A stretch of DNA of 64,000 bases from a virus. Below the pieces are notes generated by a model. That model was given only the letters and a program-made list of their open reading frames with translations, did not search any database and was not told where the DNA came from. Both the position numbers and the translations under genes were made by a program. Location of the stretch: positions 17,584 to 81,583 of the IMG/VR virus record IMGVR_UViG_3300025872_003406. One strand, 5' to 3'. Numbering within the stretch: position 1 is the stretch's first letter; every line of letters starts with the position of its first letter. Shown in pieces: positions 1 through 64,000 of this stretch.

Positions 1-273
1 GCTATCACCCACAAAGGTACCTACTCCCCGATCGTCCGCAACAACGGCTGCGAAGTGACCCTCCTCCTGAAGAAGGGCAAGACCACGTTCGAGCAGGTCG
101 TGTCCTACTCCGAGTTCTCCAAGCGCCAGCAGAAGATGCTGGCCCGCAACAAGACCGTCACGGAGTACCGGACGACCAAGAGCTACATGAACCCCACCGG
201 CCCTGACATCCTGGTGGCCGTCGATGCTCCGCTCTCCTGCGATCCCTCCTCCGAGACCTACTGGTCGATGTGA
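1..273 (+). CDS. Hypothetical phage protein, 5'-truncated by the window
   Basis: Frame 1 is open from nt 1 to TGA at 273 with GC3-rich codons. It ends in CDPSSETYWSM, a C-terminal motif I recall from small phage proteins. Confidence 0.65.
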   Translation, partial: AITHKGTYSPIVRNNGCEVTLLLKKGKTTFEQVVSYSEFSKRQQKMLARNKTVTEYRTTKSYMNPTGPDILVAVDAPLSCDPSSETYWSM

Positions 274-298
274 TTCGCAACCTAAGCTCTTCTTTATC

Positions 299-397
299 AT
301 GGACTACCAAAACATACCTGAGAACCTGTCGGATGTCATCCGTGACGCGATGCTGGAGGAAGATTTCAGCCTCGTTGAGGATCAACAACTTACGTAA
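299..397 (+). CDS. Possible small acidic protein (32 aa, MDYQNIPENLSDVIRDAMLEEDFSLVEDQQLT)
   Basis: Read by hand from ATG 299 to TAA 397. It fills the gap between co-oriented genes and is below the ORF-track length cutoff. Confidence 0.35.
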   Translation: MDYQNIPENLSDVIRDAMLEEDFSLVEDQQLT

Positions 398-406
398 TTC
401 TTAGTT

Positions 407-435
407 GTTTACGCTGGCTCGGTTTTTGCTAGAAT
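407..435 (+). promoter_or_regulatory. Early (sigma70/T4 early-type) promoter, probably giving a leaderless mRNA
   Basis: GTTTAC (407-412) matches the T4 early -35 box. TGcTAGAAT (427-435) is an extended -10. The ATG at 442 lies 6 nt after the -10. Confidence 0.6.
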
Positions 436-441
436 AATAGC

Positions 442-873
442 ATGAAAGTCAAGCTCACCCTCGCCCTCCTCGCCACCGCGATCTCGGCCACCGCCGACAC
501 CCCGCGCCTGATCGAGGCTCTGGTCCGAGTCGAGTCCAACGGTAAGGCCAACGCGGTCGGTGACTCCGGCAAGGCCTTCGGCATCCTGCAGATCCATGAG
601 ATCACTGTGAAGGAAGCCAACCGTTTGGCCCAGACGCGCTTCACCCATGCGGACATGATGAATCCTACCAAGTCCCGTGAGGTCGCCACGATCGTCCTGA
701 ACCACTACGCCAAGCACATCCAGAAGACCACCGGACGCGAGGCGTCCGAGCAGGAACTGGCCTACATCTGGAACGGTGGAGCGTCATCCTGGAAGCGCGT
801 GGCGGCTCCTCAGAATGACACCAAACAGAAGAACCTTGAGCGTTACTGGAGCAAGGTTTCCCGAGTTCTCTGA
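442..873 (+). CDS. Lysozyme-like / lytic transglycosylase-fold protein with N-terminal signal peptide
   Basis: Signal peptide MKVKLTLALLATAISATA. Catalytic-type motif ALVRVES, followed by GDSGKAFGILQI and a WNGG motif, typical of SLT and i-type lysozyme folds. Confidence 0.75.
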   Translation: MKVKLTLALLATAISATADTPRLIEALVRVESNGKANAVGDSGKAFGILQIHEITVKEANRLAQTRFTHADMMNPTKSREVATIVLNHYAKHIQKTTGREASEQELAYIWNGGASSWKRVAAPQNDTKQKNLERYWSKVSRVL

Positions 874-881
874 TACCTACC

Positions 882-1118
882 ATGAATGACACACCCCTAA
901 CAGAGGCCAGAGTCGTATTCTTCGGCTACAATCCTGACGAAGGGGACGAGTTCGTTCAGGCAGACTTTGCTCGAGATCTGGAGCGCCAGAACACCGCGCT
1001 GCTGAACGCTATCAAAGACATCGCCTTGCTTACAGCAAACGGTGACGCGGAAAGAGCCAGCTGGGTTGCTCTTGGTATCCTCAATGACCCACGCGCCGCC
1101 ATCGACGCAGCACGATAA
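882..1118 (+). CDS. Hypothetical protein
   Basis: 78-aa ORF closely following the previous gene, with the same codon style. Confidence 0.65.
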   Translation: MNDTPLTEARVVFFGYNPDEGDEFVQADFARDLERQNTALLNAIKDIALLTANGDAERASWVALGILNDPRAAIDAAR

Positions 1119-1137
1119 ACGAGTCGGGCCTGTTTAA

Positions 1138-1245
1138 GTTCGACTAAAACGCATAGGATTTTCTGGCATTAGTAGAAAAACTGCGGTATTACAAAAGATC
1201 AACCATGACGGAACAGAGATAAAATATATTGTTAGTGGAGATTGA
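1138..1245 (+). pseudogene. Possible headless gene fragment at the left edge of the AT-rich block
   Basis: Open stretch VRLKRIGFSGISRKTAVLQKINHDGTEIKYIVSGD* has no start codon and is preceded by TAA (1135-1137). Its stop lies 4 nt before the next ATG, as in an operon. Confidence 0.3.
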
Positions 1246-1249
1246 TACT

Positions 1250-1573
1250 ATGAACCAAACCAAACAAAGAACCGCTATTGCTGAACATCTTGGCTATATT
1301 GATGTGCGTGATTATGTTGAAGATATGGATAATGACTATCTTTCTTTGATGGGAAGAAAGTATAAGAAGGGTCCGCTAATCCGCATTCCAGATTATCTAA
1401 ATGATTTAAATGCTATGCACGAAGCGGAAGAGCATCTATCTACAGAAGAGATTAAGACATATATGGGGCATCTTCTTGATATTATGGGAATATCTGTGTG
1501 GTGCATTACTCATGTTAGTGCCGAACAGAGAGCAGAAGCATTTCTAAAAACTATCGGTAAGTGGAAAGAATAA
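1250..1573 (+). CDS. Hypothetical phage protein (PDYLNDLNAMH family), paralog 1
   Basis: ATG at 1250. Shares IAE, PDYLNDLNAMHxAE and RAEAFLKTIGKW motifs with the next ORF. Confidence 0.75.
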   Translation: MNQTKQRTAIAEHLGYIDVRDYVEDMDNDYLSLMGRKYKKGPLIRIPDYLNDLNAMHEAEEHLSTEEIKTYMGHLLDIMGISVWCITHVSAEQRAEAFLKTIGKWKE

Positions 1574-1577
1574 TACT

Positions 1578-1904
1578 ATGGACAAGAATAAACAAATCAT
1601 TGCTATTGCCGAATATTGCGGATGGCAACAAGTGATGGAACTTCACGGTTACATTAAGGGCATTCGACCCCCCACCCGAGGATGGATAACTGTGCCAGAT
1701 TATCTAAATGATTTAAATGCTATGCATAATGCGGAAAAGCATTTGCTGAACAGAGAGGGTGATGATTGGGGAATATATTGTGATAATCTAATGGACATTA
1801 TTGTGTCGGCGGCAGGGTATAGTGCTGCTGATCTATATTGCCACGCATCCGCAGCAACCAGAGCAGAAGCATTTCTAAAGACCATTGGAAAGTGGGAAGA
1901 ATGA
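1578..1904 (+). CDS. Hypothetical phage protein (PDYLNDLNAMH family), paralog 2
   Basis: Tandem paralog of 1250..1573, sharing a 32-bp identical tract. Confidence 0.75.
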   Translation: MDKNKQIIAIAEYCGWQQVMELHGYIKGIRPPTRGWITVPDYLNDLNAMHNAEKHLLNREGDDWGIYCDNLMDIIVSAAGYSAADLYCHASAATRAEAFLKTIGKWEE

Positions 1905-1935
1905 GATATGGACAAAATCAAACAGATTACTCATT

Positions 1936-2265
1936 ATGAAATCAGACCTTGATGTTCTTGGTTTATCAGACAAAGAAAAAATTGCTTTTCTTGAGCATCG
2001 CCACGAAATGATTATCAAATGGATTGAGCGTGAAAAACAAAGAGCGATTGATGCCAGAAAGCCACTACCAAGCCCGATGGATTTCCAAATGTCAACACCC
2101 GAAGAACAAGAAAAGGAAACTCGTGCAATCATGGAAAGTAATTGGCACCACGATGCTGTTAAAGGTGCATATTCATATCTGTTGACAGCAATCGAAGTTG
2201 GCGATGAACGAATGATTGCGAAACTTTACAAAGAAAAGTTTCCGAATAACGAATACTCGATTTGA
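1936..2265 (+). CDS. Hypothetical protein
   Basis: Part of ORF 1885..2265. The ATG at 1936 avoids overlap with the upstream gene. Confidence 0.6.
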   Translation: MKSDLDVLGLSDKEKIAFLEHRHEMIIKWIEREKQRAIDARKPLPSPMDFQMSTPEEQEKETRAIMESNWHHDAVKGAYSYLLTAIEVGDERMIAKLYKEKFPNNEYSI

Positions 2266-2268
2266 TTT

Positions 2269-2418
2269 ATGCCAAAATACATTGTAGAGTTGTATCTTGA
2301 CGGTTATGACTCCGAAAAAGAAATGGAAGCAGCTTGTGATGAGTTTATCTATGAGCAGCTAAACATGACTGCCAGTTCTGTTAAAGTTACAAAGATTCCA
2401 GATGAGCAAGCATCGTAA
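2269..2418 (+). CDS. Small acidic hypothetical protein (49 aa)
   Basis: Read by hand as MPKYIVELYLDGYDSEKEMEAACDEFIYEQLNMTASSVKVTKIPDEQAS*. Starts 3 nt after the previous stop and fills the gap. Confidence 0.6.
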   Translation: MPKYIVELYLDGYDSEKEMEAACDEFIYEQLNMTASSVKVTKIPDEQAS

Positions 2419-2635
2419 ACTATATAAAATCGAATATCTATTTGAGCATCCAAACTTTCCCAATGGTAGTAAATGGATGGACTTTACCATGTTCACCTGT
2501 ATGCAAAAATCATTTGCTGAAGGAGCTTTTGCTATGTTAAAAGCTCATTATGGCGGTGAGAAGAAATATCGCTTAGTAGATAGTGAAGGTACTATTGTTG
2601 ATCAATGGAACACTGGTAAAATAGTAGTTAATTAA
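2402..2635 (+). CDS. Hypothetical protein
   Basis: 77-aa ORF in a tightly packed co-oriented run. Confidence 0.6.
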   Translation: MSKHRKLYKIEYLFEHPNFPNGSKWMDFTMFTCMQKSFAEGAFAMLKAHYGGEKKYRLVDSEGTIVDQWNTGKIVVN

Positions 2636-2641
2636 CTCAAA

Positions 2642-3364
2642 ATGAACAAATTCCTAAAACTAATTGGCTATCAGCACAACTATGGTGGTAGAGAACCCTC
2701 ATATAAGTTCAAGTGGGGCGAAATTGCTCTATGGTCAAAAGGCATTTCATTTAGATGGAGTGGGCCTCATTATTCTTATGAGCCGAAACTGATTGTCGCT
2801 TTATATTTCATTACTTTCTATATCAACACTCCATCGTTTGGAGTAGAAGCCGCGCAAATGTGTTCCGAAGATGAACGTAATTACGGCTTTTATCTTTTTC
2901 CTAATCTCAATAACTGGGAAACAACAGTTTTTGAGTTTCATAACAAATCAAAGCACATCAACATGCCCTGGACATATAAATGGAAACGCACTGAACTGCT
3001 TGATTGGGATATGAATACAGTGTTGAAGGAAGAAGCGGGAGAAAGAGATTTTGATAAGTGGTATCGCGAAAGTCAGGCTTGGGTAGCAATCAACGCTAAG
3101 ACTTACGACTATTTATATGTTTTAGAGAATGGCGTTATACAATATCGCAAAGCTACTTGTCATATTGAACGTCGCACTTGGACTGTAAGATGGGCTCCTT
3201 GGATCAACAAAGTCAGCACTACATTGGAAGTAAAGTTTGATGATGAAGTCGGTGAACGCAGTGGCTCTTGGAAAGGTGGAACGATTGGCTGCTCTTATGA
3301 AATGCTGCCAAATGAAACCCCTGAACAAACTCTACGCAGAATGGAAAGGGAAAGAGAGTTTTGA
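2642..3364 (+). CDS. Hypothetical Trp-rich phage protein
   Basis: 240-aa ORF with C-terminal motif EVGERSGSWKGGTIGC. Confidence 0.75.
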   Translation: MNKFLKLIGYQHNYGGREPSYKFKWGEIALWSKGISFRWSGPHYSYEPKLIVALYFITFYINTPSFGVEAAQMCSEDERNYGFYLFPNLNNWETTVFEFHNKSKHINMPWTYKWKRTELLDWDMNTVLKEEAGERDFDKWYRESQAWVAINAKTYDYLYVLENGVIQYRKATCHIERRTWTVRWAPWINKVSTTLEVKFDDEVGERSGSWKGGTIGCSYEMLPNETPEQTLRRMEREREF

Positions 3365-3372
3365 TTAAAAAC

Positions 3373-3400
3373 TTGACCTTTAACGGAACTGTACCATAAT
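3373..3400 (+). promoter_or_regulatory. Sigma70-like promoter
   Basis: TTGACC-16 nt-CATAAT in the intergenic gap before ATG 3432. Confidence 0.5.
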
Positions 3401-3431
3401 AATACAATTCATTCGTCTACAGAAACTATTC

Positions 3432-3806
3432 ATGAAATCAAAGTCCGTATTTCTATCAAATCTACACTATTTCTATGCTCAAACGGATGGATCATATGCC
3501 ATTCCGAATAGTGCCGAAGGTGATTTACTAAAAACTGCCAAGAAAGAAATAGAAGAGTTGATGGAAGAAAAGCAGTGGCTACGAGAAACTTTATCCGATG
3601 AGGCCAAAAACTATTTTGATATGGCACAAATCAGATTGCCTGAACTATTGCGAGAAAACGAAAAACTGCGTGAGGCACTAAAAGAAATCAGCACCGAGGC
3701 TCATTGTATTGCCAAAGCAGGTCCATTGAATACACCAACATTACATGATGCTTGGGGTAAGTTTATGGCAATAGACGCTATGGCAACGAAAGCATTATCA
3801 AAATGA
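3432..3806 (+). CDS. Hypothetical coiled-coil protein
   Basis: 124-aa ORF with an ATGA overlap to the next gene. Confidence 0.65.
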   Translation: MKSKSVFLSNLHYFYAQTDGSYAIPNSAEGDLLKTAKKEIEELMEEKQWLRETLSDEAKNYFDMAQIRLPELLRENEKLREALKEISTEAHCIAKAGPLNTPTLHDAWGKFMAIDAMATKALSK

Positions 3807-4129
3807 GCGATACACCACATACTCAAAAAGTACAAGTAGATAATCTTGGCAAGCCTTGGCATTATGCTTATAAAGAGTTGTATAATCACGCCTGTGAACA
3901 AGAAAAGGAGATTAACCAGTTGAAGGCAGATTTCGTAAACATTACTGGGCGTTATATGAAAGAAAACGCTAAACTAAAAACACTATTAAATCAAATACGC
4001 AATGAACCAAAACTTTGGAAATCGGGTCGTGCTGGAAGACAAGACCAGTATGCTGGAATGCCGCCATTTGTTCCTATGATTGACGCTATTATGAAACAGC
4101 ATCTTGACGAAGGAGGTACACCGACATGA
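3803..4129 (+). CDS. Hypothetical protein
   Basis: 108-aa ORF, ATGA-coupled. Its MSDTP start resembles the MNDTP start of 882..1118. Confidence 0.65.
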   Translation: MSDTPHTQKVQVDNLGKPWHYAYKELYNHACEQEKEINQLKADFVNITGRYMKENAKLKTLLNQIRNEPKLWKSGRAGRQDQYAGMPPFVPMIDAIMKQHLDEGGTPT

Positions 4130-4317
4130 GTGTTGAAGGAAAAGAGATCCGTAGCCTTGAGCTCGTTGATTCGAGCGATCCGCGTCTCACGACTACGTGT
4201 AAAACCGCCAAGAAAAGCCACAAAAAACCACAAAGAGCGAAGACTACGAGGATGATCGTCCGAGTATGCTCAAGTGGGTTATGGAAAATCGCTTGAGAAT
4301 AAATAACTCTGCAATTA

Positions 4318-4451
4318 GTTCTTTTCAGTGAGCCTACTTCTAACAAAGTAGACCAAGACTACGTTTCGGCCAATGTCCATACGACTAAGATGGCCTAAAT
4401 ACCATAAAGCATACTTCAAGACACAATTGGAGTAGGCTCACTGAAAAGAAC
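4318..4451. repeat. Perfect 21-bp inverted repeat enclosing 92 nt (candidate structured RNA or cruciform)
   Basis: GTTCTTTTCAGTGAGCCTACT (4318-4338) is the exact reverse complement of AGTAGGCTCACTGAAAAGAAC (4431-4451). Confidence 0.85.
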
Positions 4452-4459
4452 ACTTTTTG

Positions 4460-4488
4460 ATTTACTTCCTGACCGAACACGGTAGGAT
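4460..4488 (+). promoter_or_regulatory. Early-type promoter
   Basis: ATTTAC(T)-16 nt-TAGGAT, with the same geometry as the 407-435 promoter. The ATG at 4496 follows 7 nt later. Confidence 0.5.
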
Positions 4489-4495
4489 CTACACT

Positions 4496-4768
4496 ATGAA
4501 CACGACTGACAAGTATTCCCGAGCCGATCTGCTCGAGGCCCTCCGCAACAACAAGGTTGTTGTGACCTTCACGAAGGTCGATGGTACCGTGCGTGACCTG
4601 TATTGCACGCTGAAGAACGACCTGATCCCGGCCGACAAGGTTCCGAAGAACGAGAAGCCGATCAAGGAGAATGACTCAGTCATCCGAGTCTTCGGCCTCG
4701 ACCAGTCCAATGGATGGCGTTCGTTCCGCGTGGCTTCTGTCACCGGAATGACCATCATCAACGACTAA
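4496..4768 (+). CDS. WYL_2 / Sm-like SH3 beta-barrel protein
   Basis: Motifs VVVTFTKVDGTVRDLYCTL and VFGLDQSNGWRSFRV are characteristic of this small family common in T4-like phages. Start taken at ATG 4496. Confidence 0.75.
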   Translation: MNTTDKYSRADLLEALRNNKVVVTFTKVDGTVRDLYCTLKNDLIPADKVPKNEKPIKENDSVIRVFGLDQSNGWRSFRVASVTGMTIIND

Positions 4769-4772
4769 TCCA

Positions 4773-5993
4773 ATGGCTGTCGAAGACATACTCAAGAACG
4801 CCAAGAAGCGCACCAAGAAGGCCCGCAAGCACATCGGTGGTGTTGATGCCACTGATGAGCGTTACACCGGTCTCGAACCGGTCTGGGACAATTGGTCCTC
4901 GTGGCCCAAGGAAAAGTTCCATGCGGAACGCTCTCGCGCGTTCAATTTCTACAACTACTACCAGGACTCGAAGGCCATGAAGCCTCGTGTGCTCGAGTGG
5001 ATGGAGGCCAACGGCTATTCCAAGGAGGACGTCTCCGCGGTTCGCCGTACGGCTGACTACCTTCCTGGTGTGACCACCGGCACGCTGTGCACCTGCATGC
5101 TCCGTGGCATGCCGGAGAAGCACCCAGAACTCGATTATACGAGCGATCGGGAGTTCGTGGATACCAGCATTCGCAACACAATCTCGATCGGCCGTAGCAT
5201 GGCCCGGGAGGCATCCAAAGGTGACTCTGGAAGCCCTGCAGCACCCTCGGTTTCTCCGATGGAGCTGCTGCGGAACAAGGCCACGCGTACGATCATCCGT
5301 GACCTCGATGAGATGATCGACCTGTGGGTCCTCAAGAAGGACTATGATCCGATCGATATCTATGCCAGGATGCAACACCATGGCCTCTCTGCCATGGCCT
5401 GTGCGACCGTGGAGAACTTCCTGACGCGTCATATGACCGAGATCCAGAAGGCTCTGGATGGTTCGGATCCTTACCTCGTGGAGGTCTACCAGAACGAACC
5501 GAAGCCTGCCCTCAAGAAGAAGGTACAGGCATTCGAGAAGATGCTGGCCGATCTGGAACGCTTCCGTCATGCAGCCAAGGCCACTCGTGCTCCTCGTGAG
5601 AAGAAGCCGATCTCTGCTCAGAAGCAGATCGCTAATCTGAAGTACTGCAAGGAGAACGCCGAGCATAAGATCGCCTCGATCGATCCTCAACGGATCGTCG
5701 GTGCCTACCGCCTCTTGGCCTTCAATGTCAAGTACCGCATGCTGATCGATTACGTGGCCCAGAACGAGAAGGGTCTTTCCATCAAGGGTACCACACTGCA
5801 GAACGTGGATGAGGTCAACACTCGGTCCATCCGCCTGCGCAAACCTGACGAGTTCCTGCCTATCGTACTCGGTAGTACACCAAAGCAGATCAACAAGGCC
5901 TGGGAGAAGCTGACCACCAAGGAAAGCAAACCCAATGCTCGTATCGGATCTGAGGTCGTGCTCCTACGAGTCTTCGAGAGGAGGGACGTCTGA
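4773..5993 (+). CDS. Hypothetical protein of T4-like phages, upstream of gp33
   Basis: 406-aa ORF with strong codon bias. C-terminal IKGTTLQN...LRKPDEFL...PNARI motif. Confidence 0.8.
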   Translation: MAVEDILKNAKKRTKKARKHIGGVDATDERYTGLEPVWDNWSSWPKEKFHAERSRAFNFYNYYQDSKAMKPRVLEWMEANGYSKEDVSAVRRTADYLPGVTTGTLCTCMLRGMPEKHPELDYTSDREFVDTSIRNTISIGRSMAREASKGDSGSPAAPSVSPMELLRNKATRTIIRDLDEMIDLWVLKKDYDPIDIYARMQHHGLSAMACATVENFLTRHMTEIQKALDGSDPYLVEVYQNEPKPALKKKVQAFEKMLADLERFRHAAKATRAPREKKPISAQKQIANLKYCKENAEHKIASIDPQRIVGAYRLLAFNVKYRMLIDYVAQNEKGLSIKGTTLQNVDEVNTRSIRLRKPDEFLPIVLGSTPKQINKAWEKLTTKESKPNARIGSEVVLLRVFERRDV

Positions 5994-6223
5994 TGTTAGA
6001 CAATATCCTGACCAAAGCATCGCTGGCCGAGAAGGTCGAATCTCTCGTCAAATCCGAGAAGATGTCCTACATCGAGGCGGTCATCCATATCTGCAACGAG
6101 ATGGGAGTCGATCCGGCCGACATCGGTAAGCTGATCGCACCCTCCATTAAGTCCAAGATCGAGGCCGAGGGAATGGCCTCCAATCTTCTTCCAAAAACCA
6201 ATACACTGAAAGGGTTCCTATGA
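5993..6223 (+). CDS. gp33: Late-promoter transcription coactivator gp33
   Basis: 76 aa with VESLVKSEKMSYIEAVIHIC...LIAPSIKSKIEAE. Fits the T4 33-59-32 synteny. Confidence 0.85.
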   Translation: MLDNILTKASLAEKVESLVKSEKMSYIEAVIHICNEMGVDPADIGKLIAPSIKSKIEAEGMASNLLPKTNTLKGFL

Positions 6224-6414
6224 GCACAGATCAAACCGTAAACATTAGCGCCAATCCCGATGGTACGCTGGCTGCCAAGCCTGCCAAGATCCCGTTGAAG
6301 TACCGTCCTCGTCGCGGCCGTCATCCTGAGGTGACAGCCGGTGCATTCGGCAACGGCCGCAAGCACAATGGCATCAAGTACCGTCGTAGCTCCCTGATCC
6401 GTCGCTTTCGATGA
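6220..6414 (+). CDS. Small basic hypothetical protein
   Basis: Overlap-coupled on both sides and Arg/Lys-rich. Confidence 0.55.
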   Translation: MSTDQTVNISANPDGTLAAKPAKIPLKYRPRRGRHPEVTAGAFGNGRKHNGIKYRRSSLIRRFR

Positions 6415-6662
6415 TGAAGGTCTACACACTCGATCAGAACGATCTGCAGAGGACCGGTCAAGCGGCCACCACTGCATTTCTGAATACGGCTCTGGCTGAT
6501 AAGGTCATCACTCAGGAGCAATACGATGAACTCTCGAAGTACTGTATGATCTGCCATACCCCAAATGGATTCATTGAGCGGCTGAAAAACGCCATCGGAT
6601 TCAACAAGGAAGAGAATGGGTATGAGAAGATCTACTGGACTGCGCATCAACTCACAAGGTAA
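6411..6662 (+). CDS. Hypothetical protein
   Basis: 83-aa ORF with a TAATG overlap into gp59. Confidence 0.65.
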   Translation: MMKVYTLDQNDLQRTGQAATTAFLNTALADKVITQEQYDELSKYCMICHTPNGFIERLKNAIGFNKEENGYEKIYWTAHQLTR

Positions 6663-7276
6663 TGCAGCCCTGGGAGGCATATCAGATATATACTGCACTG
6701 AAGCTACACTTTGAGTCAGAGTCCTACGACGCCTTAAAGTATAACTTCAGAACTTCTGCTAGCCAGAAGTCGTTCCTTCAAAGACGGGATCGCTTTCACT
6801 TCGCCAAGCTGGCCAGGAAGTATCCCGAACAAAAAACTTTGGTCGAATTCCTGGTTGCCAATTTCTCTAAAAACGGAAAGGGCATCTGGGCTGGAGACCT
6901 ACTCGATAACGAAGGTGAGGAGACGTACCGAGACTGGCTGAAGAAGCGAGACTCGTTCACGTACTTTTTTACTGGAGAAGTCGATAAACTTGCTGACTAT
7001 TGCAGGAGCCATTCGCTCTCGTTCGATCAATTATTTGCTCGGACCGGAGAGGATCATCCTGTGATCGTCAAGCTTTTCGGACAAGGCGAAATCTCAAAGG
7101 AGACGGTCACCGTCCTCGATGAGCTACTCAACTTCCTGAAGCATCAGAACGTAACAGAGACGATCTTCTGGCCAGAATTTGAGAAGTCAGTCCGAAAATA
7201 CCGGCCATTCCTAAGGCAGAGCGTGGATCTCGCAAAGTGCAAGCAAATTGTGCTTTCGAGATTTACATCCGCCTAG
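6662..7276 (+). CDS. gp59: Helicase loader gp59
   Basis: AYQIYTALKLHF...YDALKYN...FLQRRDRFHFAKLARKY...LVANF motifs. Lies directly upstream of gp32. Confidence 0.9.
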   Translation: MQPWEAYQIYTALKLHFESESYDALKYNFRTSASQKSFLQRRDRFHFAKLARKYPEQKTLVEFLVANFSKNGKGIWAGDLLDNEGEETYRDWLKKRDSFTYFFTGEVDKLADYCRSHSLSFDQLFARTGEDHPVIVKLFGQGEISKETVTVLDELLNFLKHQNVTETIFWPEFEKSVRKYRPFLRQSVDLAKCKQIVLSRFTSA

Positions 7277-7282
7277 TGTCAG

Positions 7283-7330
7283 CATACAGTCATACATTGT
7301 TACACATACTAACCATACATCGCACATACT
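7283..7330 (+). promoter_or_regulatory. Gene 32 leader with five CATAC repeats (candidate autogenous translational operator)
   Basis: CATAC at 7283, 7291, 7305, 7314 and 7325. The leader is G-poor and has no Shine-Dalgarno sequence. Confidence 0.55.
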
Positions 7331-8257
7331 ATGTCATTCGCAAATCTAAAGAACAGTCGCTCTCGCGACATCGAGTTCATGAAGCAGCAGGCGCTCAAGG
7401 CCGGCGGCAATACGCCTAACGAGAAGTCCTATGAGGACAATCGTTTCTGGACGGCTGGAGTAGACAAGGCTGGTAACGGTTATGCCGTCTTCCGCTTTCT
7501 GCCTGCCGGTGAGGGAGAAGAACTGCCCTGGGTCCGTTATTGGGACCACGGCTTCAAGGGCCCGACGGGTAAGTGGTACATCGAGAACTCTCTGACCACG
7601 ATCGGTCAGAAGGATCCGGTCTCGGATATGAACTCCAAGCTCTGGAACAGCGGTCTGGAGTCCGACAAGGAGCTGGTGCGTGCACGCAAGCGCCGTCTGC
7701 ACTACGTCTCCAATATCCTGGTCATCTCTGACCCGGCCAATCCTGCCAATGAGGGCAAGGTGTTCCTCTTCAAGTACGGCAAGAAGATCTATGACAAGAT
7801 CCTTGACTTGATGCAGCCTCAGTTCCAGGACGAGAAGCCGGTCAATCCGTTCGACTTCTGGACCGGTGCCGACTTCAAGCTGAAGATCCGTAACGTTGAA
7901 GGCTACCGCAACTACGACAAGTCTGAGTTCTCGACTCCGGCTCCTCTGTTCGGTGGTGATGATGCTAAGCTCGAGGCTGTTTACAAGCAGCTTCACAAGC
8001 TGGCTGACTTCATCGATCCGAAGAACTTCAAGTCCTATGCAGAGCTTGAGAAGCGCCTGAGGGACGTACTCGGTGAGGAAGGTCAGATCCTGACCACCGC
8101 CGAACGTACTCAGCTGGATGAGAAGGTTGCGGCTCCTCGCCGTGCCTCTGCTGAAGCTCCGGCTCCTCGTGAGGTTGCAGCTCCAAAGGCTCCTGCAGCC
8201 GATGAAGAGGAAGAAGAGACGCTCAGCTACTTCGCCAAGTTGGCCAAGGAAGGCTGA
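7331..8257 (+). CDS. gp32: Single-stranded DNA-binding protein gp32
   Basis: DKAGNGYAVFRFLP, HGFKGPTGKWYIENSLTT, GKVFLFKYGKKI, NPFDFWTGADFKLKIR...NYDKSEF motifs, plus an acidic tail ending LSYFAKLA. Confidence 0.97.
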   Translation: MSFANLKNSRSRDIEFMKQQALKAGGNTPNEKSYEDNRFWTAGVDKAGNGYAVFRFLPAGEGEELPWVRYWDHGFKGPTGKWYIENSLTTIGQKDPVSDMNSKLWNSGLESDKELVRARKRRLHYVSNILVISDPANPANEGKVFLFKYGKKIYDKILDLMQPQFQDEKPVNPFDFWTGADFKLKIRNVEGYRNYDKSEFSTPAPLFGGDDAKLEAVYKQLHKLADFIDPKNFKSYAELEKRLRDVLGEEGQILTTAERTQLDEKVAAPRRASAEAPAPREVAAPKAPAADEEEEETLSYFAKLAKEG

Positions 8258-8281
8258 TCTTTCTCTAGTCTATCTCAAAAC

Positions 8282-8312
8282 AAGAGCGGTCGAAAGGCCG
8301 CTCTTTTCTTTT
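8282..8312 (+). terminator. Intrinsic terminator between convergent genes (probably bidirectional)
   Basis: AAGAGCGGTC-GAAA-GGCCGCTCTT followed by TTCTTTT, with an A-run upstream. Confidence 0.85.
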
Positions 8313-10251
8313 ACAGCGACCAGTTCGCCAGAGGAGTGGTCATCCAGCTGGTACGGTCAGGAATGTTGTTGCTGTTGTATGTGACAGACTGGGCAGAGAC
8401 GTTCGTGGTCTTCTTTCCGGAACCGCCTGACATCGATGGGATCATCGCCTTGGCAAGCTCGGCATTATCCTCAAGATCTCTGGTATTTGAGACCAGAGCA
8501 GACATCTCGGAACCAATCGTAGAAGGTACTGCGCCAATCTTCGCCTGTGTCTGGCCTCCGTTAATGTTTTCCTCAAGAGCCTTGTAGAAAGCGTCCTGTG
8601 CACTCTTGAGCAGACCCCAGATTCCAGATTCTTCGCCCTCTGGCTTATTTGGGTCACCTAGTGTTTTTTCGGTAGCCTTATCAGTGACCGTTTGTGCCTG
8701 CTCTGCGATTTTCTTTGCTGCAGTTCTTTCCTGCGATGCAGCCACGATACTTTTTTGAGGGCTAGTAGCAGACTCTGCCTCAGTGATGGTATTTGTACCA
8801 CCTAGGAGTTTCTTGAAGCTGAACTTTCTCAGTTCACCCATGTCAGCACCGAACCATTCTCCGACGTTTGCAATGGCGTTCTTCACGAGATCCATCGGCA
8901 GTGCTAGAAGGTACTTTGCTAGACCTCTGAAGATCTCAACCACTCCTCCCAGAATATCTCCGGACGAGAACTTGTCTGCGATATCGCCCCAAACATCGAC
9001 GAGGGTCTGAAACACCATCTCAAAGGTCTGACGTCCCCAGGCGACCAGACGACTTACGAATTCTTGGATGATATCGGTGAAGCTGAACGAATCGAGGAAC
9101 GACTCGGCCTCGCTAAATCCAAATTTACCGAGTATCCAGGAAACGGCACTCTTCAATAGATCCAGAGGAGCTCCGATGACTCGTCCTAGAAGTTCAGAAA
9201 CTCCAGTCTCGAGGGCGGCTCCGATGTCTCCAGTTTTTCCAAACTTGTCGAATGCGGCCTGAACAGACTTGAATATGTCCCAGACGACTAGAAGTTTTCC
9301 GAAGATCACACCGAATAACTTGCCGATCCCGAAGAACTTCTTGAAGCTACCGAGGAATGGCTCAATGGCCTTCATCAATGTGTTCTTCATGTTGGCAAAG
9401 AACTCACCAACCTTACCGAGAGATCCTCCCTTGGAGAATAGATTGCCGATCTTGCCGAACGTATCACCGATGAAGTCAGTGACGGGCTTGATAAAGTTCT
9501 TGATCTTACCAAATACCTCCTTGAATGGGGCAGCCAGTTTTGTCAGGAACTCACCGTTCAGACCGATCTTAGAAAGAAACTTTCCGACACCCAGGATCTT
9601 CGATAGTGACGAAAGTATGCCGGTGAAGAGCTTGGTGAAATATCCTACGACGCCAGCCACAAATCCTGCCAATAGACCTCCGATGATAGCCAGCGGTCCT
9701 AGCAGTTTGGCCAGAATACCATCTTCTTTCGGTGCAGTTGGAGCTGTCGGCTTACTCTCAGGGCGGGCTCCCAGGCGCGCCAGAAGCTTCATCATCTCCG
9801 AGTCTCTTTCTTGCTGTTGTAGATCCTTCGTTCTCTGCGCAGATGCCTGTCTTCTATCGGATTCAACTAAGTAATTATAGGTAGCCGAAAGATCATTGGC
9901 AATGATCGACAGAGCGTTTCTCATCAGGCCGGAATAGTCTGACAACATCACGACTCCGGCCTCGACCGACTTCATCGTGGTCAGTAACTCCTCAGCTACC
10001 AGAAGTATTCCGTTAAGAGGCTGAAGTAGAACGGACAAATCACTACCACCCTGCACAAGTCCTTGGGCCTGAGCTGTAGCCGGAGCCTCCGAAGCCTCCT
10101 TTAGCGATTCCTTCGAGGCCTCAGAGACTGGTGTCAATAGATCGACAACCTTCAGCGCACTCGTCTGAATCTTGTCGAGTGTCTCATTCTGGACCATCAG
10201 TTCCAGAAGTATGTCGTCGAATGTGCGCTGTTGTTTGTCTTTTTCGTTCAT
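8311..10251 (-). CDS. Probable tail tape-measure / baseplate hub protein (gp29-like)
   Basis: 646 aa, helical, with a hydrophobic Gly-rich segment and F/G/K amphipathic repeats. Lies directly downstream of gp26/gp51. Confidence 0.7.
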   Translation of the reverse strand: MNEKDKQQRTFDDILLELMVQNETLDKIQTSALKVVDLLTPVSEASKESLKEASEAPATAQAQGLVQGGSDLSVLLQPLNGILLVAEELLTTMKSVEAGVVMLSDYSGLMRNALSIIANDLSATYNYLVESDRRQASAQRTKDLQQQERDSEMMKLLARLGARPESKPTAPTAPKEDGILAKLLGPLAIIGGLLAGFVAGVVGYFTKLFTGILSSLSKILGVGKFLSKIGLNGEFLTKLAAPFKEVFGKIKNFIKPVTDFIGDTFGKIGNLFSKGGSLGKVGEFFANMKNTLMKAIEPFLGSFKKFFGIGKLFGVIFGKLLVVWDIFKSVQAAFDKFGKTGDIGAALETGVSELLGRVIGAPLDLLKSAVSWILGKFGFSEAESFLDSFSFTDIIQEFVSRLVAWGRQTFEMVFQTLVDVWGDIADKFSSGDILGGVVEIFRGLAKYLLALPMDLVKNAIANVGEWFGADMGELRKFSFKKLLGGTNTITEAESATSPQKSIVAASQERTAAKKIAEQAQTVTDKATEKTLGDPNKPEGEESGIWGLLKSAQDAFYKALEENINGGQTQAKIGAVPSTIGSEMSALVSNTRDLEDNAELAKAMIPSMSGGSGKKTTNVSAQSVTYNSNNIPDRTSWMTTPLANWSL

Positions 10252-10448
10252 GTCAACTGTTTGTTCTTACGCTTGGCGCGTTCGTTTTCTTCCTTGATGT
10301 GTTCAACCAGCAAGGAAACGTAGATCTCCCTCTCCCACGGAATCATGTTATCCAGCTCGGTCAGACTGTACTTGTGATGCTGCATTAGAGCAAAGTTGGT
10401 CTGGTAGTGGTTGACGAGACTATCATGAGAGAGGCCTACGAGAAAAAA
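10248..10448 (-). CDS. gp51: gp51-like baseplate hub assembly protein, probably made as a -1 frameshift extension of gp26 (in-frame ATG at 10385)
   Basis: YQTNFALMQHHKYSLTELDNMIPWEREIYV is the gp51-like motif of T4-like phages. The motif begins upstream of the first in-frame ATG. Confidence 0.8.
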   Translation of the reverse strand, partial: FFLVGLSHDSLVNHYQTNFALMQHHKYSLTELDNMIPWEREIYVSLLVEHIKEENERAKRKNKQLT

Positions 10449-11146
10449 TTCTGGAGTCCTGTGAGAGTCAGGCTGTTGTCGGCACCACAGTGAGAACACT
10501 TGTACTCGATCTTGTGCTCTAGCTTCGGAGTCGATTCAATGAACTTCCTGATCTTATTGAATTGAGTCTGGTTCAGGGATTCGATGAACTGGTGGAGCTC
10601 CTCGGTGGTATGATCAGAGGCACGGTGCACGACCTTCTCATCGAAGATCGAATCGATACAACCGACGATGACTGACATGACCACCTTGCCGGTGTCTGAC
10701 TTGTCCTGTTCGGCGAGCTCGGAGATGAGGTTGACGTTTGGCCAGTTCATCACGACGCCGATCTTATCTGTCAGCTGGATCTTGGCATCTGGCAGGTTCT
10801 CGGTGTTGACGGAGACTTCTTCCAGATTGATCTCAAGTGGATTCGGCTTCTCGCACTTCTCGCACTTCAATGTCAGCTTCGATACCTCTCCTACCGACTT
10901 GGCGCGTAGTTTCAGGAAGATGTACTCCAGGTCAAACACCGACAGTTTGTCAGGATCGATCTTTCCAAATGTGCAGGACGCGATCGTATCCTTGATGGCC
11001 TGGGTGATCTGTTTCTGATCGTTCGACTCACGAGCGACCATCAGGATCTTCTCTTCCTTGACGAGGTATGGGCGATACTGAATTCGCTTGTTGCTGGACG
11101 GAAGTCTCAGCTCATATTTTGGGGTCTCAATGACTGGTAATGGCAT
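10436..11146 (-). CDS. gp26: Baseplate hub assembly protein gp26
   Basis: MPLPVIETPKYEL, YRPYLVKEEKIL and FDLEYIFLKLRAKSVGE motifs, two CxxC pairs, ending GLQNFF. Confidence 0.9.
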   Translation of the reverse strand: MPLPVIETPKYELRLPSSNKRIQYRPYLVKEEKILMVARESNDQKQITQAIKDTIASCTFGKIDPDKLSVFDLEYIFLKLRAKSVGEVSKLTLKCEKCEKPNPLEINLEEVSVNTENLPDAKIQLTDKIGVVMNWPNVNLISELAEQDKSDTGKVVMSVIVGCIDSIFDEKVVHRASDHTTEELHQFIESLNQTQFNKIRKFIESTPKLEHKIEYKCSHCGADNSLTLTGLQNFFS

Positions 11147-11177
11147 AATGTTATCCTATAGGTTGATTTCGCTTGTC

Positions 11178-11840
11178 TCAAAAGATCTTCTTGATTCCTC
11201 CAATTGCTGTTTTGACCGAGGAGAGCGCCGATGCGACTGCACCCTCTTCCTCGAAGTTCTCATAGGTCATCGTGACCGAGAACTTCTGAATTGAATTCTC
11301 TGCGGTGTTGTCCAGCGGAATCGAAACAAATGTGATCGGATATGCATTCTTCAGCTTGATGCCGTAGACCGGAAGGTTCTCCTTGTTCAGCTGCTGTATG
11401 ACGATGTCGGTGGTGTATTCGTTCTGGTAACGAACACGATATGCATTGGCATCGATGACCAGGTTCGACCATTTGTCGAACATCTTCTTGACGTAGTAGT
11501 CATGGGTCAGCAGGAAAGTAAATGTGACGTCCTCATTCATGAAGCCGTACGGGATCTTGATCGCCTGGCGGTTGCTCTGATAATCCATCGTCATGATCTG
11601 ACGGCCTGGTAGCGAGCACGACTCGCACAGGATTCCGACATCTCGAGGATCATTGATGAGAGAGCTGGCCTTGAAGCTACGAGAGACCAGTGAAACCAGT
11701 ATGTTCTGGATATCGATGTTCAGAAGGCTTGCAGCTGGTGGCTGCATGTAGATCGCAAACCGATTTGTATGGGCCAGGCCACCATGCTTCGTGATGGTGC
11801 CTTTCATGTCGTTGATGCTTTTTCCGATGAGTGTGGCCAT
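11178..11840 (-). CDS. gp54: Baseplate-tail tube junction protein (gp54-like, tube fold)
   Basis: GGLAHTNRF, LCESCSLPG, IKIPY and LKNAYP motifs, with matching synteny. Confidence 0.7.
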   Translation of the reverse strand: MATLIGKSINDMKGTITKHGGLAHTNRFAIYMQPPAASLLNIDIQNILVSLVSRSFKASSLINDPRDVGILCESCSLPGRQIMTMDYQSNRQAIKIPYGFMNEDVTFTFLLTHDYYVKKMFDKWSNLVIDANAYRVRYQNEYTTDIVIQQLNKENLPVYGIKLKNAYPITFVSIPLDNTAENSIQKFSVTMTYENFEEEGAVASALSSVKTAIGGIKKIF

Positions 11841-11846
11841 AATAGT

Positions 11847-12443
11847 TTAGGCTTTCTGATAGATCTTCTTCGATTCGCTCCAGACCTTGGTCTTCTGGGC
11901 ACCGCGGAAGTGTTCCGTCGGAAGGAAGATCGCGATCTCCCAGTCGGGAGCCAGGACCTGTGAAGGACGTGTCTTCATCTGGTCAAATAGGTAGTGCTTC
12001 AGGCAGGGCTGAAAGTAGCGGTGTTTTCTGGCACGTGCGAGCGTCTCGTACCTAAGTCTTAGCTTGGATCTCTCTGTCAGATTATCATCAGTGAACGACT
12101 GCATTAGGCTGTCCAGGAAGATCGCCCTGGTGTTTGGATGCAGGTAATGCAGGTTGAGCCCCAGGAAACCACCGGGAGCCGGAGACAACATGATCACCAG
12201 CGGAAAACGATCGTAGTACGGTAGAGTGTCCTTGTGCAGAGCATCGTACACAAACATGTACATAAATCCCCATCTCGGGATATTCTTCTGCTGAAGAGCT
12301 TCATCCTTCAGGAGTTTATTGCGATTGATTCTCCCGTTGAGCTCTTTGATCTTCTCTGTAAACCATTCTCTGGCTTCCTTGGACCTGCGCTCAAACCCAG
12401 TGCTGGCCAGCTCTGAACTTAGCGTTTTGAATAGTGAAGCCAT
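11847..12443 (-). CDS. gp2: DNA end protector protein gp2
   Basis: MYMFVYDALHKDTLPYYDRFPLV, FLGLNLHYL and WEIAIFLPTEHF motifs. Confidence 0.92.
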   Translation of the reverse strand: MASLFKTLSSELASTGFERRSKEAREWFTEKIKELNGRINRNKLLKDEALQQKNIPRWGFMYMFVYDALHKDTLPYYDRFPLVIMLSPAPGGFLGLNLHYLHPNTRAIFLDSLMQSFTDDNLTERSKLRLRYETLARARKHRYFQPCLKHYLFDQMKTRPSQVLAPDWEIAIFLPTEHFRGAQKTKVWSESKKIYQKA

Positions 12444-12450
12444 AGTTCAC

Positions 12451-12458
12451 TATTTATA
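12451..12458 (-). promoter_or_regulatory. T4-type late promoter TATAAATA
   Basis: TATTTATA on the + strand, 8 nt upstream of the gp2 ATG. Confidence 0.8.
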
Positions 12459-12467
12459 GAGAAATTT

Positions 12468-12908
12468 CTAAAGTATCTTGATGCCCAGTCCACGCAGAGT
12501 CTCTTCAGTCCATACCTCGAACGACCAACCACGATCTGCGGCATATTCCTTGGCCGCTTCCCACTTGCTGATGTTCTTCGCGTAGGTCATGACCTCGGTG
12601 ATGTACTTACGTGTCTTCTTGCCAGGATTCTTTGGAGGCTGAGATTCCTTCTTCGGCTTCACCTCGATCAGTATGACCCTGCCATCCGTGAACTCAGCCT
12701 TGACATCGACGAAGTAGCGATGGATCTTGCCATCCGTCTTACACCGGTATGGCACCACAACCTCCTCCGAGGACCATGATTTGATGTGAGATCCCTCGTC
12801 TAGCCACCGAAAGAGTTGACGCTCCCACAGCGACCGATAGACGATGTTTGTGATATCGCCTCGGTACTTCGAAGGGTTCTGTGGAAGGAATTTACCTCGG
12901 TAACTCAT
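12468..12908 (-). CDS. gp4: Head completion protein gp4 (TnsA-like nuclease fold)
   Basis: YRGKFLPQNPSKYRGD, YRSLWE, WSSEE, HRYFVD, IEVKP and KWEAA motifs. Start taken at ATG 12908. Confidence 0.92.
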   Translation of the reverse strand: MSYRGKFLPQNPSKYRGDITNIVYRSLWERQLFRWLDEGSHIKSWSSEEVVVPYRCKTDGKIHRYFVDVKAEFTDGRVILIEVKPKKESQPPKNPGKKTRKYITEVMTYAKNISKWEAAKEYAADRGWSFEVWTEETLRGLGIKIL

Positions 12909-12933
12909 ATAAATATCCAATCACATATTTATG
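12908..12933. promoter_or_regulatory. Overlapping face-to-face late promoters for gp48 (+) and gp4 (-)
   Basis: TATAAATA at 12908-12915 (+) and CATAAATA at 12933-12926 (-). Confidence 0.7.
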
Positions 12934-13803
12934 TCACTTATCGACACAGCACAAAATATAGCTAGAGTAACGAATTCAGAGACATTGGTGATGCCTCAAT
13001 TTAGAGTGTTCGGTTCGCAATCGAATGCTCTGACCTTCCCAGATACTCTTCGGAAGAACCCTCTACCATTTGTTCTTTTTACTGCTCTCGGTAAGTCTCA
13101 AAGCCCGGCGATTAGTTTACCAATACCTCCAGGATTGACGATCGGCGACGGAATGTCGTACTCATCAATGAACCTAGGTATTATTGGCACTATCATGGCT
13201 GAAACGATGACTCAGATGGGAAAACAAACATCTGTTTCTGGAGTGATTGGAGCCGGAGTGGGAGGGATGGTAGGTTCAGTGATCAATAAAGCGGGTCAGT
13301 TGAATGCCGCAGCGGCCGCATCGATATTGGCCAGAAAATTTGGATTCGAAACCGTTGCCGACACAGTTGACTTCAGTCAACGACAGGTCATCGCTCCAAA
13401 TACGAATACAACTTTTCAGAACTCGAATATCCGATCATACTCTTTTACATTTAAACTCGTTTCTCGATCGAAGAAAGAAGCTGAGACGATCAAGAGGATC
13501 GTAGACATGTTCAGAGAATATATGTACCCAGAGGGTAAAGATGTAGTCCTATCGTATCCTCCGATATGGAACATCTCTTTCTATGATAAAGATGCCGTGG
13601 TTAATCCATATCTTCCTAAGATCTATGATTGCTATCTGACCGGAATGACTGCGACATTCAACGCTTCCACGAATATCTTCCACGAAGATGGAAGCCCGGT
13701 CGAGACCGATGTGGCTTTATCGTTCCAGGAAACTCGTGCCCTGACGAAGAAGGATATTCAAGATTTGGAAAGAGGAGAGACGAGAACAACCGAATCTGTA
13801 TAA
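12931..13803 (+). CDS. gp48: Baseplate tail-tube cap gp48
   Basis: PNTNTTFQNSNIRSYSFTFKL...EA..I..I...FR..MYP and LSFQET motifs. Precedes gp53. Confidence 0.8.
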   Translation: MSLIDTAQNIARVTNSETLVMPQFRVFGSQSNALTFPDTLRKNPLPFVLFTALGKSQSPAISLPIPPGLTIGDGMSYSSMNLGIIGTIMAETMTQMGKQTSVSGVIGAGVGGMVGSVINKAGQLNAAAAASILARKFGFETVADTVDFSQRQVIAPNTNTTFQNSNIRSYSFTFKLVSRSKKEAETIKRIVDMFREYMYPEGKDVVLSYPPIWNISFYDKDAVVNPYLPKIYDCYLTGMTATFNASTNIFHEDGSPVETDVALSFQETRALTKKDIQDLERGETRTTESV

Positions 13804-13806
13804 TCC

Positions 13807-14613
13807 ATGGCATTCTTTCGACAATTTCCAAAGACCGGGTATGACTTCGAGTCTAACGGTGTCATCACGAAGATCATCGACATCTTTCGTACGGTTAGAG
13901 CCGATTCAGTATTCCTGGATGACATGTCCACGTACCAGTATTTTCAGGTACGAAATGGTGAAAGACCTGATGTCATATCAAACATTCTCTATGGAACTCC
14001 AGAATACTACTGGACGTTTTTCGTTATCAATGAACACCTAAAGACGGGACTCTCTGGATGGCCAATGGGTACGGCGGAGTTTGAGGATTACATCCGTCTA
14101 GAGTATTCTGGAACTGTGATCGACACTGAGCCAGTCGTGGTCAAAACTCCCGATGGAACAGTAGCGAGATATGACAACTCATTGGCTGGAAGATTTACGA
14201 TCGGAGAGACGATCACTGGAGCAACATCGCTTGCGACGGGAATATTGAAGGAAAAGAACGTCCCGATGAGTCAGCTGATACTGGGATCAGTATCTGGTAA
14301 CTTCAGAGAACCAGAAAGCATCACGGGTGCTACCAGCGGTAGTTCGGTCGTTACGAGTCAGGTATACCTGCATCGCGATGCCCCTCACCACTACGAAGAT
14401 CCGAATGGGCTGGAAATGTACAACTCTCGATTTATCGATGAGGATCTGACCATTGCTGGAGTCCAGCCAAATGCTGCCGACTTTAGTCTCACGCCAGTAT
14501 CCTATTACGAGTACGAACTACAATTGAATGAAGAGCGCGGAAACATCCGAATCGTGAGACCGAATATGATCTACCAGTTCGCTCAGGTGTTCGGAAAACT
14601 CATCAATGAGTAG
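13807..14613 (+). CDS. gp53: Baseplate wedge protein gp53
   Basis: FFRQFP, GERPDVIS..LYG..YYW, WPM and YEYELQLNEE motifs. Confidence 0.88.
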   Translation: MAFFRQFPKTGYDFESNGVITKIIDIFRTVRADSVFLDDMSTYQYFQVRNGERPDVISNILYGTPEYYWTFFVINEHLKTGLSGWPMGTAEFEDYIRLEYSGTVIDTEPVVVKTPDGTVARYDNSLAGRFTIGETITGATSLATGILKEKNVPMSQLILGSVSGNFREPESITGATSGSSVVTSQVYLHRDAPHHYEDPNGLEMYNSRFIDEDLTIAGVQPNAADFSLTPVSYYEYELQLNEERGNIRIVRPNMIYQFAQVFGKLINE

Positions 14614-15946
14614 ACAAAACAACGTTGATCTTAATTCATCTAAGATCTTTGTACCATCGGCGTACAGAGCCTCGGAGATCGTAATCAGAAATCATGCAGG
14701 TAAGGAATACGACATCAAGAGAATTGTAGCCGATTTTACCATCACTGAGAGCATATATCGATCGACTCTCACCCTGAATATCGGAATCCGTGATGATGGA
14801 AATTTCATGGAGCAGGCTGCTCTTACCGGGCACGAATGGATCTATGTTGTACTCGACCGAACTTTACCGAATGGAACATCTCAGAACATCAGTCTATGGT
14901 TCCGAGTGACAGAATATCCGGTATTTGCCAAATACAATAACAATGTCCAGGTGTATCGCATCGGAGGAATATCCGATCATGCGTTCGTCTCAAAGTTCAA
15001 GAAGATCTCCCGGGCATTCAACGGTAAAATATCGGATTTTATTCATAACGTTTTCCGTAATGATCTTGGCTACGATAATCTAGAATTCGGATCAGATACC
15101 ACCGGCACGGCGGCATTCATTGTTCCGAACATGGAGCCGATCGATGCTATGCATTGGGCACTCCGTAGAGCCTTTACTCAGGAAGGAAGTCCGTTCTATC
15201 TTTACCAGACACTCGATGGGAAGATACACCTCAAATCTCAGGCGGATATCATCAGACAAGATCCGTACAAAGAATACCGAGACGCAAAGTTTTTTCAATA
15301 CGATATTAATCGCGACCCAGAGGAGGCATACGAAGAAAGGGCGCTACGCATTCTGAGCATCAATTCTGATCTTAGTCTCTCGAAGCCGGCTCAGGGAATG
15401 AACGGAGCTTTTGCCTCCCGCAGCGAATACATCGATATTGCCACGAAAACCGCCTCAGCATTCAAATTTGATTACCTCGAAAACGTCTCAAGGTTTCCTA
15501 CAATAGAGGCATATCCGTTCGTTGCGCCTAATTTCGAGATCGACAATCAGAAATACATCAATTCCTACGATAGGACCAAGATTAACTACATACCTATCAA
15601 TTCCGCTGCATTCTCAAATGTCGGAAACTATCACGCCCCGACATCCAGAGGCATCATAAACTATGCTCAGTCTCAGCTGGAGACACTAGATACACAGCAG
15701 CATACTATCGTTTTGAATGGAGATCTAGAGCTTAACTGTGGAAAGGTTGTTTCTTTACGAATCCCTCCGGCAGTAGATCCGAAACCAGCGAAGAAAAATT
15801 CACATTCCTCCGATAACAATCAGGTTGATGATTATCTTTCCGGAAACTATGTGGCGGCATCGGTCGTCCATAATTTTGCTGAGGAATACTTTATCGACAT
15901 GAAGGTGAAACGAGATACATCACCAGTGACACCATTTGCATCATGA
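14606..15946 (+). CDS. Baseplate hub protein (gp27-like)
   Basis: 446 aa between gp53 and gp5. ITESIY at the N-terminus, PFYLYQT centrally and LSGNY...VVHNF at the C-terminus. Confidence 0.65.
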   Translation: MSRQNNVDLNSSKIFVPSAYRASEIVIRNHAGKEYDIKRIVADFTITESIYRSTLTLNIGIRDDGNFMEQAALTGHEWIYVVLDRTLPNGTSQNISLWFRVTEYPVFAKYNNNVQVYRIGGISDHAFVSKFKKISRAFNGKISDFIHNVFRNDLGYDNLEFGSDTTGTAAFIVPNMEPIDAMHWALRRAFTQEGSPFYLYQTLDGKIHLKSQADIIRQDPYKEYRDAKFFQYDINRDPEEAYEERALRILSINSDLSLSKPAQGMNGAFASRSEYIDIATKTASAFKFDYLENVSRFPTIEAYPFVAPNFEIDNQKYINSYDRTKINYIPINSAAFSNVGNYHAPTSRGIINYAQSQLETLDTQQHTIVLNGDLELNCGKVVSLRIPPAVDPKPAKKNSHSSDNNQVDDYLSGNYVAASVVHNFAEEYFIDMKVKRDTSPVTPFAS

Positions 15947-17304
15947 ACGCTACATCACAGGACCAACTACTATCAAAGTCATTTTCTTGGTTTACTGGTG
16001 TCGTAGAAGATATCAGCGATCCCATGCAGATGGGTAGAGTACGTGTACGATGCTTCGGCTATCACACCGAGGATAAAAGTCAGATCGAGACAAAGGACCT
16101 ACCATGGGCATTTGTAGTTCAGCCTGTCACTTCTGCGGCGATGGGCGGAATCGGAACATCGCCAACTGGAATACTACCAGGATCCTGGGTTGTTGGTTTC
16201 TTCCGTGATGGTCCATCGGCGCAGGATCCTCTGATCCTCGGCACGATTGCGTCGATGCCGGTTGCTCCTGATACAGCTAGAGGATTTTCCGATCCATCCG
16301 GTCAGTATCCTAGATCAAGTCGACTGGGTAGTGTGGATATTCCGAAACAATCGACAGGAGAATATACTCAAGCACCATCGTATGTTCGTAGGAATGATCT
16401 ACGTGCTCAAAATATCGAAACAGCCGTTCCCCCTAAAGTTAGCAGCGTGGCGGTCGATGAACCAGATTCGTACTACACGAGAAGCACCTGGAGCAATCTA
16501 GAAATAGACCAGGTGGTATCGCCGTCATATCCTAACAATCATGCACGGGAAACGACCTCAGGTCACGTGTTTGAGGTGGATGACACTCCGAATTATGAGC
16601 GCATTGCTGAAATGCACGCATCAGGCACATACCGTGAGATCGATGCCACCGGTAACATTACCACCACAGTCGTTGGAAATCGATATACGGTGGTCTTTGA
16701 GTCGGATAACATCTACATCATGGGATCCTGTAACATCACCGTGGATGGAGACCTGAAGCAGCTAGTAAAGGGCAACTATCACCTAGAGGTCGAAGGAAAT
16801 AAGACTGAGTACATCAAGGGATCCAGACAGTCAAAGATTGGTCAGTCCGAGCAGACCGAGATCGGGAAAGAATGGGCCACAAACGTCACGAGCAATAAGA
16901 TCGAACGTGTCGGTGGCAATACAGTCATCACGATAGACGGTGACAAGGTACAAACGATTGCTGGGAACAGTGACCTGACTGTGGCCGGAAACAACGGGCT
17001 CATCGTGGTTGGCAAACATCAAGAATTTTCTGGAGGTCATCACGAGACATCTTCATCCGGGCATCTCTTCCTGACATCCAAGGAAAACATTGAATTTGAG
17101 TCCCTGGCAGCGATGAAGATCACTGTCGACGGTAATCAGGATATCAGCGCAGCTGTCACCAATATCGCCAATAACGTGAACGTCACTGGAACAGTGGATG
17201 CAACAGTTGAGGTCGAGGCTGGATCGAATAACATCAAGCTCACCACGCACCGCCACTCCGGTGTTCAGGCCGGACTCTCGAATACTGCTACGCCAATACC
17301 ATAA
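15943..17304 (+). CDS. gp5: Baseplate central spike gp5 (OB fold plus beta-helix, no lysozyme domain, HxH apex)
   Basis: WFTGVVEDISDPMQMGRVRVRCFGYH, LPWA, GSWVVGFFRDG and YPNNH.RETTSGH.FEVDDTP motifs, VxG repeats, and C-terminal THRHSGV. Confidence 0.92.
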   Translation: MNATSQDQLLSKSFSWFTGVVEDISDPMQMGRVRVRCFGYHTEDKSQIETKDLPWAFVVQPVTSAAMGGIGTSPTGILPGSWVVGFFRDGPSAQDPLILGTIASMPVAPDTARGFSDPSGQYPRSSRLGSVDIPKQSTGEYTQAPSYVRRNDLRAQNIETAVPPKVSSVAVDEPDSYYTRSTWSNLEIDQVVSPSYPNNHARETTSGHVFEVDDTPNYERIAEMHASGTYREIDATGNITTTVVGNRYTVVFESDNIYIMGSCNITVDGDLKQLVKGNYHLEVEGNKTEYIKGSRQSKIGQSEQTEIGKEWATNVTSNKIERVGGNTVITIDGDKVQTIAGNSDLTVAGNNGLIVVGKHQEFSGGHHETSSSGHLFLTSKENIEFESLAAMKITVDGNQDISAAVTNIANNVNVTGTVDATVEVEAGSNNIKLTTHRHSGVQAGLSNTATPIP

Positions 17305-17310
17305 TCTGCC

Positions 17311-18261
17311 ATGTCATTACTTTGTGGAAAGAATCCGGCACTTGATGCGGTCAATGCGATCCGCGATCAGATCAAAGCCAAGCTTGCTGACAAGAAGAGC
17401 GCTCTGGGAGGTCTGGCTTCTCAGGTATCTGCTATCACATCAAAGATTTCCGAGCTCCAGGCGAAGGTCACGAACCTTGATTCATTCCAGGCAGAACTTG
17501 CTGCACTCGTAGGAGCAGATGCAGCAAAGATCGCTGCCTTTAAGGAGAAGTGGAAAGGTAAGGTGGCAGAACTGGATGCACTCGTGGCAAAAACTACAAG
17601 TGGAATCGCCGATGCTCTGGACTTCTGTAAAGACGTTCCAAATGTCAAGATGAATCCGGCTACCGGCGCAACAGTCCAGGAGGCCAAGGAGTCTCCCACA
17701 CCAAACACCGCACCGGTTGAAGTTGAACCAGTCAAGGAAACGGTAGTTGATAATTCTCAGAAAGTATCAACTGGAAACTCCGGTGTTATACTGGCAGAAG
17801 CGGAGAGCAAATTCGATGAATTCATACGTCAGCCATACCGTCAACAAATAACAATTCCGCTCTCAAAGAAAGTAACCTCCGCGGTCGATGAAGAGGCGGC
17901 AATACTCCTGTCTGATGAATATAAGAAAGCACGATCGTCGATTTCTATTTTTGGAGGAACAGATGATAAGCCTGAGGTGTTTAACACATTGGAGCAGGCA
18001 AAGCTTAAGAGAAATGCTGCGTCTGAATTATCGAGTCAGGTTGACAAGTACTATGAGATCAGGCTACAGGAAGTATCGCAAGATACCGGTGTATTTACCA
18101 CTATTGACTATTTTTCAATTAAAGTAGAAAGCCTGACCGATAGGTCCATCTACCAGTATATGGAAGACATCAAACCTTGGCTAGAAAAGGTGAATAGCAT
18201 TCTTACTTCCAATTCTGATGCGGCGAAGGACTACTACCGGTACAAGAATAATACCTCGTAA
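17311..18261 (+). CDS. Hypothetical helical protein between gp5 and gp25
   Basis: 316-aa ORF within the baseplate operon. Confidence 0.7.
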   Translation: MSLLCGKNPALDAVNAIRDQIKAKLADKKSALGGLASQVSAITSKISELQAKVTNLDSFQAELAALVGADAAKIAAFKEKWKGKVAELDALVAKTTSGIADALDFCKDVPNVKMNPATGATVQEAKESPTPNTAPVEVEPVKETVVDNSQKVSTGNSGVILAEAESKFDEFIRQPYRQQITIPLSKKVTSAVDEEAAILLSDEYKKARSSISIFGGTDDKPEVFNTLEQAKLKRNAASELSSQVDKYYEIRLQEVSQDTGVFTTIDYFSIKVESLTDRSIYQYMEDIKPWLEKVNSILTSNSDAAKDYYRYKNNTS

Positions 18262-18267
18262 TTTGCC

Positions 18268-18275
18268 TATAAATA
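18268..18275 (+). promoter_or_regulatory. T4-type late promoter TATAAATA
   Basis: Exact consensus 7 nt before the gp25 ATG. Confidence 0.8.
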
Positions 18276-18282
18276 ACAAACC

Positions 18283-18726
18283 ATGGCCGGAATCCTTGTA
18301 GCAAGCGATAGGAATATACTGGGACGAAAATCAGCAATCGTTTCTCAGCGAAAGCCGTATTCTGACCTGGATGTATCCCTGTCCAGAGATGTGACAAACG
18401 ATATCGCTCCATTAAAAGATATTGAAGCAGTAAAAGCTGCGGTCAAAAACTTAGTTCTTACTTCATTCGGAGAAAGACCATTCCAGCCAAACCTTGGATC
18501 GGCCATCAAGGGATTACTCTTTGAACCTGCGGATCGAATTTCGATAGCAGTACTGAGGAAGTCCATCGTTGATGTTCTCAGGAAAAACGAACCTCGTATC
18601 GATTCTATCACCATTGAGGTCAAGGATGAATCAGAGAACAACCGTTACGTGGTCGACCTAGGATTTAGGGTTATATCTCTGAACCAGGAAGTAGACATTT
18701 CATTTTATCTCCAGAGAGTTCGATAA
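18283..18726 (+). CDS. gp25: Baseplate wedge subunit gp25
   Basis: YSDLD, AVKAAVKNLVLTSFGERPFQPNLGS, LLFE and EPR motifs. Confidence 0.93.
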   Translation: MAGILVASDRNILGRKSAIVSQRKPYSDLDVSLSRDVTNDIAPLKDIEAVKAAVKNLVLTSFGERPFQPNLGSAIKGLLFEPADRISIAVLRKSIVDVLRKNEPRIDSITIEVKDESENNRYVVDLGFRVISLNQEVDISFYLQRVR

Positions 18727-18738
18727 CCTTTTACGACA

Positions 18739-20616
18739 ATGGCTCAATTCGACGTTACAGAACTAGACTTTCAAAACATCAAGGATTCCATCAAGGATCA
18801 CTTTAAATCACAGTCAAAATATAATGACTTTGATTTCGATGGATCAAATCTGTCTGTGCTGCTGGATATTCTGGCCTACAACACGCACTACAACGCGATG
18901 GTGGCTCATTTTAGCATCAATGAGTCGTTTCTCGATTCTGCACAGATTCGTGGTAATGTTGTATCCCATGCCAAGATGCTTGGATATGTACCACGTTCGG
19001 TGCAGGCATCCAGCGCAAAGTTAAACATTACCGTTACCGGAACAAGCGTTTCTCCCGCCACGCTGACAATGGAACGTGGTACTCGTTTTCAGACCGCTTC
19101 TCCGATAAGTGGATCTCCTTATGTGTTCTTAACGCTGGAGTCAGCTACCGCCTCAAAGAATAGTTCGAATAACTATGTCTTTTCTGGAGTGACTGCAAAG
19201 CAAGGTGTTCTCAAACGCATGCTTTATCTGGTAGACAACTCGATCGAGAATCAGAAATTCGTCATACCTGAGGCGAATGTGGATACTTCCACAGTTCGCG
19301 TTCGAGTCAAGACGAATCAAGATTCCGATGACTACGAGGTATTCACACGATTCACAAGTCTTTCTGGCATCAGTGCTACATCATTGGTGTACTTCATTCA
19401 GGAAAATGCCAGTGGTAAATTTGAAGTTTTCTTCGGCGATGGAATCCTTGGCAAGAAGCCAATCAACAATAACATCGTAGAGGTAGAGTATATCTACACT
19501 CAGGGGGCTGAGGCCAATAATTGCCGCGGAGCATTTACTGCACTCGATTCGATCGGATCGTTCAGCGGCGGAAGCATTTCAGTCTCTTATTCGAACGGGA
19601 CCTCTTCGACTTTTGGAGGAGCTGATCCCGAGACCATCGAGTCAATTCGATACAATGCTCCTTTGACCTATCTTTCACAGAACCGAGCAGTTACAGCAGA
19701 CGACTATCGCTCACTCATCATACGTGAGTTTGGAAACATCGATTCGATCTCAGTTTGGGGTGGCGAAAAGAACACTGAACCTGACTATGGCAAAGTCTAT
19801 ATTGCTATCAAGCCAACTGGTGCAGCTGCACTGAATGCAGCTGAGAAGAACAATATCATCACAGCGATCGAGAATAAAAACATTGTTTCGATTACTCCCA
19901 CGATCGTCGATCCAGACTTCACCTACATCAAGCTCGATGTTTTCTTCAAGTATAATCCGAATCTGACAGACAACACAAAGATTGCTCTGGAGGGATTGGT
20001 TCGAAACCGTCTACAGACATACGCTCAGACATATCTGCAGAGATTCGACGGAGTGTTTCGTTACTCCAAGCTTCTGGCAGAAGTTGATTCTGTCGATAAG
20101 GCGATTCTAAACAGCGTCACGCGTGTTTACATGTTCAAGGACATAACTCCTTCGAACGTGACTGCAAATAGCATCGATATTACATTTGCATCTCCGATCT
20201 ATGCGACATCTTCAAGCTCATCTATTCTAAGTTCTTCCGAATTTAAGATTGGTGGCGTGGTACATTACCTGAGAGATGCTCCGATAACCGGTTCTGTCAA
20301 TCGTAACATCTTTCTTTGCCGTAGATCCTCAGGGGCTGAAGTGAGAGTTGCAAATCTAGGAATACTATATGCAGCAGCCGGACGTATCGTTATCAATAAA
20401 CTTCTGCCAGATACGACTGATATTATTCGCCTGACGGTTCTTCCAAATTCCTTCGACCTGGCACCAAAGAGAAATCAGCTTCTGGATATCGCGTTGTCCA
20501 TTCCTTCTGGTCGCGGAGATCTTGAACCATCGACGGTTACTGGTGAGATCGATACGATTGCGGTGTCTGGATCATCCGGTGCAGTAAACTACACAACTGT
20601 TTCACGTCACGAATAA
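18739..20616 (+). CDS. gp6: Baseplate wedge subunit gp6
   Basis: ELDFQNIK...FNDFDGSNLS-type start, LLDILAYNTHY, ESFLDSA, LGYVP and QNRAVTADDY motifs. Confidence 0.95.
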   Translation: MAQFDVTELDFQNIKDSIKDHFKSQSKYNDFDFDGSNLSVLLDILAYNTHYNAMVAHFSINESFLDSAQIRGNVVSHAKMLGYVPRSVQASSAKLNITVTGTSVSPATLTMERGTRFQTASPISGSPYVFLTLESATASKNSSNNYVFSGVTAKQGVLKRMLYLVDNSIENQKFVIPEANVDTSTVRVRVKTNQDSDDYEVFTRFTSLSGISATSLVYFIQENASGKFEVFFGDGILGKKPINNNIVEVEYIYTQGAEANNCRGAFTALDSIGSFSGGSISVSYSNGTSSTFGGADPETIESIRYNAPLTYLSQNRAVTADDYRSLIIREFGNIDSISVWGGEKNTEPDYGKVYIAIKPTGAAALNAAEKNNIITAIENKNIVSITPTIVDPDFTYIKLDVFFKYNPNLTDNTKIALEGLVRNRLQTYAQTYLQRFDGVFRYSKLLAEVDSVDKAILNSVTRVYMFKDITPSNVTANSIDITFASPIYATSSSSSILSSSEFKIGGVVHYLRDAPITGSVNRNIFLCRRSSGAEVRVANLGILYAAAGRIVINKLLPDTTDIIRLTVLPNSFDLAPKRNQLLDIALSIPSGRGDLEPSTVTGEIDTIAVSGSSGAVNYTTVSRHE

Positions 20617-20620
20617 GGCC

Positions 20621-22333
20621 ATGCCTCACTCGATAGAAACAATCGCGAGCACTCGTAGAAAGACAAAAGAATCGATCCGCGTCGATTCACTTGTTCCTAG
20701 CGATCTGCGTCAGCCAGCCGAAAAGTTAATCGATCTACTCGAGGATTACTATACCCATATCAATGAGGTCGGTCAACCGAGCGCCGAGATCAACTCGATG
20801 GTCGAAGCTCGCGATATCGATGTAACGAAGGCAGCCTATCTTGACCTCATACAGAAGGAGATCGCCAGCGTAATTCCAAAGAACACCGTTGCGAATCGAG
20901 TCAATCTCTACAAGAATCTCGCCAGATACTACAATGTCCGTGGATCGAAAGAATCGATCGAATTGTTCTTCAAGATTATCTTTCAGGACAACGCCGAGGT
21001 CTATTTTCCTAGAAAGGACATGCTGATCGCCTCGGATGGCGTCTGGCTAGCCAACGTTCAGCGACCGGTTTATTCCGCGGCTCCTCTCCTGGGAGTGATC
21101 GGTAATGGTACAGGCGCGAAGGCGACGGTGACAACCTCAAACGGAGCAATTCGCCGTATCACTGTATCAAACGGAGGAACTCTATATCCCTGTCCCACGG
21201 CAAGTATCACTGGTAATGGAACAAACGCTGTTTTAGAATTATATGTGGCCGGAGGCATTGTTCGATCGATTAAAGTTTTAAACGGAGGATCTGGATATAC
21301 GAACGCGACAGTTGTAATTACTGGTACAAATACCACAGTTGCAACAGCGACAGCCGAGATTGTGGCAGGAGCAATTTCATCAGTCACGGTGACTGCCGGA
21401 GGTGGCGGATATGCAAGTCCTACGGTAACAATCACTGGAAATGGATCTGGTGCAACTGCCATAGCATATTGCGCCGGTGGAGTGATCAAGCACATCCAGA
21501 TGTTGACCTACGGATCCGGATATTCGACTGCAAATATTGCGGTTAGTGGTGCGACAGGATCTGGAGCCGTCACAGCCGCTACCATTGTAAATGGAGCAAT
21601 CACTCAGGTCAATCCGACATCTTATGGATCTGGATATACAACCGCAAAGGTAGCAGTAAATGGAATTGTACTCGATGAATCGGCTCCTAATTCAACCTAC
21701 GCTCAAATTATACCAAACGTAGATCGTACTGGAAACGATTCAGGTCAAATTGCATCATACATCATTGCCGATTGTGGGCAGGGATATACGGTCGCAGGCA
21801 ATTTTCTAGGATACTCTACCGGAACATACAACGAATCCCGGGGATTTCTTTCCGATAACATCAAGCTTCAGGATTCGTATTTCTACCAGAAATTTTCGTA
21901 TGTTATCCGTACCGGTAACAACTTTGATGTCTGGTCAGATACATTCAACAAATTAGTGCATCCCGCTGGAATGATATTTTTTGGTGAGATCTTGATTTTG
22001 CTGCAATTGCTTGATAGTAAGTCGATCATGCCATTGTTGCAGCCCGGTCTTATTTCCGCTGAAGACTTGGCCAGAATCATTATACTGCAGGCTGCAAATA
22101 ATCTTACGATGAGCCTGGAGGCATCGTATTACCGAATGGCTCTGAATGTTCCTACTGGTACAAATACTTCGTTCATGCTTAAATTCTTCGACGATAACCC
22201 GGTGAATATCTACGGTTCGATGACAATCGAACAGGCGGAAACGCTATATCCGTATGATGATTATACCATCTCAACAGTTATAAATACAGCACCGACGTGG
22301 AATGGGACGACTCTCGGAGTCAATTACGTCTAA
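20621..22333 (+). CDS. gp7: Baseplate wedge initiator gp7-like
   Basis: YNVRGSKESIELFFKIIF, G-rich GxGY repeats, KLQDSYFYQKFSYVI and LVHPAG motifs. Lies between gp6 and gp8. Confidence 0.82.
   Translation: MPHSIETIASTRRKTKESIRVDSLVPSDLRQPAEKLIDLLEDYYTHINEVGQPSAEINSMVEARDIDVTKAAYLDLIQKEIASVIPKNTVANRVNLYKNLARYYNVRGSKESIELFFKIIFQDNAEVYFPRKDMLIASDGVWLANVQRPVYSAAPLLGVIGNGTGAKATVTTSNGAIRRITVSNGGTLYPCPTASITGNGTNAVLELYVAGGIVRSIKVLNGGSGYTNATVVITGTNTTVATATAEIVAGAISSVTVTAGGGGYASPTVTITGNGSGATAIAYCAGGVIKHIQMLTYGSGYSTANIAVSGATGSGAVTAATIVNGAITQVNPTSYGSGYTTAKVAVNGIVLDESAPNSTYAQIIPNVDRTGNDSGQIASYIIADCGQGYTVAGNFLGYSTGTYNESRGFLSDNIKLQDSYFYQKFSYVIRTGNNFDVWSDTFNKLVHPAGMIFFGEILILLQLLDSKSIMPLLQPGLISAEDLARIIILQAANNLTMSLEASYYRMALNVPTGTNTSFMLKFFDDNPVNIYGSMTIEQAETLYPYDDYTISTVINTAPTWNGTTLGVNYV
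22279..22286 (+). promoter_or_regulatory. T4-type late promoter TATAAATA inside the 3' end of gp7
   Basis: Exact consensus about 70 nt upstream of gp8. Confidence 0.6.
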
Positions 22334-22353
22334 AATTTTACATACCATAACTC

Positions 22354-23712
22354 ATGCCAGCCATCATTACTTCTAGATTCCGTCTCGAAAATGCCTCAAA
22401 TTTTAAGGAGGCGGTCGGGTCGGACAGCGTGTATCTTTCCATCGGTAAGTCCGATAATTGGAATTCGGCACTTGGCGGAGCCGAGACCACAGCACCGACT
22501 CCTGTTGATACTCTGGTAGAGAGGAACGATTTCTGGCAGAACGCGATCGCCCTGAAGAAGATCGATTCTTCTCTTGTCACACATATCATTCCTCGCTATA
22601 ATTGGACATTAGGACAGACGTATATTCCATGGGATGACGCGTCAGATTCTATCTTTACGCAGGCATTTTACGTTATCACGAGCGAATTCAAGGTATATAA
22701 ACTCATCAATAAGCTTCATACCGCCACCACGGTACAGCTCGAACCAACGCACACTACACAAGCTCCAACGAACGCTGGCGATGGTTATATCTGGAAGTAC
22801 ATGTACACGGTGACTGCCGCGGAAGCCACTGCATTCATGACCAATCTTTATATGCCAGTGAAGACTGCTGTGATTCCTGCTGGTGGAGTTATCGGAGACC
22901 TGTCACCAGAAGATCAGACGCGCTATAACTATCAGAACAATTCGGCCTCGGATGTCGGCAAGATTTACCGCATTCAGGTGACAGCCGGTGGAACTGGATA
23001 TGCTACGCCTCCAACCGTAGTGATCAACGGAAATGGATCCGGCGCAACAGCAACTGCTGTCGTTTCTGGCGGAGTTGTTACTAGAATTGATGTTGATACG
23101 AATGGCGCGAATTATAGCGTAGTTTCAATATCATTCACTGGTGGCGGTGGTTCAGGTGCCGCTGCTCGCGCAATCCTTTCACCAAAGGGCGGACATGGTA
23201 CCGACCCAGTTTCTGAACTCGGCGGATTCTACATCGGAATGCGAGTCGTTCTGAATGGACCAGAAGGTTCTGGTGACTTTATTGTAAACGGTGCAACATT
23301 CCGCCAGATCGGAGTCATCAAGAATCCATATAATCACGGTACCACCACAATTGCCACTGGCACGACTCTTTCGGCTCTTAAGTCTCTCACACTCGCCGGT
23401 GGATCTGCCGGTGGATTCCAGGTCGGAGACTATATCACAGACAGCGGTGGATCCGGAGCTCGCGCATATGTCGATGCATTTGATTCTACAGCCGGTGTCC
23501 TAAAGTATCACCAGAATGACAAGACTGGATACGTTGCATTCACGGTCGGAATGACTATTACCGGCGCATCTGCAGGATCCGGATCAATCGGATCGCTGGG
23601 GAATCCAGAGGCAGATCGATTCAGCGGAGACGTGATGTTCGTTGAAAACCGCGCAGCCATCATTCGCTCGGCTTCTCAGCTCGAAGACATCAAGATGATT
23701 CTGGAGTTCTAA
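22354..23712 (+). CDS. gp8: Baseplate wedge subunit gp8
   Basis: MPAIITSRFR, IPRYNW, DGYIWKYMY, GHG.DP..ELG, FRQIG and ENR..I.R...Q.EDIK..LEF motifs. Confidence 0.9.
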   Translation: MPAIITSRFRLENASNFKEAVGSDSVYLSIGKSDNWNSALGGAETTAPTPVDTLVERNDFWQNAIALKKIDSSLVTHIIPRYNWTLGQTYIPWDDASDSIFTQAFYVITSEFKVYKLINKLHTATTVQLEPTHTTQAPTNAGDGYIWKYMYTVTAAEATAFMTNLYMPVKTAVIPAGGVIGDLSPEDQTRYNYQNNSASDVGKIYRIQVTAGGTGYATPPTVVINGNGSGATATAVVSGGVVTRIDVDTNGANYSVVSISFTGGGGSGAAARAILSPKGGHGTDPVSELGGFYIGMRVVLNGPEGSGDFIVNGATFRQIGVIKNPYNHGTTTIATGTTLSALKSLTLAGGSAGGFQVGDYITDSGGSGARAYVDAFDSTAGVLKYHQNDKTGYVAFTVGMTITGASAGSGSIGSLGNPEADRFSGDVMFVENRAAIIRSASQLEDIKMILEF

Positions 23713-23730
23713 GATTTAATTTAACCCGTC

Positions 23731-26700
23731 ATGGCAATCAAGAATTATAATATCCCTCCGTACTACGACGACTTTGATCAGTCAAAGAACTACCTGCGTG
23801 TTCTGTTTCGCCCTGGCTATGCTGTACAGGCCCGCGAGCTGACTCAACTGCAGACCGCAATACAAGCACAGATCGATCGTTTTGGAAGCCATGTATTCAA
23901 GGAAGGATCACCGGTTCTGGGCGGTCAGGCATCTCTAGACACTAATTACGAGTTCGTAAAACTAGAAAGCACATTCACCGATGGCGGTAGCACGTACTAT
24001 CCTGAAGGTGACGGCGGCAGTAATCTTTCCTATTACACATCAGCTGTAGGACTCACCGTCACTGGTGTCACGAGTGGAGTCATTGCGGATGTCCTTGAAG
24101 CAACGGCATCTACCACATCAGATGCTCTCACTATTTTTGTTCGCTATACGCGTGCCGATACTGCAAATACATCCCATAGATTTTCTCCCGAAGAGATTTT
24201 GACATTTACTGTCAATGGTTCTACGAAGAAGTTTAAGGTTAAATCAGAAGTTAATAATCCTGTAGGAAGAGGAACCCGTGTTTCTGTCAACGAAGGGGTG
24301 TACTTTGTAAAAGGAAATTTTGTCTATGCAGCGGCTGATTCAGTAATTGTATCAAAATATACCACAAACCCATCAGCGCGTGTAGTCTATAAGATTTCAG
24401 AGAATATCGTTACCTCAACAGAGGATGCATCTCTGGTAGACAACTCAATAGGAACGCCGAATGAATCTGCTCCAGGAGCACATCGCTATCAGGTTGCTCT
24501 CGATCTGGTCGTAGAGCCATATCTCCTCTCGAACAGAACAGAGGACAATATCATTCAGGTACTGCTGATCAATGGTGGTCAAGTAACAGGACGTGCCCGT
24601 ACAGAGTATTCAGAACTTGCACGCACTCTGGCCACTCGTACCTATGAAGAGTCTGGCAATTACACAGTTCGTCCGTTCCAGATCAACGTTCGCGAGTATT
24701 ACAACAGCGGCACGAACGGAGGATTGTTCACGCAGGCACAAATTCAGTCAGCAAATCCAGGATTCACGAGCCAACAAGCTCTGGATTATGGAAAAGCCAG
24801 ATTGGCAGTAGGACTTGAACCCTCGGTTGCATATGTTAATGGGTATCGCATCGAGACTCTCGATACTACATATGTCACTGTGGAAAAAGCTCGAGATGAG
24901 GCATTCATCAATGGTGCATCGATCTTTACTCCGCTCGGAGGATATGTCTATATCGATACGGTTGTAGGACTTCCAGATACTGCTACTTTTAGTCCGATAA
25001 ACCTCAAGAATTCTGGAGGTACCACGATTGGTACCGCCCGCGCTCGTGCCATGGAATATGTTTCCGGCACAATTGGATCAGCAGCTTTCTATAAGCTATA
25101 CCTGTTCGATATCGTAATGAATTCTGGACAGTCATTCTCTAACGTCAGTACACTTCAAGATACATCTGTCCCAGGATACGACTTCACTGCAACGGTCAAT
25201 GATATCGATTCGAATATCACGTATGCAGTTCTATATGATCCATCAAATAGTTCGTTGCTGTACAAGCTTCCTGTCAGTGCTGTACAGTCTCTGCGCTCTT
25301 CTGATGATGTGACGTGCGACTTCTTCTACTACGTCAAGCGCAAGTTTGATAACGTCCAGGCAAACGGAAGTGGTCAACTGACGCTTACAGCAAGTTCCGA
25401 GAATTTCTACTCGGTTACCTCTACGGATTATGTGGTCGTTAAGGCGAGTGACGGAACTCAGGTCACTCAGGCAGTAACTCCTGTTCTGAACAGTGGTGGA
25501 ACATCTGTCACCCTCTCGCTCGGCGGTGGAAATGCAAATCTGTACTTCTACGTCATTGCATCGACACGTCGAAACCTGATCGAAAAATCAAAGACTTTCG
25601 TATCTGGTGTTACGACTTGGACCTCCGGCGCCTACGGTAATGGTCAGAAGGCATTCTCATCACCAAACACCACACCCGGTGGTTATGATTCTCTAGCTCA
25701 GACCGACGTCCTGAGAATCAAAGCGGTGTATATGTCTGCCAATGCTTCGACGGACGCCACGACCAACGACACGAATATCACCAGTCGTTATACACTGGAT
25801 GACGGTCAACGAGAAAACTTCTACGATGTGGCCCGCATGCAGTTAAAGCCAGGAGCAAGTGCTCCTACAGGTCGTATTCTAGTAATCTTTGATTATTTCA
25901 CTCACAATCCTGGTGACTACTTCGGCGTCAATTCCTACTCTGGCGTTGACTACGGAGATATTCCTACATTCAATTCCATCAAGGGAGCGATCGCTCTCCG
26001 CGATGCGGTCGACTTCCGCCCGACCAAGAGTAACGACGGTTCTGGATTCACGGCCGCTGGTGCTTCGACCTCGAACTGCATTGTTCCAAATTCTACGATT
26101 CTGACAGATATTCAATTCTATCTGCCGCGCATCGACAAGATCTTCGTCAATAAGAATGGAGAGTTTGCCTCAATCAAGGGTATCTCGAACGTGATTCCAA
26201 AGGCGCCGGAAGATCCGGAAGATTCGATGGTACTATACTCGATTAACCTGAATGCCTATACATTCAGCACGATCGACCTCTCGGCAAAGATGATCGACAA
26301 CAAGCGCTATACGATGCGTGATATCGGTCGTCTGGAGAAGAGACTCTCGAATGTTGAGTACTACACCTCGCTGTCGCTGCTCGAAAAGTCCGCAGCGAAT
26401 ACCCAGATTCTGGATGGTACAGGTAACCAGAGATACAAGAACGGGTTCATCGTTGATTCGTTTGTGGACCATGGAATCGGTGCCCTCAATCATCCAGACT
26501 ATCACTGCTCGATCGAGGCCGAGAAGGGAATCCTTCTGCCAGAATTTACTCAAAAGTACGTCAACCTTGTTCCTAATATCGCAGGATCGGCTAATATCAA
26601 GCAGACCGGATCTTTAGTCACTCTTAACTATACAGAAGTACCATTGATCGAACAACCGTATTCGTCATACTCCGAATACGTTAACCCACACGCGGTATAT

Positions 26701-27864
26701 GGATGGCAAGGAAGGTTAGAGCTATCTCCTCCATCCGATGAATGGAAAGAAGTCACCACAAAGCCTCAGCTGGCTGCAAATGCTTCTAACAGCTATAGTT
26801 GGTTCAATGAAGCCGATGCCGATACTGCAAATGGTGGATTGTTTAACGATTGGCAGGTCAATTGGTTCGGTGTTTCCCCTGAGGAGGAAGAAGAACTCCG
26901 CAATCAACTATCCGAGGGAACATTAACCGCTCGCGGAGGATCGATCATTGCCTCGAATGGTGATGTTGTTGGACAATACACGAAGCCATCGAGTGGTGTC
27001 TACAATAACACACAGACTTCTCAGGTATCTGATACGGTCGTCAATAATACCGTTGTTCCATACATTCGTTCCAGAAAGATATATTTTAGAGCTACTGGTC
27101 TAAAACCTCTCTCGAGAGTTTACGCATTTTTCGATGGCGTAGATATGACGAACTATGTTCGTACAGAGGTTGCGATGACCAACTACACCACGAATCCGGA
27201 CGATAAAAATTATGCTGGACTGACCGCGCATCCATCTGGCGCCACAACCCTGACGACGGACTCTTCTGGACAGGTGATCGGATCATTCATCATTCCTCAT
27301 AATGATGCTATCAAATTCCGCACCGGCGAAAGAACATTCAGAATCATCGATAATTCCCTGAATAACTCGGATTCAGCCTTTACATATGCCGAAGGCATTT
27401 ACCGTGCAACTGGAATCTTTGTGCCGGCTCCTACACCTGCTCCTCAGCCACCGGTAGTGATTCCAACGCCAAAGCCTGGTCCGGCTCCTTCCGTGCCTCC
27501 GTTTGTTGGTATCGCAGTCCAAGGGCTCACTCCGAAGTATAACGGAATTCCGTTCAACTTTACCGCTGTCACATCTGCGACCGGATATGGATCTCTCACA
27601 TCCCTCGTGATGGAAGAAAGATCCAATGCATCGGATCCTAACTTCGGATATTGGGTGCCTCTGGCATATCAGAGCGGAACAACTTCCGGAATATCTGGTA
27701 ATGCGGTGTTTAGAATTTCTCCGGCTCTGCCTGGTACATATCAGGTACGTGCAAGAGCAGTTTGGAGCGGCGTAACGTATTATTCGAATACGATTTCGTT
27801 TACCGTAGCATCGGCTCCTCTGGATATTTCAACTCTACCTGAAGCCGAACGTTATACACAATAA
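23731..27864 (+). CDS. Large virion structural protein (DUF4815/VrlC-like), N-terminal part
   Basis: PYYDDFD..KNY.RVLFRPG.AVQARELTQLQ, APGAHR, RTYEESGNY and RYTMRDIG.LE.R...EYYTSLSLLE motifs. Confidence 0.85.
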   Translation: MAIKNYNIPPYYDDFDQSKNYLRVLFRPGYAVQARELTQLQTAIQAQIDRFGSHVFKEGSPVLGGQASLDTNYEFVKLESTFTDGGSTYYPEGDGGSNLSYYTSAVGLTVTGVTSGVIADVLEATASTTSDALTIFVRYTRADTANTSHRFSPEEILTFTVNGSTKKFKVKSEVNNPVGRGTRVSVNEGVYFVKGNFVYAAADSVIVSKYTTNPSARVVYKISENIVTSTEDASLVDNSIGTPNESAPGAHRYQVALDLVVEPYLLSNRTEDNIIQVLLINGGQVTGRARTEYSELARTLATRTYEESGNYTVRPFQINVREYYNSGTNGGLFTQAQIQSANPGFTSQQALDYGKARLAVGLEPSVAYVNGYRIETLDTTYVTVEKARDEAFINGASIFTPLGGYVYIDTVVGLPDTATFSPINLKNSGGTTIGTARARAMEYVSGTIGSAAFYKLYLFDIVMNSGQSFSNVSTLQDTSVPGYDFTATVNDIDSNITYAVLYDPSNSSLLYKLPVSAVQSLRSSDDVTCDFFYYVKRKFDNVQANGSGQLTLTASSENFYSVTSTDYVVVKASDGTQVTQAVTPVLNSGGTSVTLSLGGGNANLYFYVIASTRRNLIEKSKTFVSGVTTWTSGAYGNGQKAFSSPNTTPGGYDSLAQTDVLRIKAVYMSANASTDATTNDTNITSRYTLDDGQRENFYDVARMQLKPGASAPTGRILVIFDYFTHNPGDYFGVNSYSGVDYGDIPTFNSIKGAIALRDAVDFRPTKSNDGSGFTAAGASTSNCIVPNSTILTDIQFYLPRIDKIFVNKNGEFASIKGISNVIPKAPEDPEDSMVLYSINLNAYTFSTIDLSAKMIDNKRYTMRDIGRLEKRLSNVEYYTSLSLLEKSAANTQILDGTGNQRYKNGFIVDSFVDHGIGALNHPDYHCSIEAEKGILLPEFTQKYVNLVPNIAGSANIKQTGSLVTLNYTEVPLIEQPYSSYSEYVNPHAVYGWQGRLELSPPSDEWKEVTTKPQLAANASNSYSWFNEADADTANGGLFNDWQVNWFGVSPEEEEELRNQLSEGTLTARGGSIIASNGDVVGQYTKPSSGVYNNTQTSQVSDTVVNNTVVPYIRSRKIYFRATGLKPLSRVYAFFDGVDMTNYVRTEVAMTNYTTNPDDKNYAGLTAHPSGATTLTTDSSGQVIGSFIIPHNDAIKFRTGERTFRIIDNSLNNSDSAFTYAEGIYRATGIFVPAPTPAPQPPVVIPTPKPGPAPSVPPFVGIAVQGLTPKYNGIPFNFTAVTSATGYGSLTSLVMEERSNASDPNFGYWVPLAYQSGTTSGISGNAVFRISPALPGTYQVRARAVWSGVTYYSNTISFTVASAPLDISTLPEAERYTQ

Positions 27865-27872
27865 TTTAAAGC

Positions 27873-29459
27873 ATGAGCAACGTATACCTATCACCAACAC
27901 AAACGTCAGCTCTGCAGCAGGCTAAGACCTACGTCGATCCTGTTGCACAGAGTTTTATCGTCGATAGTCCAGGTGGAGCATTTTTGACGTCGATCGATCT
28001 ATACTTTGCATCTAAAGATTCTACCCTACCGGTTACTCTTGAGATTCGAGAGATGGAAAATGGAATTCCTACCGGAATCATTGTTCCATTTTCAACGGTG
28101 ACAGTCAATGCCGCTGACGTCGCAACGAGTTCTAGCGCATCGTTGCCTACGAAGTTTGCGTTTTCTGCTCCGGTTTTTCTACTTGATACGTCAGAATACT
28201 GCTTCGTGGTGAATGCTAACTCTCGTAACTATAAGATCTGGGTTGCAGAGACCGGAAAAAACGATGTGACAAATACGTCGTTCTCTATCACCAAACAGCC
28301 ATATGCTGGAGTGATGTTCAAGTCTCAGAATGCATCGACCTGGATCCCTGAGCAGAATCTAGATATCAAGTTCGTGATTCGTCGCGCTGAATTTGTTTCC
28401 ACTGGTGACATCATCCTGAACGAAGCAACACTTCCAGTCATTACACTTGAATCAAATCCTCTTTATACCTATAGCGGAACAAAGAAGGTCAGAGTGTTCC
28501 AGAAGAACCACGGTCACATCGCCGGGACATCAGAAGTTACAATCGCAGGTCTGACGGCAGGTACCAGTTACAACGGAGTCCTGGGAAGTGATATCAACGG
28601 CACCCGAAACGTTGTTGATGCCGAACAGGATTCTTATACGTTTTTGGCTGGAGGCGCCTCAAACTTTACTGCCTCAAGTCGTGTTGGTGGAACGGTCGTG
28701 ACTGCCACCGAGAATAAGACATACGATATTCTATACCCGAATGTACAGCAGCTTGTGTTCAAGAACACCAGAGCTGACTGGTACGCTCGTACCACGACAG
28801 GAAAGTCATTGGCCGGATCTGAGATTCCTCACTCACTGAGTCAATATTATCAGGTTCCGGTCAATCAGAATGTCGAGATGAATCATCCTCAGATCGTTCG
28901 TGCGGTGAACAGCGCAAGTCCGACCTCAAAGAGCCTGTATCTCAAGGGCACGTTTACCACAACCCAGTCTACACTTTCTCCGGTCATTGATCTGAATCGT
29001 ACCTCGGCGATTGCCATTTCGTACCGTCTCGATCGTCCAATCGGATCTGCCGCAACTGGATATAATGTGGTGGAGGGATACCAGGCAGAAACAGCGGCCA
29101 GCGGTTCTTCTTCCCTTTCGAAGTATATCACCCGTCGAGTTGACCTGGCGACGGCTGCGTTGGCCCTTCGTATCTTCCTGGCAGTAAACCGTCCAACTGG
29201 ATCGTATATTAATCTCTACTACAAGGTAACCAATAACATCGATGCTAATTTTGATTCATTACCATGGGTGGCTGTCAATCCAATCGATACCGTTCCGATC
29301 AATGACAATGCAGCAGAATATGCCGATGTTGAGTATGCTGTCACAGAATCAATGTTATCTGGGCCATTTGTGGCCTTTGCATTGAAGATCGTCTTTACCT
29401 CGGAGAACAGCTCAGCAGCTCCTTCCTGCTCTGACCTGAGAGCCATCGCTGTGACATGA
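27873..29459 (+). CDS. Virion structural protein resembling the C-terminal part of DUF4815-type proteins
   Basis: DPVAQSF, FLTSIDLYF, QPYAGVMFKSQNASTW, LSPVID and DLRAIA motifs. Confidence 0.8.
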   Translation: MSNVYLSPTQTSALQQAKTYVDPVAQSFIVDSPGGAFLTSIDLYFASKDSTLPVTLEIREMENGIPTGIIVPFSTVTVNAADVATSSSASLPTKFAFSAPVFLLDTSEYCFVVNANSRNYKIWVAETGKNDVTNTSFSITKQPYAGVMFKSQNASTWIPEQNLDIKFVIRRAEFVSTGDIILNEATLPVITLESNPLYTYSGTKKVRVFQKNHGHIAGTSEVTIAGLTAGTSYNGVLGSDINGTRNVVDAEQDSYTFLAGGASNFTASSRVGGTVVTATENKTYDILYPNVQQLVFKNTRADWYARTTTGKSLAGSEIPHSLSQYYQVPVNQNVEMNHPQIVRAVNSASPTSKSLYLKGTFTTTQSTLSPVIDLNRTSAIAISYRLDRPIGSAATGYNVVEGYQAETAASGSSSLSKYITRRVDLATAALALRIFLAVNRPTGSYINLYYKVTNNIDANFDSLPWVAVNPIDTVPINDNAAEYADVEYAVTESMLSGPFVAFALKIVFTSENSSAAPSCSDLRAIAVT

Positions 29460-29686
29460 GCCAAACGGATCCCAAATACGCAGTTGTCAAAGAAGATCCT
29501 TCTCTTGTCAGAGATAGCTATTCGAAAGCTATAATAAATAGAAACACTAAAGACTATCTCCGTCGCCTGGTTGCGAAAAAGACCTTCGATGACAAGGAAG
29601 CGGAGATTCAAAGGCTCAAGTCGGATGTTGATGAGCTCAAGTCAATGGTGCAATCTCTACTGTCCTCTACTCAGAATTCTAAGTAA
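29456..29686 (+). CDS. Small coiled-coil phage protein
   Basis: LVRD...AIIN motif followed by a coiled coil. ATGA-coupled. Confidence 0.75.
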   Translation: MSQTDPKYAVVKEDPSLVRDSYSKAIINRNTKDYLRRLVAKKTFDDKEAEIQRLKSDVDELKSMVQSLLSSTQNSK

Positions 29687-29698
29687 TCTCATACTTCC

Positions 29699-32600
29699 AT
29701 GGCCCTCACTGAAGTCCTACGTTCCGATACATTTGAGCAATGGCGCACAAAGACGAACACTGTTTCGTCTGACCTAGGCGACAGAGCGACGCTTTCGGCC
29801 AATATCACCGCGAACACATCGTTGGTGGGTGCCATCAACGAGCTTCAGAGTGACATTGGAGTCATCGGTAGCCTTTCCACTTTTGCTGCATCAAACATCG
29901 TTGCCGCTCTGAACGAACTGAAGACAGGATCAAGTGTCACGATCTCTGGGACGAAGACCTTTTCGTCGAATCTCAACCTTTCTTCTGGTCAGGCATATAC
30001 GATCGACGGAACATCGGTCCTGAACGCCACAACATTAGGATCCGGCGTGGTCACCTCCTCTCTGACCACGGTCGGTACAATCGGTACGGGTGTATGGCAG
30101 GGAACAATCGTTTCTCCGACATACGGTGGAACAGGCATCAACAATGGTAGTCGTACTCTGACGATCTCTACGGGAAATCTGGCCTTGACGACAGCGGCCG
30201 GGGGATCATCACTGACTCTTCCTGCAAGCGGAACGGTTGCTACTTTGGCTGGAAGCGAAACGCTCACCACGAAGACCATCAACCTGGCGAACAATACGCT
30301 GACCGGTACTCTGGCTCAGTTTAACACAGCTCTGACCGATGACGATTTCGCAGCCCTGAATACAGCTCAGACCCTGACGAACAAGACGATCGCTCTGGGT
30401 TCAAACACGATCAGCGGTACTCTGGCTCAGTTTAACACAGCTCTGACCGATGACGATTTCGCAGCCCTTGCCGCAACTCAAACTCTGACGAATAAGAGCC
30501 TGCAGGATTCTACCACATTCTTTATCGATGATGTAACACCGACAAAGAGGCTGCAATTTCAGTTATCAGGTATTACCGCGAACACTACTCGCACACTGAC
30601 GATCCCGGATAATTCTGGAACGATTGCTCTCACCTCAGATACGACATTCATTGGTACCACATCAATAACTCTGAGCCGTGGATCTGGTAATCTTGCCTTG
30701 GCTGGTATTTCATCGGTCACTCTTCCTGGTTCAACATCTGGAACAGTTCTACTCCAGCCTACGGCGATTGCTGGAACAACTACAATCACTCTCCCTGCAA
30801 CAAGCGGAACAGTTGTTACCACAGGAGATACTGGAACCGTTACGAACACGATGCTTGCCGGAAGCATTGCAAATGGAAAGCTTGTCAATAGTTCTGTCAC
30901 ATTCAATGGTGTTACTGTTGCCCTCGGATCATCTGGAACTATCACTTCGACGACAACAAATGCGCTGACAATCGGTGATGGACTTAGTGGTACGAGCTTC
31001 AATGGATCTGCAGCAGTCACAATAGCTGCAGATGCAACTATTGCTCGTCGTGCTGATACTTTCTCTATCGGTACAACATCGGTCGCGCTGAACCGTACGT
31101 CTGGAAATCTTGCACTCACCGGAATTTCTTCGATTGATTTTCCAACAGCAGGAACCAACGTAATTAAGCTTACTCCAGCATCAACAAATGCTCTGGTGAC
31201 TTTGACGATGCCGGCACAAACCGGTACAATCGTGACAACTGGAGATACCGGTACCGTAACTAACACCATGCTTGCCGGAAGCATTGCAAATGGAAAACTG
31301 GTCAATAGTTCCGTTACGATCGGATCTACTGCGGTATCTCTCGGATCTACGGTTACGACATTCACTGGTCTGGCTTCTGTCACATCCTCGGCATTTAGCG
31401 GACCTCTGACCGGTAACGTCACTGGTAATCTGACTGGAAATGCCGATACGGCAACAAAGTTGGCAACTGCCAGAACAATCAATGGAGTCAGCTTTGACGG
31501 TACCGCAAATATCACAGTCACTGCTGCGGCCGGAACGCTTACTGGAACTACGCTGAATAGCACGGTTGTTACATCCTCCCTGACATCTGTTGGTACTATT
31601 GGAACCGGAATCTGGCAAGGAACATCGATCGGTACCGCATATACCGATGCAAAGATCGTATCGGTTACCGGCACCGCAAATCAGATAACGGCCACAACGA
31701 CGACCGGAGCTGTTGCCCTTTCTCTGCCTCAGAACATTCATACCGGGGCAACACCAACGTTTGCCTCTGTTACAGCAAATAATGTTGTTCTTGGGAGTGC
31801 AGCGAATACGATTTCAACGTCTACCGCTTCGACTAATCTTACGCTTACTTCTACAGGAGGAACCGTTGCGGTCACTGGAAATGAAACGGTATCTGGAACG
31901 TTGGATGTTTCTGGAAAGACACAGGTTTTAACAACTCTTGCAAACAACACCGTTGTACTTGCCGTAGTCAATAATAATTCAACGTATACAAATGGTTTTC
32001 CCACGGCGCAACAAGGAGCAAATCGTTTTACAGTTGGTGCTGATGGCTCGGTGGAAATTAAGGGAGATCTAACAGTTCGTGGCGCAACGACGATTACTGG
32101 TGCTGCTACGATTTCTGCTAATTTTAATACACTGATCAACAAGCCTTCACCGGTTGTTGGTGTTACCCTATCTGGTGAGCTTTCTGGATCAGCATCCACA
32201 ACTCTAACAGAATTGGGTGCCGGAACATATACGATTGCTCTGGCATCCACTATCATTGATAACGCTGTGATTGCTAGCAAAATTGCAGCAGACGCAGTAA
32301 CCACCGCAAAGATTCTAAACGGAAATGTAACAAATGCAAAACTTGCAAACAGCAGCATCACTGTTACAACGGCCGGAGGATCTGGATTAAGTGGAGGTGC
32401 TGTAGTAAATCTGGGTGAAACTGTCACCCTGACAAATAGTGATAAAGGATCATCGCAGAGCATTTTCAAGAATATCGCAATTGCCGGCACTACGGCGTTA
32501 ACTGCCAATGCAAACAACGATATTCTGAACTTTGCGTCGGATGGTACGATATCACTTACTTCTTCCACGGCAGGTGGAAATAAGACGGTTAATATCGTCC

Positions 32601-35600
32601 ACGCCACCATGGGAAGTCAGGCATCGGTTGATAATAGCGGTGGAACTGTTATCCAAGACGTCACACTGAATAATGGCCACGTCACAGGATTGACGAGTGT
32701 CAATCTTGATACTCGTTTCGCTCCTATCAACACAGAGACACTTGATTCTGTAACTACCAGAGGCTCTACAACATCAAACGGTATTACGGTCGGTTCTCTT
32801 ACGACGAGTGGCGCCATCAGTGCAGCGACCCTGACACTTTCGGGGGATTTAATTGTAAATGGCACAACGACTACGATCAATAGTTCTACGGTGACGGTTG
32901 ACGATAAGAACATTGAGCTTGGAAGTGTACCTGTAAAAACAGGAATGGCTGCGACTCTCACGAGCGGGTCGATCGTCGTAAATCTTACGAGCGGAAATAC
33001 TACCGGATTAATTCCTGGACAACGTTTAACGGATATAAACTCAAGCGGGGGTATATTTGGTTCTGCTTCAATTGCTGTTGCTGCAATTAACAATTTAACT
33101 CAATTTACTGTCACGAGTCCACACCTAGGATCTGGTGGAGTTACATTTGGTGCCGAGGCCGCCAGCGACTCAACTGCAAACGGCGGTGGTATTACTCTGA
33201 AAGGCGCCACTGACAAGACGATTACCTGGGATTCTGCCAACACGAACTGGACATCCAGCGAACATTGGAACCTTCCGACTGGAAAGCAGTTTAAGATCAA
33301 TAATACTGCCGTTCTGACATCAACCGCTGTTCTTGGAATCGCAGGGACTGACATTGTTACTCTTACCGGATCACAGACTCTGACTAATAAGTCTATCAGC
33401 GGTGAACAGATTACTAGCGGTACAATCAATTCTGCCCGCCTTGATGCCGATCTTGCCGCCATCGCAGGGATCTCCGGAACATCTGGATTACTCAGAAAGA
33501 CCGCAGCCGATACCTGGTCATTAGATACAGCGTCTTATCTGACCGGAAATCAAAGCATTAGCCTTACAGGTGATGTAACAGGAACCGGTGCAACAAGCAT
33601 TTCAACGACAATCGCCAATAATGCTATCACAACCGCGAAGATTGCTAATTCTAATGTTACCCTTGGAAAGATTGCAGATATTGCAGCACAACGAATTCTG
33701 GGAAATAATAGTGCTAGCACCTCAGCGGCTCCAGCAGAATTAACTGTCGCACAAGTTCAGGTTATGTTAGGTCTGGGTACTGCGGCATATACTGCTTCGA
33801 CAGCATATCAACCTATTGGAACATACGTCACATCTGTTGGAGCCACAGCTCCAATTTCTTCCTCTGGAGGAACAACCCCGAATATAAGTCTTTCTGCCAG
33901 TTACGGCGATACTCAGAATCCATATGGTACAAAGAATGCAAATACGGTTCTGGCAGGTCCTCCGAGTGGTGTAGCGGCGGTTCCGACATTCAGAGCTCTT
34001 GTTGCAGCAGATATTCCATCACTAGATGCTGCTAAAATTACCACGGGAACGTTTGATGCTGCTAGAATTCCATCACTAGATGCTGCTAAAATTACCACGG
34101 GAACGTTTGATGCTGCTAGAATTCCATCGCTGAATTACCAGCCATTTGATGCTGATCTTGCAGCAATCGCTGGATTGACCGGAACAAGCGGACTACTTAG
34201 AAAGACTAATACTGATACCTGGTCATTAGATACATCATCGTATCTGACATCTAATCCAAATCTGCAAACTGTCTGCAATGTTGGAAACACAACGACGACT
34301 AGCATTACTGCTGGATCATTTGTTAAGTCTGGCGCATTCTCAACCGATATTCTGAAGGGTGACGGATCAACAGAAAGTGATAGCAATTACGTCAAAACCT
34401 CGGGCAATCAGACTATTGCTGGAACTAAGATATTCAGCCAGAAGATGGGCATCGGCTCTAATTCGAGCTCGACTGCTGCTCTAAACCTTGACCTAGGATT
34501 TGATTCAATTTCTGCCGCTCAGCCAACACGAGCGATTTGGTTGCGTCCAACGTTTCGACCAAACAGCATCGGCGGAGGTGTGATGGAAGGCATTGGAATT
34601 GTTCCAATCATTGACTCGAGCTTCTGGAGTGAATCTACGCCAGCGATGACGTACAGCGCCATTCGAATCGGCGCCGTTACACGTACTGGTACTACAGCAG
34701 TCACCGAAACGCGCGGTCTTTATATCGATAACTGCACGCTGGGTACTACAAATTATGCGATTTACAGCGCTCATACTGGAGCATCTGTTTTCTCTGGATC
34801 ACTTACAGCGACATCCTTTATCGGTTCAGCTGCTTCATTAACAAACTTCCCTACGCTCAATCAAAATACGACTGGTACTGCCGCAAACGTAACCGGTACC
34901 GTTGCAGTCGCAAATGGTGGTACTGGAGCGACAACATTCACTGCCGGATATCTAAAGGCTAACGCACAGAATGCGTTCACTACTGTGGCATCTGTTCCGT
35001 GGAGTGATGTTTCATCTAAGCCTGAAAGTTCGATTGTAAGCAGCCTGGCTCTTTCTGCTCAAACTGTCACCGGAGGCGCCTATCTTAACTCTACAGTTTA
35101 TAAGCTGGATTCAAGCTCTGGAACATCATCGCTAAAGATTTCTAATGGTACAGGAGTTACTGTAGCTTATGTAAATGCCGGCGAAATTTCAGTGTCCATT
35201 CCTCAGGCTGTAGCAACAACATCGAATGTCCAGTTCGGTTCTATTGGAGTTGGTACCGCTGCATCTGGAGTGTCTGGCGAGATCCGTGCGATCGATAACA
35301 TCACTGCATATTACACCTCAGACGAACGCCTCAAGACGAACGTCCGCAAGATTGAGAATGCACTGGACAAGGTTACTCAGATCAATGGTGTGGTCTATGA
35401 CTGGAATGATACCTACAAGAAGTCTCACGGTGATGTGGATGGTTACTTCGTTCGTAACGACAACTCCGGCGTCATCGCCCAGGAGGTCGAGAAGGTCTTC
35501 CCGAACGTTGTGGGTGAACGTCAGGATGGATTCAAGGCAGTTCGTTACGAGCTCCTGGTTCCTCTCCTGATCGAGGCCATCAAGGATCTCAAGGCCGAGA

Positions 35601-35626
35601 TCGAGTCATTAAAGGCAAATAAGTAA
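29699..35626 (+). CDS. Tail fibre protein with C-terminal peptidase S74 intramolecular chaperone
   Basis: 1975 aa, rich in T/G/S/A. N-terminal DTFEQWR.KTN. C-terminal SDERLKTN...GVIAQEVEKVFP...VRYELLVPLLIEAIKDL. Confidence 0.88.
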   Translation: MALTEVLRSDTFEQWRTKTNTVSSDLGDRATLSANITANTSLVGAINELQSDIGVIGSLSTFAASNIVAALNELKTGSSVTISGTKTFSSNLNLSSGQAYTIDGTSVLNATTLGSGVVTSSLTTVGTIGTGVWQGTIVSPTYGGTGINNGSRTLTISTGNLALTTAAGGSSLTLPASGTVATLAGSETLTTKTINLANNTLTGTLAQFNTALTDDDFAALNTAQTLTNKTIALGSNTISGTLAQFNTALTDDDFAALAATQTLTNKSLQDSTTFFIDDVTPTKRLQFQLSGITANTTRTLTIPDNSGTIALTSDTTFIGTTSITLSRGSGNLALAGISSVTLPGSTSGTVLLQPTAIAGTTTITLPATSGTVVTTGDTGTVTNTMLAGSIANGKLVNSSVTFNGVTVALGSSGTITSTTTNALTIGDGLSGTSFNGSAAVTIAADATIARRADTFSIGTTSVALNRTSGNLALTGISSIDFPTAGTNVIKLTPASTNALVTLTMPAQTGTIVTTGDTGTVTNTMLAGSIANGKLVNSSVTIGSTAVSLGSTVTTFTGLASVTSSAFSGPLTGNVTGNLTGNADTATKLATARTINGVSFDGTANITVTAAAGTLTGTTLNSTVVTSSLTSVGTIGTGIWQGTSIGTAYTDAKIVSVTGTANQITATTTTGAVALSLPQNIHTGATPTFASVTANNVVLGSAANTISTSTASTNLTLTSTGGTVAVTGNETVSGTLDVSGKTQVLTTLANNTVVLAVVNNNSTYTNGFPTAQQGANRFTVGADGSVEIKGDLTVRGATTITGAATISANFNTLINKPSPVVGVTLSGELSGSASTTLTELGAGTYTIALASTIIDNAVIASKIAADAVTTAKILNGNVTNAKLANSSITVTTAGGSGLSGGAVVNLGETVTLTNSDKGSSQSIFKNIAIAGTTALTANANNDILNFASDGTISLTSSTAGGNKTVNIVHATMGSQASVDNSGGTVIQDVTLNNGHVTGLTSVNLDTRFAPINTETLDSVTTRGSTTSNGITVGSLTTSGAISAATLTLSGDLIVNGTTTTINSSTVTVDDKNIELGSVPVKTGMAATLTSGSIVVNLTSGNTTGLIPGQRLTDINSSGGIFGSASIAVAAINNLTQFTVTSPHLGSGGVTFGAEAASDSTANGGGITLKGATDKTITWDSANTNWTSSEHWNLPTGKQFKINNTAVLTSTAVLGIAGTDIVTLTGSQTLTNKSISGEQITSGTINSARLDADLAAIAGISGTSGLLRKTAADTWSLDTASYLTGNQSISLTGDVTGTGATSISTTIANNAITTAKIANSNVTLGKIADIAAQRILGNNSASTSAAPAELTVAQVQVMLGLGTAAYTASTAYQPIGTYVTSVGATAPISSSGGTTPNISLSASYGDTQNPYGTKNANTVLAGPPSGVAAVPTFRALVAADIPSLDAAKITTGTFDAARIPSLDAAKITTGTFDAARIPSLNYQPFDADLAAIAGLTGTSGLLRKTNTDTWSLDTSSYLTSNPNLQTVCNVGNTTTTSITAGSFVKSGAFSTDILKGDGSTESDSNYVKTSGNQTIAGTKIFSQKMGIGSNSSSTAALNLDLGFDSISAAQPTRAIWLRPTFRPNSIGGGVMEGIGIVPIIDSSFWSESTPAMTYSAIRIGAVTRTGTTAVTETRGLYIDNCTLGTTNYAIYSAHTGASVFSGSLTATSFIGSAASLTNFPTLNQNTTGTAANVTGTVAVANGGTGATTFTAGYLKANAQNAFTTVASVPWSDVSSKPESSIVSSLALSAQTVTGGAYLNSTVYKLDSSSGTSSLKISNGTGVTVAYVNAGEISVSIPQAVATTSNVQFGSIGVGTAASGVSGEIRAIDNITAYYTSDERLKTNVRKIENALDKVTQINGVVYDWNDTYKKSHGDVDGYFVRNDNSGVIAQEVEKVFPNVVGERQDGFKAVRYELLVPLLIEAIKDLKAEIESLKANK
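30304..30468 (+). repeat. Exact 54-bp direct repeat with 111-bp period inside the tail-fibre gene
   Basis: CGGTACTCTGGCTCAGTTTAACACAGCTCTGACCGATGACGATTTCGCAGCCCT at 30304 and 30415, encoding GTLAQFNTALTDDDFAAL twice. Confidence 0.85.
34013..34128 (+). repeat. Exact 54-bp tandem duplication inside the tail-fibre gene
   Basis: ATTCCATCACTAGATGCTGCTAAAATTACCACGGGAACGTTTGATGCTGCTAGA twice plus a partial copy, encoding IPSLDAAKITTGTFDAAR twice. Confidence 0.9.
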
Positions 35627-35628
35627 GT

Positions 35629-35636
35629 TATAAATA
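35629..35636 (+). promoter_or_regulatory. T4-type late promoter TATAAATA
   Basis: Exact consensus in the intergenic gap before ATG 35646. Confidence 0.8.
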
Positions 35637-35645
35637 CACTGACTT

Positions 35646-35984
35646 ATGGCTGTCTACGCGAATATCTCGATTGACCAGGGATCAGATTTTACCTCAACTG
35701 TGACTGTCGAGGGTTCTGATGGTATCGCATTTAACCTGACGGGATATACTGCTCGCGGCCAGATTCGCAAGTCATATACCTCCACTACTGCGATCAACTT
35801 CTCGACGGCGATCAACTCACCTACTGCCGGAACAATTCAGCTCACACTGACAGCAGTGCAGACAGGTGCAATGAAAGCAGGTCGGTACCTTTATGACGTG
35901 GAGGTAGTACAGACCTCAACTGGTAAAGTCACTCGTGTCGTAGAAGGTCAGGTCGAGGTCAATCCTCGTATTACTCAGCCATGA
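35646..35984 (+). CDS. Small Ig-like virion protein (BppU N-terminal-like)
   Basis: IDQGSDF, NLTGYTARGQIRK, GRYLYDV and RVVEG motifs. Confidence 0.75.
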   Translation: MAVYANISIDQGSDFTSTVTVEGSDGIAFNLTGYTARGQIRKSYTSTTAINFSTAINSPTAGTIQLTLTAVQTGAMKAGRYLYDVEVVQTSTGKVTRVVEGQVEVNPRITQP

Positions 35985-36226
35985 GCAACATTGTAGGATC
36001 AGTCCTTCCTGCACCAGCAATCAAGTCCACAGTACGTGGTTTGCAGAACGTTCAGGCACGCACTGTTGCGATTGGTGCACCTAAGTCGATGGGAGATCTG
36101 TCGGATGTCGACCTTTCTGCAGTCGGTGACGGCGCGCTTTTAATTTACAACGGAACACTTCAAAAATTCGTGGCCAACACCGAGGTCAATAACTCGAACA
36201 CGAAGATCGTTGGCGGCAGTTTCTAA
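35981..36226 (+). CDS. Small virion/fibre-associated protein
   Basis: LSDVD...GALLIYN...KF...GGSF fibre-type motif. ATGA-coupled. Confidence 0.7.
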   Translation: MSNIVGSVLPAPAIKSTVRGLQNVQARTVAIGAPKSMGDLSDVDLSAVGDGALLIYNGTLQKFVANTEVNNSNTKIVGGSF

Positions 36227-36249
36227 CCTAGAGCATCTACCTTACTATC

Positions 36250-37929
36250 ATGCCCGGCACAATCATCAAAACCAAGTATAGCGATATCACGAATCAGCCA
36301 GCACCAGATGCATTGGCACATTCGGAGCAAGCATACTCATTCGCATCAAATCGCCTTTTCATCGGTAAGACCAGCGGGGCCACGGTAGATCCGATCATCA
36401 TCGGTGGTAAGTACTACACCGACATGATGGCCCAGACGCCGGGAGTGCTGACAGCAAGCTCGACGATCATCGTTGACCAGTACAAGTGGGTCGATCACCT
36501 GATCACTGGTGGACTGAAGCTGACTACATCCAACGGCGCAGGTCAGGAACTTACGACGGTTGTTACGACGATCGGTGGAGGTGCCGCGAATAACGAACTT
36601 CCGACGGCTCTGGCTGTCAAAAACTATACTGACTCCGTTGCTGCTGCTCAGACGCTCACATCTCTGGCCGATGTCACTATCTCGAGCGTGGTCAATGCTC
36701 AGGTGCTCATCTATGATAGTACTGCTCAGCAATGGCTGAATCAATCTCTTTCTGGTGATCTGACGATCAGTAAGACCGGTGTTGTCACTCTTGCTAATAC
36801 TGGTGTTACTGCTCAGACCTACGGATCGACGACAGCAATTCCTGTTCTGACAATCGACAGTAAGGGTCGCATCACGAGCGCTTCTACCGCTTCTCTGGCA
36901 ACTTCTCTTTCAATTGCTGGTGACACAGGAACTGATTCGGTTGCGCTACTGACAGACACACTGACATTCGTTGGTGGAGCGGGCATCACATCAGCCGTCA
37001 CCAACAATACTGTCACTCTGGATGTCGATAATACTGTTGCGCGTAGCACTGACACGCTCAATTACTTCAGCTCCACGACGTCTGCTCAGCTTGCCTCTGT
37101 CATCTCGGATGAGACCGGCACGGGAGCTCTGGTATTTGGTACAAGCCCTACATTCACCACATCAGTTGTTACTGACAGCCTCACATTCGCAGTATTCAAT
37201 ACAACTGCAACAACAGTTCAGGCATTTGGTGCTGCAACCGATCTTGCGATCGGTGCAACATCTGGTAATACGACGGTTCGTAACAACCTGATCGTCTCTG
37301 GCACACTGACAGTCAACGGCAACACATCGACAGTCAACTCGACAGTTACGACCCTGACAGATCCAGTCATCATGCTGGCCCAGGATGCCCTGGCTGCAGG
37401 TGACTCAAATGATCGTGGCGTCAAGTTCAACTACGGTGATGGCTCGCAGGTTCAGACCGGATTCTTCGGTATGGACATGCAGACCGGCCGCTTTGTGTTC
37501 AAGGCGACTGGGGCGACTGCCACAAATCCTGAGAACTTCAGCAGCCCATGGTCCGATGCCCAGTTCGGTGAGATCTATGGTACCGGCGGTACATTAGGCA
37601 ATGTCACTGTTGGCGTAGCGACAGATAACAAGATCACGACAACGAGTGGCACTCTGGTCATCGATGCAGCCAATAATACGGTTCAGATCGATGCTGACGC
37701 TTCAGTCACTGGTACGTTCGGCGTCACCGGAGCGGTTACTCTAACGACTGCTCTGGGTGTTTCATCCGGTGGTACTGGAGTCTCAAGCTATACTGGCAAA
37801 GCGGTGTTCGTATCAAATTCTGGAGGAACAGCCACAAACTTCCTGACCGGAACTCAATACCAGATCGTTCAGTTTGATGCTACTGGCACTCCGATTGCCT
37901 CTGCCACGATTGACGGCGGCACGTTCTAA
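36250..37929 (+). CDS. Tail fibre-like structural protein
   Basis: 559 aa, T/G/S-rich, sharing DETGTGALVF and DP.I.L...DRG modules with the neighbouring fibres. Ends IDGGTF. Confidence 0.8.
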   Translation: MPGTIIKTKYSDITNQPAPDALAHSEQAYSFASNRLFIGKTSGATVDPIIIGGKYYTDMMAQTPGVLTASSTIIVDQYKWVDHLITGGLKLTTSNGAGQELTTVVTTIGGGAANNELPTALAVKNYTDSVAAAQTLTSLADVTISSVVNAQVLIYDSTAQQWLNQSLSGDLTISKTGVVTLANTGVTAQTYGSTTAIPVLTIDSKGRITSASTASLATSLSIAGDTGTDSVALLTDTLTFVGGAGITSAVTNNTVTLDVDNTVARSTDTLNYFSSTTSAQLASVISDETGTGALVFGTSPTFTTSVVTDSLTFAVFNTTATTVQAFGAATDLAIGATSGNTTVRNNLIVSGTLTVNGNTSTVNSTVTTLTDPVIMLAQDALAAGDSNDRGVKFNYGDGSQVQTGFFGMDMQTGRFVFKATGATATNPENFSSPWSDAQFGEIYGTGGTLGNVTVGVATDNKITTTSGTLVIDAANNTVQIDADASVTGTFGVTGAVTLTTALGVSSGGTGVSSYTGKAVFVSNSGGTATNFLTGTQYQIVQFDATGTPIASATIDGGTF

Positions 37930-37950
37930 TAGCTAGTCGATTTATCCACT

Positions 37951-37997
37951 TATAAATAGGTGGTCTGGGTTTTTACTCGGACCACCTATTCTGTTTT
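37951..37997 (+). terminator. Terminator-like hairpin overlapped by late promoter TATAAATA (37951-37958)
   Basis: AATAGGTGGTCTGGG-TTTTTA-CTCGGACCACCTATT followed by CTGTTTT. Confidence 0.7.
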
Positions 37998-38019
37998 ATA
38001 ACTCGGAGTTTTTACTCAC

Positions 38020-41000
38020 ATGGCCAATAACATTCTACTCAAGAAGTCTTCGGTTGCCGCCAAGGTTCCTACCACTGGCGATCTGGATTACGGTGAACTC
38101 GCGCTCAATTACGCAGACGGCGCGCTGTATTACAAGACATCGGGTAATGCAATTGCTCGTCTGAACCCGCCCGAGTCGATTGGATTTGCGAATGTAGCAG
38201 TTAGCGGACAGAGCACACTTGTGGCTGACACAGCTACTGGAACATTGACAGTTGCTGCTGGAAATGGCGCAATTACTGTTACTACAAATTCTGGGACCGA
38301 TACTTTAACAATTTCGCATACTGACACCTCATCCGTGGCGAATCTTTCGTCCGATAATTCTGCGGGAGTAGTGCTGCAGGACATCGCATTTACATTTGAT
38401 ACCTACGGACACGTTCAAACTGCCACAGTTGCGACAACAAATCTAGATAGCCGTTACTTACAAACGGAATCTGATACTCTCGCAACAGTTACCACTCGTG
38501 GAAATACCACTGCCAATTCCATTACTATCGGAGGCCTGACAGTCAACGGTGCTTCTTCACTGGCAGGCGATGTTACTAATGTCGATTCTATCTCATTCGA
38601 CCTGACAGCAGCAGCGGCCACCGGCATCGGTAAACTATACTGGGATGCTGGATTCGGTCAATTGCGCTACGGACTAGGTGGAGGAAATGTCGAGGTTGCG
38701 ATCGGACAGACTCAGGTAACATATGTCCGCAATGCTGAAACAAGCACAATCACAAAGGGTCAGGTAGTTTACCTGTTCGGCGCTCAGGGTGATCGTCCTT
38801 CAGTCAAGCTGGCATCAAATACAGCCGATACAACATCGAACAAGACTTTTGGTATCGCAGCAGAAAATATCGCTGCAAATAGCGATGGCTATGTTATCAA
38901 CACTGGTATACTCAGCGGCGTTGACACTTCTGCTTATACTCCTGGAGATATTCTCTGGCTAGGATCGGCTGCCGGAACATACACAACGACAAAAGCTGTC
39001 GCACCAAATCACTTGGTCTTTATTGGAGTAGTAGTCAAGGCAAATCAAGGCGGAGGACAGATCTACGTCAAGCCTCAGAACGGATATGAGCTTGATGAGA
39101 TTCACGATGTTCTGATCAGTGGAATTGGCCTGAATCATAGCCTGTTCTATGATAGCTCTGTCAATGTCTGGAAGAACTATGCTCCTTCTGCAGCACGCAC
39201 AAACCTAGGCCTAGGAACGATTGCAACGCAGAACGCAAATTCTGTTGCGATCACGGGCGGAGCAATCGATGGAACTCCGGTTGGTGCAACGACTCCAAGC
39301 ACGGGCAAGTTCACAACTCTGCAGACAACGGGTGATGCCACGATTGGCGGTAATTTGACAGTGAGCGGAACGACCACGACAGTCAATGCTCAGAACCTGA
39401 ACATCACTGATAATCTGTTCTACCTGAACGCTGGATCGACAAACACGAATCCAGACATCGGTTTTGCTGCGAATTACAATGATGGAACATACCGCCACGC
39501 TGGATTCTTCCGCGATGCGACGGATGGTTACTGGAAGGTGTTCAAGAACTACACACCTGAGCCAGATGCCAGCATCTACATCGATACCTCTCACGCATCA
39601 TTTGCTCTGGCCGACATTCAGGCGGCTAACTTCCGTGGTGCTCTGGTGGGTAATGCCACGACAGCATCCACACTGGCAGGCACGCCGACGATCAATGGAG
39701 TTACATTCAATGGTGGATCGAACATCACTATCACTGCCAGTACCACGAATGCTCTGACGATCGGTGATGGCCTGAGTGGTACAAGCTTCAATGGATCTGC
39801 TGCCGTCACAATTGCTGCCGATTCTACGATTGCACGACGCTCTGATGTTCATTATATCGGAACAACTAGTATCGCTCTGAATCGTACCTCGGCTGCTCAG
39901 ACACTGACCGGCATCAATGGATTGACGGCTGTTGGTACTGACCAAAGCATCACGCTGACTCCAACTGGGACGGGTGGAGTCGGTATTGGTACTTCAAGCC
40001 CGAATGAGTTGCTATCTATCGGATATATCGATGGGTCATACGGAAGGATTGAATTCAGAAGCGCATCGTATGCTCGCCAGGCAATCATCGAGGGTGTAGA
40101 TGATGCATCCGGTGGAAACGGACACCTCGCAATCTATACTCGAAACAGTGGAAGTGTTTTTGAAAGACTGAGAGTTACAAGCACTGGTAGACTTGGAATT
40201 GGAACAACCAATCCAACAGCAAAAATCCATGCGATGTCTGGCGCTGCTTATTTACGCGCTACGCTTGAATCGGAAACAACTCCGCAGATCATTATATCAA
40301 ACGGAACGCAGATCATTAATTTTGGTATTAACGGCGACGTTATTCCTTCTGTCACAGCCCAAAGCAATGATCCGCTAGTATTTGGCACAAATAATATCGA
40401 GCGCGCACGTTTTACTGCAGCTGGTAATTTTGGTATTGGTACCACAAGTCCATCAGCAAAATTAAGTGTTGTCGGTACTTCTGATCAGACTCAGTTTTTA
40501 ATAAAAATTATTCTTCTCAAGGAAATTATGCGTTTCAGCTTCAAAACAGTAGTGGAAATGCTGTACTCGCATTTGCTGCATCCGGAAGTATAGTTAGACC
40601 TGCTACAGTTGCCGGCGATTTAACTCTTGAACAGCTTGGAGCTAATAGTATAACTTTCAATACAAATGGATCGGAAAAAGTCCGTATTACCAGTAGTGGT
40701 GATATTGGTGTTGGAACTACGAGCCCAACCGCCAAACTTGATGTTTACGGCGGCGCTTCCGCAACACCTCAGACATATATTTTAGCTCGCGCTGGATCAT
40801 TTACTACAGTTCTTGGAGCACAGGACAGTGCAGGAGTTGCACAAGAATCATTTGTTGGATCTCTGACAAACAACGATTTTAAGTTCAAGACGAACAATAT
40901 CGAGTATATGCGTCTGAAGTCAGACGGAAACTTTGGCATTGGTACTACATCGCCGTCACAAAAGCTTGAGGTCACTGGTAATATAAAGCTGACAAATGGC

Positions 41001-42758
41001 GGATATATCTACGGAGATGGCGCAAATGCTCAGTTACATTTAAGCAATGCGATGGGATCGCAGCTGATCTATGGAAGTGTAGCGGTACGCGCTCTGGCAG
41101 CATCCGTTAAACTTGTTGCAACTTCAGAAGAAATCTCTCTGGTTAATAATAATGGGTCGCTATGGCTTACTGGTGCAGGTAACGTCGGCATTGGTATTAG
41201 CGGTCCATCAACAAAACTCCATGTGTATGGTGCAGATCAAAGAATGTCGATTTCTACGTCGACTGACTCAGCTTCTATTACACTAGGACAATGGGACGGA
41301 ACTACAAATAGAATTGAATCGTCAACCAGAAAACTATTTCTTACATCATATGCTGGAGGAATATCGCTGGGAGCGAGCGGCAGCGAACATTTTCACGTTT
41401 CTACTGCCGGTAACGTCGGTATCGGAACAACAACTCCATCTCAAAAATTGCATATAAGCGGAGGTAATTTATTAGTAAATAATAATGGAAGTGGAGATAC
41501 AAATTCTGGAATAAGAATAGTCTCATCAATAGGTACTACGCATTATAATTGGATGTTAGCCGCACAACAGAATGTTAATGCGGCATTTGAAATTACTCCT
41601 TCAACAGCAGTTGGAGGCACGACATTTAGCGCGCCGGTTGCAGTATTTTTACAAAGTGGTAATGTTGGCATTGGTACCACAACTCCTGCTTCAAAACTTG
41701 ATGTGAACGGTAGCATTGCAGCTGCAGGGCCGATCTATGTTACCACCTCAAATCAGTCAAGCCTGCGTCTGATCAACAGCGCCACAAATGGAAAAGACTG
41801 GAACATCAATAGCTACACAGATGGAGTACTTTACATTGGTGTCCAGAACGTAGCAAATTACCTGACAGTTTCATCGAGCTATACCTCAGTAAATGGAAAT
41901 CTTGGAGTCGGTACTTCATCCCCGTCCTACAAGCTCCATGTTATCGGTGATGCACGAATGGGCGCGAATGGACAGCGCCTATACTTCTTTGATGATGGTA
42001 ATGCTCATATTCACTCCACAAGCACTCCACTCTGGATAAATGCAGAGGATAATAGCAACATCTATATCAATCACCAGTATAACGGAGGAGTAATTCTCAC
42101 GAAGTCCGGTGGCGGTAATGTGGGTATCGGAGAAGGAAGCCCAACGCAGAAGCTCCATGTCGCAGGTAACGCTCGTATTACAGGTGCGCTTTATGATTCT
42201 GCAAATTCTGCAGGAACAAACGGTCAGGTTCTGACATCAACAGGAACCGGTACAGCATGGTCTTCATCCGGAGTCGCAGTGTCTGGCACTGGTACTGCAG
42301 GAAAGATCGCAAAGTGGTCAGCAACGACTGCTCTGGCTGATTCTGTCATCACTGAATCTTCTGGCAATATCGGTATTGACACCACACCGACACAGAAGCT
42401 CGATGTCAATGGAAACATCGGATGGGGTACGGATTATGTTCTGTCTTCGTCTACAATCACTACAACTGCCACAACAGCAAACCAGGTCATCACCTCCGTT
42501 GCTGCTACATCCTTCCGTACGTTCAAGTTCATCATTCAGGCGACCGATGCAACAGCAGGTAAGTATCAATCTCAGGAGATTCTGGCGGTTCACAACGGAT
42601 CGACAGTGGCTCACACGGAATACACTGCGATCAACGTCGGTGGTGCGGTTGCCACATACGATGTGGACATCAGCGGAAGCACAGTTCGACTGCTCTGTAC
42701 TCCACTCTCTGCGAACAGCACCGTTTTCAAGGTCTCGATGCAGCTGATCAAGGTTTAA
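38020..42758 (+). CDS. Tail fibre protein (~1579 aa) interrupted by a -1 frame break near 40495-40507 (ORF-track pieces 38020..40593 and 40908..42758)
   Basis: The -1 frame is open from ~40485 into the 40908 ORF. It encodes NYSSQGNYAFQLQ...KVRITSSGDIGVGTTSPTAKLDV, continuing the GIGTTxP repeats found in both halves. Confidence 0.8.
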
Positions 42759-42788
42759 TAAATAGGTAAAACCGGACTTTAACTACCA

Positions 42789-45700
42789 ATGGCAATCAAA
42801 TCATTTCTTTCCGAGGGCGGATTTTCGGTCGGTTCTGTAGGATCGGCACCGATCGAGGTCATCGACTCGTCCGGCAATATCACTGCAGTGGGACTGACAG
42901 TCAGCGGCAACCTGACGGTCAATGGATCGACGACAACGATCAATTCCACGACAACCACGCTGGATGACCCGATCTTTACTCTGGGCGGTGATACGGTACC
43001 CGCATCAGATGACAACAAGGATCGTGGTATTGAGTTTCGCTGGCACGACGGATCGCTGGCCAAGGTAGGATTCTTCGGATTTGATGACAGCACGGGCAAG
43101 TTTGTATTCATCCCAAATGCCACAAATACCAGTGAGGTTTTCAGTGGCACTATTGGGGCTATCGATCTGAGCGGATCTCTATCAGGCGGAACGGGTATTA
43201 ACTTTAATGGTAGCACAGGAGCAATCACTAACACCGGCGTTACGTCGATCACCGGGACAAGCAATCAGGTTACTGCATCTGCGAGCACTGGGGCGATTAC
43301 ACTATCGCTTCCTCAGAATATTCACGTTGAGGCACAACCGACATTTAGTAGTCTTACTGCGTATAACTTCTATCTAAGGAATAATAATACCAACTATATT
43401 GACGAAGGTTATGGATTTAGATTTCACCAACCATCGGGAGCTCATCCTGTTCAATTTGAAAAATCTATTCGTATAGGTGCAATCAATGCTAGTGGTACTG
43501 ATTATGGATCTGGAAATGTGTATGCACTTGGTAGTGGATATTTTGGATCTAGTACTGCCGCAACATCTACAGTAATCATTAATGCAGCGCAGGGTGCTGC
43601 ACAGGGTGGCGCGTTCGGTATTCAAGGCGCAGGAACATGGCTGACTGGTTTAGGTACTCGAGCCGCGATCATCGGCAGTGGGACAGATCAGTCCACGATG
43701 CTGCAATCATATGCAGATAACGTGTTTATCCATGCTGTTGGATCTACAAAAGCTGTATATCTGCAGATCAATAGCACGAATAAGCTGACAGTTGACAACA
43801 CTTCTACTACAGTCGCTGGTAATTTAACAGTGCAGGGAACCGGTGATAGCACAGTTGCCGGAACTCTTGGCGTCGGTGGTGCTGCATATTATTCAGCAAA
43901 ATTTACTGTTGACGGAAGTTCTATCGGATATAGTTGGGGCGTGACAAATACTCGTGGCGGTCATATCACAACAATCTCAAATCCTGATGGCGGAACAACC
44001 GCAAGTAATATAGCATTCCGCGTAAACAATTCTTCTGGTACTACACTGCTGCAATCCACATACGGTGGCGCAGTAACAATTCCTAGCACACTGACTGTTA
44101 ATGGCGCTGAAGCTGCAATATACGGTGCTGATGGATATCAGCTTAAATTAGGTTATAGCAGCGCTTATTTTTGGAAAATTGGAAGAAGTAGTTCTGGAAC
44201 ACTTATTTTCAATGATAGCGCAACAGATCAGATTTCTTTCACAAATACTGGTCGTCTAGGTATTGGTACTATTACTCCTGGAGCTAAGCTTCACGTGGCA
44301 GGACCACACGCAGATGAAGGTGCAGATCGTGCTGCTACAACAGCTTTGATTGTAGATACAAAAACTGATGGCACCGGAGACGGCAAGACTTATATTAAAA
44401 CAGGATGGATTAATACCGGTAACTACGGAGTTTCTACGCTAGGTGTAGGATATTATGCATCAGGATCTCAGGTCAGAGATGTAATTACAATGCTTGGTAC
44501 TGGTCGCGTTGGAGTTGGTACTACTACTCCAACGCAAAGATTACACCTGAACGGTGGTGTTCTACGTATTTCTGGTGGAGGCGCAAGCAGCAACGGCGAA
44601 ATCAATCTTGACAGCGGCACGGAATACGATGGATGGCAGGTCAGAAAAGAATCATCCACAATGTGGGGCGTCAAATCCGTCACATCTGGTAATGATCTGG
44701 CAATCTTCGTAGATAACACAACAGCACGCGGTGTCTATATCAAGACTGGCGGCAACGTTGGTATCAATCAGACAAATCCTCAGCATAAGCTTGATGTTGG
44801 CGGCGCGATTCGTACTACAGACTGGTTATACATTGAGAATTCAAATTTTGGTATCTACAGTAACGCGAGTACGGCATATTTCTCAACATCTACGAATAAT
44901 TGGGATATCTCTTCTGGCCCAGGCCAAACGTGGTCGGGCTTGAGATTGTATTCAGGCGGCAGAGGTAATACGTGGCGCGGCCATTTTTATGGGGATGCTG
45001 ATGGTCAAGGGTTCCTCAATTCTGCTGGAAACTGGCAACTTACTGTAGATTCATCGTCCAGACTTCGTGTCTATGCCGGTGTGTATAATATGGATTCTGG
45101 TATCCGCATTGTTAATCCTGGCGGTGCAGCATATACCACAGTTACTTCTTCAGTAACTGGCGCATTTAAGATCAAGCTGCCGACAAATCGTTTCAAGTCA
45201 GAAACGATGATGAGAATGACAGTAAAGATTTACCAATATACAACTGGTCAATCTCACGAATTTGAAATTGGTGGTTATAATTATAGCAACGCAGCAGCTG
45301 ATTGGTTAAATATCTTTGCAGAACAAAAGAGCGATGCTGCAACAGCACCGTTTACGATTCGCTTTGGTAATGATGGTACATCGCAGTGTATCTGGATCGG
45401 TGAAACTACTACTGTATGGTCATATCCGCAGGTATATGTCACTGAGTTTCAAGGCGGATTTAGTGGCACAACTTCTTCTTGGGCATCTGGATGGACTATC
45501 TCGCCAGTCACCACACTTGATACTGTTACACAAAGCCGTACTGCAGCGCTAGTCGTCAATAGCAACAACATCGGTACGTACGGAGTAAGCTCGATAACTG
45601 GTACAGCAAATCAAGTTACTGCATCGGCAAGCACTGGAGCTGTCACTCTGTCACTACCGCAGAACATCCATACTGGAGCAACTCCGACGTTCGGCGGCGG

Positions 45701-48700
45701 TACGCTGAATGGCACACTGACGGTTGTCAAGAGTAATGGCGGTAATGTGAATGGATCCGCTAACGCTGCGATTTATCTGTCGCAGGATGAAAGCTCGATT
45801 CAAGGCCCAGGTACGAATACAGTTATTCGTATGGGCGGCAATCTTGTATTAGGAGCAAATAGCACCTGGATTGCTGCGACGAACGGCACAGCAGCGATCA
45901 CTGTCAATAACTCTCAGAATACGACGCTTGCCGGCAATCTTACTGTCCAGGGAACAGGAACCTCGAGTGTTGCCGGATCTGTTAATGTCGATGGAAGTAT
46001 TAATTTCTTGCGCGGTAGTGGTGATTATAGCACTTATATTAAATCTAGTGATTATATCGATGCTGGATATAATTCATCTACATTAAGATATTGGATCGAA
46101 CTTGGAGCAAAAGGCGGAACGCACATTGTTCTCAATACCGATGGCTCCGCTACAGCGGCAGAAAACTCATATGACCATTTTACGATCTGGCAATATACGA
46201 ATGGATCCGGAGCAATTGCTGCTGGCGCCCGGAAATTCTGGATCACTAACACCGGTCGAGTTAATTTAATTAATGGCCTTTGGCATAAATCTGCCGATGG
46301 AATTGAAAGATTTTATTACGATACAAGTGGAACTTCGTATTATAAAGGTGGCGGGACTGGAAGTATTCACGTTTTCCGAAATGCAAGTGATGTAGATATC
46401 TTAACTCTCAGTAATGCAAAGGACGCAATACTTTCTGGTAACCTTGCGGTTAACGGAGGAACCGGAACAATCGACGCAACAAGCGGAACTGCAAGCGCTA
46501 CTTTAAATCTCGTTGGTCGCTCTTCCGGAACAGCCAAGACAGCATCAATTGCTTCGACGAGTGCAGGATCTCTAGTTTTAAGCGCAGAAGGAGCTGGATC
46601 GGCTCTTGGGATTGCAGCAAACACTGGCAATACGACAGTTGCCTACAACCTTACTGTCAATGGCACCGGTAAACAAACACTTGGACAAAGTGTCAATGCA
46701 ACTGTTTACGCAGGAAATACCACAACCTCAGATCAAGCCATAATTCTTTCGAACACTCGTCGTGCTAATTACGGCGATGTAATGATCGCAAAGAATCTCG
46801 AGGGCGTAGCTTCTACTGATAGTTACGCAACTCCAGGCACATCGGCAGCCACCGGTTATGCCGCGCTTGAAATGCGTTATGGTGGAGTTGTTAGAGTATA
46901 TGGAAACAGCGGTGCGACGACAGCAGCTGCAGTAGTAACACCAAATGTTTTAGCTGAATTTACTCCGACAGCAATTGGATTAAATCTGAATACCACTGTA
47001 ACTGGTAATCTCACAGTCAGCGGCACAGGAACAATCAACGGTACCTCTATTCCAGCCAGCAAGACGCTTGTGGTTACTACCGACAAGCTTTCGGTACACG
47101 CTGCAACGACATCCGCGGAATTGGCAGGCGTGATCTCTGATGAAACCGGAACTGGTGCTCTGGTATTCGCAAATACACCCACGCTTGTAACGCCGAACAT
47201 TGGCGCAGCTACAGGTACGTCTATCAATCTCACTGGTTCTGCAACAGTTTCTGGTTTAACAAGAATCAATTCATCGCCGAATGCTGTACTTTCATTTTAC
47301 AATGCTGGAGTAAGTGAATGGACGATTGGCCAGAAAACCTCAGCATTTGTCATTAACAATGGCGGTAACTTTGCCGGAACTGATGTAGTAACGATCTCAG
47401 GTTCAGCAACATCTTTGTCTGGAAACTTGACGGTTGGCGGTAATCTGATCGTCAACGGCACCACAACTACTGTTAATTCTACGACGACCACTCTCGATGA
47501 TCCAATCATCACGCTGGGTGGAGATACTGCACCAACAGTAGATGACAACAAGGACCGTGGCGTAGAATTTAAATGGTACACTGGGAGTACCGCAAAGACC
47601 GGATTCTTTGGATTCGATGATAGTACTGGATACTTTACCTTTATTCCAGATGCTACAAATAGTAGCGAAGTGTTTAGCGGAACGCCGGGCGACATTGAGG
47701 CTGGAGTTTATCGTGGAACTGGTGCAAATCTTACTGGTCCCATCACCGAATCCTCGACGACCGATCAAGCTATCACGCTGAATGCTACGGACAACAGCTG
47801 GAAGTATCTTGGATTCCAATGGTCTGGCACGCGCAAAGCATACTTTGGTATCAATGCTTCAGGATCTCCTGAATGGGGCTCGGATGTCGCAAACGCGACA
47901 TTTGCTATCGTAGGATCCGGATCATCTCTGACAATTGCTGGAAATACTGTTCTTCATGGTGGTAATTATACTAATTACACCGATCCAATAATACAGGCAT
48001 TAGACAGTAAAGCCTCAGTCAAAGCTGCGACAACTGCTGATATTACTTTATCTGGTACTCAAACGATAGACGGCGTTGCACTTGTTGCCGGCGATAGAGT
48101 ATTGGTAAAAAATCAAAATACTCAAACGCCTAATGGAATTTATGTTGTTTCTGCAGGCGCCTGGACACGCGCAACTGATTTTGATACTTGGGCTAAATTG
48201 ATAGGAGCATTTGTATTTGTTGAGCAAGGTTCGACGAACGGATTAACCGGATGGCTCTGCGCAGCTGCAGCAGGAGGTGCATTTGGTAGTAATCCAATAA
48301 TGTTTTCGCAATTCAGTCACGGTGGATCCGTTAATGCCGGTACTGGATTAACAAAAACCACTAATAATGTGGGTTCCGGTCCTGTTTCTACATTCAGCAT
48401 TACGAATACTACAGTCTCTGCTGCATCATACGGATCTGCTAGCAGTGTTGCGACATTCACCGTCAATGCTCAGGGCCAACTGACTGCTGCAAGTAGCGTG
48501 GCAATTGCAATTTCATCGGCGGCGGTTAGTGGGTTGGCAAATTCTGCTACTATAACAGCAGCATCCACAAATACTGCAAATCAGATTGTTCTGAGAGATG
48601 GTTCTGGTAACTTCAGTGCAGGCACGATTACCGGTGCTTTTTCTGGATCCGCCGATCAAGCATTTACTAACCAACACAATGGAAATGCAAGTCAATGGTA

Positions 48701-49559
48701 TGGCAGAATATTATCTCGAAATTCTACAAACGACAAAGCGGCATTTTTAGGAACATATAGCGGATCTGTAGCTGGTGTATTTGCTCATAATAATGCCTTA
48801 AACGCATGGACAGATTTATACGTCAATACAACTGATGGAAATACAGGTGGTACCGTCAAGATGCCATCCTCGGTGCTGATTAGTGGCAGTCAAGCTTTAC
48901 ACGCCGCAAACTATAATTCGTATGCTCCAACATTAACTGGCACAGGAGCATCTGGTACCTGGGGAATTAGTATTACTGGCAATGCCGCAACAGCTACTAC
49001 CGCAAGTAATGTCAACAACGGAACACTAACGCTTGCAGTATCTGGTACAGGTCTTTCAGGATCTGCTTCGTTTACTGCAAATCAAAGTGGTAACAGTACC
49101 TTTACTGTCACATCGAATGCGACGTCTGCTAATGCAATTAGCACAATTGTTGCTCGTGATTCAAACGGTGATTTCAATTCTCGAAACATTACTCTGTCCG
49201 GATCGCTCAACGCTGTTACAAAGAGCTTCGTTATCAAGCATCCGACGAAAGAAGGCAAGAAACTCCGCTACGGATCGCTTGAAGGTCCTGAAAACGGTGT
49301 CTATGTCCGCGGTCGCCTGAAGGGATCGAACACAATTGAACTGCCAGATTACTGGGAGAAGCTCGTCGATCCAGATTCAATCACTGTCAATCTGACGCCT
49401 ATCGGCAAGCATCAGAAGCTGTATGTGGACAGCGTCTCGTACAAGCGAGTCATCGTTGAGAAGGATGGCCTGTTCTCTGGCGAGATTGACTGCTACTACA
49501 CAATCTTTGCTGAGCGTATCGATGTCGAGAAGCTGCAGGTTGAAGTTGATGCAAAATAA
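42789..49559 (+). CDS. Very large tail fibre protein (2256 aa)
   Basis: G/T/S/N-rich modular fibre with DDP..LGGD...DRG twice and VLVKNQ...NGIY. C-terminal KSFVIKHP...LEGPENGVYVRG domain. Preceded by a TAATAAATAG late-promoter variant. Confidence 0.88.
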   Translation: MAIKSFLSEGGFSVGSVGSAPIEVIDSSGNITAVGLTVSGNLTVNGSTTTINSTTTTLDDPIFTLGGDTVPASDDNKDRGIEFRWHDGSLAKVGFFGFDDSTGKFVFIPNATNTSEVFSGTIGAIDLSGSLSGGTGINFNGSTGAITNTGVTSITGTSNQVTASASTGAITLSLPQNIHVEAQPTFSSLTAYNFYLRNNNTNYIDEGYGFRFHQPSGAHPVQFEKSIRIGAINASGTDYGSGNVYALGSGYFGSSTAATSTVIINAAQGAAQGGAFGIQGAGTWLTGLGTRAAIIGSGTDQSTMLQSYADNVFIHAVGSTKAVYLQINSTNKLTVDNTSTTVAGNLTVQGTGDSTVAGTLGVGGAAYYSAKFTVDGSSIGYSWGVTNTRGGHITTISNPDGGTTASNIAFRVNNSSGTTLLQSTYGGAVTIPSTLTVNGAEAAIYGADGYQLKLGYSSAYFWKIGRSSSGTLIFNDSATDQISFTNTGRLGIGTITPGAKLHVAGPHADEGADRAATTALIVDTKTDGTGDGKTYIKTGWINTGNYGVSTLGVGYYASGSQVRDVITMLGTGRVGVGTTTPTQRLHLNGGVLRISGGGASSNGEINLDSGTEYDGWQVRKESSTMWGVKSVTSGNDLAIFVDNTTARGVYIKTGGNVGINQTNPQHKLDVGGAIRTTDWLYIENSNFGIYSNASTAYFSTSTNNWDISSGPGQTWSGLRLYSGGRGNTWRGHFYGDADGQGFLNSAGNWQLTVDSSSRLRVYAGVYNMDSGIRIVNPGGAAYTTVTSSVTGAFKIKLPTNRFKSETMMRMTVKIYQYTTGQSHEFEIGGYNYSNAAADWLNIFAEQKSDAATAPFTIRFGNDGTSQCIWIGETTTVWSYPQVYVTEFQGGFSGTTSSWASGWTISPVTTLDTVTQSRTAALVVNSNNIGTYGVSSITGTANQVTASASTGAVTLSLPQNIHTGATPTFGGGTLNGTLTVVKSNGGNVNGSANAAIYLSQDESSIQGPGTNTVIRMGGNLVLGANSTWIAATNGTAAITVNNSQNTTLAGNLTVQGTGTSSVAGSVNVDGSINFLRGSGDYSTYIKSSDYIDAGYNSSTLRYWIELGAKGGTHIVLNTDGSATAAENSYDHFTIWQYTNGSGAIAAGARKFWITNTGRVNLINGLWHKSADGIERFYYDTSGTSYYKGGGTGSIHVFRNASDVDILTLSNAKDAILSGNLAVNGGTGTIDATSGTASATLNLVGRSSGTAKTASIASTSAGSLVLSAEGAGSALGIAANTGNTTVAYNLTVNGTGKQTLGQSVNATVYAGNTTTSDQAIILSNTRRANYGDVMIAKNLEGVASTDSYATPGTSAATGYAALEMRYGGVVRVYGNSGATTAAAVVTPNVLAEFTPTAIGLNLNTTVTGNLTVSGTGTINGTSIPASKTLVVTTDKLSVHAATTSAELAGVISDETGTGALVFANTPTLVTPNIGAATGTSINLTGSATVSGLTRINSSPNAVLSFYNAGVSEWTIGQKTSAFVINNGGNFAGTDVVTISGSATSLSGNLTVGGNLIVNGTTTTVNSTTTTLDDPIITLGGDTAPTVDDNKDRGVEFKWYTGSTAKTGFFGFDDSTGYFTFIPDATNSSEVFSGTPGDIEAGVYRGTGANLTGPITESSTTDQAITLNATDNSWKYLGFQWSGTRKAYFGINASGSPEWGSDVANATFAIVGSGSSLTIAGNTVLHGGNYTNYTDPIIQALDSKASVKAATTADITLSGTQTIDGVALVAGDRVLVKNQNTQTPNGIYVVSAGAWTRATDFDTWAKLIGAFVFVEQGSTNGLTGWLCAAAAGGAFGSNPIMFSQFSHGGSVNAGTGLTKTTNNVGSGPVSTFSITNTTVSAASYGSASSVATFTVNAQGQLTAASSVAIAISSAAVSGLANSATITAASTNTANQIVLRDGSGNFSAGTITGAFSGSADQAFTNQHNGNASQWYGRILSRNSTNDKAAFLGTYSGSVAGVFAHNNALNAWTDLYVNTTDGNTGGTVKMPSSVLISGSQALHAANYNSYAPTLTGTGASGTWGISITGNAATATTASNVNNGTLTLAVSGTGLSGSASFTANQSGNSTFTVTSNATSANAISTIVARDSNGDFNSRNITLSGSLNAVTKSFVIKHPTKEGKKLRYGSLEGPENGVYVRGRLKGSNTIELPDYWEKLVDPDSITVNLTPIGKHQKLYVDSVSYKRVIVEKDGLFSGEIDCYYTIFAERIDVEKLQVEVDAK

Positions 49560-49561
49560 CA

Positions 49562-50254
49562 ATGGCAACTTATTATTCACCGCGAATCGTCACAGATGGG
49601 TTGGTTCTATGCCTGGATGCTGGAAATACTAAAAGCTATCCGGGCACGGGTACCACGTGGAGTGATCTGGTTTCAAATCTAAGTGCTGTGAAGGGCGGAA
49701 GCCAGTCTCCTACATATCCGCAATATAATTCTAGCAGCTCTAACGGCTGGTTTACATTTACAGGAGGAGTAACCGCAAACAATTATTCTAGATTTGATGT
49801 AGCAAATATACCTAGTTTTTCTGCTCTTAGCGCTTTTGCTTGGTTCCGAACATCGAATACCACCGATAGTAAAACTATCATACGCATGGATAACTCGGAT
49901 TTTGAGCTTTCCATGAATCAATCCAATACAGCCTTTACTTGTGCGGGAACAAATTGGAACGACATTTATGTTCAGCAAACTGCTACAGGAACTGACGGAA
50001 TATGGCATGAAATCGGTCTCACATTTACCGGTACTGTTCTGACCGCTTATTTTGATGGATCTAGCCTAGGCGTCGCTAATAGAGCAACCCCGACTACCAC
50101 AGCAGCTGGAACTCTAAGAATAGGAACTCGAGACGATGGATATTCGCAGCATTATGTCGGAGATATTTCGGTGATCAAGATCTATAATATTGCGCTAAAC
50201 TCTCCGCAGGTACTGGCAAATTACAATGCCAGCAAAGGCAGATTTGGTCGTTAA
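49562..50254 (+). CDS. LamG / concanavalin A-like lectin domain protein
   Basis: IVTDGLVLCLDAGN..SYPG.G..W.DL, WH.I...F.G......YFDG and IYN.AL...V..NY motifs. Confidence 0.8.
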   Translation: MATYYSPRIVTDGLVLCLDAGNTKSYPGTGTTWSDLVSNLSAVKGGSQSPTYPQYNSSSSNGWFTFTGGVTANNYSRFDVANIPSFSALSAFAWFRTSNTTDSKTIIRMDNSDFELSMNQSNTAFTCAGTNWNDIYVQQTATGTDGIWHEIGLTFTGTVLTAYFDGSSLGVANRATPTTTAAGTLRIGTRDDGYSQHYVGDISVIKIYNIALNSPQVLANYNASKGRFGR

Positions 50255-50259
50255 CTACT

Positions 50260-51438
50260 ATGGCCTATCATAACGGACCTAAGATAGTCACAGATGATCT
50301 AGTGATGCATTTGGATGCCTCGAATCCGAAGAGTTATCTTGGAGAAACTACTGTCAATCTATTAGGATCTCAGGGACTAACATATGGAGTTTATGCATAT
50401 GCGACTGGTCCCGTAGCAACTTCGACTGCGATATACGATAATTCAATTGCCACTGTCAATCGGTTTACTGTTTCTCAGGTCGTAAATACCGCAAGATCCG
50501 CTTTCTTTCCGACAGTTTCAGTAAATCAGGCATATACCTTTTCGTGCTATATGAGATACAATGGGAGCAACACTGCTTCTCCGTCGTTTGTCATTTCGGC
50601 TGCGAAACCGAATCCTGAAGGAGGAAATACCATTGTTCTGTCCCAGAGTACGCAGACTCAAACCGCCGCAGGAAATGGTTGGTATAGAGTCGTCTATAAT
50701 TTCACAATTTCTTCAAATACTGCTACCGCGTGCATTTTGACGATAGGAGTATCAACTGGGTCCGATACTGCGTATCTCAATAATACCTTTGACGTATATC
50801 AGCCGCAACTTGAGGCAAAGTCATACGCTACAGCTTATGTAGCAAATACTCGTGGGGCTACAGTTGCAACTGGTGGCGGGTTCGCAGATCTTTCTGGAAA
50901 CGGAAATCACTGCACTCTTACTACAACTGGAGTAACAACTGTTTCCACATATAAAGGCGGAGTAGCGCTCGATGGATCTTCCGGATACATTGAATTGCCT
51001 ACTATCAATAATGGAATCAATCGCACTGTAGATATTGTCTATCGCCAGATCAATCTGAATGGAGGCTGGGGTCCTTTGTGGAGAAATGACTGGAGAGAAC
51101 GTATCTTTACCACGTCTGCTACAATCATCAACGCTCCTGGAACATATTACAGCTCTAGCGGTATTCCGGATGGTACCACGAACATTCAGCAATTCTCATA
51201 TACTATCGATGGATTGACTCTGAGATTTTACCGAAATGGTGTGCTTTCTACTACCACTACGATGAACGGATATATGAATCAGGGAGCATACAGCTACCGA
51301 TTTGGATATCAGTGCGGAGGCGCTACTTGCACTAACGTTGCAGTTGAAATTTATTCAGTCAAGTTCTATAATCGAGGATTGACTTCAACGGAGATTCTGC
51401 AAAACTTTAACGCTACAAGATCGAGGTATGGACTATGA
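50260..51438 (+). CDS. LamG-like protein with an inserted carbohydrate-binding-like domain
   Basis: Same N- and C-termini as 49562..50254. The insert contains YTFSCY, GNGWYRV and QLE..SYATAY. Confidence 0.78.
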   Translation: MAYHNGPKIVTDDLVMHLDASNPKSYLGETTVNLLGSQGLTYGVYAYATGPVATSTAIYDNSIATVNRFTVSQVVNTARSAFFPTVSVNQAYTFSCYMRYNGSNTASPSFVISAAKPNPEGGNTIVLSQSTQTQTAAGNGWYRVVYNFTISSNTATACILTIGVSTGSDTAYLNNTFDVYQPQLEAKSYATAYVANTRGATVATGGGFADLSGNGNHCTLTTTGVTTVSTYKGGVALDGSSGYIELPTINNGINRTVDIVYRQINLNGGWGPLWRNDWRERIFTTSATIINAPGTYYSSSGIPDGTTNIQQFSYTIDGLTLRFYRNGVLSTTTTMNGYMNQGAYSYRFGYQCGGATCTNVAVEIYSVKFYNRGLTSTEILQNFNATRSRYGL

Positions 51439-52973
51439 GCGTAATTGGAAATCCAGGAATTGTATCGGATAATTTGGTGTTCTACTATGATGCGAACAAC
51501 ATCAAAAGCTACGTTGGGCAGCCAACTACAAACACAATTCCTAGCCCATCGATAAATGCGTATCCCACATATGGAAATGGATGGGGGTCGTACAACACGA
51601 ACCAGTATGGCAACGGAAACTTCTTTTCGATAGGAACTGTTTCCAGCGTCTCGAATAACATCGTCACTATGAGCGCTAATCATTCATTGCGCTCTTATGA
51701 CGTAATGAGGCCTCAGACCACCGGCGGAGGTGTCACCGCAAATACCGACTATCTCATCAAGAAGTTATCAGATACCACCTTCAGCCTTCATTCCTACAAT
51801 AGTTCTCAGGATGGGTCTCAGGGTTATATTAGTTCTGCGACAAATACACATAAGGTCTATGATGACTTTGCAAATGATGTTCGAGTCTCGATCAATTCCA
51901 CAAGTTTCCCTACGATGTGGTGGGGTGCGCCGCATCTTCCGAACTCTGGACTAGTAAAAGAGATCATTCCAAACGGATTTGATGTGAATCCGCTCGCAAA
52001 GACAAACTGTATTCGACTGCACTATATACGAACTGATGGAGTGATTGATGGAATGTCGTATAACGTAGATGCGACAGTTACACCTGGATCTTCTAATACA
52101 CATTCATTTTGGACTCGAGCAGTCACTCCAGATGCAGTTGGAAAAGGAGTTGGAATGTCCATTTATAATTATGGAGCAAATCCGTACCAGTATTATGGCC
52201 TTAATTTTACTCTTGGACCATTAATGGTATGGCAGAGGCAGACATATTCTTTCACTCCAGTAAACGCCAATATCATTACATACTGGTTTGGAGGAGCATC
52301 GCCGCCGTACAAATGGGATCTGGCAAACATTCAAGTTGAAGCAAATAGTAATGCTACAAACTTTGTGGCAGGAAGTCGTTCCAATATACAAGGATTGCTC
52401 GATCTTACTGGAACAAGCACGATCAGTCTGGCTAACGCCGGATTTGACAGCAGCTCAAACATCACGTTTAACGGTTCTAGTAATTACATCAACGTGGCAA
52501 ATAATTCATCGCTAACTCCCACGAGTAATATGACCTGGGAATTTGTGGTGAATCCTGGAGCTATAGCAACATATAAAAGCATTTTTTCTAAAAATAACTA
52601 TGGCAATTCAACCGGATTCATATGCTTGCATACTGGATCTGGAAGTTTAAGACTGGAAGCTTCGGATGTAGCACAGTCTACCAGGGGCCTCGATGTTTCT
52701 TTTTCCGGGATATTGACTCTTAACACTAACGTTCATTGCGCGCTGACGTATAACGGATCCACGTTTACGCTGTACAAAAACGGAGTATCGGTTGGTACAG
52801 CCACGTGGTCTTACGGTTTAGGAAGCAACAATGTAGCTGACTTTAACATTGGAACTGGGTGGCCTGGTTATTGGAATGGCAAGATACACCTATTCAAGAT
52901 ATATTCTAAAGCATTGTCTGCTTCAGAAGTCTTGAAGAACTTCAACTCGCTAAAAAGCCGCTACGGCCTTTAA
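51435..52973 (+). CDS. LamG-like protein with a larger internal insertion
   Basis: IVSDNLVFYYDA.N.KSY at the N-terminus, FNGSSNYI, and IYSKALSASEV..NFN...RYGL at the C-terminus. Confidence 0.78.
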   Translation: MSVIGNPGIVSDNLVFYYDANNIKSYVGQPTTNTIPSPSINAYPTYGNGWGSYNTNQYGNGNFFSIGTVSSVSNNIVTMSANHSLRSYDVMRPQTTGGGVTANTDYLIKKLSDTTFSLHSYNSSQDGSQGYISSATNTHKVYDDFANDVRVSINSTSFPTMWWGAPHLPNSGLVKEIIPNGFDVNPLAKTNCIRLHYIRTDGVIDGMSYNVDATVTPGSSNTHSFWTRAVTPDAVGKGVGMSIYNYGANPYQYYGLNFTLGPLMVWQRQTYSFTPVNANIITYWFGGASPPYKWDLANIQVEANSNATNFVAGSRSNIQGLLDLTGTSTISLANAGFDSSSNITFNGSSNYINVANNSSLTPTSNMTWEFVVNPGAIATYKSIFSKNNYGNSTGFICLHTGSGSLRLEASDVAQSTRGLDVSFSGILTLNTNVHCALTYNGSTFTLYKNGVSVGTATWSYGLGSNNVADFNIGTGWPGYWNGKIHLFKIYSKALSASEVLKNFNSLKSRYGL

Positions 52974-52994
52974 TAAATAGAGAAAACATTTACT

Positions 52995-55900
52995 ATGCCA
53001 GACATCGTCATCACACCTAATAGAGGCACGAGCACCAATCCGAAGATTGACTTCACAGGAGTCACGACTGGCACCATCAAGCTCGAGGTGCTCACAGATG
53101 GCTCGTTGTCATTCAATGGAGCTAATGGATCGCTGTTCAGCATTGCAGATAGCGTGACAGGCAGTCTGATGTCGGTCAATGATACCTCCGGTCTGCCGAT
53201 TCTGGAGGTGTTCTCCACAGACAAGGTAGTGATGGGTAAGTATGGGCAGAATACACTGGTGGTGGATGGAACAAATGTTGGTATCGGTACTGCAAGTCCT
53301 ACCTCGAAGTTTGAAATTCGTGGAGGCACCGCAAATCAGACTAATGATGCGACTTTATATGTCACCGCTGATAATGATAATGATTGGGCAGTAGTAGTTG
53401 ATAAATGGAGATCTAATGCTACTGAATACGGCCTAAGAGTCATAACCGGCAGTGCAGCGTCCTATGCTTTTGCTGTTTACGGCAACGGTTCATTGAGCAC
53501 TCGCATTGCAGGAAACGGAGACATTTATGCTCCAAGAATGTACGATTCGACTGCTACTGCATATTATGTTGATCCAGGATCTACGTCAAACTTAAATGGC
53601 CTGACAGTTGCTGCTACAATTACTGGAAATGCAGCAACTGCTAGTAGTGCCGCAGCAATTACTGGTGGTATTCCAAGCGGCACAGACTATTACATTAACC
53701 TTCGAGTAATTCGTAACAATAATGCTGCATCTACTGATGGAATGTATATTGGTTATGGAAATGCTGGTAGCGGTTTAACGCGTCTATATGGCGGCGGAAG
53801 TAGTACCAATCACGCATATGTAGATGTCAATGGAGATATCTGGCGTTCCTCTGGTGGTTATCAGTATGTCTATAATTCCGGAACGTGGAGTGGTGTTAAT
53901 ATTGGTGGTAATGCCGCGACTGCCACGACTCTGCAGACAGCACGAAACATTGCCGGTGTCTCGTTCAACGGATCTGCTGATATCACATTAACCGGACAGA
54001 ACATTTCTACGAGTAGCGGTACTGCTGCAAACGACATCGAAGTTGCAAAGTACCTTCGTTGGAAGAACTATGGTAATAATCATATTTTGATCGATGCATC
54101 AGCCGGGACAAATCCTGGCGGCGGCGCAATTGACAGATATACTCCTGGAAATACAATCAACAGCACCGGAGCTGGATCAAATACCTGGGGCGAAGCAATT
54201 AGTCTAATGGGCTGGAATGGATCCGCCACATATGGCGTCCGAGTTGACAGAGCTCGTTCTATTGATAATCAAGCGAACTCTGCTACAATCACGGCTGCAA
54301 CCTCTAATACTGCTAATCAGATCGTTCTGCGCGATGGATCTGGTAATATATTCGGACAAGAGATATATGCTAGCGGTTGGTTTCGAAGCTATGGTTATCA
54401 AGGAATCTATAACCAAGATTACCAAACGCATTTCTACGCTGGTGGTACTGGATATTATAATCTTGCAGGAAATAGTTCAGCAACGGACGGAGGTCTAATT
54501 TTTAGATCTGGACATCAATCTACCATCAAGGGTCGAGTTTATTGGGATGGTGCTGGATTTGGTCTATTGAACGACAGCGGAAATTGGGCAGTACGATCAA
54601 ACTATGGTGCAGCCTATTCTGGCGGATCTCTGTACGGTGCCTGGGATAAGCGCAATGCAAGCAATACCGGTGGCATCACAGTTCCTGGCGTATTCATTCA
54701 GTCTGGTGTCACATCAGGTGCACCTTCCGCGATTCAGAACGGTGATCTATGGTGGAACACCGATACCGGCAAATTGAAGATCTACTGGAGTTCTGCATCA
54801 GCCTGGGTCGATGCGACGCCAGTGCCGGACATGGCCGGATACTACACAACTGGTGGCGGTAACATCAATGGCAACGTCAATGTCAGTGGCTTGCTGGAAT
54901 CAACAGGAAACATTACTGCGCGCATTGGTCAAACCTATCCAGTAAGTATCGGATCGCATCCAAGTTATAGTGGAGCAAATTATGGCGCTCTCTGGAGACC
55001 TGGATCAAATCCTGTTTTACTGTTTGATGCCAGCAATACTTATGTCAATGCTCCAAGTCTTGGTGCCGCCGTATCCTTCCAGGTTGGTAACACAACACAC
55101 GCATACGTCAATTCCAACGGAGTTACCACCAACGGTAGCTTCATTATGTCGGGTGGATTTACTCTGTCTCAGACTGGAGGATATGGCCAGACAAATAACT
55201 GGATCCATCTGAACGGTTACCACGGCTTATATAGTACCAATAACAGCGCACACATTTATCCAAATAATAATAGTAGCTATGGAGCATGGTCCATAAATGG
55301 ATCGCGCAATAGTTGGGGTGGAATTTACGACGCATACAGCGGTATTGCATGGATGGGCGACGCTGGTGGAAACGGCGGATTATATAGAGAATCAAATGGC
55401 CGTTGGTATATCTACCATAATACGGCACATAACTGCACAGCTATCGGAAGTTCTAATACAACTTCTGGTTACGCTATGCAGGTCACTGGGAGTGCATATG
55501 TTACCGGATCTGTAAATATAGCCGGTAACACAGCAATTCATGCTGGAAACTATAATTCTTATGCTCCAACCCTGACTGGTGGCGGAGCATCTGGAAGTTG
55601 GGGAATCAGTGTAACAGGTACATCGCGCTATCTAGCTCACATTGATGGTCCAAGAAATCTTTCTGATCGTAATCCAAATTGGTCAGCAAGAACCGCAACC
55701 TTTGACTTTATTGGCGCCGGTACAGCCGGTACCTCAGGAAATTATGCCGGCGTTTTAACATTCGTTCCATGGGATGGAACTACTGGGAGCACCGGAGATG
55801 CGTCTTATCAGTTAGCTTTTGGAAGCACAGCGACTAATGGAGGAGGGATTCCACACCTTCGTATCAGAAAGGGTATCGATACTACATGGAATAGTTGGTA

Positions 55901-57053
55901 CACAATTCCTATAGTCGGGGTTAATACAGGATACCAAAGCAGCATTTATGTCGATACTTTTTACGATCAAGGTGATACTAATTATTATCTAGATCCTTCA
56001 GGTACATCAAGAGTAAATACCGTAAGTTTTGTCAGTGGAGCTACATTTGGCCCATATCTTCAATATAATAATCAATCCAATTTACGTCTTCAAGCCGGAC
56101 AGCAGTCTGGGGATATTGGCATAAGTGGTTATGATTTTAATGGAAATTGGAAATTTCAATTATACGGAGATAGCAGCGGTTATGGATTTTTGAACGGAAA
56201 CTGGGCAGGATGGGATCTGCTGAAAAGTGTAAGCGGTAACCTATATCTAAATAATCAAAGCACATATTACATTGGCACTAACGAGATATATTATAATAGA
56301 GTTTATGGCGTAACGGATATTAGATCTCCGATCTTTTACGATAATAATGATACCGCATACTATATTGATCCAACTTCGGGGCAGGCAAATAGCGAAGGCG
56401 GAAAAATCAAGTGGAACTTTACAGTCAACGGCGAAGGTGCAACCAGCGGCCGGGGTCTGGCTCTTTATCCTTCCTATACATCTAGCGTTCCGACATATGG
56501 AATCACATTTGCCCAAACCGCATCCCTCGGTACTCATGGAAATGTGACTGCAGATTGGGCAACGTATTTTACGATGAACAATACTGCCAATCGTGGCTGG
56601 ATTTTCCGCGACGGCAATACACCAGCGAATGTTGCGTCTATCAACAATGCTGGAAGAATGCGAATTGCTTCATTAGGAGTTAATACTGATGCTTCTGCCA
56701 CAAATGGTGAAATCCGCGCGACGGACAATATTACAGCATACTACTCAGACGAGCGACTCAAGACCAGACTTGGCGCCATCGAGAATCCGATCGAGAAAAT
56801 CAAGTCACTTTCCGGATTTTACTTCGAGGCTAATGAAACTGCTGTCGCTCTTGGTTACCAGAAGAAGCGCGAGGTTGGTGTTTCCGCTCAAGAGGTCCAG
56901 GCGATCCTTCCCGAGATCATTGCGCCTGCACCTATTGACGACAAATACATGACCGTTCGTTATGAGAAACTGATCCCGCTGCTGATCGAGGCTATCAAAG
57001 CTCAGCAGGCACAGATCGAAGAACTGCAGAAACTCATTAAGGAAAAGGTCTAA
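52995..57053 (+). CDS. Tail fibre protein with C-terminal peptidase S74 chaperone
   Basis: 1352 aa. C-terminal YYSDERLK...GVSAQEVQAILPE...VRYEKLIPLLIEAIK. Preceded by TAATAAATAG. Confidence 0.88.
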   Translation: MPDIVITPNRGTSTNPKIDFTGVTTGTIKLEVLTDGSLSFNGANGSLFSIADSVTGSLMSVNDTSGLPILEVFSTDKVVMGKYGQNTLVVDGTNVGIGTASPTSKFEIRGGTANQTNDATLYVTADNDNDWAVVVDKWRSNATEYGLRVITGSAASYAFAVYGNGSLSTRIAGNGDIYAPRMYDSTATAYYVDPGSTSNLNGLTVAATITGNAATASSAAAITGGIPSGTDYYINLRVIRNNNAASTDGMYIGYGNAGSGLTRLYGGGSSTNHAYVDVNGDIWRSSGGYQYVYNSGTWSGVNIGGNAATATTLQTARNIAGVSFNGSADITLTGQNISTSSGTAANDIEVAKYLRWKNYGNNHILIDASAGTNPGGGAIDRYTPGNTINSTGAGSNTWGEAISLMGWNGSATYGVRVDRARSIDNQANSATITAATSNTANQIVLRDGSGNIFGQEIYASGWFRSYGYQGIYNQDYQTHFYAGGTGYYNLAGNSSATDGGLIFRSGHQSTIKGRVYWDGAGFGLLNDSGNWAVRSNYGAAYSGGSLYGAWDKRNASNTGGITVPGVFIQSGVTSGAPSAIQNGDLWWNTDTGKLKIYWSSASAWVDATPVPDMAGYYTTGGGNINGNVNVSGLLESTGNITARIGQTYPVSIGSHPSYSGANYGALWRPGSNPVLLFDASNTYVNAPSLGAAVSFQVGNTTHAYVNSNGVTTNGSFIMSGGFTLSQTGGYGQTNNWIHLNGYHGLYSTNNSAHIYPNNNSSYGAWSINGSRNSWGGIYDAYSGIAWMGDAGGNGGLYRESNGRWYIYHNTAHNCTAIGSSNTTSGYAMQVTGSAYVTGSVNIAGNTAIHAGNYNSYAPTLTGGGASGSWGISVTGTSRYLAHIDGPRNLSDRNPNWSARTATFDFIGAGTAGTSGNYAGVLTFVPWDGTTGSTGDASYQLAFGSTATNGGGIPHLRIRKGIDTTWNSWYTIPIVGVNTGYQSSIYVDTFYDQGDTNYYLDPSGTSRVNTVSFVSGATFGPYLQYNNQSNLRLQAGQQSGDIGISGYDFNGNWKFQLYGDSSGYGFLNGNWAGWDLLKSVSGNLYLNNQSTYYIGTNEIYYNRVYGVTDIRSPIFYDNNDTAYYIDPTSGQANSEGGKIKWNFTVNGEGATSGRGLALYPSYTSSVPTYGITFAQTASLGTHGNVTADWATYFTMNNTANRGWIFRDGNTPANVASINNAGRMRIASLGVNTDASATNGEIRATDNITAYYSDERLKTRLGAIENPIEKIKSLSGFYFEANETAVALGYQKKREVGVSAQEVQAILPEIIAPAPIDDKYMTVRYEKLIPLLIEAIKAQQAQIEELQKLIKEKV

Positions 57054-57056
57054 TCT

Positions 57057-58148
57057 ATGTCAGTCCTTAGTTTTCCAGCATCACCTACTTCCGGTACTCG
57101 GTATATTTCACCGAATGGAATCACCTATTTCTACGCAAATGGTAGTTGGAATACCGATGGTGCATCGCTGAGCCCAAATCCAACTCAACAGAACCCATTT
57201 CGATATCGCACAATCTATACGCGCGGATATGTTCACTGCGGATATCAGAACGGATCACCCTGGAGAAATACAAATCGTACTCTTCATGTGACAGATACGA
57301 CTACCAACCTAGGTGATATGATGGATAATAATGCGTCCTATATCGATGGCGGATTTAGCGACTATAATACCTATGTCTTTAATAATTCTGGCAGCGTAGG
57401 TGGAACATCCGCCACAGTGTCATCGATGAGCATGGTGACTGAAACGCTTCGCACATATTCAAATACTCGTGATCTAAAAACATCTCGAGCAAACTGTAAA
57501 GCATTGATGAGTCCTGGATTGACAGCAATCTATATCACCGGAGGAAATCAAGCATCAACGGATAAGTTTGATACTGTTACGGATACAATGTTATATGCTG
57601 GAAGTGCTCCATCTGGAGCAACTGCGGGTGGAACTGGTGGTGGTCTAAGTGGATTCTTCGGTGAGTTCAAGGGGTTGGTCGGAGCAAATGGCACGTCAGG
57701 CCTATTTGACTGGGCTACAGAATCCTGGACCTCTGGAACATGGAGTAGTTCGGCATCATTCAATAATGCTGGCGCAACTGACGGCCAGCCTAAAGGCCTT
57801 TCGAGTAAATGGGGATATGGCTACAACGCAAACGGAAGTTACGGCGGATCATCTACTTACTATAAGTTCAATGATACAACAGGAGCATATCTTTCCGCCC
57901 CTTCTCGTCCGTTCAAGGCCGGCGAAGAAAACTGTCAGATCGGACAGGACTGGGGATATATTCTAGGAATGTATAACGATATCGGTGATGGACAAAATAA
58001 TCGTTCTCACAAGACATCTTACTTGACCGATACCTCCGTAGAATTAGGATCCTCTGGGCAGCCAAAAGGTCATGGCGGAATGTCATCCGGAGCGTGTGGA
58101 ACTGGTAGTGTTACTCTTCTCGGTGGAACGATGGGAACAATGATCTAA
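57057..58148 (+). CDS. Gly/aromatic-rich probable virion protein (beta-propeller-like repeats)
   Basis: N-terminal FPASPT.G..Y...G..Y...GSW fibre-type motif. GYxxGG and DKFDTVTD Kelch-like repeats. Confidence 0.65.
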   Translation: MSVLSFPASPTSGTRYISPNGITYFYANGSWNTDGASLSPNPTQQNPFRYRTIYTRGYVHCGYQNGSPWRNTNRTLHVTDTTTNLGDMMDNNASYIDGGFSDYNTYVFNNSGSVGGTSATVSSMSMVTETLRTYSNTRDLKTSRANCKALMSPGLTAIYITGGNQASTDKFDTVTDTMLYAGSAPSGATAGGTGGGLSGFFGEFKGLVGANGTSGLFDWATESWTSGTWSSSASFNNAGATDGQPKGLSSKWGYGYNANGSYGGSSTYYKFNDTTGAYLSAPSRPFKAGEENCQIGQDWGYILGMYNDIGDGQNNRSHKTSYLTDTSVELGSSGQPKGHGGMSSGACGTGSVTLLGGTMGTMI

Positions 58149-58150
58149 CT

Positions 58151-58738
58151 ATGAAATACTTTTTAGCAAAATTCCTGCGCTACGTGCCTCAGATCGATGG
58201 AGTAGAACATATCAGCGCCGTCGATAATTTCAACATCATCAAGGTGAGTACGGATCAGGCACTTGTTGAACTTCAGTCTCATCCAGATGAAATTCCATTG
58301 GTTGAAATTACTGAGATTGAAGCCACAGAGGCATTCAAGTTTTACGGAGAAACGCGCGGATACCGTAAGGTATATTCTGACTACGCCGGCCTTGAGCCCG
58401 ATGCAGATGAACTGGCCAAAGGTCAACGCAAGACAAAGGTCTATCTGGCTGACAGCTTAAAGCCTCATGTGATTTCTCTGATGAAAAAGGCGTTTAAGTT
58501 CCATGTCAACGAGGAAATGGAGCATCGCAAGCATCATGACCACGATTGCTATGATAAAGCTCAGCACGATAGTCTACTTGCTCAGGTGGATGGTTTTACC
58601 ACAATTGAGCAGATCGTAGATGCTCGTGAATCACTTCTGGGAATCGAGATGTGCAAAGATCGTGCATCAAAGTTAGGCAAGTGGGATCACGAGAAAGACA
58701 ATCGAATAGATCGAGTCAACTTCGGTATTCAGTTTTAG
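58151..58738 (+). CDS. Hypothetical protein with His-rich patch
   Basis: 195 aa containing HRKHHDHDC. Confidence 0.75.
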   Translation: MKYFLAKFLRYVPQIDGVEHISAVDNFNIIKVSTDQALVELQSHPDEIPLVEITEIEATEAFKFYGETRGYRKVYSDYAGLEPDADELAKGQRKTKVYLADSLKPHVISLMKKAFKFHVNEEMEHRKHHDHDCYDKAQHDSLLAQVDGFTTIEQIVDARESLLGIEMCKDRASKLGKWDHEKDNRIDRVNFGIQF

Positions 58739-58757
58739 AACCCGTATAAATTATATT

Positions 58758-59468
58758 ATGAATGAATCTGAAATTTTAGAATTTGTAAATCAGAATGAGA
58801 ACTCGCTAGGAATGTCGGACTTTCAGTCTCGATATTTCGTAGTCAACTCGCAGGTCACAAATTACCGCAGAGTACGTCAGGCTCTTGTAGAACTCGATAC
58901 TCGAATCGGTATGCTCAAGCAAATCCAGCGCGAGCGAAAGAAGAGAGTAATACAGAAAGAAATGCTTCTACGAGATATTGCGAATGAGCCAGATGATCTC
59001 AAGAAACAACTGCTTCAGGTAGATGTCGAGCAAGCCGATTGGGACATTCATATGTTCGATAAGAAAGAACGGATGTGCCAGAATGAGATGAACGGATTCA
59101 TTCAGATGATAAAGGATCTCGTTCCTGATATTGCTGAGCTCAAGAAATTTGCAGAGCATAATGAGTCAGAGGAGCGCACCTATTGGATCACTCGTCTGGC
59201 AAAGCAGGCAGCAATGGATCTGAATACCATTGGTCGAGTCAGCCAGGGTAATATGGATGCCATCCTAATGATGCCGCTACCGGACGTAAATGAAGCACTT
59301 GGCCTCGCCGTTAAGTACAATTTGGTACTCGGTAAAGGCATGGAAGCAATCGGTCAAGGCGTGATGGAAAAGGCAGGTCTGCTGAGTGATGGAATTAACT
59401 ACATTGATAATGTTGCAAACGAGCAGCTGAAGCTCGAGCAGAACAAGACCGCAGGTGAAACTCTTTAG
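58758..59468 (+). CDS. Coiled-coil hypothetical protein
   Basis: GMSDFQ..FVV, YRRVRQAL.EL and YWITRLAKQAAMDL...GR...GN motifs. Preceded by TATAAATT (58745-58752). Confidence 0.78.
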   Translation: MNESEILEFVNQNENSLGMSDFQSRYFVVNSQVTNYRRVRQALVELDTRIGMLKQIQRERKKRVIQKEMLLRDIANEPDDLKKQLLQVDVEQADWDIHMFDKKERMCQNEMNGFIQMIKDLVPDIAELKKFAEHNESEERTYWITRLAKQAAMDLNTIGRVSQGNMDAILMMPLPDVNEALGLAVKYNLVLGKGMEAIGQGVMEKAGLLSDGINYIDNVANEQLKLEQNKTAGETL

Positions 59469-61089
59469 TATACCGCTCAATCCTAAGCTCACAGAAAATC
59501 AGTTTCATTCGTTTGTTACGTTCTGTCAGGAGCATCGGGATTACATCTACGACATCTATTTTACCTGTCGCATTCCTCCGTTCAATCAGGATGCGATGGG
59601 CGATGTCTTTCTGAATCCAGAGGATCATCAGAGCGCAATCTACACTGCGCTGCAGATGCCAGCATTGACTGGAATTCCGATCTCTGCAACGTTCAATAAC
59701 ATATCGGTACGGCCAGATCAAAAGAACCTGCAGATCTGGATCGATAACTTTCAGGCACTATATGACTCGGGCGTTCGTTCCTGCACGTTGCCTCATACTC
59801 ATTGGCTGCTGACCGGTCAGATTCAGAAGCAGTTCCCTGAGCTGTTCATCAAGAATACGATCCTGCGTGCTGTGAAGGAACCACGAGATGTTGCTAAACT
59901 CGCAGAGGCCGGATTCCATTATGTCAATCTTGATCGAGCGCTGATGCGCGATGAGGAACGGTTGAAAGAGATCAAGCGAGTCAAGGACAAATACGGAATC
60001 AAACTTTCGCTGCTCGCAAATGAAGGATGCGTCGGTGGATGCCCAGTGATGGATGAACACTATCAGTTCAACAACACACGGACCGATGGACCGCAGTACT
60101 TCACTGACCCGATCAGCCGAGTGAGCTGTCAGCATTGGCACACGAAGGATTCCGCGATTCAGCTCAAGAATGCGAACTTCCCACCGTGGCGAGCAGACTG
60201 GCTACGCTTTCAAGAACTAGGCATCGATGTCATCAAGATGCACGGCCGCGAGAACAGTGATCGGCTAGAGGAGACGATGGATATCATTCGTCGCTTTGCT
60301 CGTGGCGAGGAGATCCTGTTTGATAATTTTAACGCCTATATCGCAGAGACGAACCTAGTGGACAAGCCGATCAATCTCTGGCGAGAGAAGATTCGCACCT
60401 GTAAGTTCGACTGCTGGGACTGCAACTACTGTGACAAGGTCTGGAAGTCAAAGGGCAACAATAATGACAGGTTAGTCGCCGCAGTATCTCAGGCTCTGAT
60501 TGATAGCGCAAATCAAAGCGTAGGCGAAACGCCCGATGGTCTGACATCGGACAAGATGAAAGCATTGCTTAACTCGTTGGCTGCAATATCTGCCACGTAT
60601 CTTGAGGTCGGTGTTCTCAATGGTGCAACGTTCTGCTCGGCGCTCAAAGGTAATACTTTACAAGCATTTGCAGTCGATCACTGGAAAGATCAGACAAAAG
60701 CTGCAAACGGAAAAGATGTTGTCGGATCCAAGCAACAGTTCATTCAGAACGTCCAGAAGTACAAGGGGCAAAATACCGTCGTGCTGTTTGACTGTCACTT
60801 TCTGCAGGTCGATAAGAAACAGCTGCCTCCGATCGACCTGTTCTTCTATGATGCGGATCACTCCGAGCAGGCAAACTATGCTGCGATCAGATACTTTGCG
60901 GATAGTTTGGCTAATAAAGCAATTCTGATCTTCGATGATGCGAACTGGGATGGTGTAGTTGCTGGTGCTCGTCGTGGGATTGCTGATTCGAAGCTCGAGA
61001 TACTCTACGATAAGATCATACTCAACGCGCAGGAGGACGACGCGATGTGGTGGAATGGATTCTACATCGCAGTCGTGAAGAAACAATGA
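59455..61089 (+). CDS. Peptidase U32-family-like (Fe-S) domain fused to a class I SAM-dependent methyltransferase
   Basis: N-terminal domain: NLDRAL, LLANEGCVGGCP...H, SC..W, KMHGRE (compare U32 KIEGR) and CKFDCWDCNYCD. C-terminal domain: YLEVGV..GATF, VDHW, DLFFYDADH and LIFDD.NW (Methyltransf_24-like). Confidence 0.75.
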   Translation: MKLFSIPLNPKLTENQFHSFVTFCQEHRDYIYDIYFTCRIPPFNQDAMGDVFLNPEDHQSAIYTALQMPALTGIPISATFNNISVRPDQKNLQIWIDNFQALYDSGVRSCTLPHTHWLLTGQIQKQFPELFIKNTILRAVKEPRDVAKLAEAGFHYVNLDRALMRDEERLKEIKRVKDKYGIKLSLLANEGCVGGCPVMDEHYQFNNTRTDGPQYFTDPISRVSCQHWHTKDSAIQLKNANFPPWRADWLRFQELGIDVIKMHGRENSDRLEETMDIIRRFARGEEILFDNFNAYIAETNLVDKPINLWREKIRTCKFDCWDCNYCDKVWKSKGNNNDRLVAAVSQALIDSANQSVGETPDGLTSDKMKALLNSLAAISATYLEVGVLNGATFCSALKGNTLQAFAVDHWKDQTKAANGKDVVGSKQQFIQNVQKYKGQNTVVLFDCHFLQVDKKQLPPIDLFFYDADHSEQANYAAIRYFADSLANKAILIFDDANWDGVVAGARRGIADSKLEILYDKIILNAQEDDAMWWNGFYIAVVKKQ

Positions 61090-62096
61090 TTGCAGGGCTT
61101 GAATATCTCTGGATGATCTTCTTCGTGATGATCGTCTCTGGCATTGCGAAGGAACACAATCTCTTCATGCCTCTGTACTCGTACATCAAGGATTCTTTCC
61201 AGAATAACCGCCTGGTCCTTTTCCTGACAAGTGCACTTGGAGGCATCCTGCCCATCGAAGGTAGAGTAACTGTGAGTGCCGGTGTCCTGGATACTCTGGC
61301 ATCCAAGAAATGTGTGTGCGGTAGACAGAAAATGGGAATCGTAGACTACCTATCGACTCATCACTATTATCTCTGGAGTCCACTTGAGAAGACCGTCATC
61401 TTGCCGATGGCCGCGATGGGACTGACCTATGGGGCATGGCTGGGAATCATATGGCCACTACTCTCGGTGACGTCATTGTTTATTGTACACTACGTGTTCT
61501 GGCGTGTAAATGAAGAAGATATTCAAATTGATTTCACTCCATTCAAGATGAGCGCGATCATGAGAAACGTCATGCCATTCTTCGTAGCGATTGGTACCTA
61601 TGCCTGGCTCGGTGGCGACAAACATATCTTTGCGATATTCGGAACTCTGGCACTATATTACGTATTCTTGACGCAGACCTGGGATCTGAAGAAACTGAGG
61701 TCGTACATCAAGTGGGATGTTCTGGTTACCGTGGCGGTCGTGATCGTGGCTGGAAACTACTTCAAGTCTCAGAGTAATCAGATCACAGAGATGATTCGTT
61801 CGCACGGGTCAAGCCTGGCGGTCGCGTCACTTCTGAGTTTTGTGGCCAGTTTTTTCATGGGATCCAGTGGAAAATTTATCGCCCTGGCAGTTCTGACATC
61901 CAGCATATTTGGCCCACAGTATTTTCTATGGTTCTTTGCGATTGACTATGCCGGTTATCTCTTGAGTCCGACACACAAATGCGTGGCGGTCGGTAATAAA
62001 TACTTCGGCACGCCTCTCAAGGATTATTACAAAGTTCTGGGAGTTTGGTGCCTATTATTGATTGCTACTGCTTCAGTATTCACATTCATGCTATGA
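61086..62096 (+). CDS. Multi-pass inner-membrane permease (ArsB/NhaD/CitM ion-transporter-like)
   Basis: 336 aa with about 9-11 hydrophobic segments. GGILPIEGR and GYLLSPTHKC hairpin-like motifs. ATGA-coupled to the upstream gene. Confidence 0.7.
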   Translation: MIAGLEYLWMIFFVMIVSGIAKEHNLFMPLYSYIKDSFQNNRLVLFLTSALGGILPIEGRVTVSAGVLDTLASKKCVCGRQKMGIVDYLSTHHYYLWSPLEKTVILPMAAMGLTYGAWLGIIWPLLSVTSLFIVHYVFWRVNEEDIQIDFTPFKMSAIMRNVMPFFVAIGTYAWLGGDKHIFAIFGTLALYYVFLTQTWDLKKLRSYIKWDVLVTVAVVIVAGNYFKSQSNQITEMIRSHGSSLAVASLLSFVASFFMGSSGKFIALAVLTSSIFGPQYFLWFFAIDYAGYLLSPTHKCVAVGNKYFGTPLKDYYKVLGVWCLLLIATASVFTFML

Positions 62097-62893
62097 AAAA
62101 ACTCACTACACTATTCTTCGTAATCTCTTCCATTGCACTTGCAGCGGATACTCAGGAACTTGAGGTCTTTCGAGTCACCGCGAAGTCCTATGCTCCATTC
62201 GAGTCTGTCGGCGAATACCAACAGCCGGCCTGGACGCTGACTCGTAAGTTTCCGTCCACTCGAGTCTACGTCATGACTCCGCCACGGGCAGTCATGTACG
62301 AGAAATGGTTTGATATCCGTGACAGGCAAGACGGTCCTGCCCAGATTCGTATGCGCGATGAGTTTGCGTTTGGCCTGGGAAATCGTCTGGAGCTTGACCT
62401 CTATGCTCATACGGTATATGATGGACCTGTCGGAAATCAGAGGTTCGGCTGGCGCGGATTCAGCTGGGAGGTCCGGTATGCACTCGCTGACTGGGGAAAG
62501 CTTTGGGGAAATCCGACTCTTTACTTTGAGCACAAACTGCTGAACGGAAGTCAGGGCATTGAACCAAAGCTTCTGCTCGGAGACCGAATTGCCGGTACTG
62601 ATTGGATCTGGGGTCTGAACGCCATCTATGAGGCAAACCTGAGCGGGCCCAAGGAATCAGAGTATGCTGCGACGTTTAGCATCTCAAAGATCATCACGAA
62701 GAATCTGACTCTGGGAATCAGTGCCATGTATCGGTACAATGACTATGACGGAGGGTTCTCTGAGCTGTATGCGGGCCCAAATATGCAGTACAGGTTCAAT
62801 GGGAACTCACACCTGAGCCTGGAAGTAATGCCCAGACTACTCAAGGATGGATACGACAGCCGTACGCTGTTGATCTTTGCCTGGAGATTTTAA
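62093..62893 (+). CDS. Secreted outer-membrane beta-barrel protein
   Basis: Signal peptide MKKLTTLFFVISSIALA, alternating amphipathic aromatic beta-strands and a C-terminal beta-signal LIFAWRF. ATGA-coupled. Confidence 0.72.
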   Translation: MKKLTTLFFVISSIALAADTQELEVFRVTAKSYAPFESVGEYQQPAWTLTRKFPSTRVYVMTPPRAVMYEKWFDIRDRQDGPAQIRMRDEFAFGLGNRLELDLYAHTVYDGPVGNQRFGWRGFSWEVRYALADWGKLWGNPTLYFEHKLLNGSQGIEPKLLLGDRIAGTDWIWGLNAIYEANLSGPKESEYAATFSISKIITKNLTLGISAMYRYNDYDGGFSELYAGPNMQYRFNGNSHLSLEVMPRLLKDGYDSRTLLIFAWRF

Positions 62894-62906
62894 TAAATAG
62901 ATACCT

Positions 62907-63317
62907 ATGGCACTCACATATACCTGGAAACTCACTTCCCTAAAGAAAAAGAATAGCGGATCACTCAACGGAGTGGTCTTTCAAACATATTGGCAGAAGA
63001 CTGGTACAGATGAAAATGGTCATACCGGTACATTTTCCGGAGCGACTCCATTTGATCCCGCCCAGATCGACACAAATAACTTTGTGGCATTCGATCAGCT
63101 CACAGAAGCTACGGTTCTCGGATGGATTCAATCCGTCGTGACTGGCGCATACGAAGAGCACGTCAATGAGCAGATTCAAAAGCAGATCGATGAAAAGAAC
63201 AACGCATCTGCAGATGTTATGGCTGGATCTTTCCCATGGGATCCTCCAGCTGCAGTCGTTCCGGATCCTGCTGTACCAGCGGTTCCTCCTACGACGACTC
63301 CGCCTCCAGCGGGTTAA
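62907..63317 (+). CDS. Hypothetical fibre-associated phage protein
   Basis: YTWK...W..TGTDENG...F..FDQLTE..VLGWI motifs and a Pro-rich tail. Preceded by TAATAAATAG. Confidence 0.75.
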   Translation: MALTYTWKLTSLKKKNSGSLNGVVFQTYWQKTGTDENGHTGTFSGATPFDPAQIDTNNFVAFDQLTEATVLGWIQSVVTGAYEEHVNEQIQKQIDEKNNASADVMAGSFPWDPPAAVVPDPAVPAVPPTTTPPPAG

Positions 63318-63339
63318 TCACCTCATAGCTATTTCTGTC

Positions 63340-63371
63340 ATGCTAGCCTGAGTAATCGGGCTAGCATTTTT
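63340..63371 (+). terminator. Intrinsic terminator
   Basis: ATGCTAGCCTGA-GTAA-TCGGGCTAGCAT followed by TTTT. Confidence 0.85.
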
Positions 63372-63375
63372 GCTG

Positions 63376-63383
63376 TATAAATA
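63376..63383 (+). promoter_or_regulatory. T4-type late promoter TATAAATA
   Basis: Exact consensus 7 nt before ATG 63391. Confidence 0.8.
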
Positions 63384-63390
63384 GATACCT

Positions 63391-63999
63391 ATGGCACTAC
63401 CTGTATCGCCTAACAGCATTTCGTTTAACAATATCAACCAGGAGCTTGGTAGGGCTTCTCCCTACAATCAGACGGTTGCATTGAACGATTCTGTGGTTCG
63501 AACCTTATTTCAGAGAACAACAGCCGGTAGCTCCGTCGCGATGAGCGATGGATGGGGTAAGAGTAATTTCAGCGCTCAACCATCTTCTGTAACTGTTGAT
63601 TATGTTGGCGCGTATAACGCTAGAGTAAATTGGTCAAACGGTTCTAATTATTATAGAACTAGAATATACTCTACTAGTAGCGGCGGTACCGCACTATATG
63701 ATTCTAGTTCTGCCATCTATTCGTCTACAGCTTTTACAAATTTGCAAAATCTAAGTCCTACTACAACATACACTCTTTATGTGTGTTATGTTAATTCCTC
63801 TGGCGCAGAAGGCCCAAGAACTGCCGCGGCATCAAGTATTACTACTAAGACTGTCAAGAACCTTGCATCTGGAGCAAACAGCGTTGTTTATTTTGGTACA
63901 AAAGCCTACTATAAATTTACTAGCTCCGGAAACTTTACAATTACTCAAAAGGATAATGCAAATTTATCATTCGCCTATGACTTAGTTGGAGGCGAATGA
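63391..63999 (+). CDS. Virion/adhesin-type protein with fibronectin type III-like domain
   Basis: ISFNNINQELG...MSDGWGKS N-terminus (gp38-type adhesin-like). FN3-like motifs VNWS...Y and NLSPTTTYTLYV...G.EG. Confidence 0.65.
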   Translation: MALPVSPNSISFNNINQELGRASPYNQTVALNDSVVRTLFQRTTAGSSVAMSDGWGKSNFSAQPSSVTVDYVGAYNARVNWSNGSNYYRTRIYSTSSGGTALYDSSSAIYSSTAFTNLQNLSPTTTYTLYVCYVNSSGAEGPRTAAASSITTKTVKNLASGANSVVYFGTKAYYKFTSSGNFTITQKDNANLSFAYDLVGGE

Positions 64000-64000
64000 T

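Follow-up and report, generated by a model that had tools for sequence, protein, structure and literature searches.

A conserved gene cassette behind the tail-fibre gene of a freshwater phage, with a possible role in aromatic tailoring and coupled solute transport

The window analysed here is a stretch of 64,000 nt, read on one strand, from the IMG/VR virus IMGVR_UViG_3300025872_003406 (positions 17,584-81,583), a freshwater virus that infects bacteria. Six tightly packed ORFs (A to F), all on the + strand, occupy positions 57057-62893 behind a tail-fibre gene, and the features of the locus are as follows.

52973-52979, + strand: ATAAATA motif (context TTAATAAATAGA), similar to a T4 late promoter, 15 nt 5' of the fibre ATG
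52995-57053, + strand: fibre gene, 1352 aa, Peptidase_S74 chaperone domain at the C-terminus, heading the presumed transcription unit
57057-58148, + strand: A, 363 aa, rich in Ser, Thr, Gly and Asn, phrog_1417 (T4-GC351, 'sericin-like'), predicted to fold like a propeller
58151-58738, + strand: B, 195 aa, phrog_1604 (T4-GC352)
58758-59468, + strand: C, 236 aa, helical hairpin, phrog_1409 (T4-GC353); Ralstonia phage RP12 has an orthologue
59455-61089, + strand: D, whole ORF with a GTG start, phrog_1458 (T4-GC354)
59455-60489, + strand: N-domain of D, residues 1-345, predicted U32-like 8-stranded TIM barrel
60490-61089, + strand: C-domain of D, residues 346-544, class I SAM-dependent O-methyltransferase of the cation-dependent type (Methyltransf_24)
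61086-62096, + strand: E, 336 aa, multi-pass DUF401 membrane permease
62093-62893, + strand: F, 266 aa, secreted beta-barrel of the outer membrane, similar to Phenol_MetA_deg and DUF6662, C-terminus FAWRF
62907-63317, + strand: G, DUF7936 protein, carrying an ATAAATA motif of its own, the final gene ahead of the terminator
63340-63367, + strand: strong terminator-like hairpin, 12-bp stem and T run

Direct reading of the sequence gave a 3-nt gap between the fibre stop codon and A, gaps of 2 nt (A-B) and 19 nt (B-C), an overlap of 14 nt (C-D), and ATGA overlaps at the D-E and E-F junctions. The overlaps of start and stop codons suggest translational coupling. The original prediction had described six co-oriented genes after the last tail fibre with such gaps and overlaps; all were reproduced, and the observation of the cassette is confirmed. 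The accompanying protein descriptions mostly hold, with a Cys-rich TIM barrel joined to a methyltransferase in D, a permease in E and a barrel in F; the His patch of B is present but not conserved.

The ATAAATA motif at 52973 was the sole such motif upstream of the cassette on the same strand within about 10 kb, and neither another late-type motif nor a terminator was found across 52973-62893. The full TATAAATA was found at 8 sites in the window, where 1.7 would be expected; one of them, at 63376, is between the hairpin and the next gene. Judged from this operon anatomy, the cassette probably shares a late transcript with the tail-fibre gene. G is an uncertain member of the cassette.

Among 50,697 phage records, D was detected in 126, A in 121, E in 12 and F in none. 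A-D correspond to the cyanophage clusters T4-GC351-354, present in 121-126 sequenced phages, and according to the annotated GC numbers the order A-B-C-D is kept behind the fibre genes of P-HM2 and Syn33. When searched into these two genomes by tblastn, A, C and D had counterparts and B had no match. Ralstonia jumbo phage RP12 carries an A-like gene, C, the N-domain of D, and E in the same order. Among 80 IMG/VR loci with D, A lay upstream in 59 of the 60 with room for it and C was detected in 75; of the 74 loci with room for E, 55 had it 3' of D (51 of these at a distance of up to 300 nt) and 19 lacked it. Consistent with the expected conservation of the neighbourhood, cassette genes were seen together both in sequenced phages and in IMG/VR loci, and the recurrence of the block in hundreds of viral contigs is far beyond chance. 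Most sequenced marine cyanophages that carry A-D are without E and F, indicating that these two genes are optional, and in S-CAM4 E lies about 58 kb away from D. The cassette is directly 3' of the fibre gene in this virus, P-HM2, Syn33 and MbCM1. The position behind the fibre gene holds varying cargo among phages (denV, esterase, halogenases, 2OG oxygenases), and the records of P-HM2, Syn33 and RP12 annotate A-D as hypothetical, not structural.

A gave no Pfam match. The Atlas's own model of A (pLDDT 0.62) resembles viral 'sericin-like' and Gly-rich proteins as well as Kelch propellers, the latter with TM 0.68-0.71 by query in a model whose pLDDT is only 0.62 and for a protein with no Kelch Pfam match. 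The motif HRKHHDHDC is indeed present in B; it is located in a variable insert, however, and is missing from all six close homologues aligned, where R126 alone is invariant in that region. The PHROG of B recurs in viral locus L229 at 2299-3036, and C is a helical hairpin. A, B and C are fixed partners of D, with no role assigned.

The model of D had a pLDDT of 84.7, and the closest solved match of residues 1-271 was the U32 protein Mk0906 (5d88_A; Z 16.2, rmsd 3.2 A), with 221 of 247 residues aligned at 11% identity, whereas the runner-up TIM barrels reached Z 13.4 or less. Foldseek gave E 1.6e-7 and TM 0.66 by target for the same protein. The TIM-barrel fold, on which the U32 assignment had been staked, is therefore present in the predicted structure, with a U32 protein as its top solved match. 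No match to PF01136 (Peptidase U32) at E 0.1 or better was found for D or for 10 distant relatives, nor did D match Peptidase_U32_C in Pfam. When a profile of 51 diverse D relatives was compared by hhalign with 10 domains that match PF01136, taken from genomes of Myxococcota and Verrucomicrobiota, the probability was 67% (E 5.1e-5, 141 columns), a moderate match that leaves the cysteine region uncovered. The sole invariant columns in the 51 relatives were cysteines, C192, C196, C225, C316, C320, C323 and C326, spaced C-x3-C-x28-C ... C-x3-C-x2-C-x2-C, and they are presumably Fe-S sites. The last four lie in about 75 extra residues C-terminal to the U32-matching part. The 10 real U32 domains carry C182, C189, C205 and C209 in the 4Fe-4S-binding motif C-x6-C-x15-C-x3-C, which was not found in D; its cysteines are conserved, but their spacing differs. 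The proposed fusion of a U32-like domain with a methyltransferase stands as to the TIM barrel and Methyltransf_24, but not as to PF01136 or the cysteine spacing. D is acidic (pI 4.8-6.2 in 33 homologues). The earlier statement that U32 proteins are Fe-S-dependent, O2-independent hydroxylation factors and not proteases agrees with the available portions of PMC6599085 and PMC10990095, which add that direct hydroxylase activity is not yet demonstrated in vitro.

Residues 383-495 of D matched Methyltransf_24 (PF13578) with 38.8 bits against a cut-off of 26.3. Structural matches of the C-domain at Z 14-16 included the cation-dependent O-methyltransferases Rv0187, MeT1, SpnH and TrmR, the last at Z 14.7 and tied with many generic O-methyltransferases. 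Invariant in 33 homologues were E384, G386, G390, D408, D466, D494, D495 and N497, which we take to be the glycine-rich SAM loop and the acidic and Asn metal ligands. L229 keeps the U32-like domain and Methyltransf_24 in two separate genes that overlap, with a radical-SAM gene ahead of them. The same holds more widely, since a separate methyltransferase gene was present in 53 of 63 viral loci with F and a radical-SAM gene in 45; in the F-bearing clade the two parts of D are thus separate adjacent genes, often with a radical-SAM gene. The methyltransferase part of D is absent from RP12, indicating that methylation is not essential to the core.

E matched DUF401 (PF04165) with 50.2 bits against a cut-off of 24, covering model positions 62-385 of 393, in agreement with the multi-pass permease predicted earlier; it scored 64 bits against the TIGR00529 equivalog cut-off of 378.4 and so fell below it. 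In the family comparison E adjoins citrate-transporter families. Its invariant motifs are GRVxVSAG, THHYYLWSPLE, GSSGK and SPxHKC, and H92, H93, H297 and C299, within THHYY and SPxHKC, are among the invariant residues. F had likewise been described as a signal-peptide beta-barrel ending in F, and both the signal-peptide-like N-terminus and the final F were seen. F itself matched no Pfam family, PF13557 (Phenol_MetA_deg outer-membrane barrel) included; that family was matched by 9 of 28 aligned members of the F family (best E 1.6e-8), though not by F, and the proteins closest to F by feature or structure in the Atlas carry PF13557 or DUF6662, the structure neighbours being DUF6662 barrels. Neither a characterised DUF401 member nor a characterised function for Phenol_MetA_deg or DUF6662 barrels was found.

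The 63 viral F loci, whose F proteins fall into 19 groups at 95% identity and 9 at 80%, contained E in 59, the U32-like D in 54, C in 52 and A in 47. F abutted E in 58 of them, in the order F-E in 53 and E-F in 5. Independent capture of the permease and the barrel had been named as a finding that would count against a system; it is rejected by this recurrent adjacency and by the linkage to the U32-like gene, and the two neighbouring genes behave as a unit. In cellular genomes F has relatives (33-61% identity) among Bacteroidota, Planctomycetota, Verrucomicrobiota and Myxococcota, and the fetched flanks of 29 such loci contained neither homologues of E or D nor any further conserved gene hinting at function.

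The U32-like gene has a remote sister clade, here D2, that is found behind fibre-like genes, adjoining a tryptophan-halogenase gene. Among 80 D2 loci, an S74-type fibre match lay upstream in 20 and a halogenase gene stood beside the distant U32-like gene in 32; a flavin halogenase and 2OG oxygenases accompany it. The inspected maps showed two to three copies of the fibre-like cluster, and one member had a T7 tail-fibre N-terminal domain. In Syn9 the post-fibre position is taken by a tandem pair of 'tryptophan halogenase' genes together with several genes for 2OG oxygenases. For the cyanophage halogenase VirX1, the available text of PMC8407142 describes a trimeric enzyme whose active site is large and open, with no natural substrate known.

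From the gene linkage, folds and conserved residues observed, we infer Fe-S binding, two reactions, a direction of transport, a target and a time of expression as parts of one scheme. The very divergent U32-type barrel of D would hydroxylate an aromatic carbon without O2, by analogy with UbiU/UbiV, TrhP and RlhA, which are thought to use prephenate as oxygen donor; for UbiU-V this donor is named in the available part of PMC10990095. The fused Mg-type O-methyltransferase would then turn the resulting hydroxyl into a methoxy group by methylating it. In freshwater lineages, outer-membrane F and inner-membrane DUF401 E would join the enzyme as a pair and most likely move a small solute across both membranes, be it a metal destined for the Fe-S sites or the aromatic compound that the enzyme consumes or releases. 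The import-and-modify system originally proposed is in this form partly supported. We tentatively favour a conserved phage tailoring cassette that methoxylates an aromatic substrate with coupled solute transport, probably expressed late with the fibre gene, although we put its chance at somewhat less than even. A small aromatic molecule is preferred as the target class ahead of RNA or a virion protein, because of the 'phenol degradation' label of PF13557 in 9 of 28 F family members (not F), the proximity of E to citrate-transporter families, the typical tailoring enzymes that accompany D2 (flavin halogenase, 2OG oxygenases) and the acidity of D. Counted against the tailoring reading were the PF01136 failure, the odd cysteine spacing, the moderate profile match and, according to PMC10990095, the want of in vitro activity for any U32 protein; the dispensability of E and F, the missing methyltransferase in RP12 and the uninformative cellular neighbours of F; and the steady company of the fibre gene and A, B and C, which fits a virion-related target at least equally.

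A virion protein as the target is rather unlikely. D, and in sister cassettes the halogenases, 2OG oxygenases and radical-SAM enzymes, would modify aromatic residues of A or the fibres, with B and C as assembly or presentation factors and E and F only supplying metal or a cofactor. The position directly after the fibre gene in four phages, the company of A, B and C with D across cyanophages (A-like and C also in RP12), the fibre-like genes ahead of D2, the enzymes in the Syn9 slot, the open active site of the VirX1 trimer and an operon anatomy that suggests co-transcription with a structural gene all agree with it. However, no U32 protein acting on proteins appears in the available portions of PMC6599085 and PMC10990095, a dedicated two-membrane solute route would need a separate explanation, A-D are not annotated as structural, and adjacency to the fibre may merely reflect a variable island. 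It is unlikely that E and F are instead a metal uptake pair (for iron, for example) feeding phage Fe-S enzymes and not carrying an organic substrate; the invariant H92, H93, H297 and C299 and the company of two presumed Fe-S enzymes, the U32-like and radical-SAM proteins, point that way, but His and Cys can also bind organic substrates, F relatives are labelled for phenol degradation and not as metal channels, and no characterised DUF401 member was found.

A nucleic-acid enzyme like TrhP plus TrmR, converting pyrimidines of tRNA, rRNA or phage DNA first to the 5-hydroxy and then to the 5-methoxy form, is very improbable. The non-quinone U32 proteins characterised in the available part of PMC6599085 do act on RNA pyrimidines, its B. 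subtilis operon joins U32 proteins to an O-methyltransferase, and TrmR is among the structural matches of D; that match is shared with generic enzymes, though, D is acidic and lacks the Peptidase_U32_C domain reported there for TrhP, and linkage to a propeller, a barrel and a permease is without parallel in RNA modification. Most improbable is that there is no system, merely a variable post-fibre island gathering unrelated accessory genes. The differing cargo and the optional E and F would fit, but a Ralstonia jumbo phage shares the order A, C, D, E with the cyanophage relatives, the U32-like part is found either fused to the methyltransferase part or as its neighbouring gene, F-E adjacency is kept in both orders, and overlapping start and stop codons suggest translational coupling. 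A broader and quite unlikely idea is that of 'fibre-locus tailoring clusters', in which a propeller-type fibre protein would be served by aromatic-ring chemistries that can stand in for one another, tuning host recognition by the virion. These would comprise the U32-like O2-independent hydroxylase with its O-methyltransferase, flavin halogenases, 2OG oxygenases and radical-SAM enzymes; either the aromatic residues of the propeller protein would be modified after translation, or the propeller would bind a small methoxylated or halogenated aromatic ligand made by the phage or imported via the barrel-permease pair.

The core genes occur in the model marine cyanophages P-HM2, P-SSM4, Syn19, Syn33 and S-RIM2 and in hundreds of uncultured viral contigs, and are thus widely shared yet unstudied and annotated merely as hypothetical. 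If D works as proposed for the tailoring cassette, it would add a new and very divergent branch to the U32 hydroxylases, a poorly understood group, and be the first such enzyme in a virus; were the host also cyanobacterial, as are those of the marine relatives, O2-independent chemistry would take place inside an oxygen-producing host. An outer-membrane barrel tightly paired with an inner-membrane permease is unusual in a fibre-led phage operon and would provide an experimental handle on DUF401 and PF13557-like barrels, to which no function is assigned. The tie to phage halogenases could aid the search for the natural substrate of VirX1-type enzymes, and the question is accessible to direct experiment in several phage-host pairs that can be cultured.

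Compared with known systems, E resembles DUF401 (PF04165), with its cut-off passed and that of TIGR00529 missed, and F resembles Phenol_MetA_deg (PF13557) and DUF6662 barrels through family members and structure neighbours only. D shares the barrel fold of Mk0906 (5d88) and differs from it by the C-terminal extra segment of about 75 residues with four invariant cysteines. Like VirX1 (Syn10) and the Syn9 halogenases, the cassette would be a case of phage-borne aromatic-ring tailoring with a natural substrate not known; unlike D, those enzymes use flavin, O2 and halide, and no halogenase gene was found by Pfam in the block 57057-62893.

In the ubiquinone pathway, hydroxylation is followed by O-methylation, and cyanobacterial hosts contain quinones other than ubiquinone. 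With UbiU/UbiV of O2-independent ubiquinone synthesis, D shares a U32-type barrel, conserved cysteines and a presumed aromatic-ring hydroxylation, as far as the available part of PMC10990095 describes them; it differs in the absence of a UbiT-like partner in the cassette, in a profile match to real U32 domains of only 67% and in its fibre-gene neighbourhood. The trmR-trhP1-trhP2 (yrrMNO) operon of B. subtilis makes mo5U34 through ho5U34, TrhP1 and TrhP2 (YrrO and YrrN) belonging to the peptidase U32 family and TrmR being YrrM, according to the available part of PMC6599085. There, as in the cassette, a U32-type protein is genetically coupled to an O-methyltransferase of the cation-dependent type, with a logic of hydroxylation and then methylation. 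D differs from TrhP in failing PF01136, in being without Peptidase_U32_C, in its cysteine spacing and in its acidity, and the parts of the cassette are fused or adjacent within a phage fibre operon, in the company of propeller, helical, permease and barrel partners.

The six genes described in the original prediction, designated A to F, were all present as co-oriented ORFs on the + strand behind a tail-fibre gene, and direct sequence reading bore out the predicted spacing of a 2-nt gap, a 19-nt gap and three overlaps, two of them ATGA. The genes were positioned as follows.

52995-57053, upstream of A, tail-fibre gene (1352 aa, Peptidase_S74 chaperone domain)
57057-58148, + strand, ORF A
58151-58738, + strand, ORF B
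58758-59468, + strand, ORF C
59455-61089, + strand, ORF D, with a GTG start; homologues are conserved at the N-terminus from residue 2-4
61086-62096, + strand, ORF E
62093-62893, + strand, ORF F

The fibre-gene stop was followed by A after 3 nt, A and B were separated by 2 nt, and B and C by 19 nt, whereas C and D overlapped by 14 nt and the D-E and E-F junctions each consisted of an ATGA. The T4 late-promoter word TATAAATA had 8 occurrences in the window (1.7 expected), and the elements around the cassette were located as follows.

52973, ATAAATA, just 5' of the fibre gene
61996, ATAAATA, a fourth copy, within E
62893, ATAAATA, just 5' of G, the DUF7936 gene
63340-63367, strong terminator-like hairpin
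63377, ATAAATA, within the TATAAATA preceding the next gene after G

No convincing terminator-like hairpin was detected within the cassette block. The placement of the ATAAATA copies and of the hairpin suggests, from the gene anatomy, that the fibre gene and A to F are carried on a single late transcript.

G (62907) and the next gene (63391) were preceded, immediately 5' of the ATG, by a near-identical ATAAATAGATACCT (62893-62906 and 63376-63390), and a related ATAAATAGAGAAAAC stood upstream of the fibre gene at 52995. The distance from the late-type motif to the start codon was 7 nt for G and its neighbor, a spacing that would give hardly any leader to hold a ribosome-binding site, and 15 nt for the fibre gene. 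Immediately 5' of the fibre gene, a 512-aa ORF (51435-52973) rich in Asn, Ser and Thr apparently encodes another fibre-like protein. The sequencing runs containing the block were labeled as freshwater metagenomes, and no RNA run was listed among them. When the block was compared with 50,697 phage records by Megablast, no match was obtained, indicating a phage without a close sequenced relative. A cluster look-up supplied neither names nor context.

The D protein (phrog_1458) was analyzed by domain. The predicted fusion of a SAM methyltransferase to a Cys-rich domain was confirmed, as residues 383-495 passed the Methyltransf_24 cut-off and the model of D (pLDDT 84.7) comprised an eight-stranded TIM barrel and, C-terminal to it, a Rossmann methyltransferase. 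In an exhaustive structural search, cation-dependent O-methyltransferases came up for the C-domain at Z 14-16, with concordant Foldseek results. The U32 assignment of the N-domain (residues 1-345) held in part. Its closest structural match was the U32 protein Mk0906 (Z 16.2, rmsd 3.2 A over 221 residues), with the remaining TIM barrels at Z 13.4 or less, but D did not match Pfam U32 (PF01136). Against solved structures, the D sequence returned only noise (best E 0.64), as did a profile of 51 relatives of the N-domain (best E 0.061, to designed TIM barrels). Among 1.84 billion representative proteins scanned, no more than 329 were related to the N-domain at an E of 0.001 or better, and none of 10 distant relatives matched a Pfam family. 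The only invariant columns among the 51 diverse relatives were seven cysteines (C192, C196, C225, C316, C320, C323 and C326), and D did not share the C-x6-C-x15-C-x3-C spacing seen in 10 PF01136-positive domains collected from cellular genomes. Profile-profile comparison of the D relatives with these 10 domains gave a probability of 67% (E 5e-5) over 141 barrel columns, with the asparagine after strand 3 and the LDR/PRE segment in register. From these results, D probably resembles the U32 fold in how it works and probably derives from it, and forms an unannotated family of its own.

The distribution of the genes showed that the cassette is not confined to the window. Of the phage records searched by tblastn, 126 contained D, namely those of 123 cyanophages and 3 Ralstonia phages, always at identities below 60%, and 121 contained A. 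The fibre genes of P-HM2 and Syn33 are followed, according to the annotation, by the cyanophage clusters T4-GC351, 352, 353 and 354. Position and PHROG family equate these with A, B, C and D in turn, and tblastn confirmed this for A, C and D and gave no match for B. In phage RP12, an A-like gene was followed, in sequence, by a small gene, C, a gene for the D N-domain only (346 aa, no methyltransferase) and E. Among the best 80 of 509 IMG/VR loci with D, A lay upstream in 59 of the 60 with room, and C was detected in 75. B of the window was itself seen in 11 further D loci, and its PHROG family, traced through a 246-aa member from locus L229, was present in 34 of the 80 D loci and 44 of 63 loci carrying F. 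Together with the data on E and F below, these results firmly establish a conserved phage module with A-B-C-D as its core and a frequently attached F-E transport pair.

The membrane proteins agreed with their predicted descriptions as a permease and a barrel. E passed the DUF401 cut-off and missed the TIGR00529 equivalog cut-off. F had no family match itself and no match among solved structures by sequence; PF13557 was matched by 9 of 28 aligned family members, and the Atlas neighbors of F carried PF13557 or DUF6662. Across 15 sequences, including those of RP12 and marine phages, the His/Cys motifs of E were invariant, its invariant residues forming two similar half-motifs (GRVxVSAG...THHYYLWSPLE and GSSGK...SPxHKC). 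After the signal peptide, residues 21-29 of F (62153-62179) read ELEVFRVTA, a segment described as TonB-box-like, of which the consensus of 28 homologues retains L-x-E-V-x-V-T-A; with 266 aa, the barrel falls far short of the size of a classical TonB-dependent transporter.

In sequenced phages, E was found in only 12 records, F was absent, and E of S-CAM4 lay far from D. In uncultured freshwater relatives, 55 of the 74 loci that had room carried E after D, 51 of them at no more than 300 nt, and the other 19 were without E. An F relative with 57-74% identity was present in 63 viral loci (19 protein clusters at 95% identity, 9 at 80%), together with E in 59, the U32-like gene in 54, C in 52 and A in 47. 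Rather than behaving as independent recent captures, permease and barrel genes abutted each other in 58 of the 63, in the order F-E in 53 and E-F in 5; one further locus had them apart, and four were without E, two of these with <200 nt of room. That E and F stay adjacent whichever comes first, and that stop and start codons overlap, argues for their being a functional pair tied to D. A third arrangement, F, A, C, D, E, with the barrel gene upstream of A, was seen in L260. Cellular relatives of F (33-61% identity) came from Bacteroidota, Planctomycetota, Verrucomicrobiota and Myxococcota MAGs, and the Bacteroidota contig L087 appeared genuine when its ORFs were judged by eye. Nothing homologous to D or E, and no further conserved neighbor, was present in the fetched flanks of 29 cellular F loci. 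DUF401 gave only 2 weak matches in 201 genomes of the Myxococcota phylum, so no cellular context was gained.

Most F loci are represented by L229, in which the enzyme is split. The gene order is A, C, the phrog_1604 protein, a radical-SAM gene, a standalone U32-like gene (355 aa), a standalone Methyltransf_24 gene (229 aa) with an overlapping start, F, and E. That the two domains of D also occur as split, adjacent genes supports their being functionally linked. The radical-SAM gene (L229 3039-4037, directly 5' of the standalone U32-like gene) was present in 45 of the 63 F loci and in 0 of the 80 D-fusion loci. Only the cluster-binding N-terminus of its product matched NCBIfam models, and thus no subfamily could be assigned. 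The window contained no radical-SAM gene, and neither this gene nor psbA was found within the 81.6 kb of the parent IMG/VR viral record, an absence that says little because the estimated completeness of the record is about 50%.

The remaining core proteins belong to PHROG families. A (phrog_1417) matched no Pfam family, and its Atlas model was similar to viral 'sericin-like'/Gly-rich proteins and also, at TM 0.68-0.71, to Kelch propellers. In B (phrog_1604), the His patch was rejected as a functional metal site, since it lies inside a variable insert that is missing from 6 of 6 close homologues aligned. Comparison of B with the 246-aa protein of L229 by hhalign found nothing (probability 2.3%); both match phrog_1604, and they were taken as one family on this PHROG evidence. 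The coiled-coil description of C (phrog_1409) was borne out by its model (pLDDT 85.5), a long helical hairpin with additional helices. Solved structures matching C were generic coiled-coil hairpins (best Z 9.9), which gave no functional lead, and the viral structure library returned uncharacterized proteins from cyanophage S-ShM2 and Ralstonia phage RP12. Co-folding of D(1-345) with C gave a score of 0.00 (mark 0.32), which carries no weight either way. Kinship of C with the small protein c1 of D2, a distant sister clade of the U32-like gene, was ruled out (hhalign probability 0.4%).

D2 proteins are 400-450 aa long and keep the same seven cysteines; ten members scanned showed no Pfam family and no detectable methyltransferase domain. 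D2 was present in 157 viral contigs, from which 80 loci were kept (L141-L220), and had no close member among sequenced phages. The gene directly 5' of D2 encoded a roughly 135-aa protein in 43 of the 80 loci, and copies of a fibre-like cluster, one member of which has a T7 tail-fibre N-domain, occurred in 42, with two to three per locus in the maps inspected. An example of D2 behind fibre-like genes is L165 (7525-10822). The fibre linkage is not universal, since D2 of another subclade lies in the replication module, behind regA. Directly 3' of D2 lay a tryptophan-halogenase homologue (PF04820, E 1e-110) in 20 of the 80 loci and a 2OG oxygenase in 12. A halogenase gene was found anywhere in the locus in 32, which form 3 clusters at 70% D2 identity and thus reflect few independent lineages. 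The post-fibre position that holds T4-GC351-354 in related cyanophages is occupied in Syn9 (L221, record 32965-36070) by two tandem tryptophan-halogenase genes and several 2OG-Fe(II) oxygenase genes. For the characterized cyanophage halogenase VirX1, PMC8407142 describes an active site that is open and reports no known natural substrate.

In the proposed mechanism, D would bind an Fe-S cluster, its N-domain would hydroxylate a target independently of O2, and its methyltransferase part would O-methylate it, with a timing that, from the anatomy, would be late. We lean towards a small aromatic molecule as the target because of the dedicated two-membrane route, the tailoring-type accessory enzymes and the acidic pI of D (4.8-6.2 in 33 homologues). 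A virion protein is nearly as likely, as fibre genes and A, B and C constantly accompany D, and RNA or DNA is the least favored target. Alternatively, the role of E and F may be to provide a metal. A literature search found no description of the cassette. Searches for a phage U32 protein and methyltransferase beside a tail fibre found no paper; those for cyanophage U32 and for DUF401 returned matches from unrelated contexts only, and that for cyanophage porins or permeases nothing relevant. GC351-354 are not named in the portion of PMC3037559 available as text, and the virion proteomics of that study, in supplement table S8, may bear on whether A-D are virion proteins.

The U32 background given in the original prediction agrees with PMC6599085 and PMC10990095. 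According to the latter, UbiU-V are Fe-S U32 proteins with prephenate as the oxygen donor, and their direct activity is still unproven in vitro. In the former, TrhP and RlhA are U32 proteins required for prephenate-dependent ho5U and ho5C, and two U32 genes of B. subtilis share an operon with the methyltransferase gene trmR. TrmR is itself among the structural matches of the D C-domain at Z 14-16.

Follow-up and report, generated by a model that had tools for sequence, protein, structure and literature searches.

The window, the 64,000-nt stretch of viral DNA analysed here, contains a gene in which a domain resembling the U32 proteins is followed by a methyltransferase-like domain within a single polypeptide (Table 1). 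This raises the question of whether the two halves are what they resemble and which reaction a phage might carry out with them.

Architecture, conservation and spread of the fusion gene

The predicted N-terminus, MKLFSIPLNPKL, coincides with the N-termini of 19 aligned homologues and the start at 59455 is therefore correct. The gene overlaps its upstream neighbour by 14 nt and its downstream neighbour by 43 nt. Every motif quoted in the first-pass annotation was recovered in this reading frame at the places given there. Across 60 sequences of the fusion family with 25 to 81% identity, the only invariant columns were F43, C192, C196, C225, C316, C320, C323 and C326, and invariance over such a range indicates that the motifs are not due to chance. 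The earlier reading had been made to depend on conservation of the Cys residues among homologues, and all seven were found in every one of the 60 sequences. In a wider set of 69 N-terminal domains, with identity down to 22%, C316, C320, C323 and C326 remained invariant while C192, C196, C225, K261, G264 and R265 were kept in at least 90%. The stretch at residues ~327-362 was modelled by AlphaFold as helices with block-mean pLDDT values of 90 to 96 and thus looks like an ordered connector, not a loose linker.

Table 1. Coordinates of the fusion gene, its motifs and its surroundings in the window
Feature	Position	Strand	Remarks
Partner protein, PHROG 1417	57057..58148	+	363 aa; in 71/80 viral loci
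Partner protein, PHROG 1604	58151..58738	+	195 aa; fast-evolving; 11/80 loci by phmmer
Helical partner protein, PHROG 1409	58758..59468	+	236 aa; adjoins upstream in 75/80 viral loci
Whole fusion ORF	59455..61089	+	544 aa, GTG start; full-length match to PHROG 1458, E 4.8e-171
TIM-barrel core of U32-like domain	59455..60267	+	aa 1-271; VIA-align to 5d88_A; hhalign with canonical U32 covers aa 60-176
NEGCVGGCPVMDEH	60019-60060	+	aa 189-202 of fusion protein
C192-x3-C196	60028..60042	+	directly after barrel strand 7; invariant in 60 sequences
SCQHW	60124-60138	+	motif in U32-like domain
C225	60127..60129	+	invariant in 60 sequences
KMHGRE (counterpart of U32 KIEGR)	60235..60252	+	barrel strand 8; K261, G264, R265 at least 90% conserved in both sets (60 and 69 sequences)
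Four-Cys block C316-x3-C320-x2-C323-x2-C326 (CKFDCWDCNYC)	60400..60432	+	invariant in 69 sequences
Predicted class I SAM-dependent O-methyltransferase domain	60538..61086	+	aa ~362-544
EVGVLNG (SAM motif I)	60604-60624	+	methyltransferase domain
YDADH	60847-60861	+	methyltransferase domain
FDDAN	60931-60945	+	methyltransferase domain
DUF401 membrane protein (ion-transporter superfamily)	61047..62096	+	start overlaps end of fusion gene; Pfam PF04165 E 3.3e-13; PHROG 14035 E 2.9e-86
Nearest upstream T4-type late-promoter core, TATAAATA	37951..37958	+	motif scan
First strong terminator-like hairpin downstream of cassette	63340..63367	+	12 pairs, T-run

The fusion was matched by 126 phage records, nearly all from cyanomyoviruses; in 121 the match spans 80% of the query or more, and identity is 43 to 46% among the matches listed. 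The phage family as a whole comprises at least 1973 protein clusters, and at least 578 viral stretches carry the two halves in fused form. The same full-length architecture is found in PHROG 1458, the cyanophage 'T4-like gene cluster 354' (for example PHM2_101 of Prochlorococcus phage P-HM2), whose records are annotated as hypothetical proteins only. The first-pass annotation had expected automated pipelines to mislabel the gene as a collagenase. This did not hold: the Pfam Peptidase_U32 model is silent, the gene is a 'hypothetical protein' in the 40 listed phage records, and the 120 listed clusters carry the labels 'hypothetical protein', 'Methyltransferase domain', one MGnify code and, in four cases, the JGI name 'predicted O-methyltransferase YrrM'.

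Kinship of the N-terminal domain with the U32 superfamily

The AlphaFold model of the N-terminal domain (pLDDT 94) was closest to 5d88_A, the U32 protein Mk0906 of Methanopyrus kandleri, with a VIA-align Z of 17.2 and an rmsd of 3.0 Å over 225/247 residues, model range 1-271, yet at 11% identity; the next TIM barrel, at rank 2, reached Z 12.6. Mk0906 was also the top match for the whole fusion model (VIA Z 16.9) and in Foldseek (TM 0.72). Since it covers model residues 1-271 only, the segment with the four-Cys block (residues ~272-345) has no counterpart in Mk0906.

Comparison of the phage family with canonical U32 proteins by hhalign gave 95.0% (P 3.6e-8) against 41 cores, 91.5% (P 8.8e-7) against 39 cores after removal of bridging sequences and 76.2% (P 2.2e-5) against the 32 cores left by an over-strict purge, the alignment covering the same region each time; reversed controls gave P values of 0.83 to 0.89. 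A shallow profile of nine U32 sequences, mostly UbiU orthologues, reached only 18.8%. On E. coli TrhP the family HMM scored 20.5 bits versus 4.7 for the best reversed sequence. PF01136 (Peptidase_U32; gathering score 22.4 bits) did not match the query protein at E up to 1, and when 69 family members were scanned singly one was matched, below the cut-off (13.9 bits, E 0.033). Proteins bridging the two groups were found: four of them (L136-L139), with the same seven Cys, scored 95 to 110 bits against the phage-family HMM and 26 to 42 bits against a canonical-U32 HMM, and together with a group of 408-430 residues the ranges were 67 to 110 and 26 to 54 bits. Bridging proteins at G037:C149, G014:C51, G016:C12, G029:C39 and G038:C64 pass the PF01136 cut-off and match profile A3.

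The K-I-E-G-R motif of U32 proteins lies on the last barrel strand, where its columns are seen in the alignments; KMHGR was placed on it independently by hhalign, with high posterior, and by MAFFT, the middle two residues differing. Taking the fold, the profile comparisons, the bridging sequences and this motif into consideration, the N-terminal half is a true remote relative of the U32 proteins, as the first-pass annotation had proposed, though it fails Pfam Peptidase_U32.

The Cys residues follow another scheme. The N-terminal domain has CX3CX28C, with the fourth ligand not placed, in contrast to the recurrent U32 pattern CX6CX15CX3/4C given in 10.1101/587956, which is absent from this domain in the phage family; with the additional CX3CX2CX2C it also differs from the CX6CX16CX38C of UbiU and the CXnCX12CX3C of UbiV described there. 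Both MAFFT and hhalign place C192-x3-C196 opposite two of the cluster-ligand Cys of U32, and the programs differ on which two. The column of the essential Glu of the U32 motif (E162 in TrhP, E161 in RlhA; PMC6599085) falls in the MAFFT alignment on a non-conserved strand 7 position of the family. A near-invariant Glu, E190, is found two residues ahead of C192.

The Cys cluster that the earlier reading had called extra is indeed additional to canonical U32: 12 canonical proteins lack it in the aligned columns, and 15 of 16 bridging proteins from cells have it. The CX3CX2CX2C block would most likely hold a second Fe-S centre or another metal centre. Seven invariant Cys make Fe-S binding likely, as the U32 proteins described in 10.1101/587956 bind a 4Fe-4S cluster through four Cys. 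A loosely similar Cys-rich stretch was seen at the position of the block in one canonical U32 protein (L019).

The methyltransferase domain and its coupling to the U32-like domain

Pfam Methyltransf_24 (PF13578) matched residues 383-495 with 38.8 bits (cut-off 26.3), while Methyltransf_3 (PF01596), presumably the CCoAOMT/TrmR family with TrmR as a member, stayed below its cut-off (14.1 bits, E 0.03, cut-off 22). With the whole model, VIA Z values of 15.5 to 16.9 were obtained for the cation-dependent O-methyltransferases 5x7f, 6g7d, 4oa5, 8c9v, 4cdz and 5zw3, TrmR included, and TrmR structures were among the tied top folds (5zw3 at Z 15.5, 8k1f at Z 14.4). Searched against the PDB, the methyltransferase profile had 5zw3 (YrrM/TrmR) as its sole sequence match (E 3e-5). 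No variation occurs at E384, G386, G390, D408, D466, D494, D495 or N497 among 19 sequences, a set that takes in the split forms; as in a Rossmann-type class I fold, strand 2 is followed by an acidic residue, D408, in addition to SAM motif I. The match to PF13578, the fold matches and these invariant SAM and acidic residues substantiate the complete Rossmann methyltransferase noted earlier. Cation-dependent O-methyltransferases bind their metal with an acidic triad, Asp ... Asp-Asn. In the HMMER alignment with YrrM, YDg stands over IDA and DD over DN, giving D-D-D in place of D-D-N; the family does not keep the Lys that follows the first Asp of the triad, this position being variable and H469 here. 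The C-terminal half is attributed to the COMT/CCoAOMT-type SAM O-methyltransferases and is probably cation-dependent.

In split forms the two halves are encoded by adjacent overlapping genes in 4/4 loci. This arrangement, and TrmR/YrrM of the tRNA xo5U pathway as the only PDB sequence relative, favour the coupling of the two parts suggested by the first-pass annotation, and functional coupling of the halves appears supported at the level of gene order and sequence. In Ralstonia phage RP12 the N-terminal domain occurs with the PHROG 1409 protein and DUF401, with no methyltransferase within 6 kb, and some relatives carry other C-terminal domains, such as DUF7483 in P0125; methylation is therefore not obligatory for the role of the N-terminal domain.

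Cellular members are found in anaerobes, in 36 of 401 Desulfobacterota genomes sampled. The Smithella relative lies in a cluster with genes for PAPS synthesis, a PF13469 sulfotransferase, ATP-grasp and GNAT proteins and a GLUG/YDG surface-type protein, and has a short paralogue alongside. Other cellular relatives adjoin a molybdenum hydroxylase or 4-hydroxybenzoyl-CoA-reductase-type subunit and a B12-radical-SAM enzyme. In two loci (L165 and L166) a canonical U32 gene adjoins the seven-Cys member.

Gene cassette, proposed reaction and alternatives

In the phages, the gene belongs to a conserved cassette, which lies here within an apparently late tail-fibre operon, to judge from gene order and motif scans. 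The PHROG 1409 protein, which has no Pfam match, was also found in P-HM2, S-RIM12 and RP12. In the PHROG 1417 family several Tyr/Trp positions are invariant or nearly so, and one locus (L130) has up to three tandem copies. The PHROG 1604 protein was recovered in cyanophages when a profile was used. DUF401 is the next gene downstream, on the same strand, in 53/80 loci, 65/80 having at least 3 kb of downstream sequence, and it also occurs in RP12; the cyanophage loci L001, L002 and L008 are without it within the fetched flanks. The upstream neighbours GC351-353 of cyanophages are the same as here. Eight T4-type late-promoter cores were found in the window versus 1.73 expected, a number reached in 0/100 shuffles, with none on the plus strand between 37951 and 63376. 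There is no tRNA gene in the window and a single one (tRNA-Met) in the 81.6-kb contig. We found no description of the cassette in the literature.

Two known systems offer a comparison. In ubiquinone synthesis, hydroxylation by UbiU-V is followed by O-methylation by UbiG. UbiU and UbiV, which act together with UbiT in the O2-independent ring hydroxylation of ubiquinone in E. coli, resemble the phage domain in their U32 membership and conserved Cys, and the use of two paralogues is echoed by the short Smithella paralogue and by the L165 and L166 loci; no UbiT/SCP2 partner was seen. In B. subtilis, the yrrM-yrrN-yrrO operon encodes the COMT-like TrmR and two U32 paralogues, which lead to ho5U and then mo5U (PMC6599085). 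There as here, U32-type proteins (TrhP1/TrhP2, i.e. YrrO/YrrN) are encoded with a COMT-like SAM O-methyltransferase, YrrM. The B. subtilis genes form an operon, whereas the phage has one polypeptide or overlapping genes, in a fibre operon with unrelated partners; unlike TrhP, the phage domain fails PF01136 and has another Cys pattern with an extra four-Cys block, and unlike TrmR, the phage methyltransferase matches PF13578 and not PF01596. UbiU/UbiV, TrhP and RlhA are described as [4Fe-4S] proteins that are needed when ring carbons of aromatics or pyrimidines are hydroxylated without O2 in a prephenate-dependent manner (PMC6599085, PMC10990095, 10.1101/587956), prephenate being the oxygen donor for UbiU/V, which act on a phenol ring (PMC10990095).

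As a U32-like hydroxylase relative is joined to an O-methyltransferase, we propose that the fusion enzyme probably puts a methoxy group on its target. The TIM barrel of domain 1 (residues 1 to ~335), in which the K-x-x-G-R motif and three Cys of the U32 cluster region are retained and CX3CX2CX2C is added, would convert a ring C-H to C-OH without O2, and domain 2 (residues ~362-544) would then methylate the new hydroxyl. The enzyme would be made late, with the tail-fibre genes and the PHROG 1409, 1417 and 1604 partners, often with DUF401. We infer that metal is bound, that both activities exist and that the reactions follow this order, and consider the chances evenly divided for this two-domain enzyme with Fe-S hydroxylation followed by O-methylation, jointly with the assignment of its N-terminal domain to a branch of the U32 superfamily that is very divergent and had no name so far. 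The loss of the canonical Cys pattern, with alignments that disagree on the retained Cys, weighs against it, as do the lack of a clear counterpart of TrhP E162, the near-silence of PF01136, the replaced or missing methyltransferase in P0125 and RP12 and the varied cellular contexts (PAPS/sulfotransferase, molybdenum hydroxylase, B12-radical-SAM). The analysis defines a further very divergent U32 branch, missed by Pfam and with seven invariant Cys, that comprises cellular members and a large phage radiation; the welded or adjacent O-methyltransferase predicts conversion of C-H to C-OCH3 for a gene labelled 'hypothetical' in the model cyanophages P-HM2, Syn19, S-RIM2 and P-SSM4. According to the account in PMC10990095, no enzymes other than U32 proteins are known to use an organic oxygen donor, prephenate, in hydroxylating ring carbons, and the majority of the subfamilies are uncharacterised.

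The U32-like domain may instead carry out other redox chemistry (reduction, dehydration or electron transfer through two Fe-S centres), with the methyltransferase acting on a pre-existing hydroxyl or carboxyl. This seems unlikely to us while being a serious contender: the Cys pattern with its extra block is unlike canonical U32, cellular relatives adjoin the molybdenum-hydroxylase or reductase-type subunit and the B12-radical-SAM enzyme, RP12 is without a methyltransferase, and the hydroxylase activity of canonical U32 proteins is itself deduced from genetics, no direct in vitro reconstitution being described in PMC6599085 and PMC10990095. Against this stands the Smithella cluster, in which sulfotransferase and PAPS synthesis would be another way of capping a new hydroxyl. 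The fusion or adjacency of a COMT-type methyltransferase moreover parallels TrhP with TrmR, and UbiU-V followed by UbiG. The characterised U32 members are all tied to ring hydroxylation in the accounts of PMC6599085, 10.1101/587956 and PMC10990095, which also present them as Fe-S hydroxylation factors and thereby speak against a U32 peptidase of the collagenase type, the original name of the family. A protease is scarcely credible here, with invariant residues that are Cys typical of metal clusters and a methyltransferase fusion that makes no sense for it, in spite of the fold match to the 'U32 peptidase' Mk0906 and a BFVD match annotated 'Peptidase' (Escherichia phage OLB35). Slightly less remote, and still very improbable, is a radical-SAM-type site in CKFDCWDC, where three of the four Cys would bind a cluster for SAM cleavage. 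C316-x3-C320-x2-C323 has the appropriate spacing and a SAM-binding domain is fused. Radical-SAM enzymes, however, carry CX3CX2C after strand 1; here it lies at residues 316-323, after the barrel and at the C-terminal end of the domain, with a fourth invariant Cys, C326, following. No Radical_SAM Pfam match was found at E up to 1, and the 50 top-ranked folds for the N-terminal domain include no radical-SAM chain.

The other alternatives concern the target. A phage version of TrhP and TrmR, converting U34 of host or phage tRNAs, or C5 of another RNA or DNA pyrimidine, to the 5-hydroxy- and then the 5-methoxy-pyrimidine, is suggested by YrrM/TrmR as the only PDB sequence match, by the TrmR structures among the tied top folds, by the YrrM name given to four clusters and by the fact that two of three characterised U32 functions, as related in PMC6599085, act on RNA pyrimidines. 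We regard it as improbable, because the gene is sited in what looks like a late fibre operon, away from early or translation genes, it is conserved together with a membrane protein and with partners that are helical or look structural, tRNA genes are nearly lacking, cellular relatives are in small-molecule-type clusters, and the O-methyltransferases Rv0187, MeT1 and SpnH match the fold about as well as TrmR does. Modification of a phage virion protein, for example on an aromatic residue in the PHROG 1417 protein or in a fibre protein, taken from phenol to catechol to methoxyphenol, has a similarly small probability. The position between fibre genes in a late-looking operon, the frequency and tandem copies of PHROG 1417 and its conserved Tyr/Trp, the phenol ring as UbiU/V substrate (PMC10990095) and the Smithella cluster with its sulfotransferase, ATP-grasp, GNAT and surface-type proteins would all fit such a virion-protein target. 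However, no U32 protein acting on proteins is known, the RP12 domain has no PHROG 1417 gene within 6 kb, the siting among fibre genes may be merely positional, and the DUF401 partner is left unexplained.

Returning to hydroxylation followed by O-methylation, a more specific version would be late installation of the methoxy group on a macromolecule of the phage itself by a two-cluster U32 subclass, in a large group of aquatic phages with many cultured marine cyanomyoviruses among them. The target would be either a fibre or receptor-binding protein, at an aromatic side chain, or packaged DNA, at C5 of a pyrimidine. We hold this to be doubtful; if true, it would be a phenol-to-methoxyphenol modification unknown in viruses, or 5-methoxy-pyrimidine as an undescribed modification of phage DNA. 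The substrate, once found, would either bring to light a modification of virions or nucleic acids that is new, or show that prephenate-dependent hydroxylation takes in a new class of substrates.

Genomic setting and distribution of the fusion

The window covers the 64 kb at the 3' end of an 81.6-kb viral contig from IMG/VR, for which completeness is estimated at about 50%. Here the fusion is surrounded by fibre-type genes, namely three Laminin_G_3 proteins and a 1352-aa fibre with a terminal Peptidase_S74 chaperone domain. All sequence strings quoted in the first-pass annotation were located in this ORF at the places it had assigned to them. PHROG 1458, of unknown function, matched the fusion end to end (E 4.8e-171), and a second family, PHROG 36869, matched aa 4-336 only. 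A tblastn search gave matches in 126 of 50,697 phage records, with at least 80% of the query covered in 121 of the 126. By organism name these were 77 Synechococcus phages, 38 entries named 'Cyanophage', 8 Prochlorococcus phages and 3 Ralstonia phages. Among the 40 tblastn matches listed, identity was 43-46% and the gene beneath the match was labelled 'hypothetical protein'; the counterpart in P-HM2 is annotated 'T4-like gene cluster 354'. At least 1973 protein clusters matched the fusion at E <=1e-3 in a word-indexed search with 8000 candidates scored. PF13578 was the sole Pfam domain on all 120 clusters listed (the best 120 of at least 1973), and cluster source names, where given, were 'hypothetical protein', 'predicted O-methyltransferase YrrM', 'Methyltransferase domain' and one MGnify code. 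Literature searches at the level of listings and abstracts returned no description of the fusion protein. Established here are the controlled profile-profile test, the bridging proteins tying the family to U32 and the split-gene forms, together with the single TrmR match in the PDB and the cellular contexts of the branch defined by seven cysteines (7-Cys).

Coordinates of the cassette and of related cellular loci (window coordinates, except where an L-number names another locus)
Feature	Coordinates	Strand	Remarks
PHROG 1417 protein, 363 aa	57057..58148	+	present in 71/80 viral loci
195-aa protein	58151..58738	+	11/80 viral loci by phmmer; also recovered in cyanophages by profile
PHROG 1409 protein, 236 aa	58758..59468	+	adjoins fusion upstream in 75/80 viral loci
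Fusion ORF, 544 aa	59455..61089	+	GTG start; N-terminus agrees with 19 aligned homologues
DUF401 membrane protein	61047..62096	+	directly downstream on same strand in 53/80 loci; only 65 of the 80 have >=3 kb downstream
Candidate barrel	62045-62893		probable start ~62093; signal peptide and C-terminal aromatic end; 3/80 loci
DUF7936 protein	62907-63317		E 1.2e-17; end of predicted unit; with fusion in 7/80 loci
Terminator-like hairpin	63340-63367		12 pairs; first strong one after cassette; new TATAAATA directly after, at 63376
Smithella/Syntrophaceae cluster	L011 1946-12252; also L012		stand-alone 7-Cys U32-like protein
7-Cys member and molybdenum hydroxylase subunit	L155 5274-9043; L156 1257-5048; L157 1955-5616		
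TrhP-like canonical U32, then 7-Cys member	L165 6317-8673; L166 6185-8646		canonical U32 at E 1e-123; 7-Cys member follows immediately

The T4-type late-promoter core TATAAATA occurred at 8 sites against 1.73 expected, a number reached in 0 of 100 shuffles. Between 37951 and 63376 the + strand of the window is free of such sites, and a new one follows the hairpin behind the cassette; fibre genes and cassette may therefore form one predicted late unit of about 25 kb (37951-63367). The overlaps at the two ends of the fusion, 14 nt and 43 nt, would suit co-translation. From the placement of the promoter core, the hairpin and these overlaps we infer that the cassette is probably a late one, co-expressed with the fibre genes.

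The N-terminal domain and the U32 superfamily

The structure of the whole fusion was predicted with a mean pLDDT of 94.2 and a pTM of 0.88. Modelled alone (pLDDT 94.0, pTM 0.91), the N-domain is an eight-stranded beta/alpha barrel. Its best fold match among 48,161 PDB representatives was the U32 protein Mk0906 (5d88_A) with Z 17.2 and an rmsd of 3.0 A over 225/247 residues, followed by MTHFR at Z 12.6 and by ranks 3-50 at Z 12.2-10.9. Mk0906 was also top with the whole model (Z 16.9) and, in Foldseek, had the highest TM-score normalised by target (0.72).

The first-pass annotation had called this half U32-like, and the fold and profile tests agree with the call, whereas standard sequence searches do not. 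The Pfam model PF01136 did not match the fusion at E <=1, nor did any NCBIfam model match it, and PDB sequences yielded nothing for the N-domain either with single-sequence phmmer or with a 60-sequence family profile (best E 0.83). When 20 and then 69 relatives were scanned against Pfam, PF01136 appeared in only 1/69 family members, weakly, at 13.9 bits. For profile-profile comparison, a homologue search from UbiU was of no use for a diverse profile, every sequence returned being an orthologue with 85% identity or more; the U32 reference set was composed of the four E. coli paralogues and of Desulfobacterota proteins with PF01136 (from 23/41 genomes). The hhalign value of the N-domain was 18.8% against a shallow 9-sequence U32 profile and 95.0% (P 3.6e-8, 110 columns) against the 41-sequence profile, with query 60-176 aligned to TrhP 46-156. 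This set contained two bridging sequences, that is, cellular 7-Cys proteins recognised by both the phage-family HMM and the canonical-U32 HMM. Without them, the 39 sequences left gave 91.5% (P 8.8e-7), and an over-strict purge of all sequences touched by the family HMM at E <=0.01, E. coli TrhP included, left 32 sequences and gave 76.2% (P 2.2e-5). The 39- and 32-sequence runs share one register. Reversed-profile controls gave P 0.83 for the 41-sequence test and P 0.89 for the purged sets.

The profile of the N-domain family, A3, found matches in 36/401 Desulfobacterota genomes and coincides with above-cut-off PF01136 matches at G037:C149, G014:C51, G016:C12, G029:C39 and G038:C64 (genome:contig). 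The bridging proteins of loci L136-L139 (353-376 aa) scored 95-110 bits over the full length of the phage-family HMM and reached 26-42 bits with an HMM of canonical U32 proteins from which they had been left out. Their cysteine signature, CX3C...C and CX3CX2CX2C, is that of the phage family. We conclude that the N-domain belongs to a separate, as yet unnamed branch of the U32 superfamily, one that Pfam's model does not cover.

KMHGR was paired with the KIEGR motif of U32 both by hhalign, with high posterior, and by MAFFT. Both methods also place C192/C196 on a pair of U32 cluster cysteines and differ on which: MAFFT with the bridging sequences equates them with Cys1/Cys2 (TrhP C170/C177) and C225 with Cys3, a low-confidence extension by hhalign with Cys3/Cys4. 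The recurrent U32 cysteine spacing reported in 10.1101/587956, CX6CX15CX3/4C, is not retained in the N-domain. For E162, reported as essential in TrhP (PMC6599085), the alignment offers no clear counterpart.

Across 60 aligned sequences, fused as well as stand-alone, that share 25-81% identity with the query, the invariant columns were F43 and the seven cysteines C192, C196, C225, C316, C320, C323 and C326. When 69 N-domain sequences were compared, down to 22% identity, C316, C320, C323 and C326 were still invariant, and C192, C196, C225, E190, H202, K261, G264 and R265 were kept in at least 90%. Poor conservation of the cysteines, which the first-pass annotation had named as evidence against its proposal, was thus not found, and the family has no better conserved feature. 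It had also described an 'extra' Cys cluster, and rightly so: the CX3-4CX2CX2C block is present in the phage family and in 15/16 bridging proteins and absent from the aligned columns of 12 canonical U32 proteins (in L019 this region holds a stretch rich in Cys that resembles it loosely). The block is therefore a signature of the 7-Cys branch. Seven cysteines would be compatible with two putative metal centres, four possibly ligating a U32-type [4Fe-4S] cluster and three a putative second cluster with an open site; alternatively, the ligands may be split 3+4.

The methyltransferase half, its coupling and the cassette

Pfam assigned the C-terminal half to Methyltransf_24 (38.8 bits), with Methyltransf_3 under threshold at 14.1 bits. 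Its fold matches at Z 15.5-16.9 are the cation-dependent O-methyltransferases Rv0187, MeT1, Anaplasma OMT, SpnH and TrmR, tied within about 1.5 Z. Among 19 methyltransferase sequences, split forms included, E384, G386 and G390 (SAM motif I), D408, D466, D494, D495, N497 and the C-terminal W533-N534-G535 are invariant. The profile of these 19 had exactly one match at E <=0.01 among 177,635 distinct PDB sequences, 5zw3 (E 3e-5), titled 'Putative O-methyltransferase YrrM'; where the profile has YDg and DD, the aligned YrrM sequence has IDA and DN. YrrM/TrmR is reported to turn ho5U34 into mo5U34, and its gene to lie in an operon with those of YrrN and YrrO, U32 paralogues required for the hydroxylation step (PMC6599085). 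In its U32-like N-domain and its TrmR-related methyltransferase, the phage protein therefore has a counterpart for each component of this pathway.

Relatives are encoded in at least 578 viral stretches, with the full fusion in all 80 loci kept. In the split form (L130-L133, found with the stand-alone protein P0129), all four loci carry a separate methyltransferase ORF that matches the profile at E 1e-35 to 4e-44 and begins before the N-domain gene has ended, within its last codons. Fused and adjacent split forms constitute a Rosetta-stone pattern. There are exceptions to the coupling: in Ralstonia jumbo phage RP12, the genes for the PHROG 1409 protein, N-domain and DUF401 follow one another, and no methyltransferase lies within 6 kb. 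In protein P0125 the N-domain is apparently fused to DUF7483 (PF24299, E 1.3e-51) in place of the methyltransferase, and in P0124 the methyltransferase is truncated. No stand-alone relatives of a further protein, P0133, were found in viral contigs.

The three upstream partners are also present in the cyanophage loci P-HM2, S-RIM12 and L008, and DUF401 was not found in the flanks fetched for these. The candidate barrel of the window has no Pfam or PHROG match; in L132 and L133 a candidate signal-peptide barrel lies between the methyltransferase gene and DUF401. A weak Kelch match (E 0.14) was seen in 1/27 PHROG 1417 members, and a PDB profile search with this family returned nothing relevant. 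ESM Atlas was uninformative for the PHROG 1409 protein (score 0.76). At L130 (44-3427), three tandem PHROG 1417 paralogues precede the split pair.

Cellular relatives and the proposed chemistry

A stand-alone N-domain was found on three Smithella/Syntrophaceae contigs of 32-112 kb. The neighbouring genes encode a PF13469 sulfotransferase, an ATP-grasp protein, TauE and two GNATs, besides CysD and CysN/CysC for PAPS synthesis. A GLUG/YDG surface-type protein adjoins this cluster, which may be a candidate hydroxylate-then-sulfate tailoring pathway. A 259-aa neighbour (P0391) shows a similar 'AN-x-GC-x3-CP ... C' pattern and is a weak candidate for an N-domain paralogue (hhalign 39.9%, against 2.9% with the shallow U32 profile); its assignment as a methyltransferase was rejected (BLASTP E 1.5). 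The closest Desulfobacterota 7-Cys members adjoin an approximately 830-aa large subunit of the molybdenum hydroxylase family (xanthine dehydrogenase / aldehyde oxidase / 4-hydroxybenzoyl-CoA reductase; E 6e-28 to 5y6q_C), and a 421-aa member at L159 stands beside a B12-radical-SAM-like protein. The tandems of L165 and L166 recall the paralogue pairs UbiU/UbiV and TrhP1/TrhP2. At E <=1e-3, the 12 cellular contexts contained no profile match to phage DUF401, PHROG 1409, PHROG 1417, the candidate outer-membrane barrel or the methyltransferase. Their common theme, we suggest, is anaerobic redox and ring chemistry.

The first-pass annotation had read the fusion as two coupled reactions. The domain identities and the coupling of the halves are observed; what is predicted is that the protein binds metal, has the two activities and uses them one after the other. 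In the best-supported reading, which is that of the first-pass annotation and to which we give an even chance, the N-domain would hydroxylate a ring by O2-independent, U32-type chemistry and the C-terminal domain of the same protein would then O-methylate the new hydroxyl. The best BFVD match beyond the family's own members is a protein of Escherichia phage OLB35 annotated 'Peptidase', and we consider this historical reading of the domain unlikely, as we do a radical-SAM enzyme.

As to the substrate of such a hydroxylation and methylation, the TrmR link favours tRNA or another nucleic acid, whereas the placement in an apparently late fibre operon and the conserved partners speak against one. 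The tRNA content is uninformative here, the window having no tRNA gene and the 81.6-kb contig a single one, tRNA-Met (CAT) at contig positions 230-304, outside the window. Nor does the isoelectric point separate nucleic-acid from other substrates (median 5.64 in the fusion family, 5.8 in TrhP). Modification of a virion protein fits the position among fibre genes, but is without known precedent among U32 proteins, and a small molecule would be consistent with DUF401 and with the cellular contexts. By analogy between the two settings, a newly introduced hydroxyl could receive a sulfate cap in Smithella and a methyl cap in the phages.
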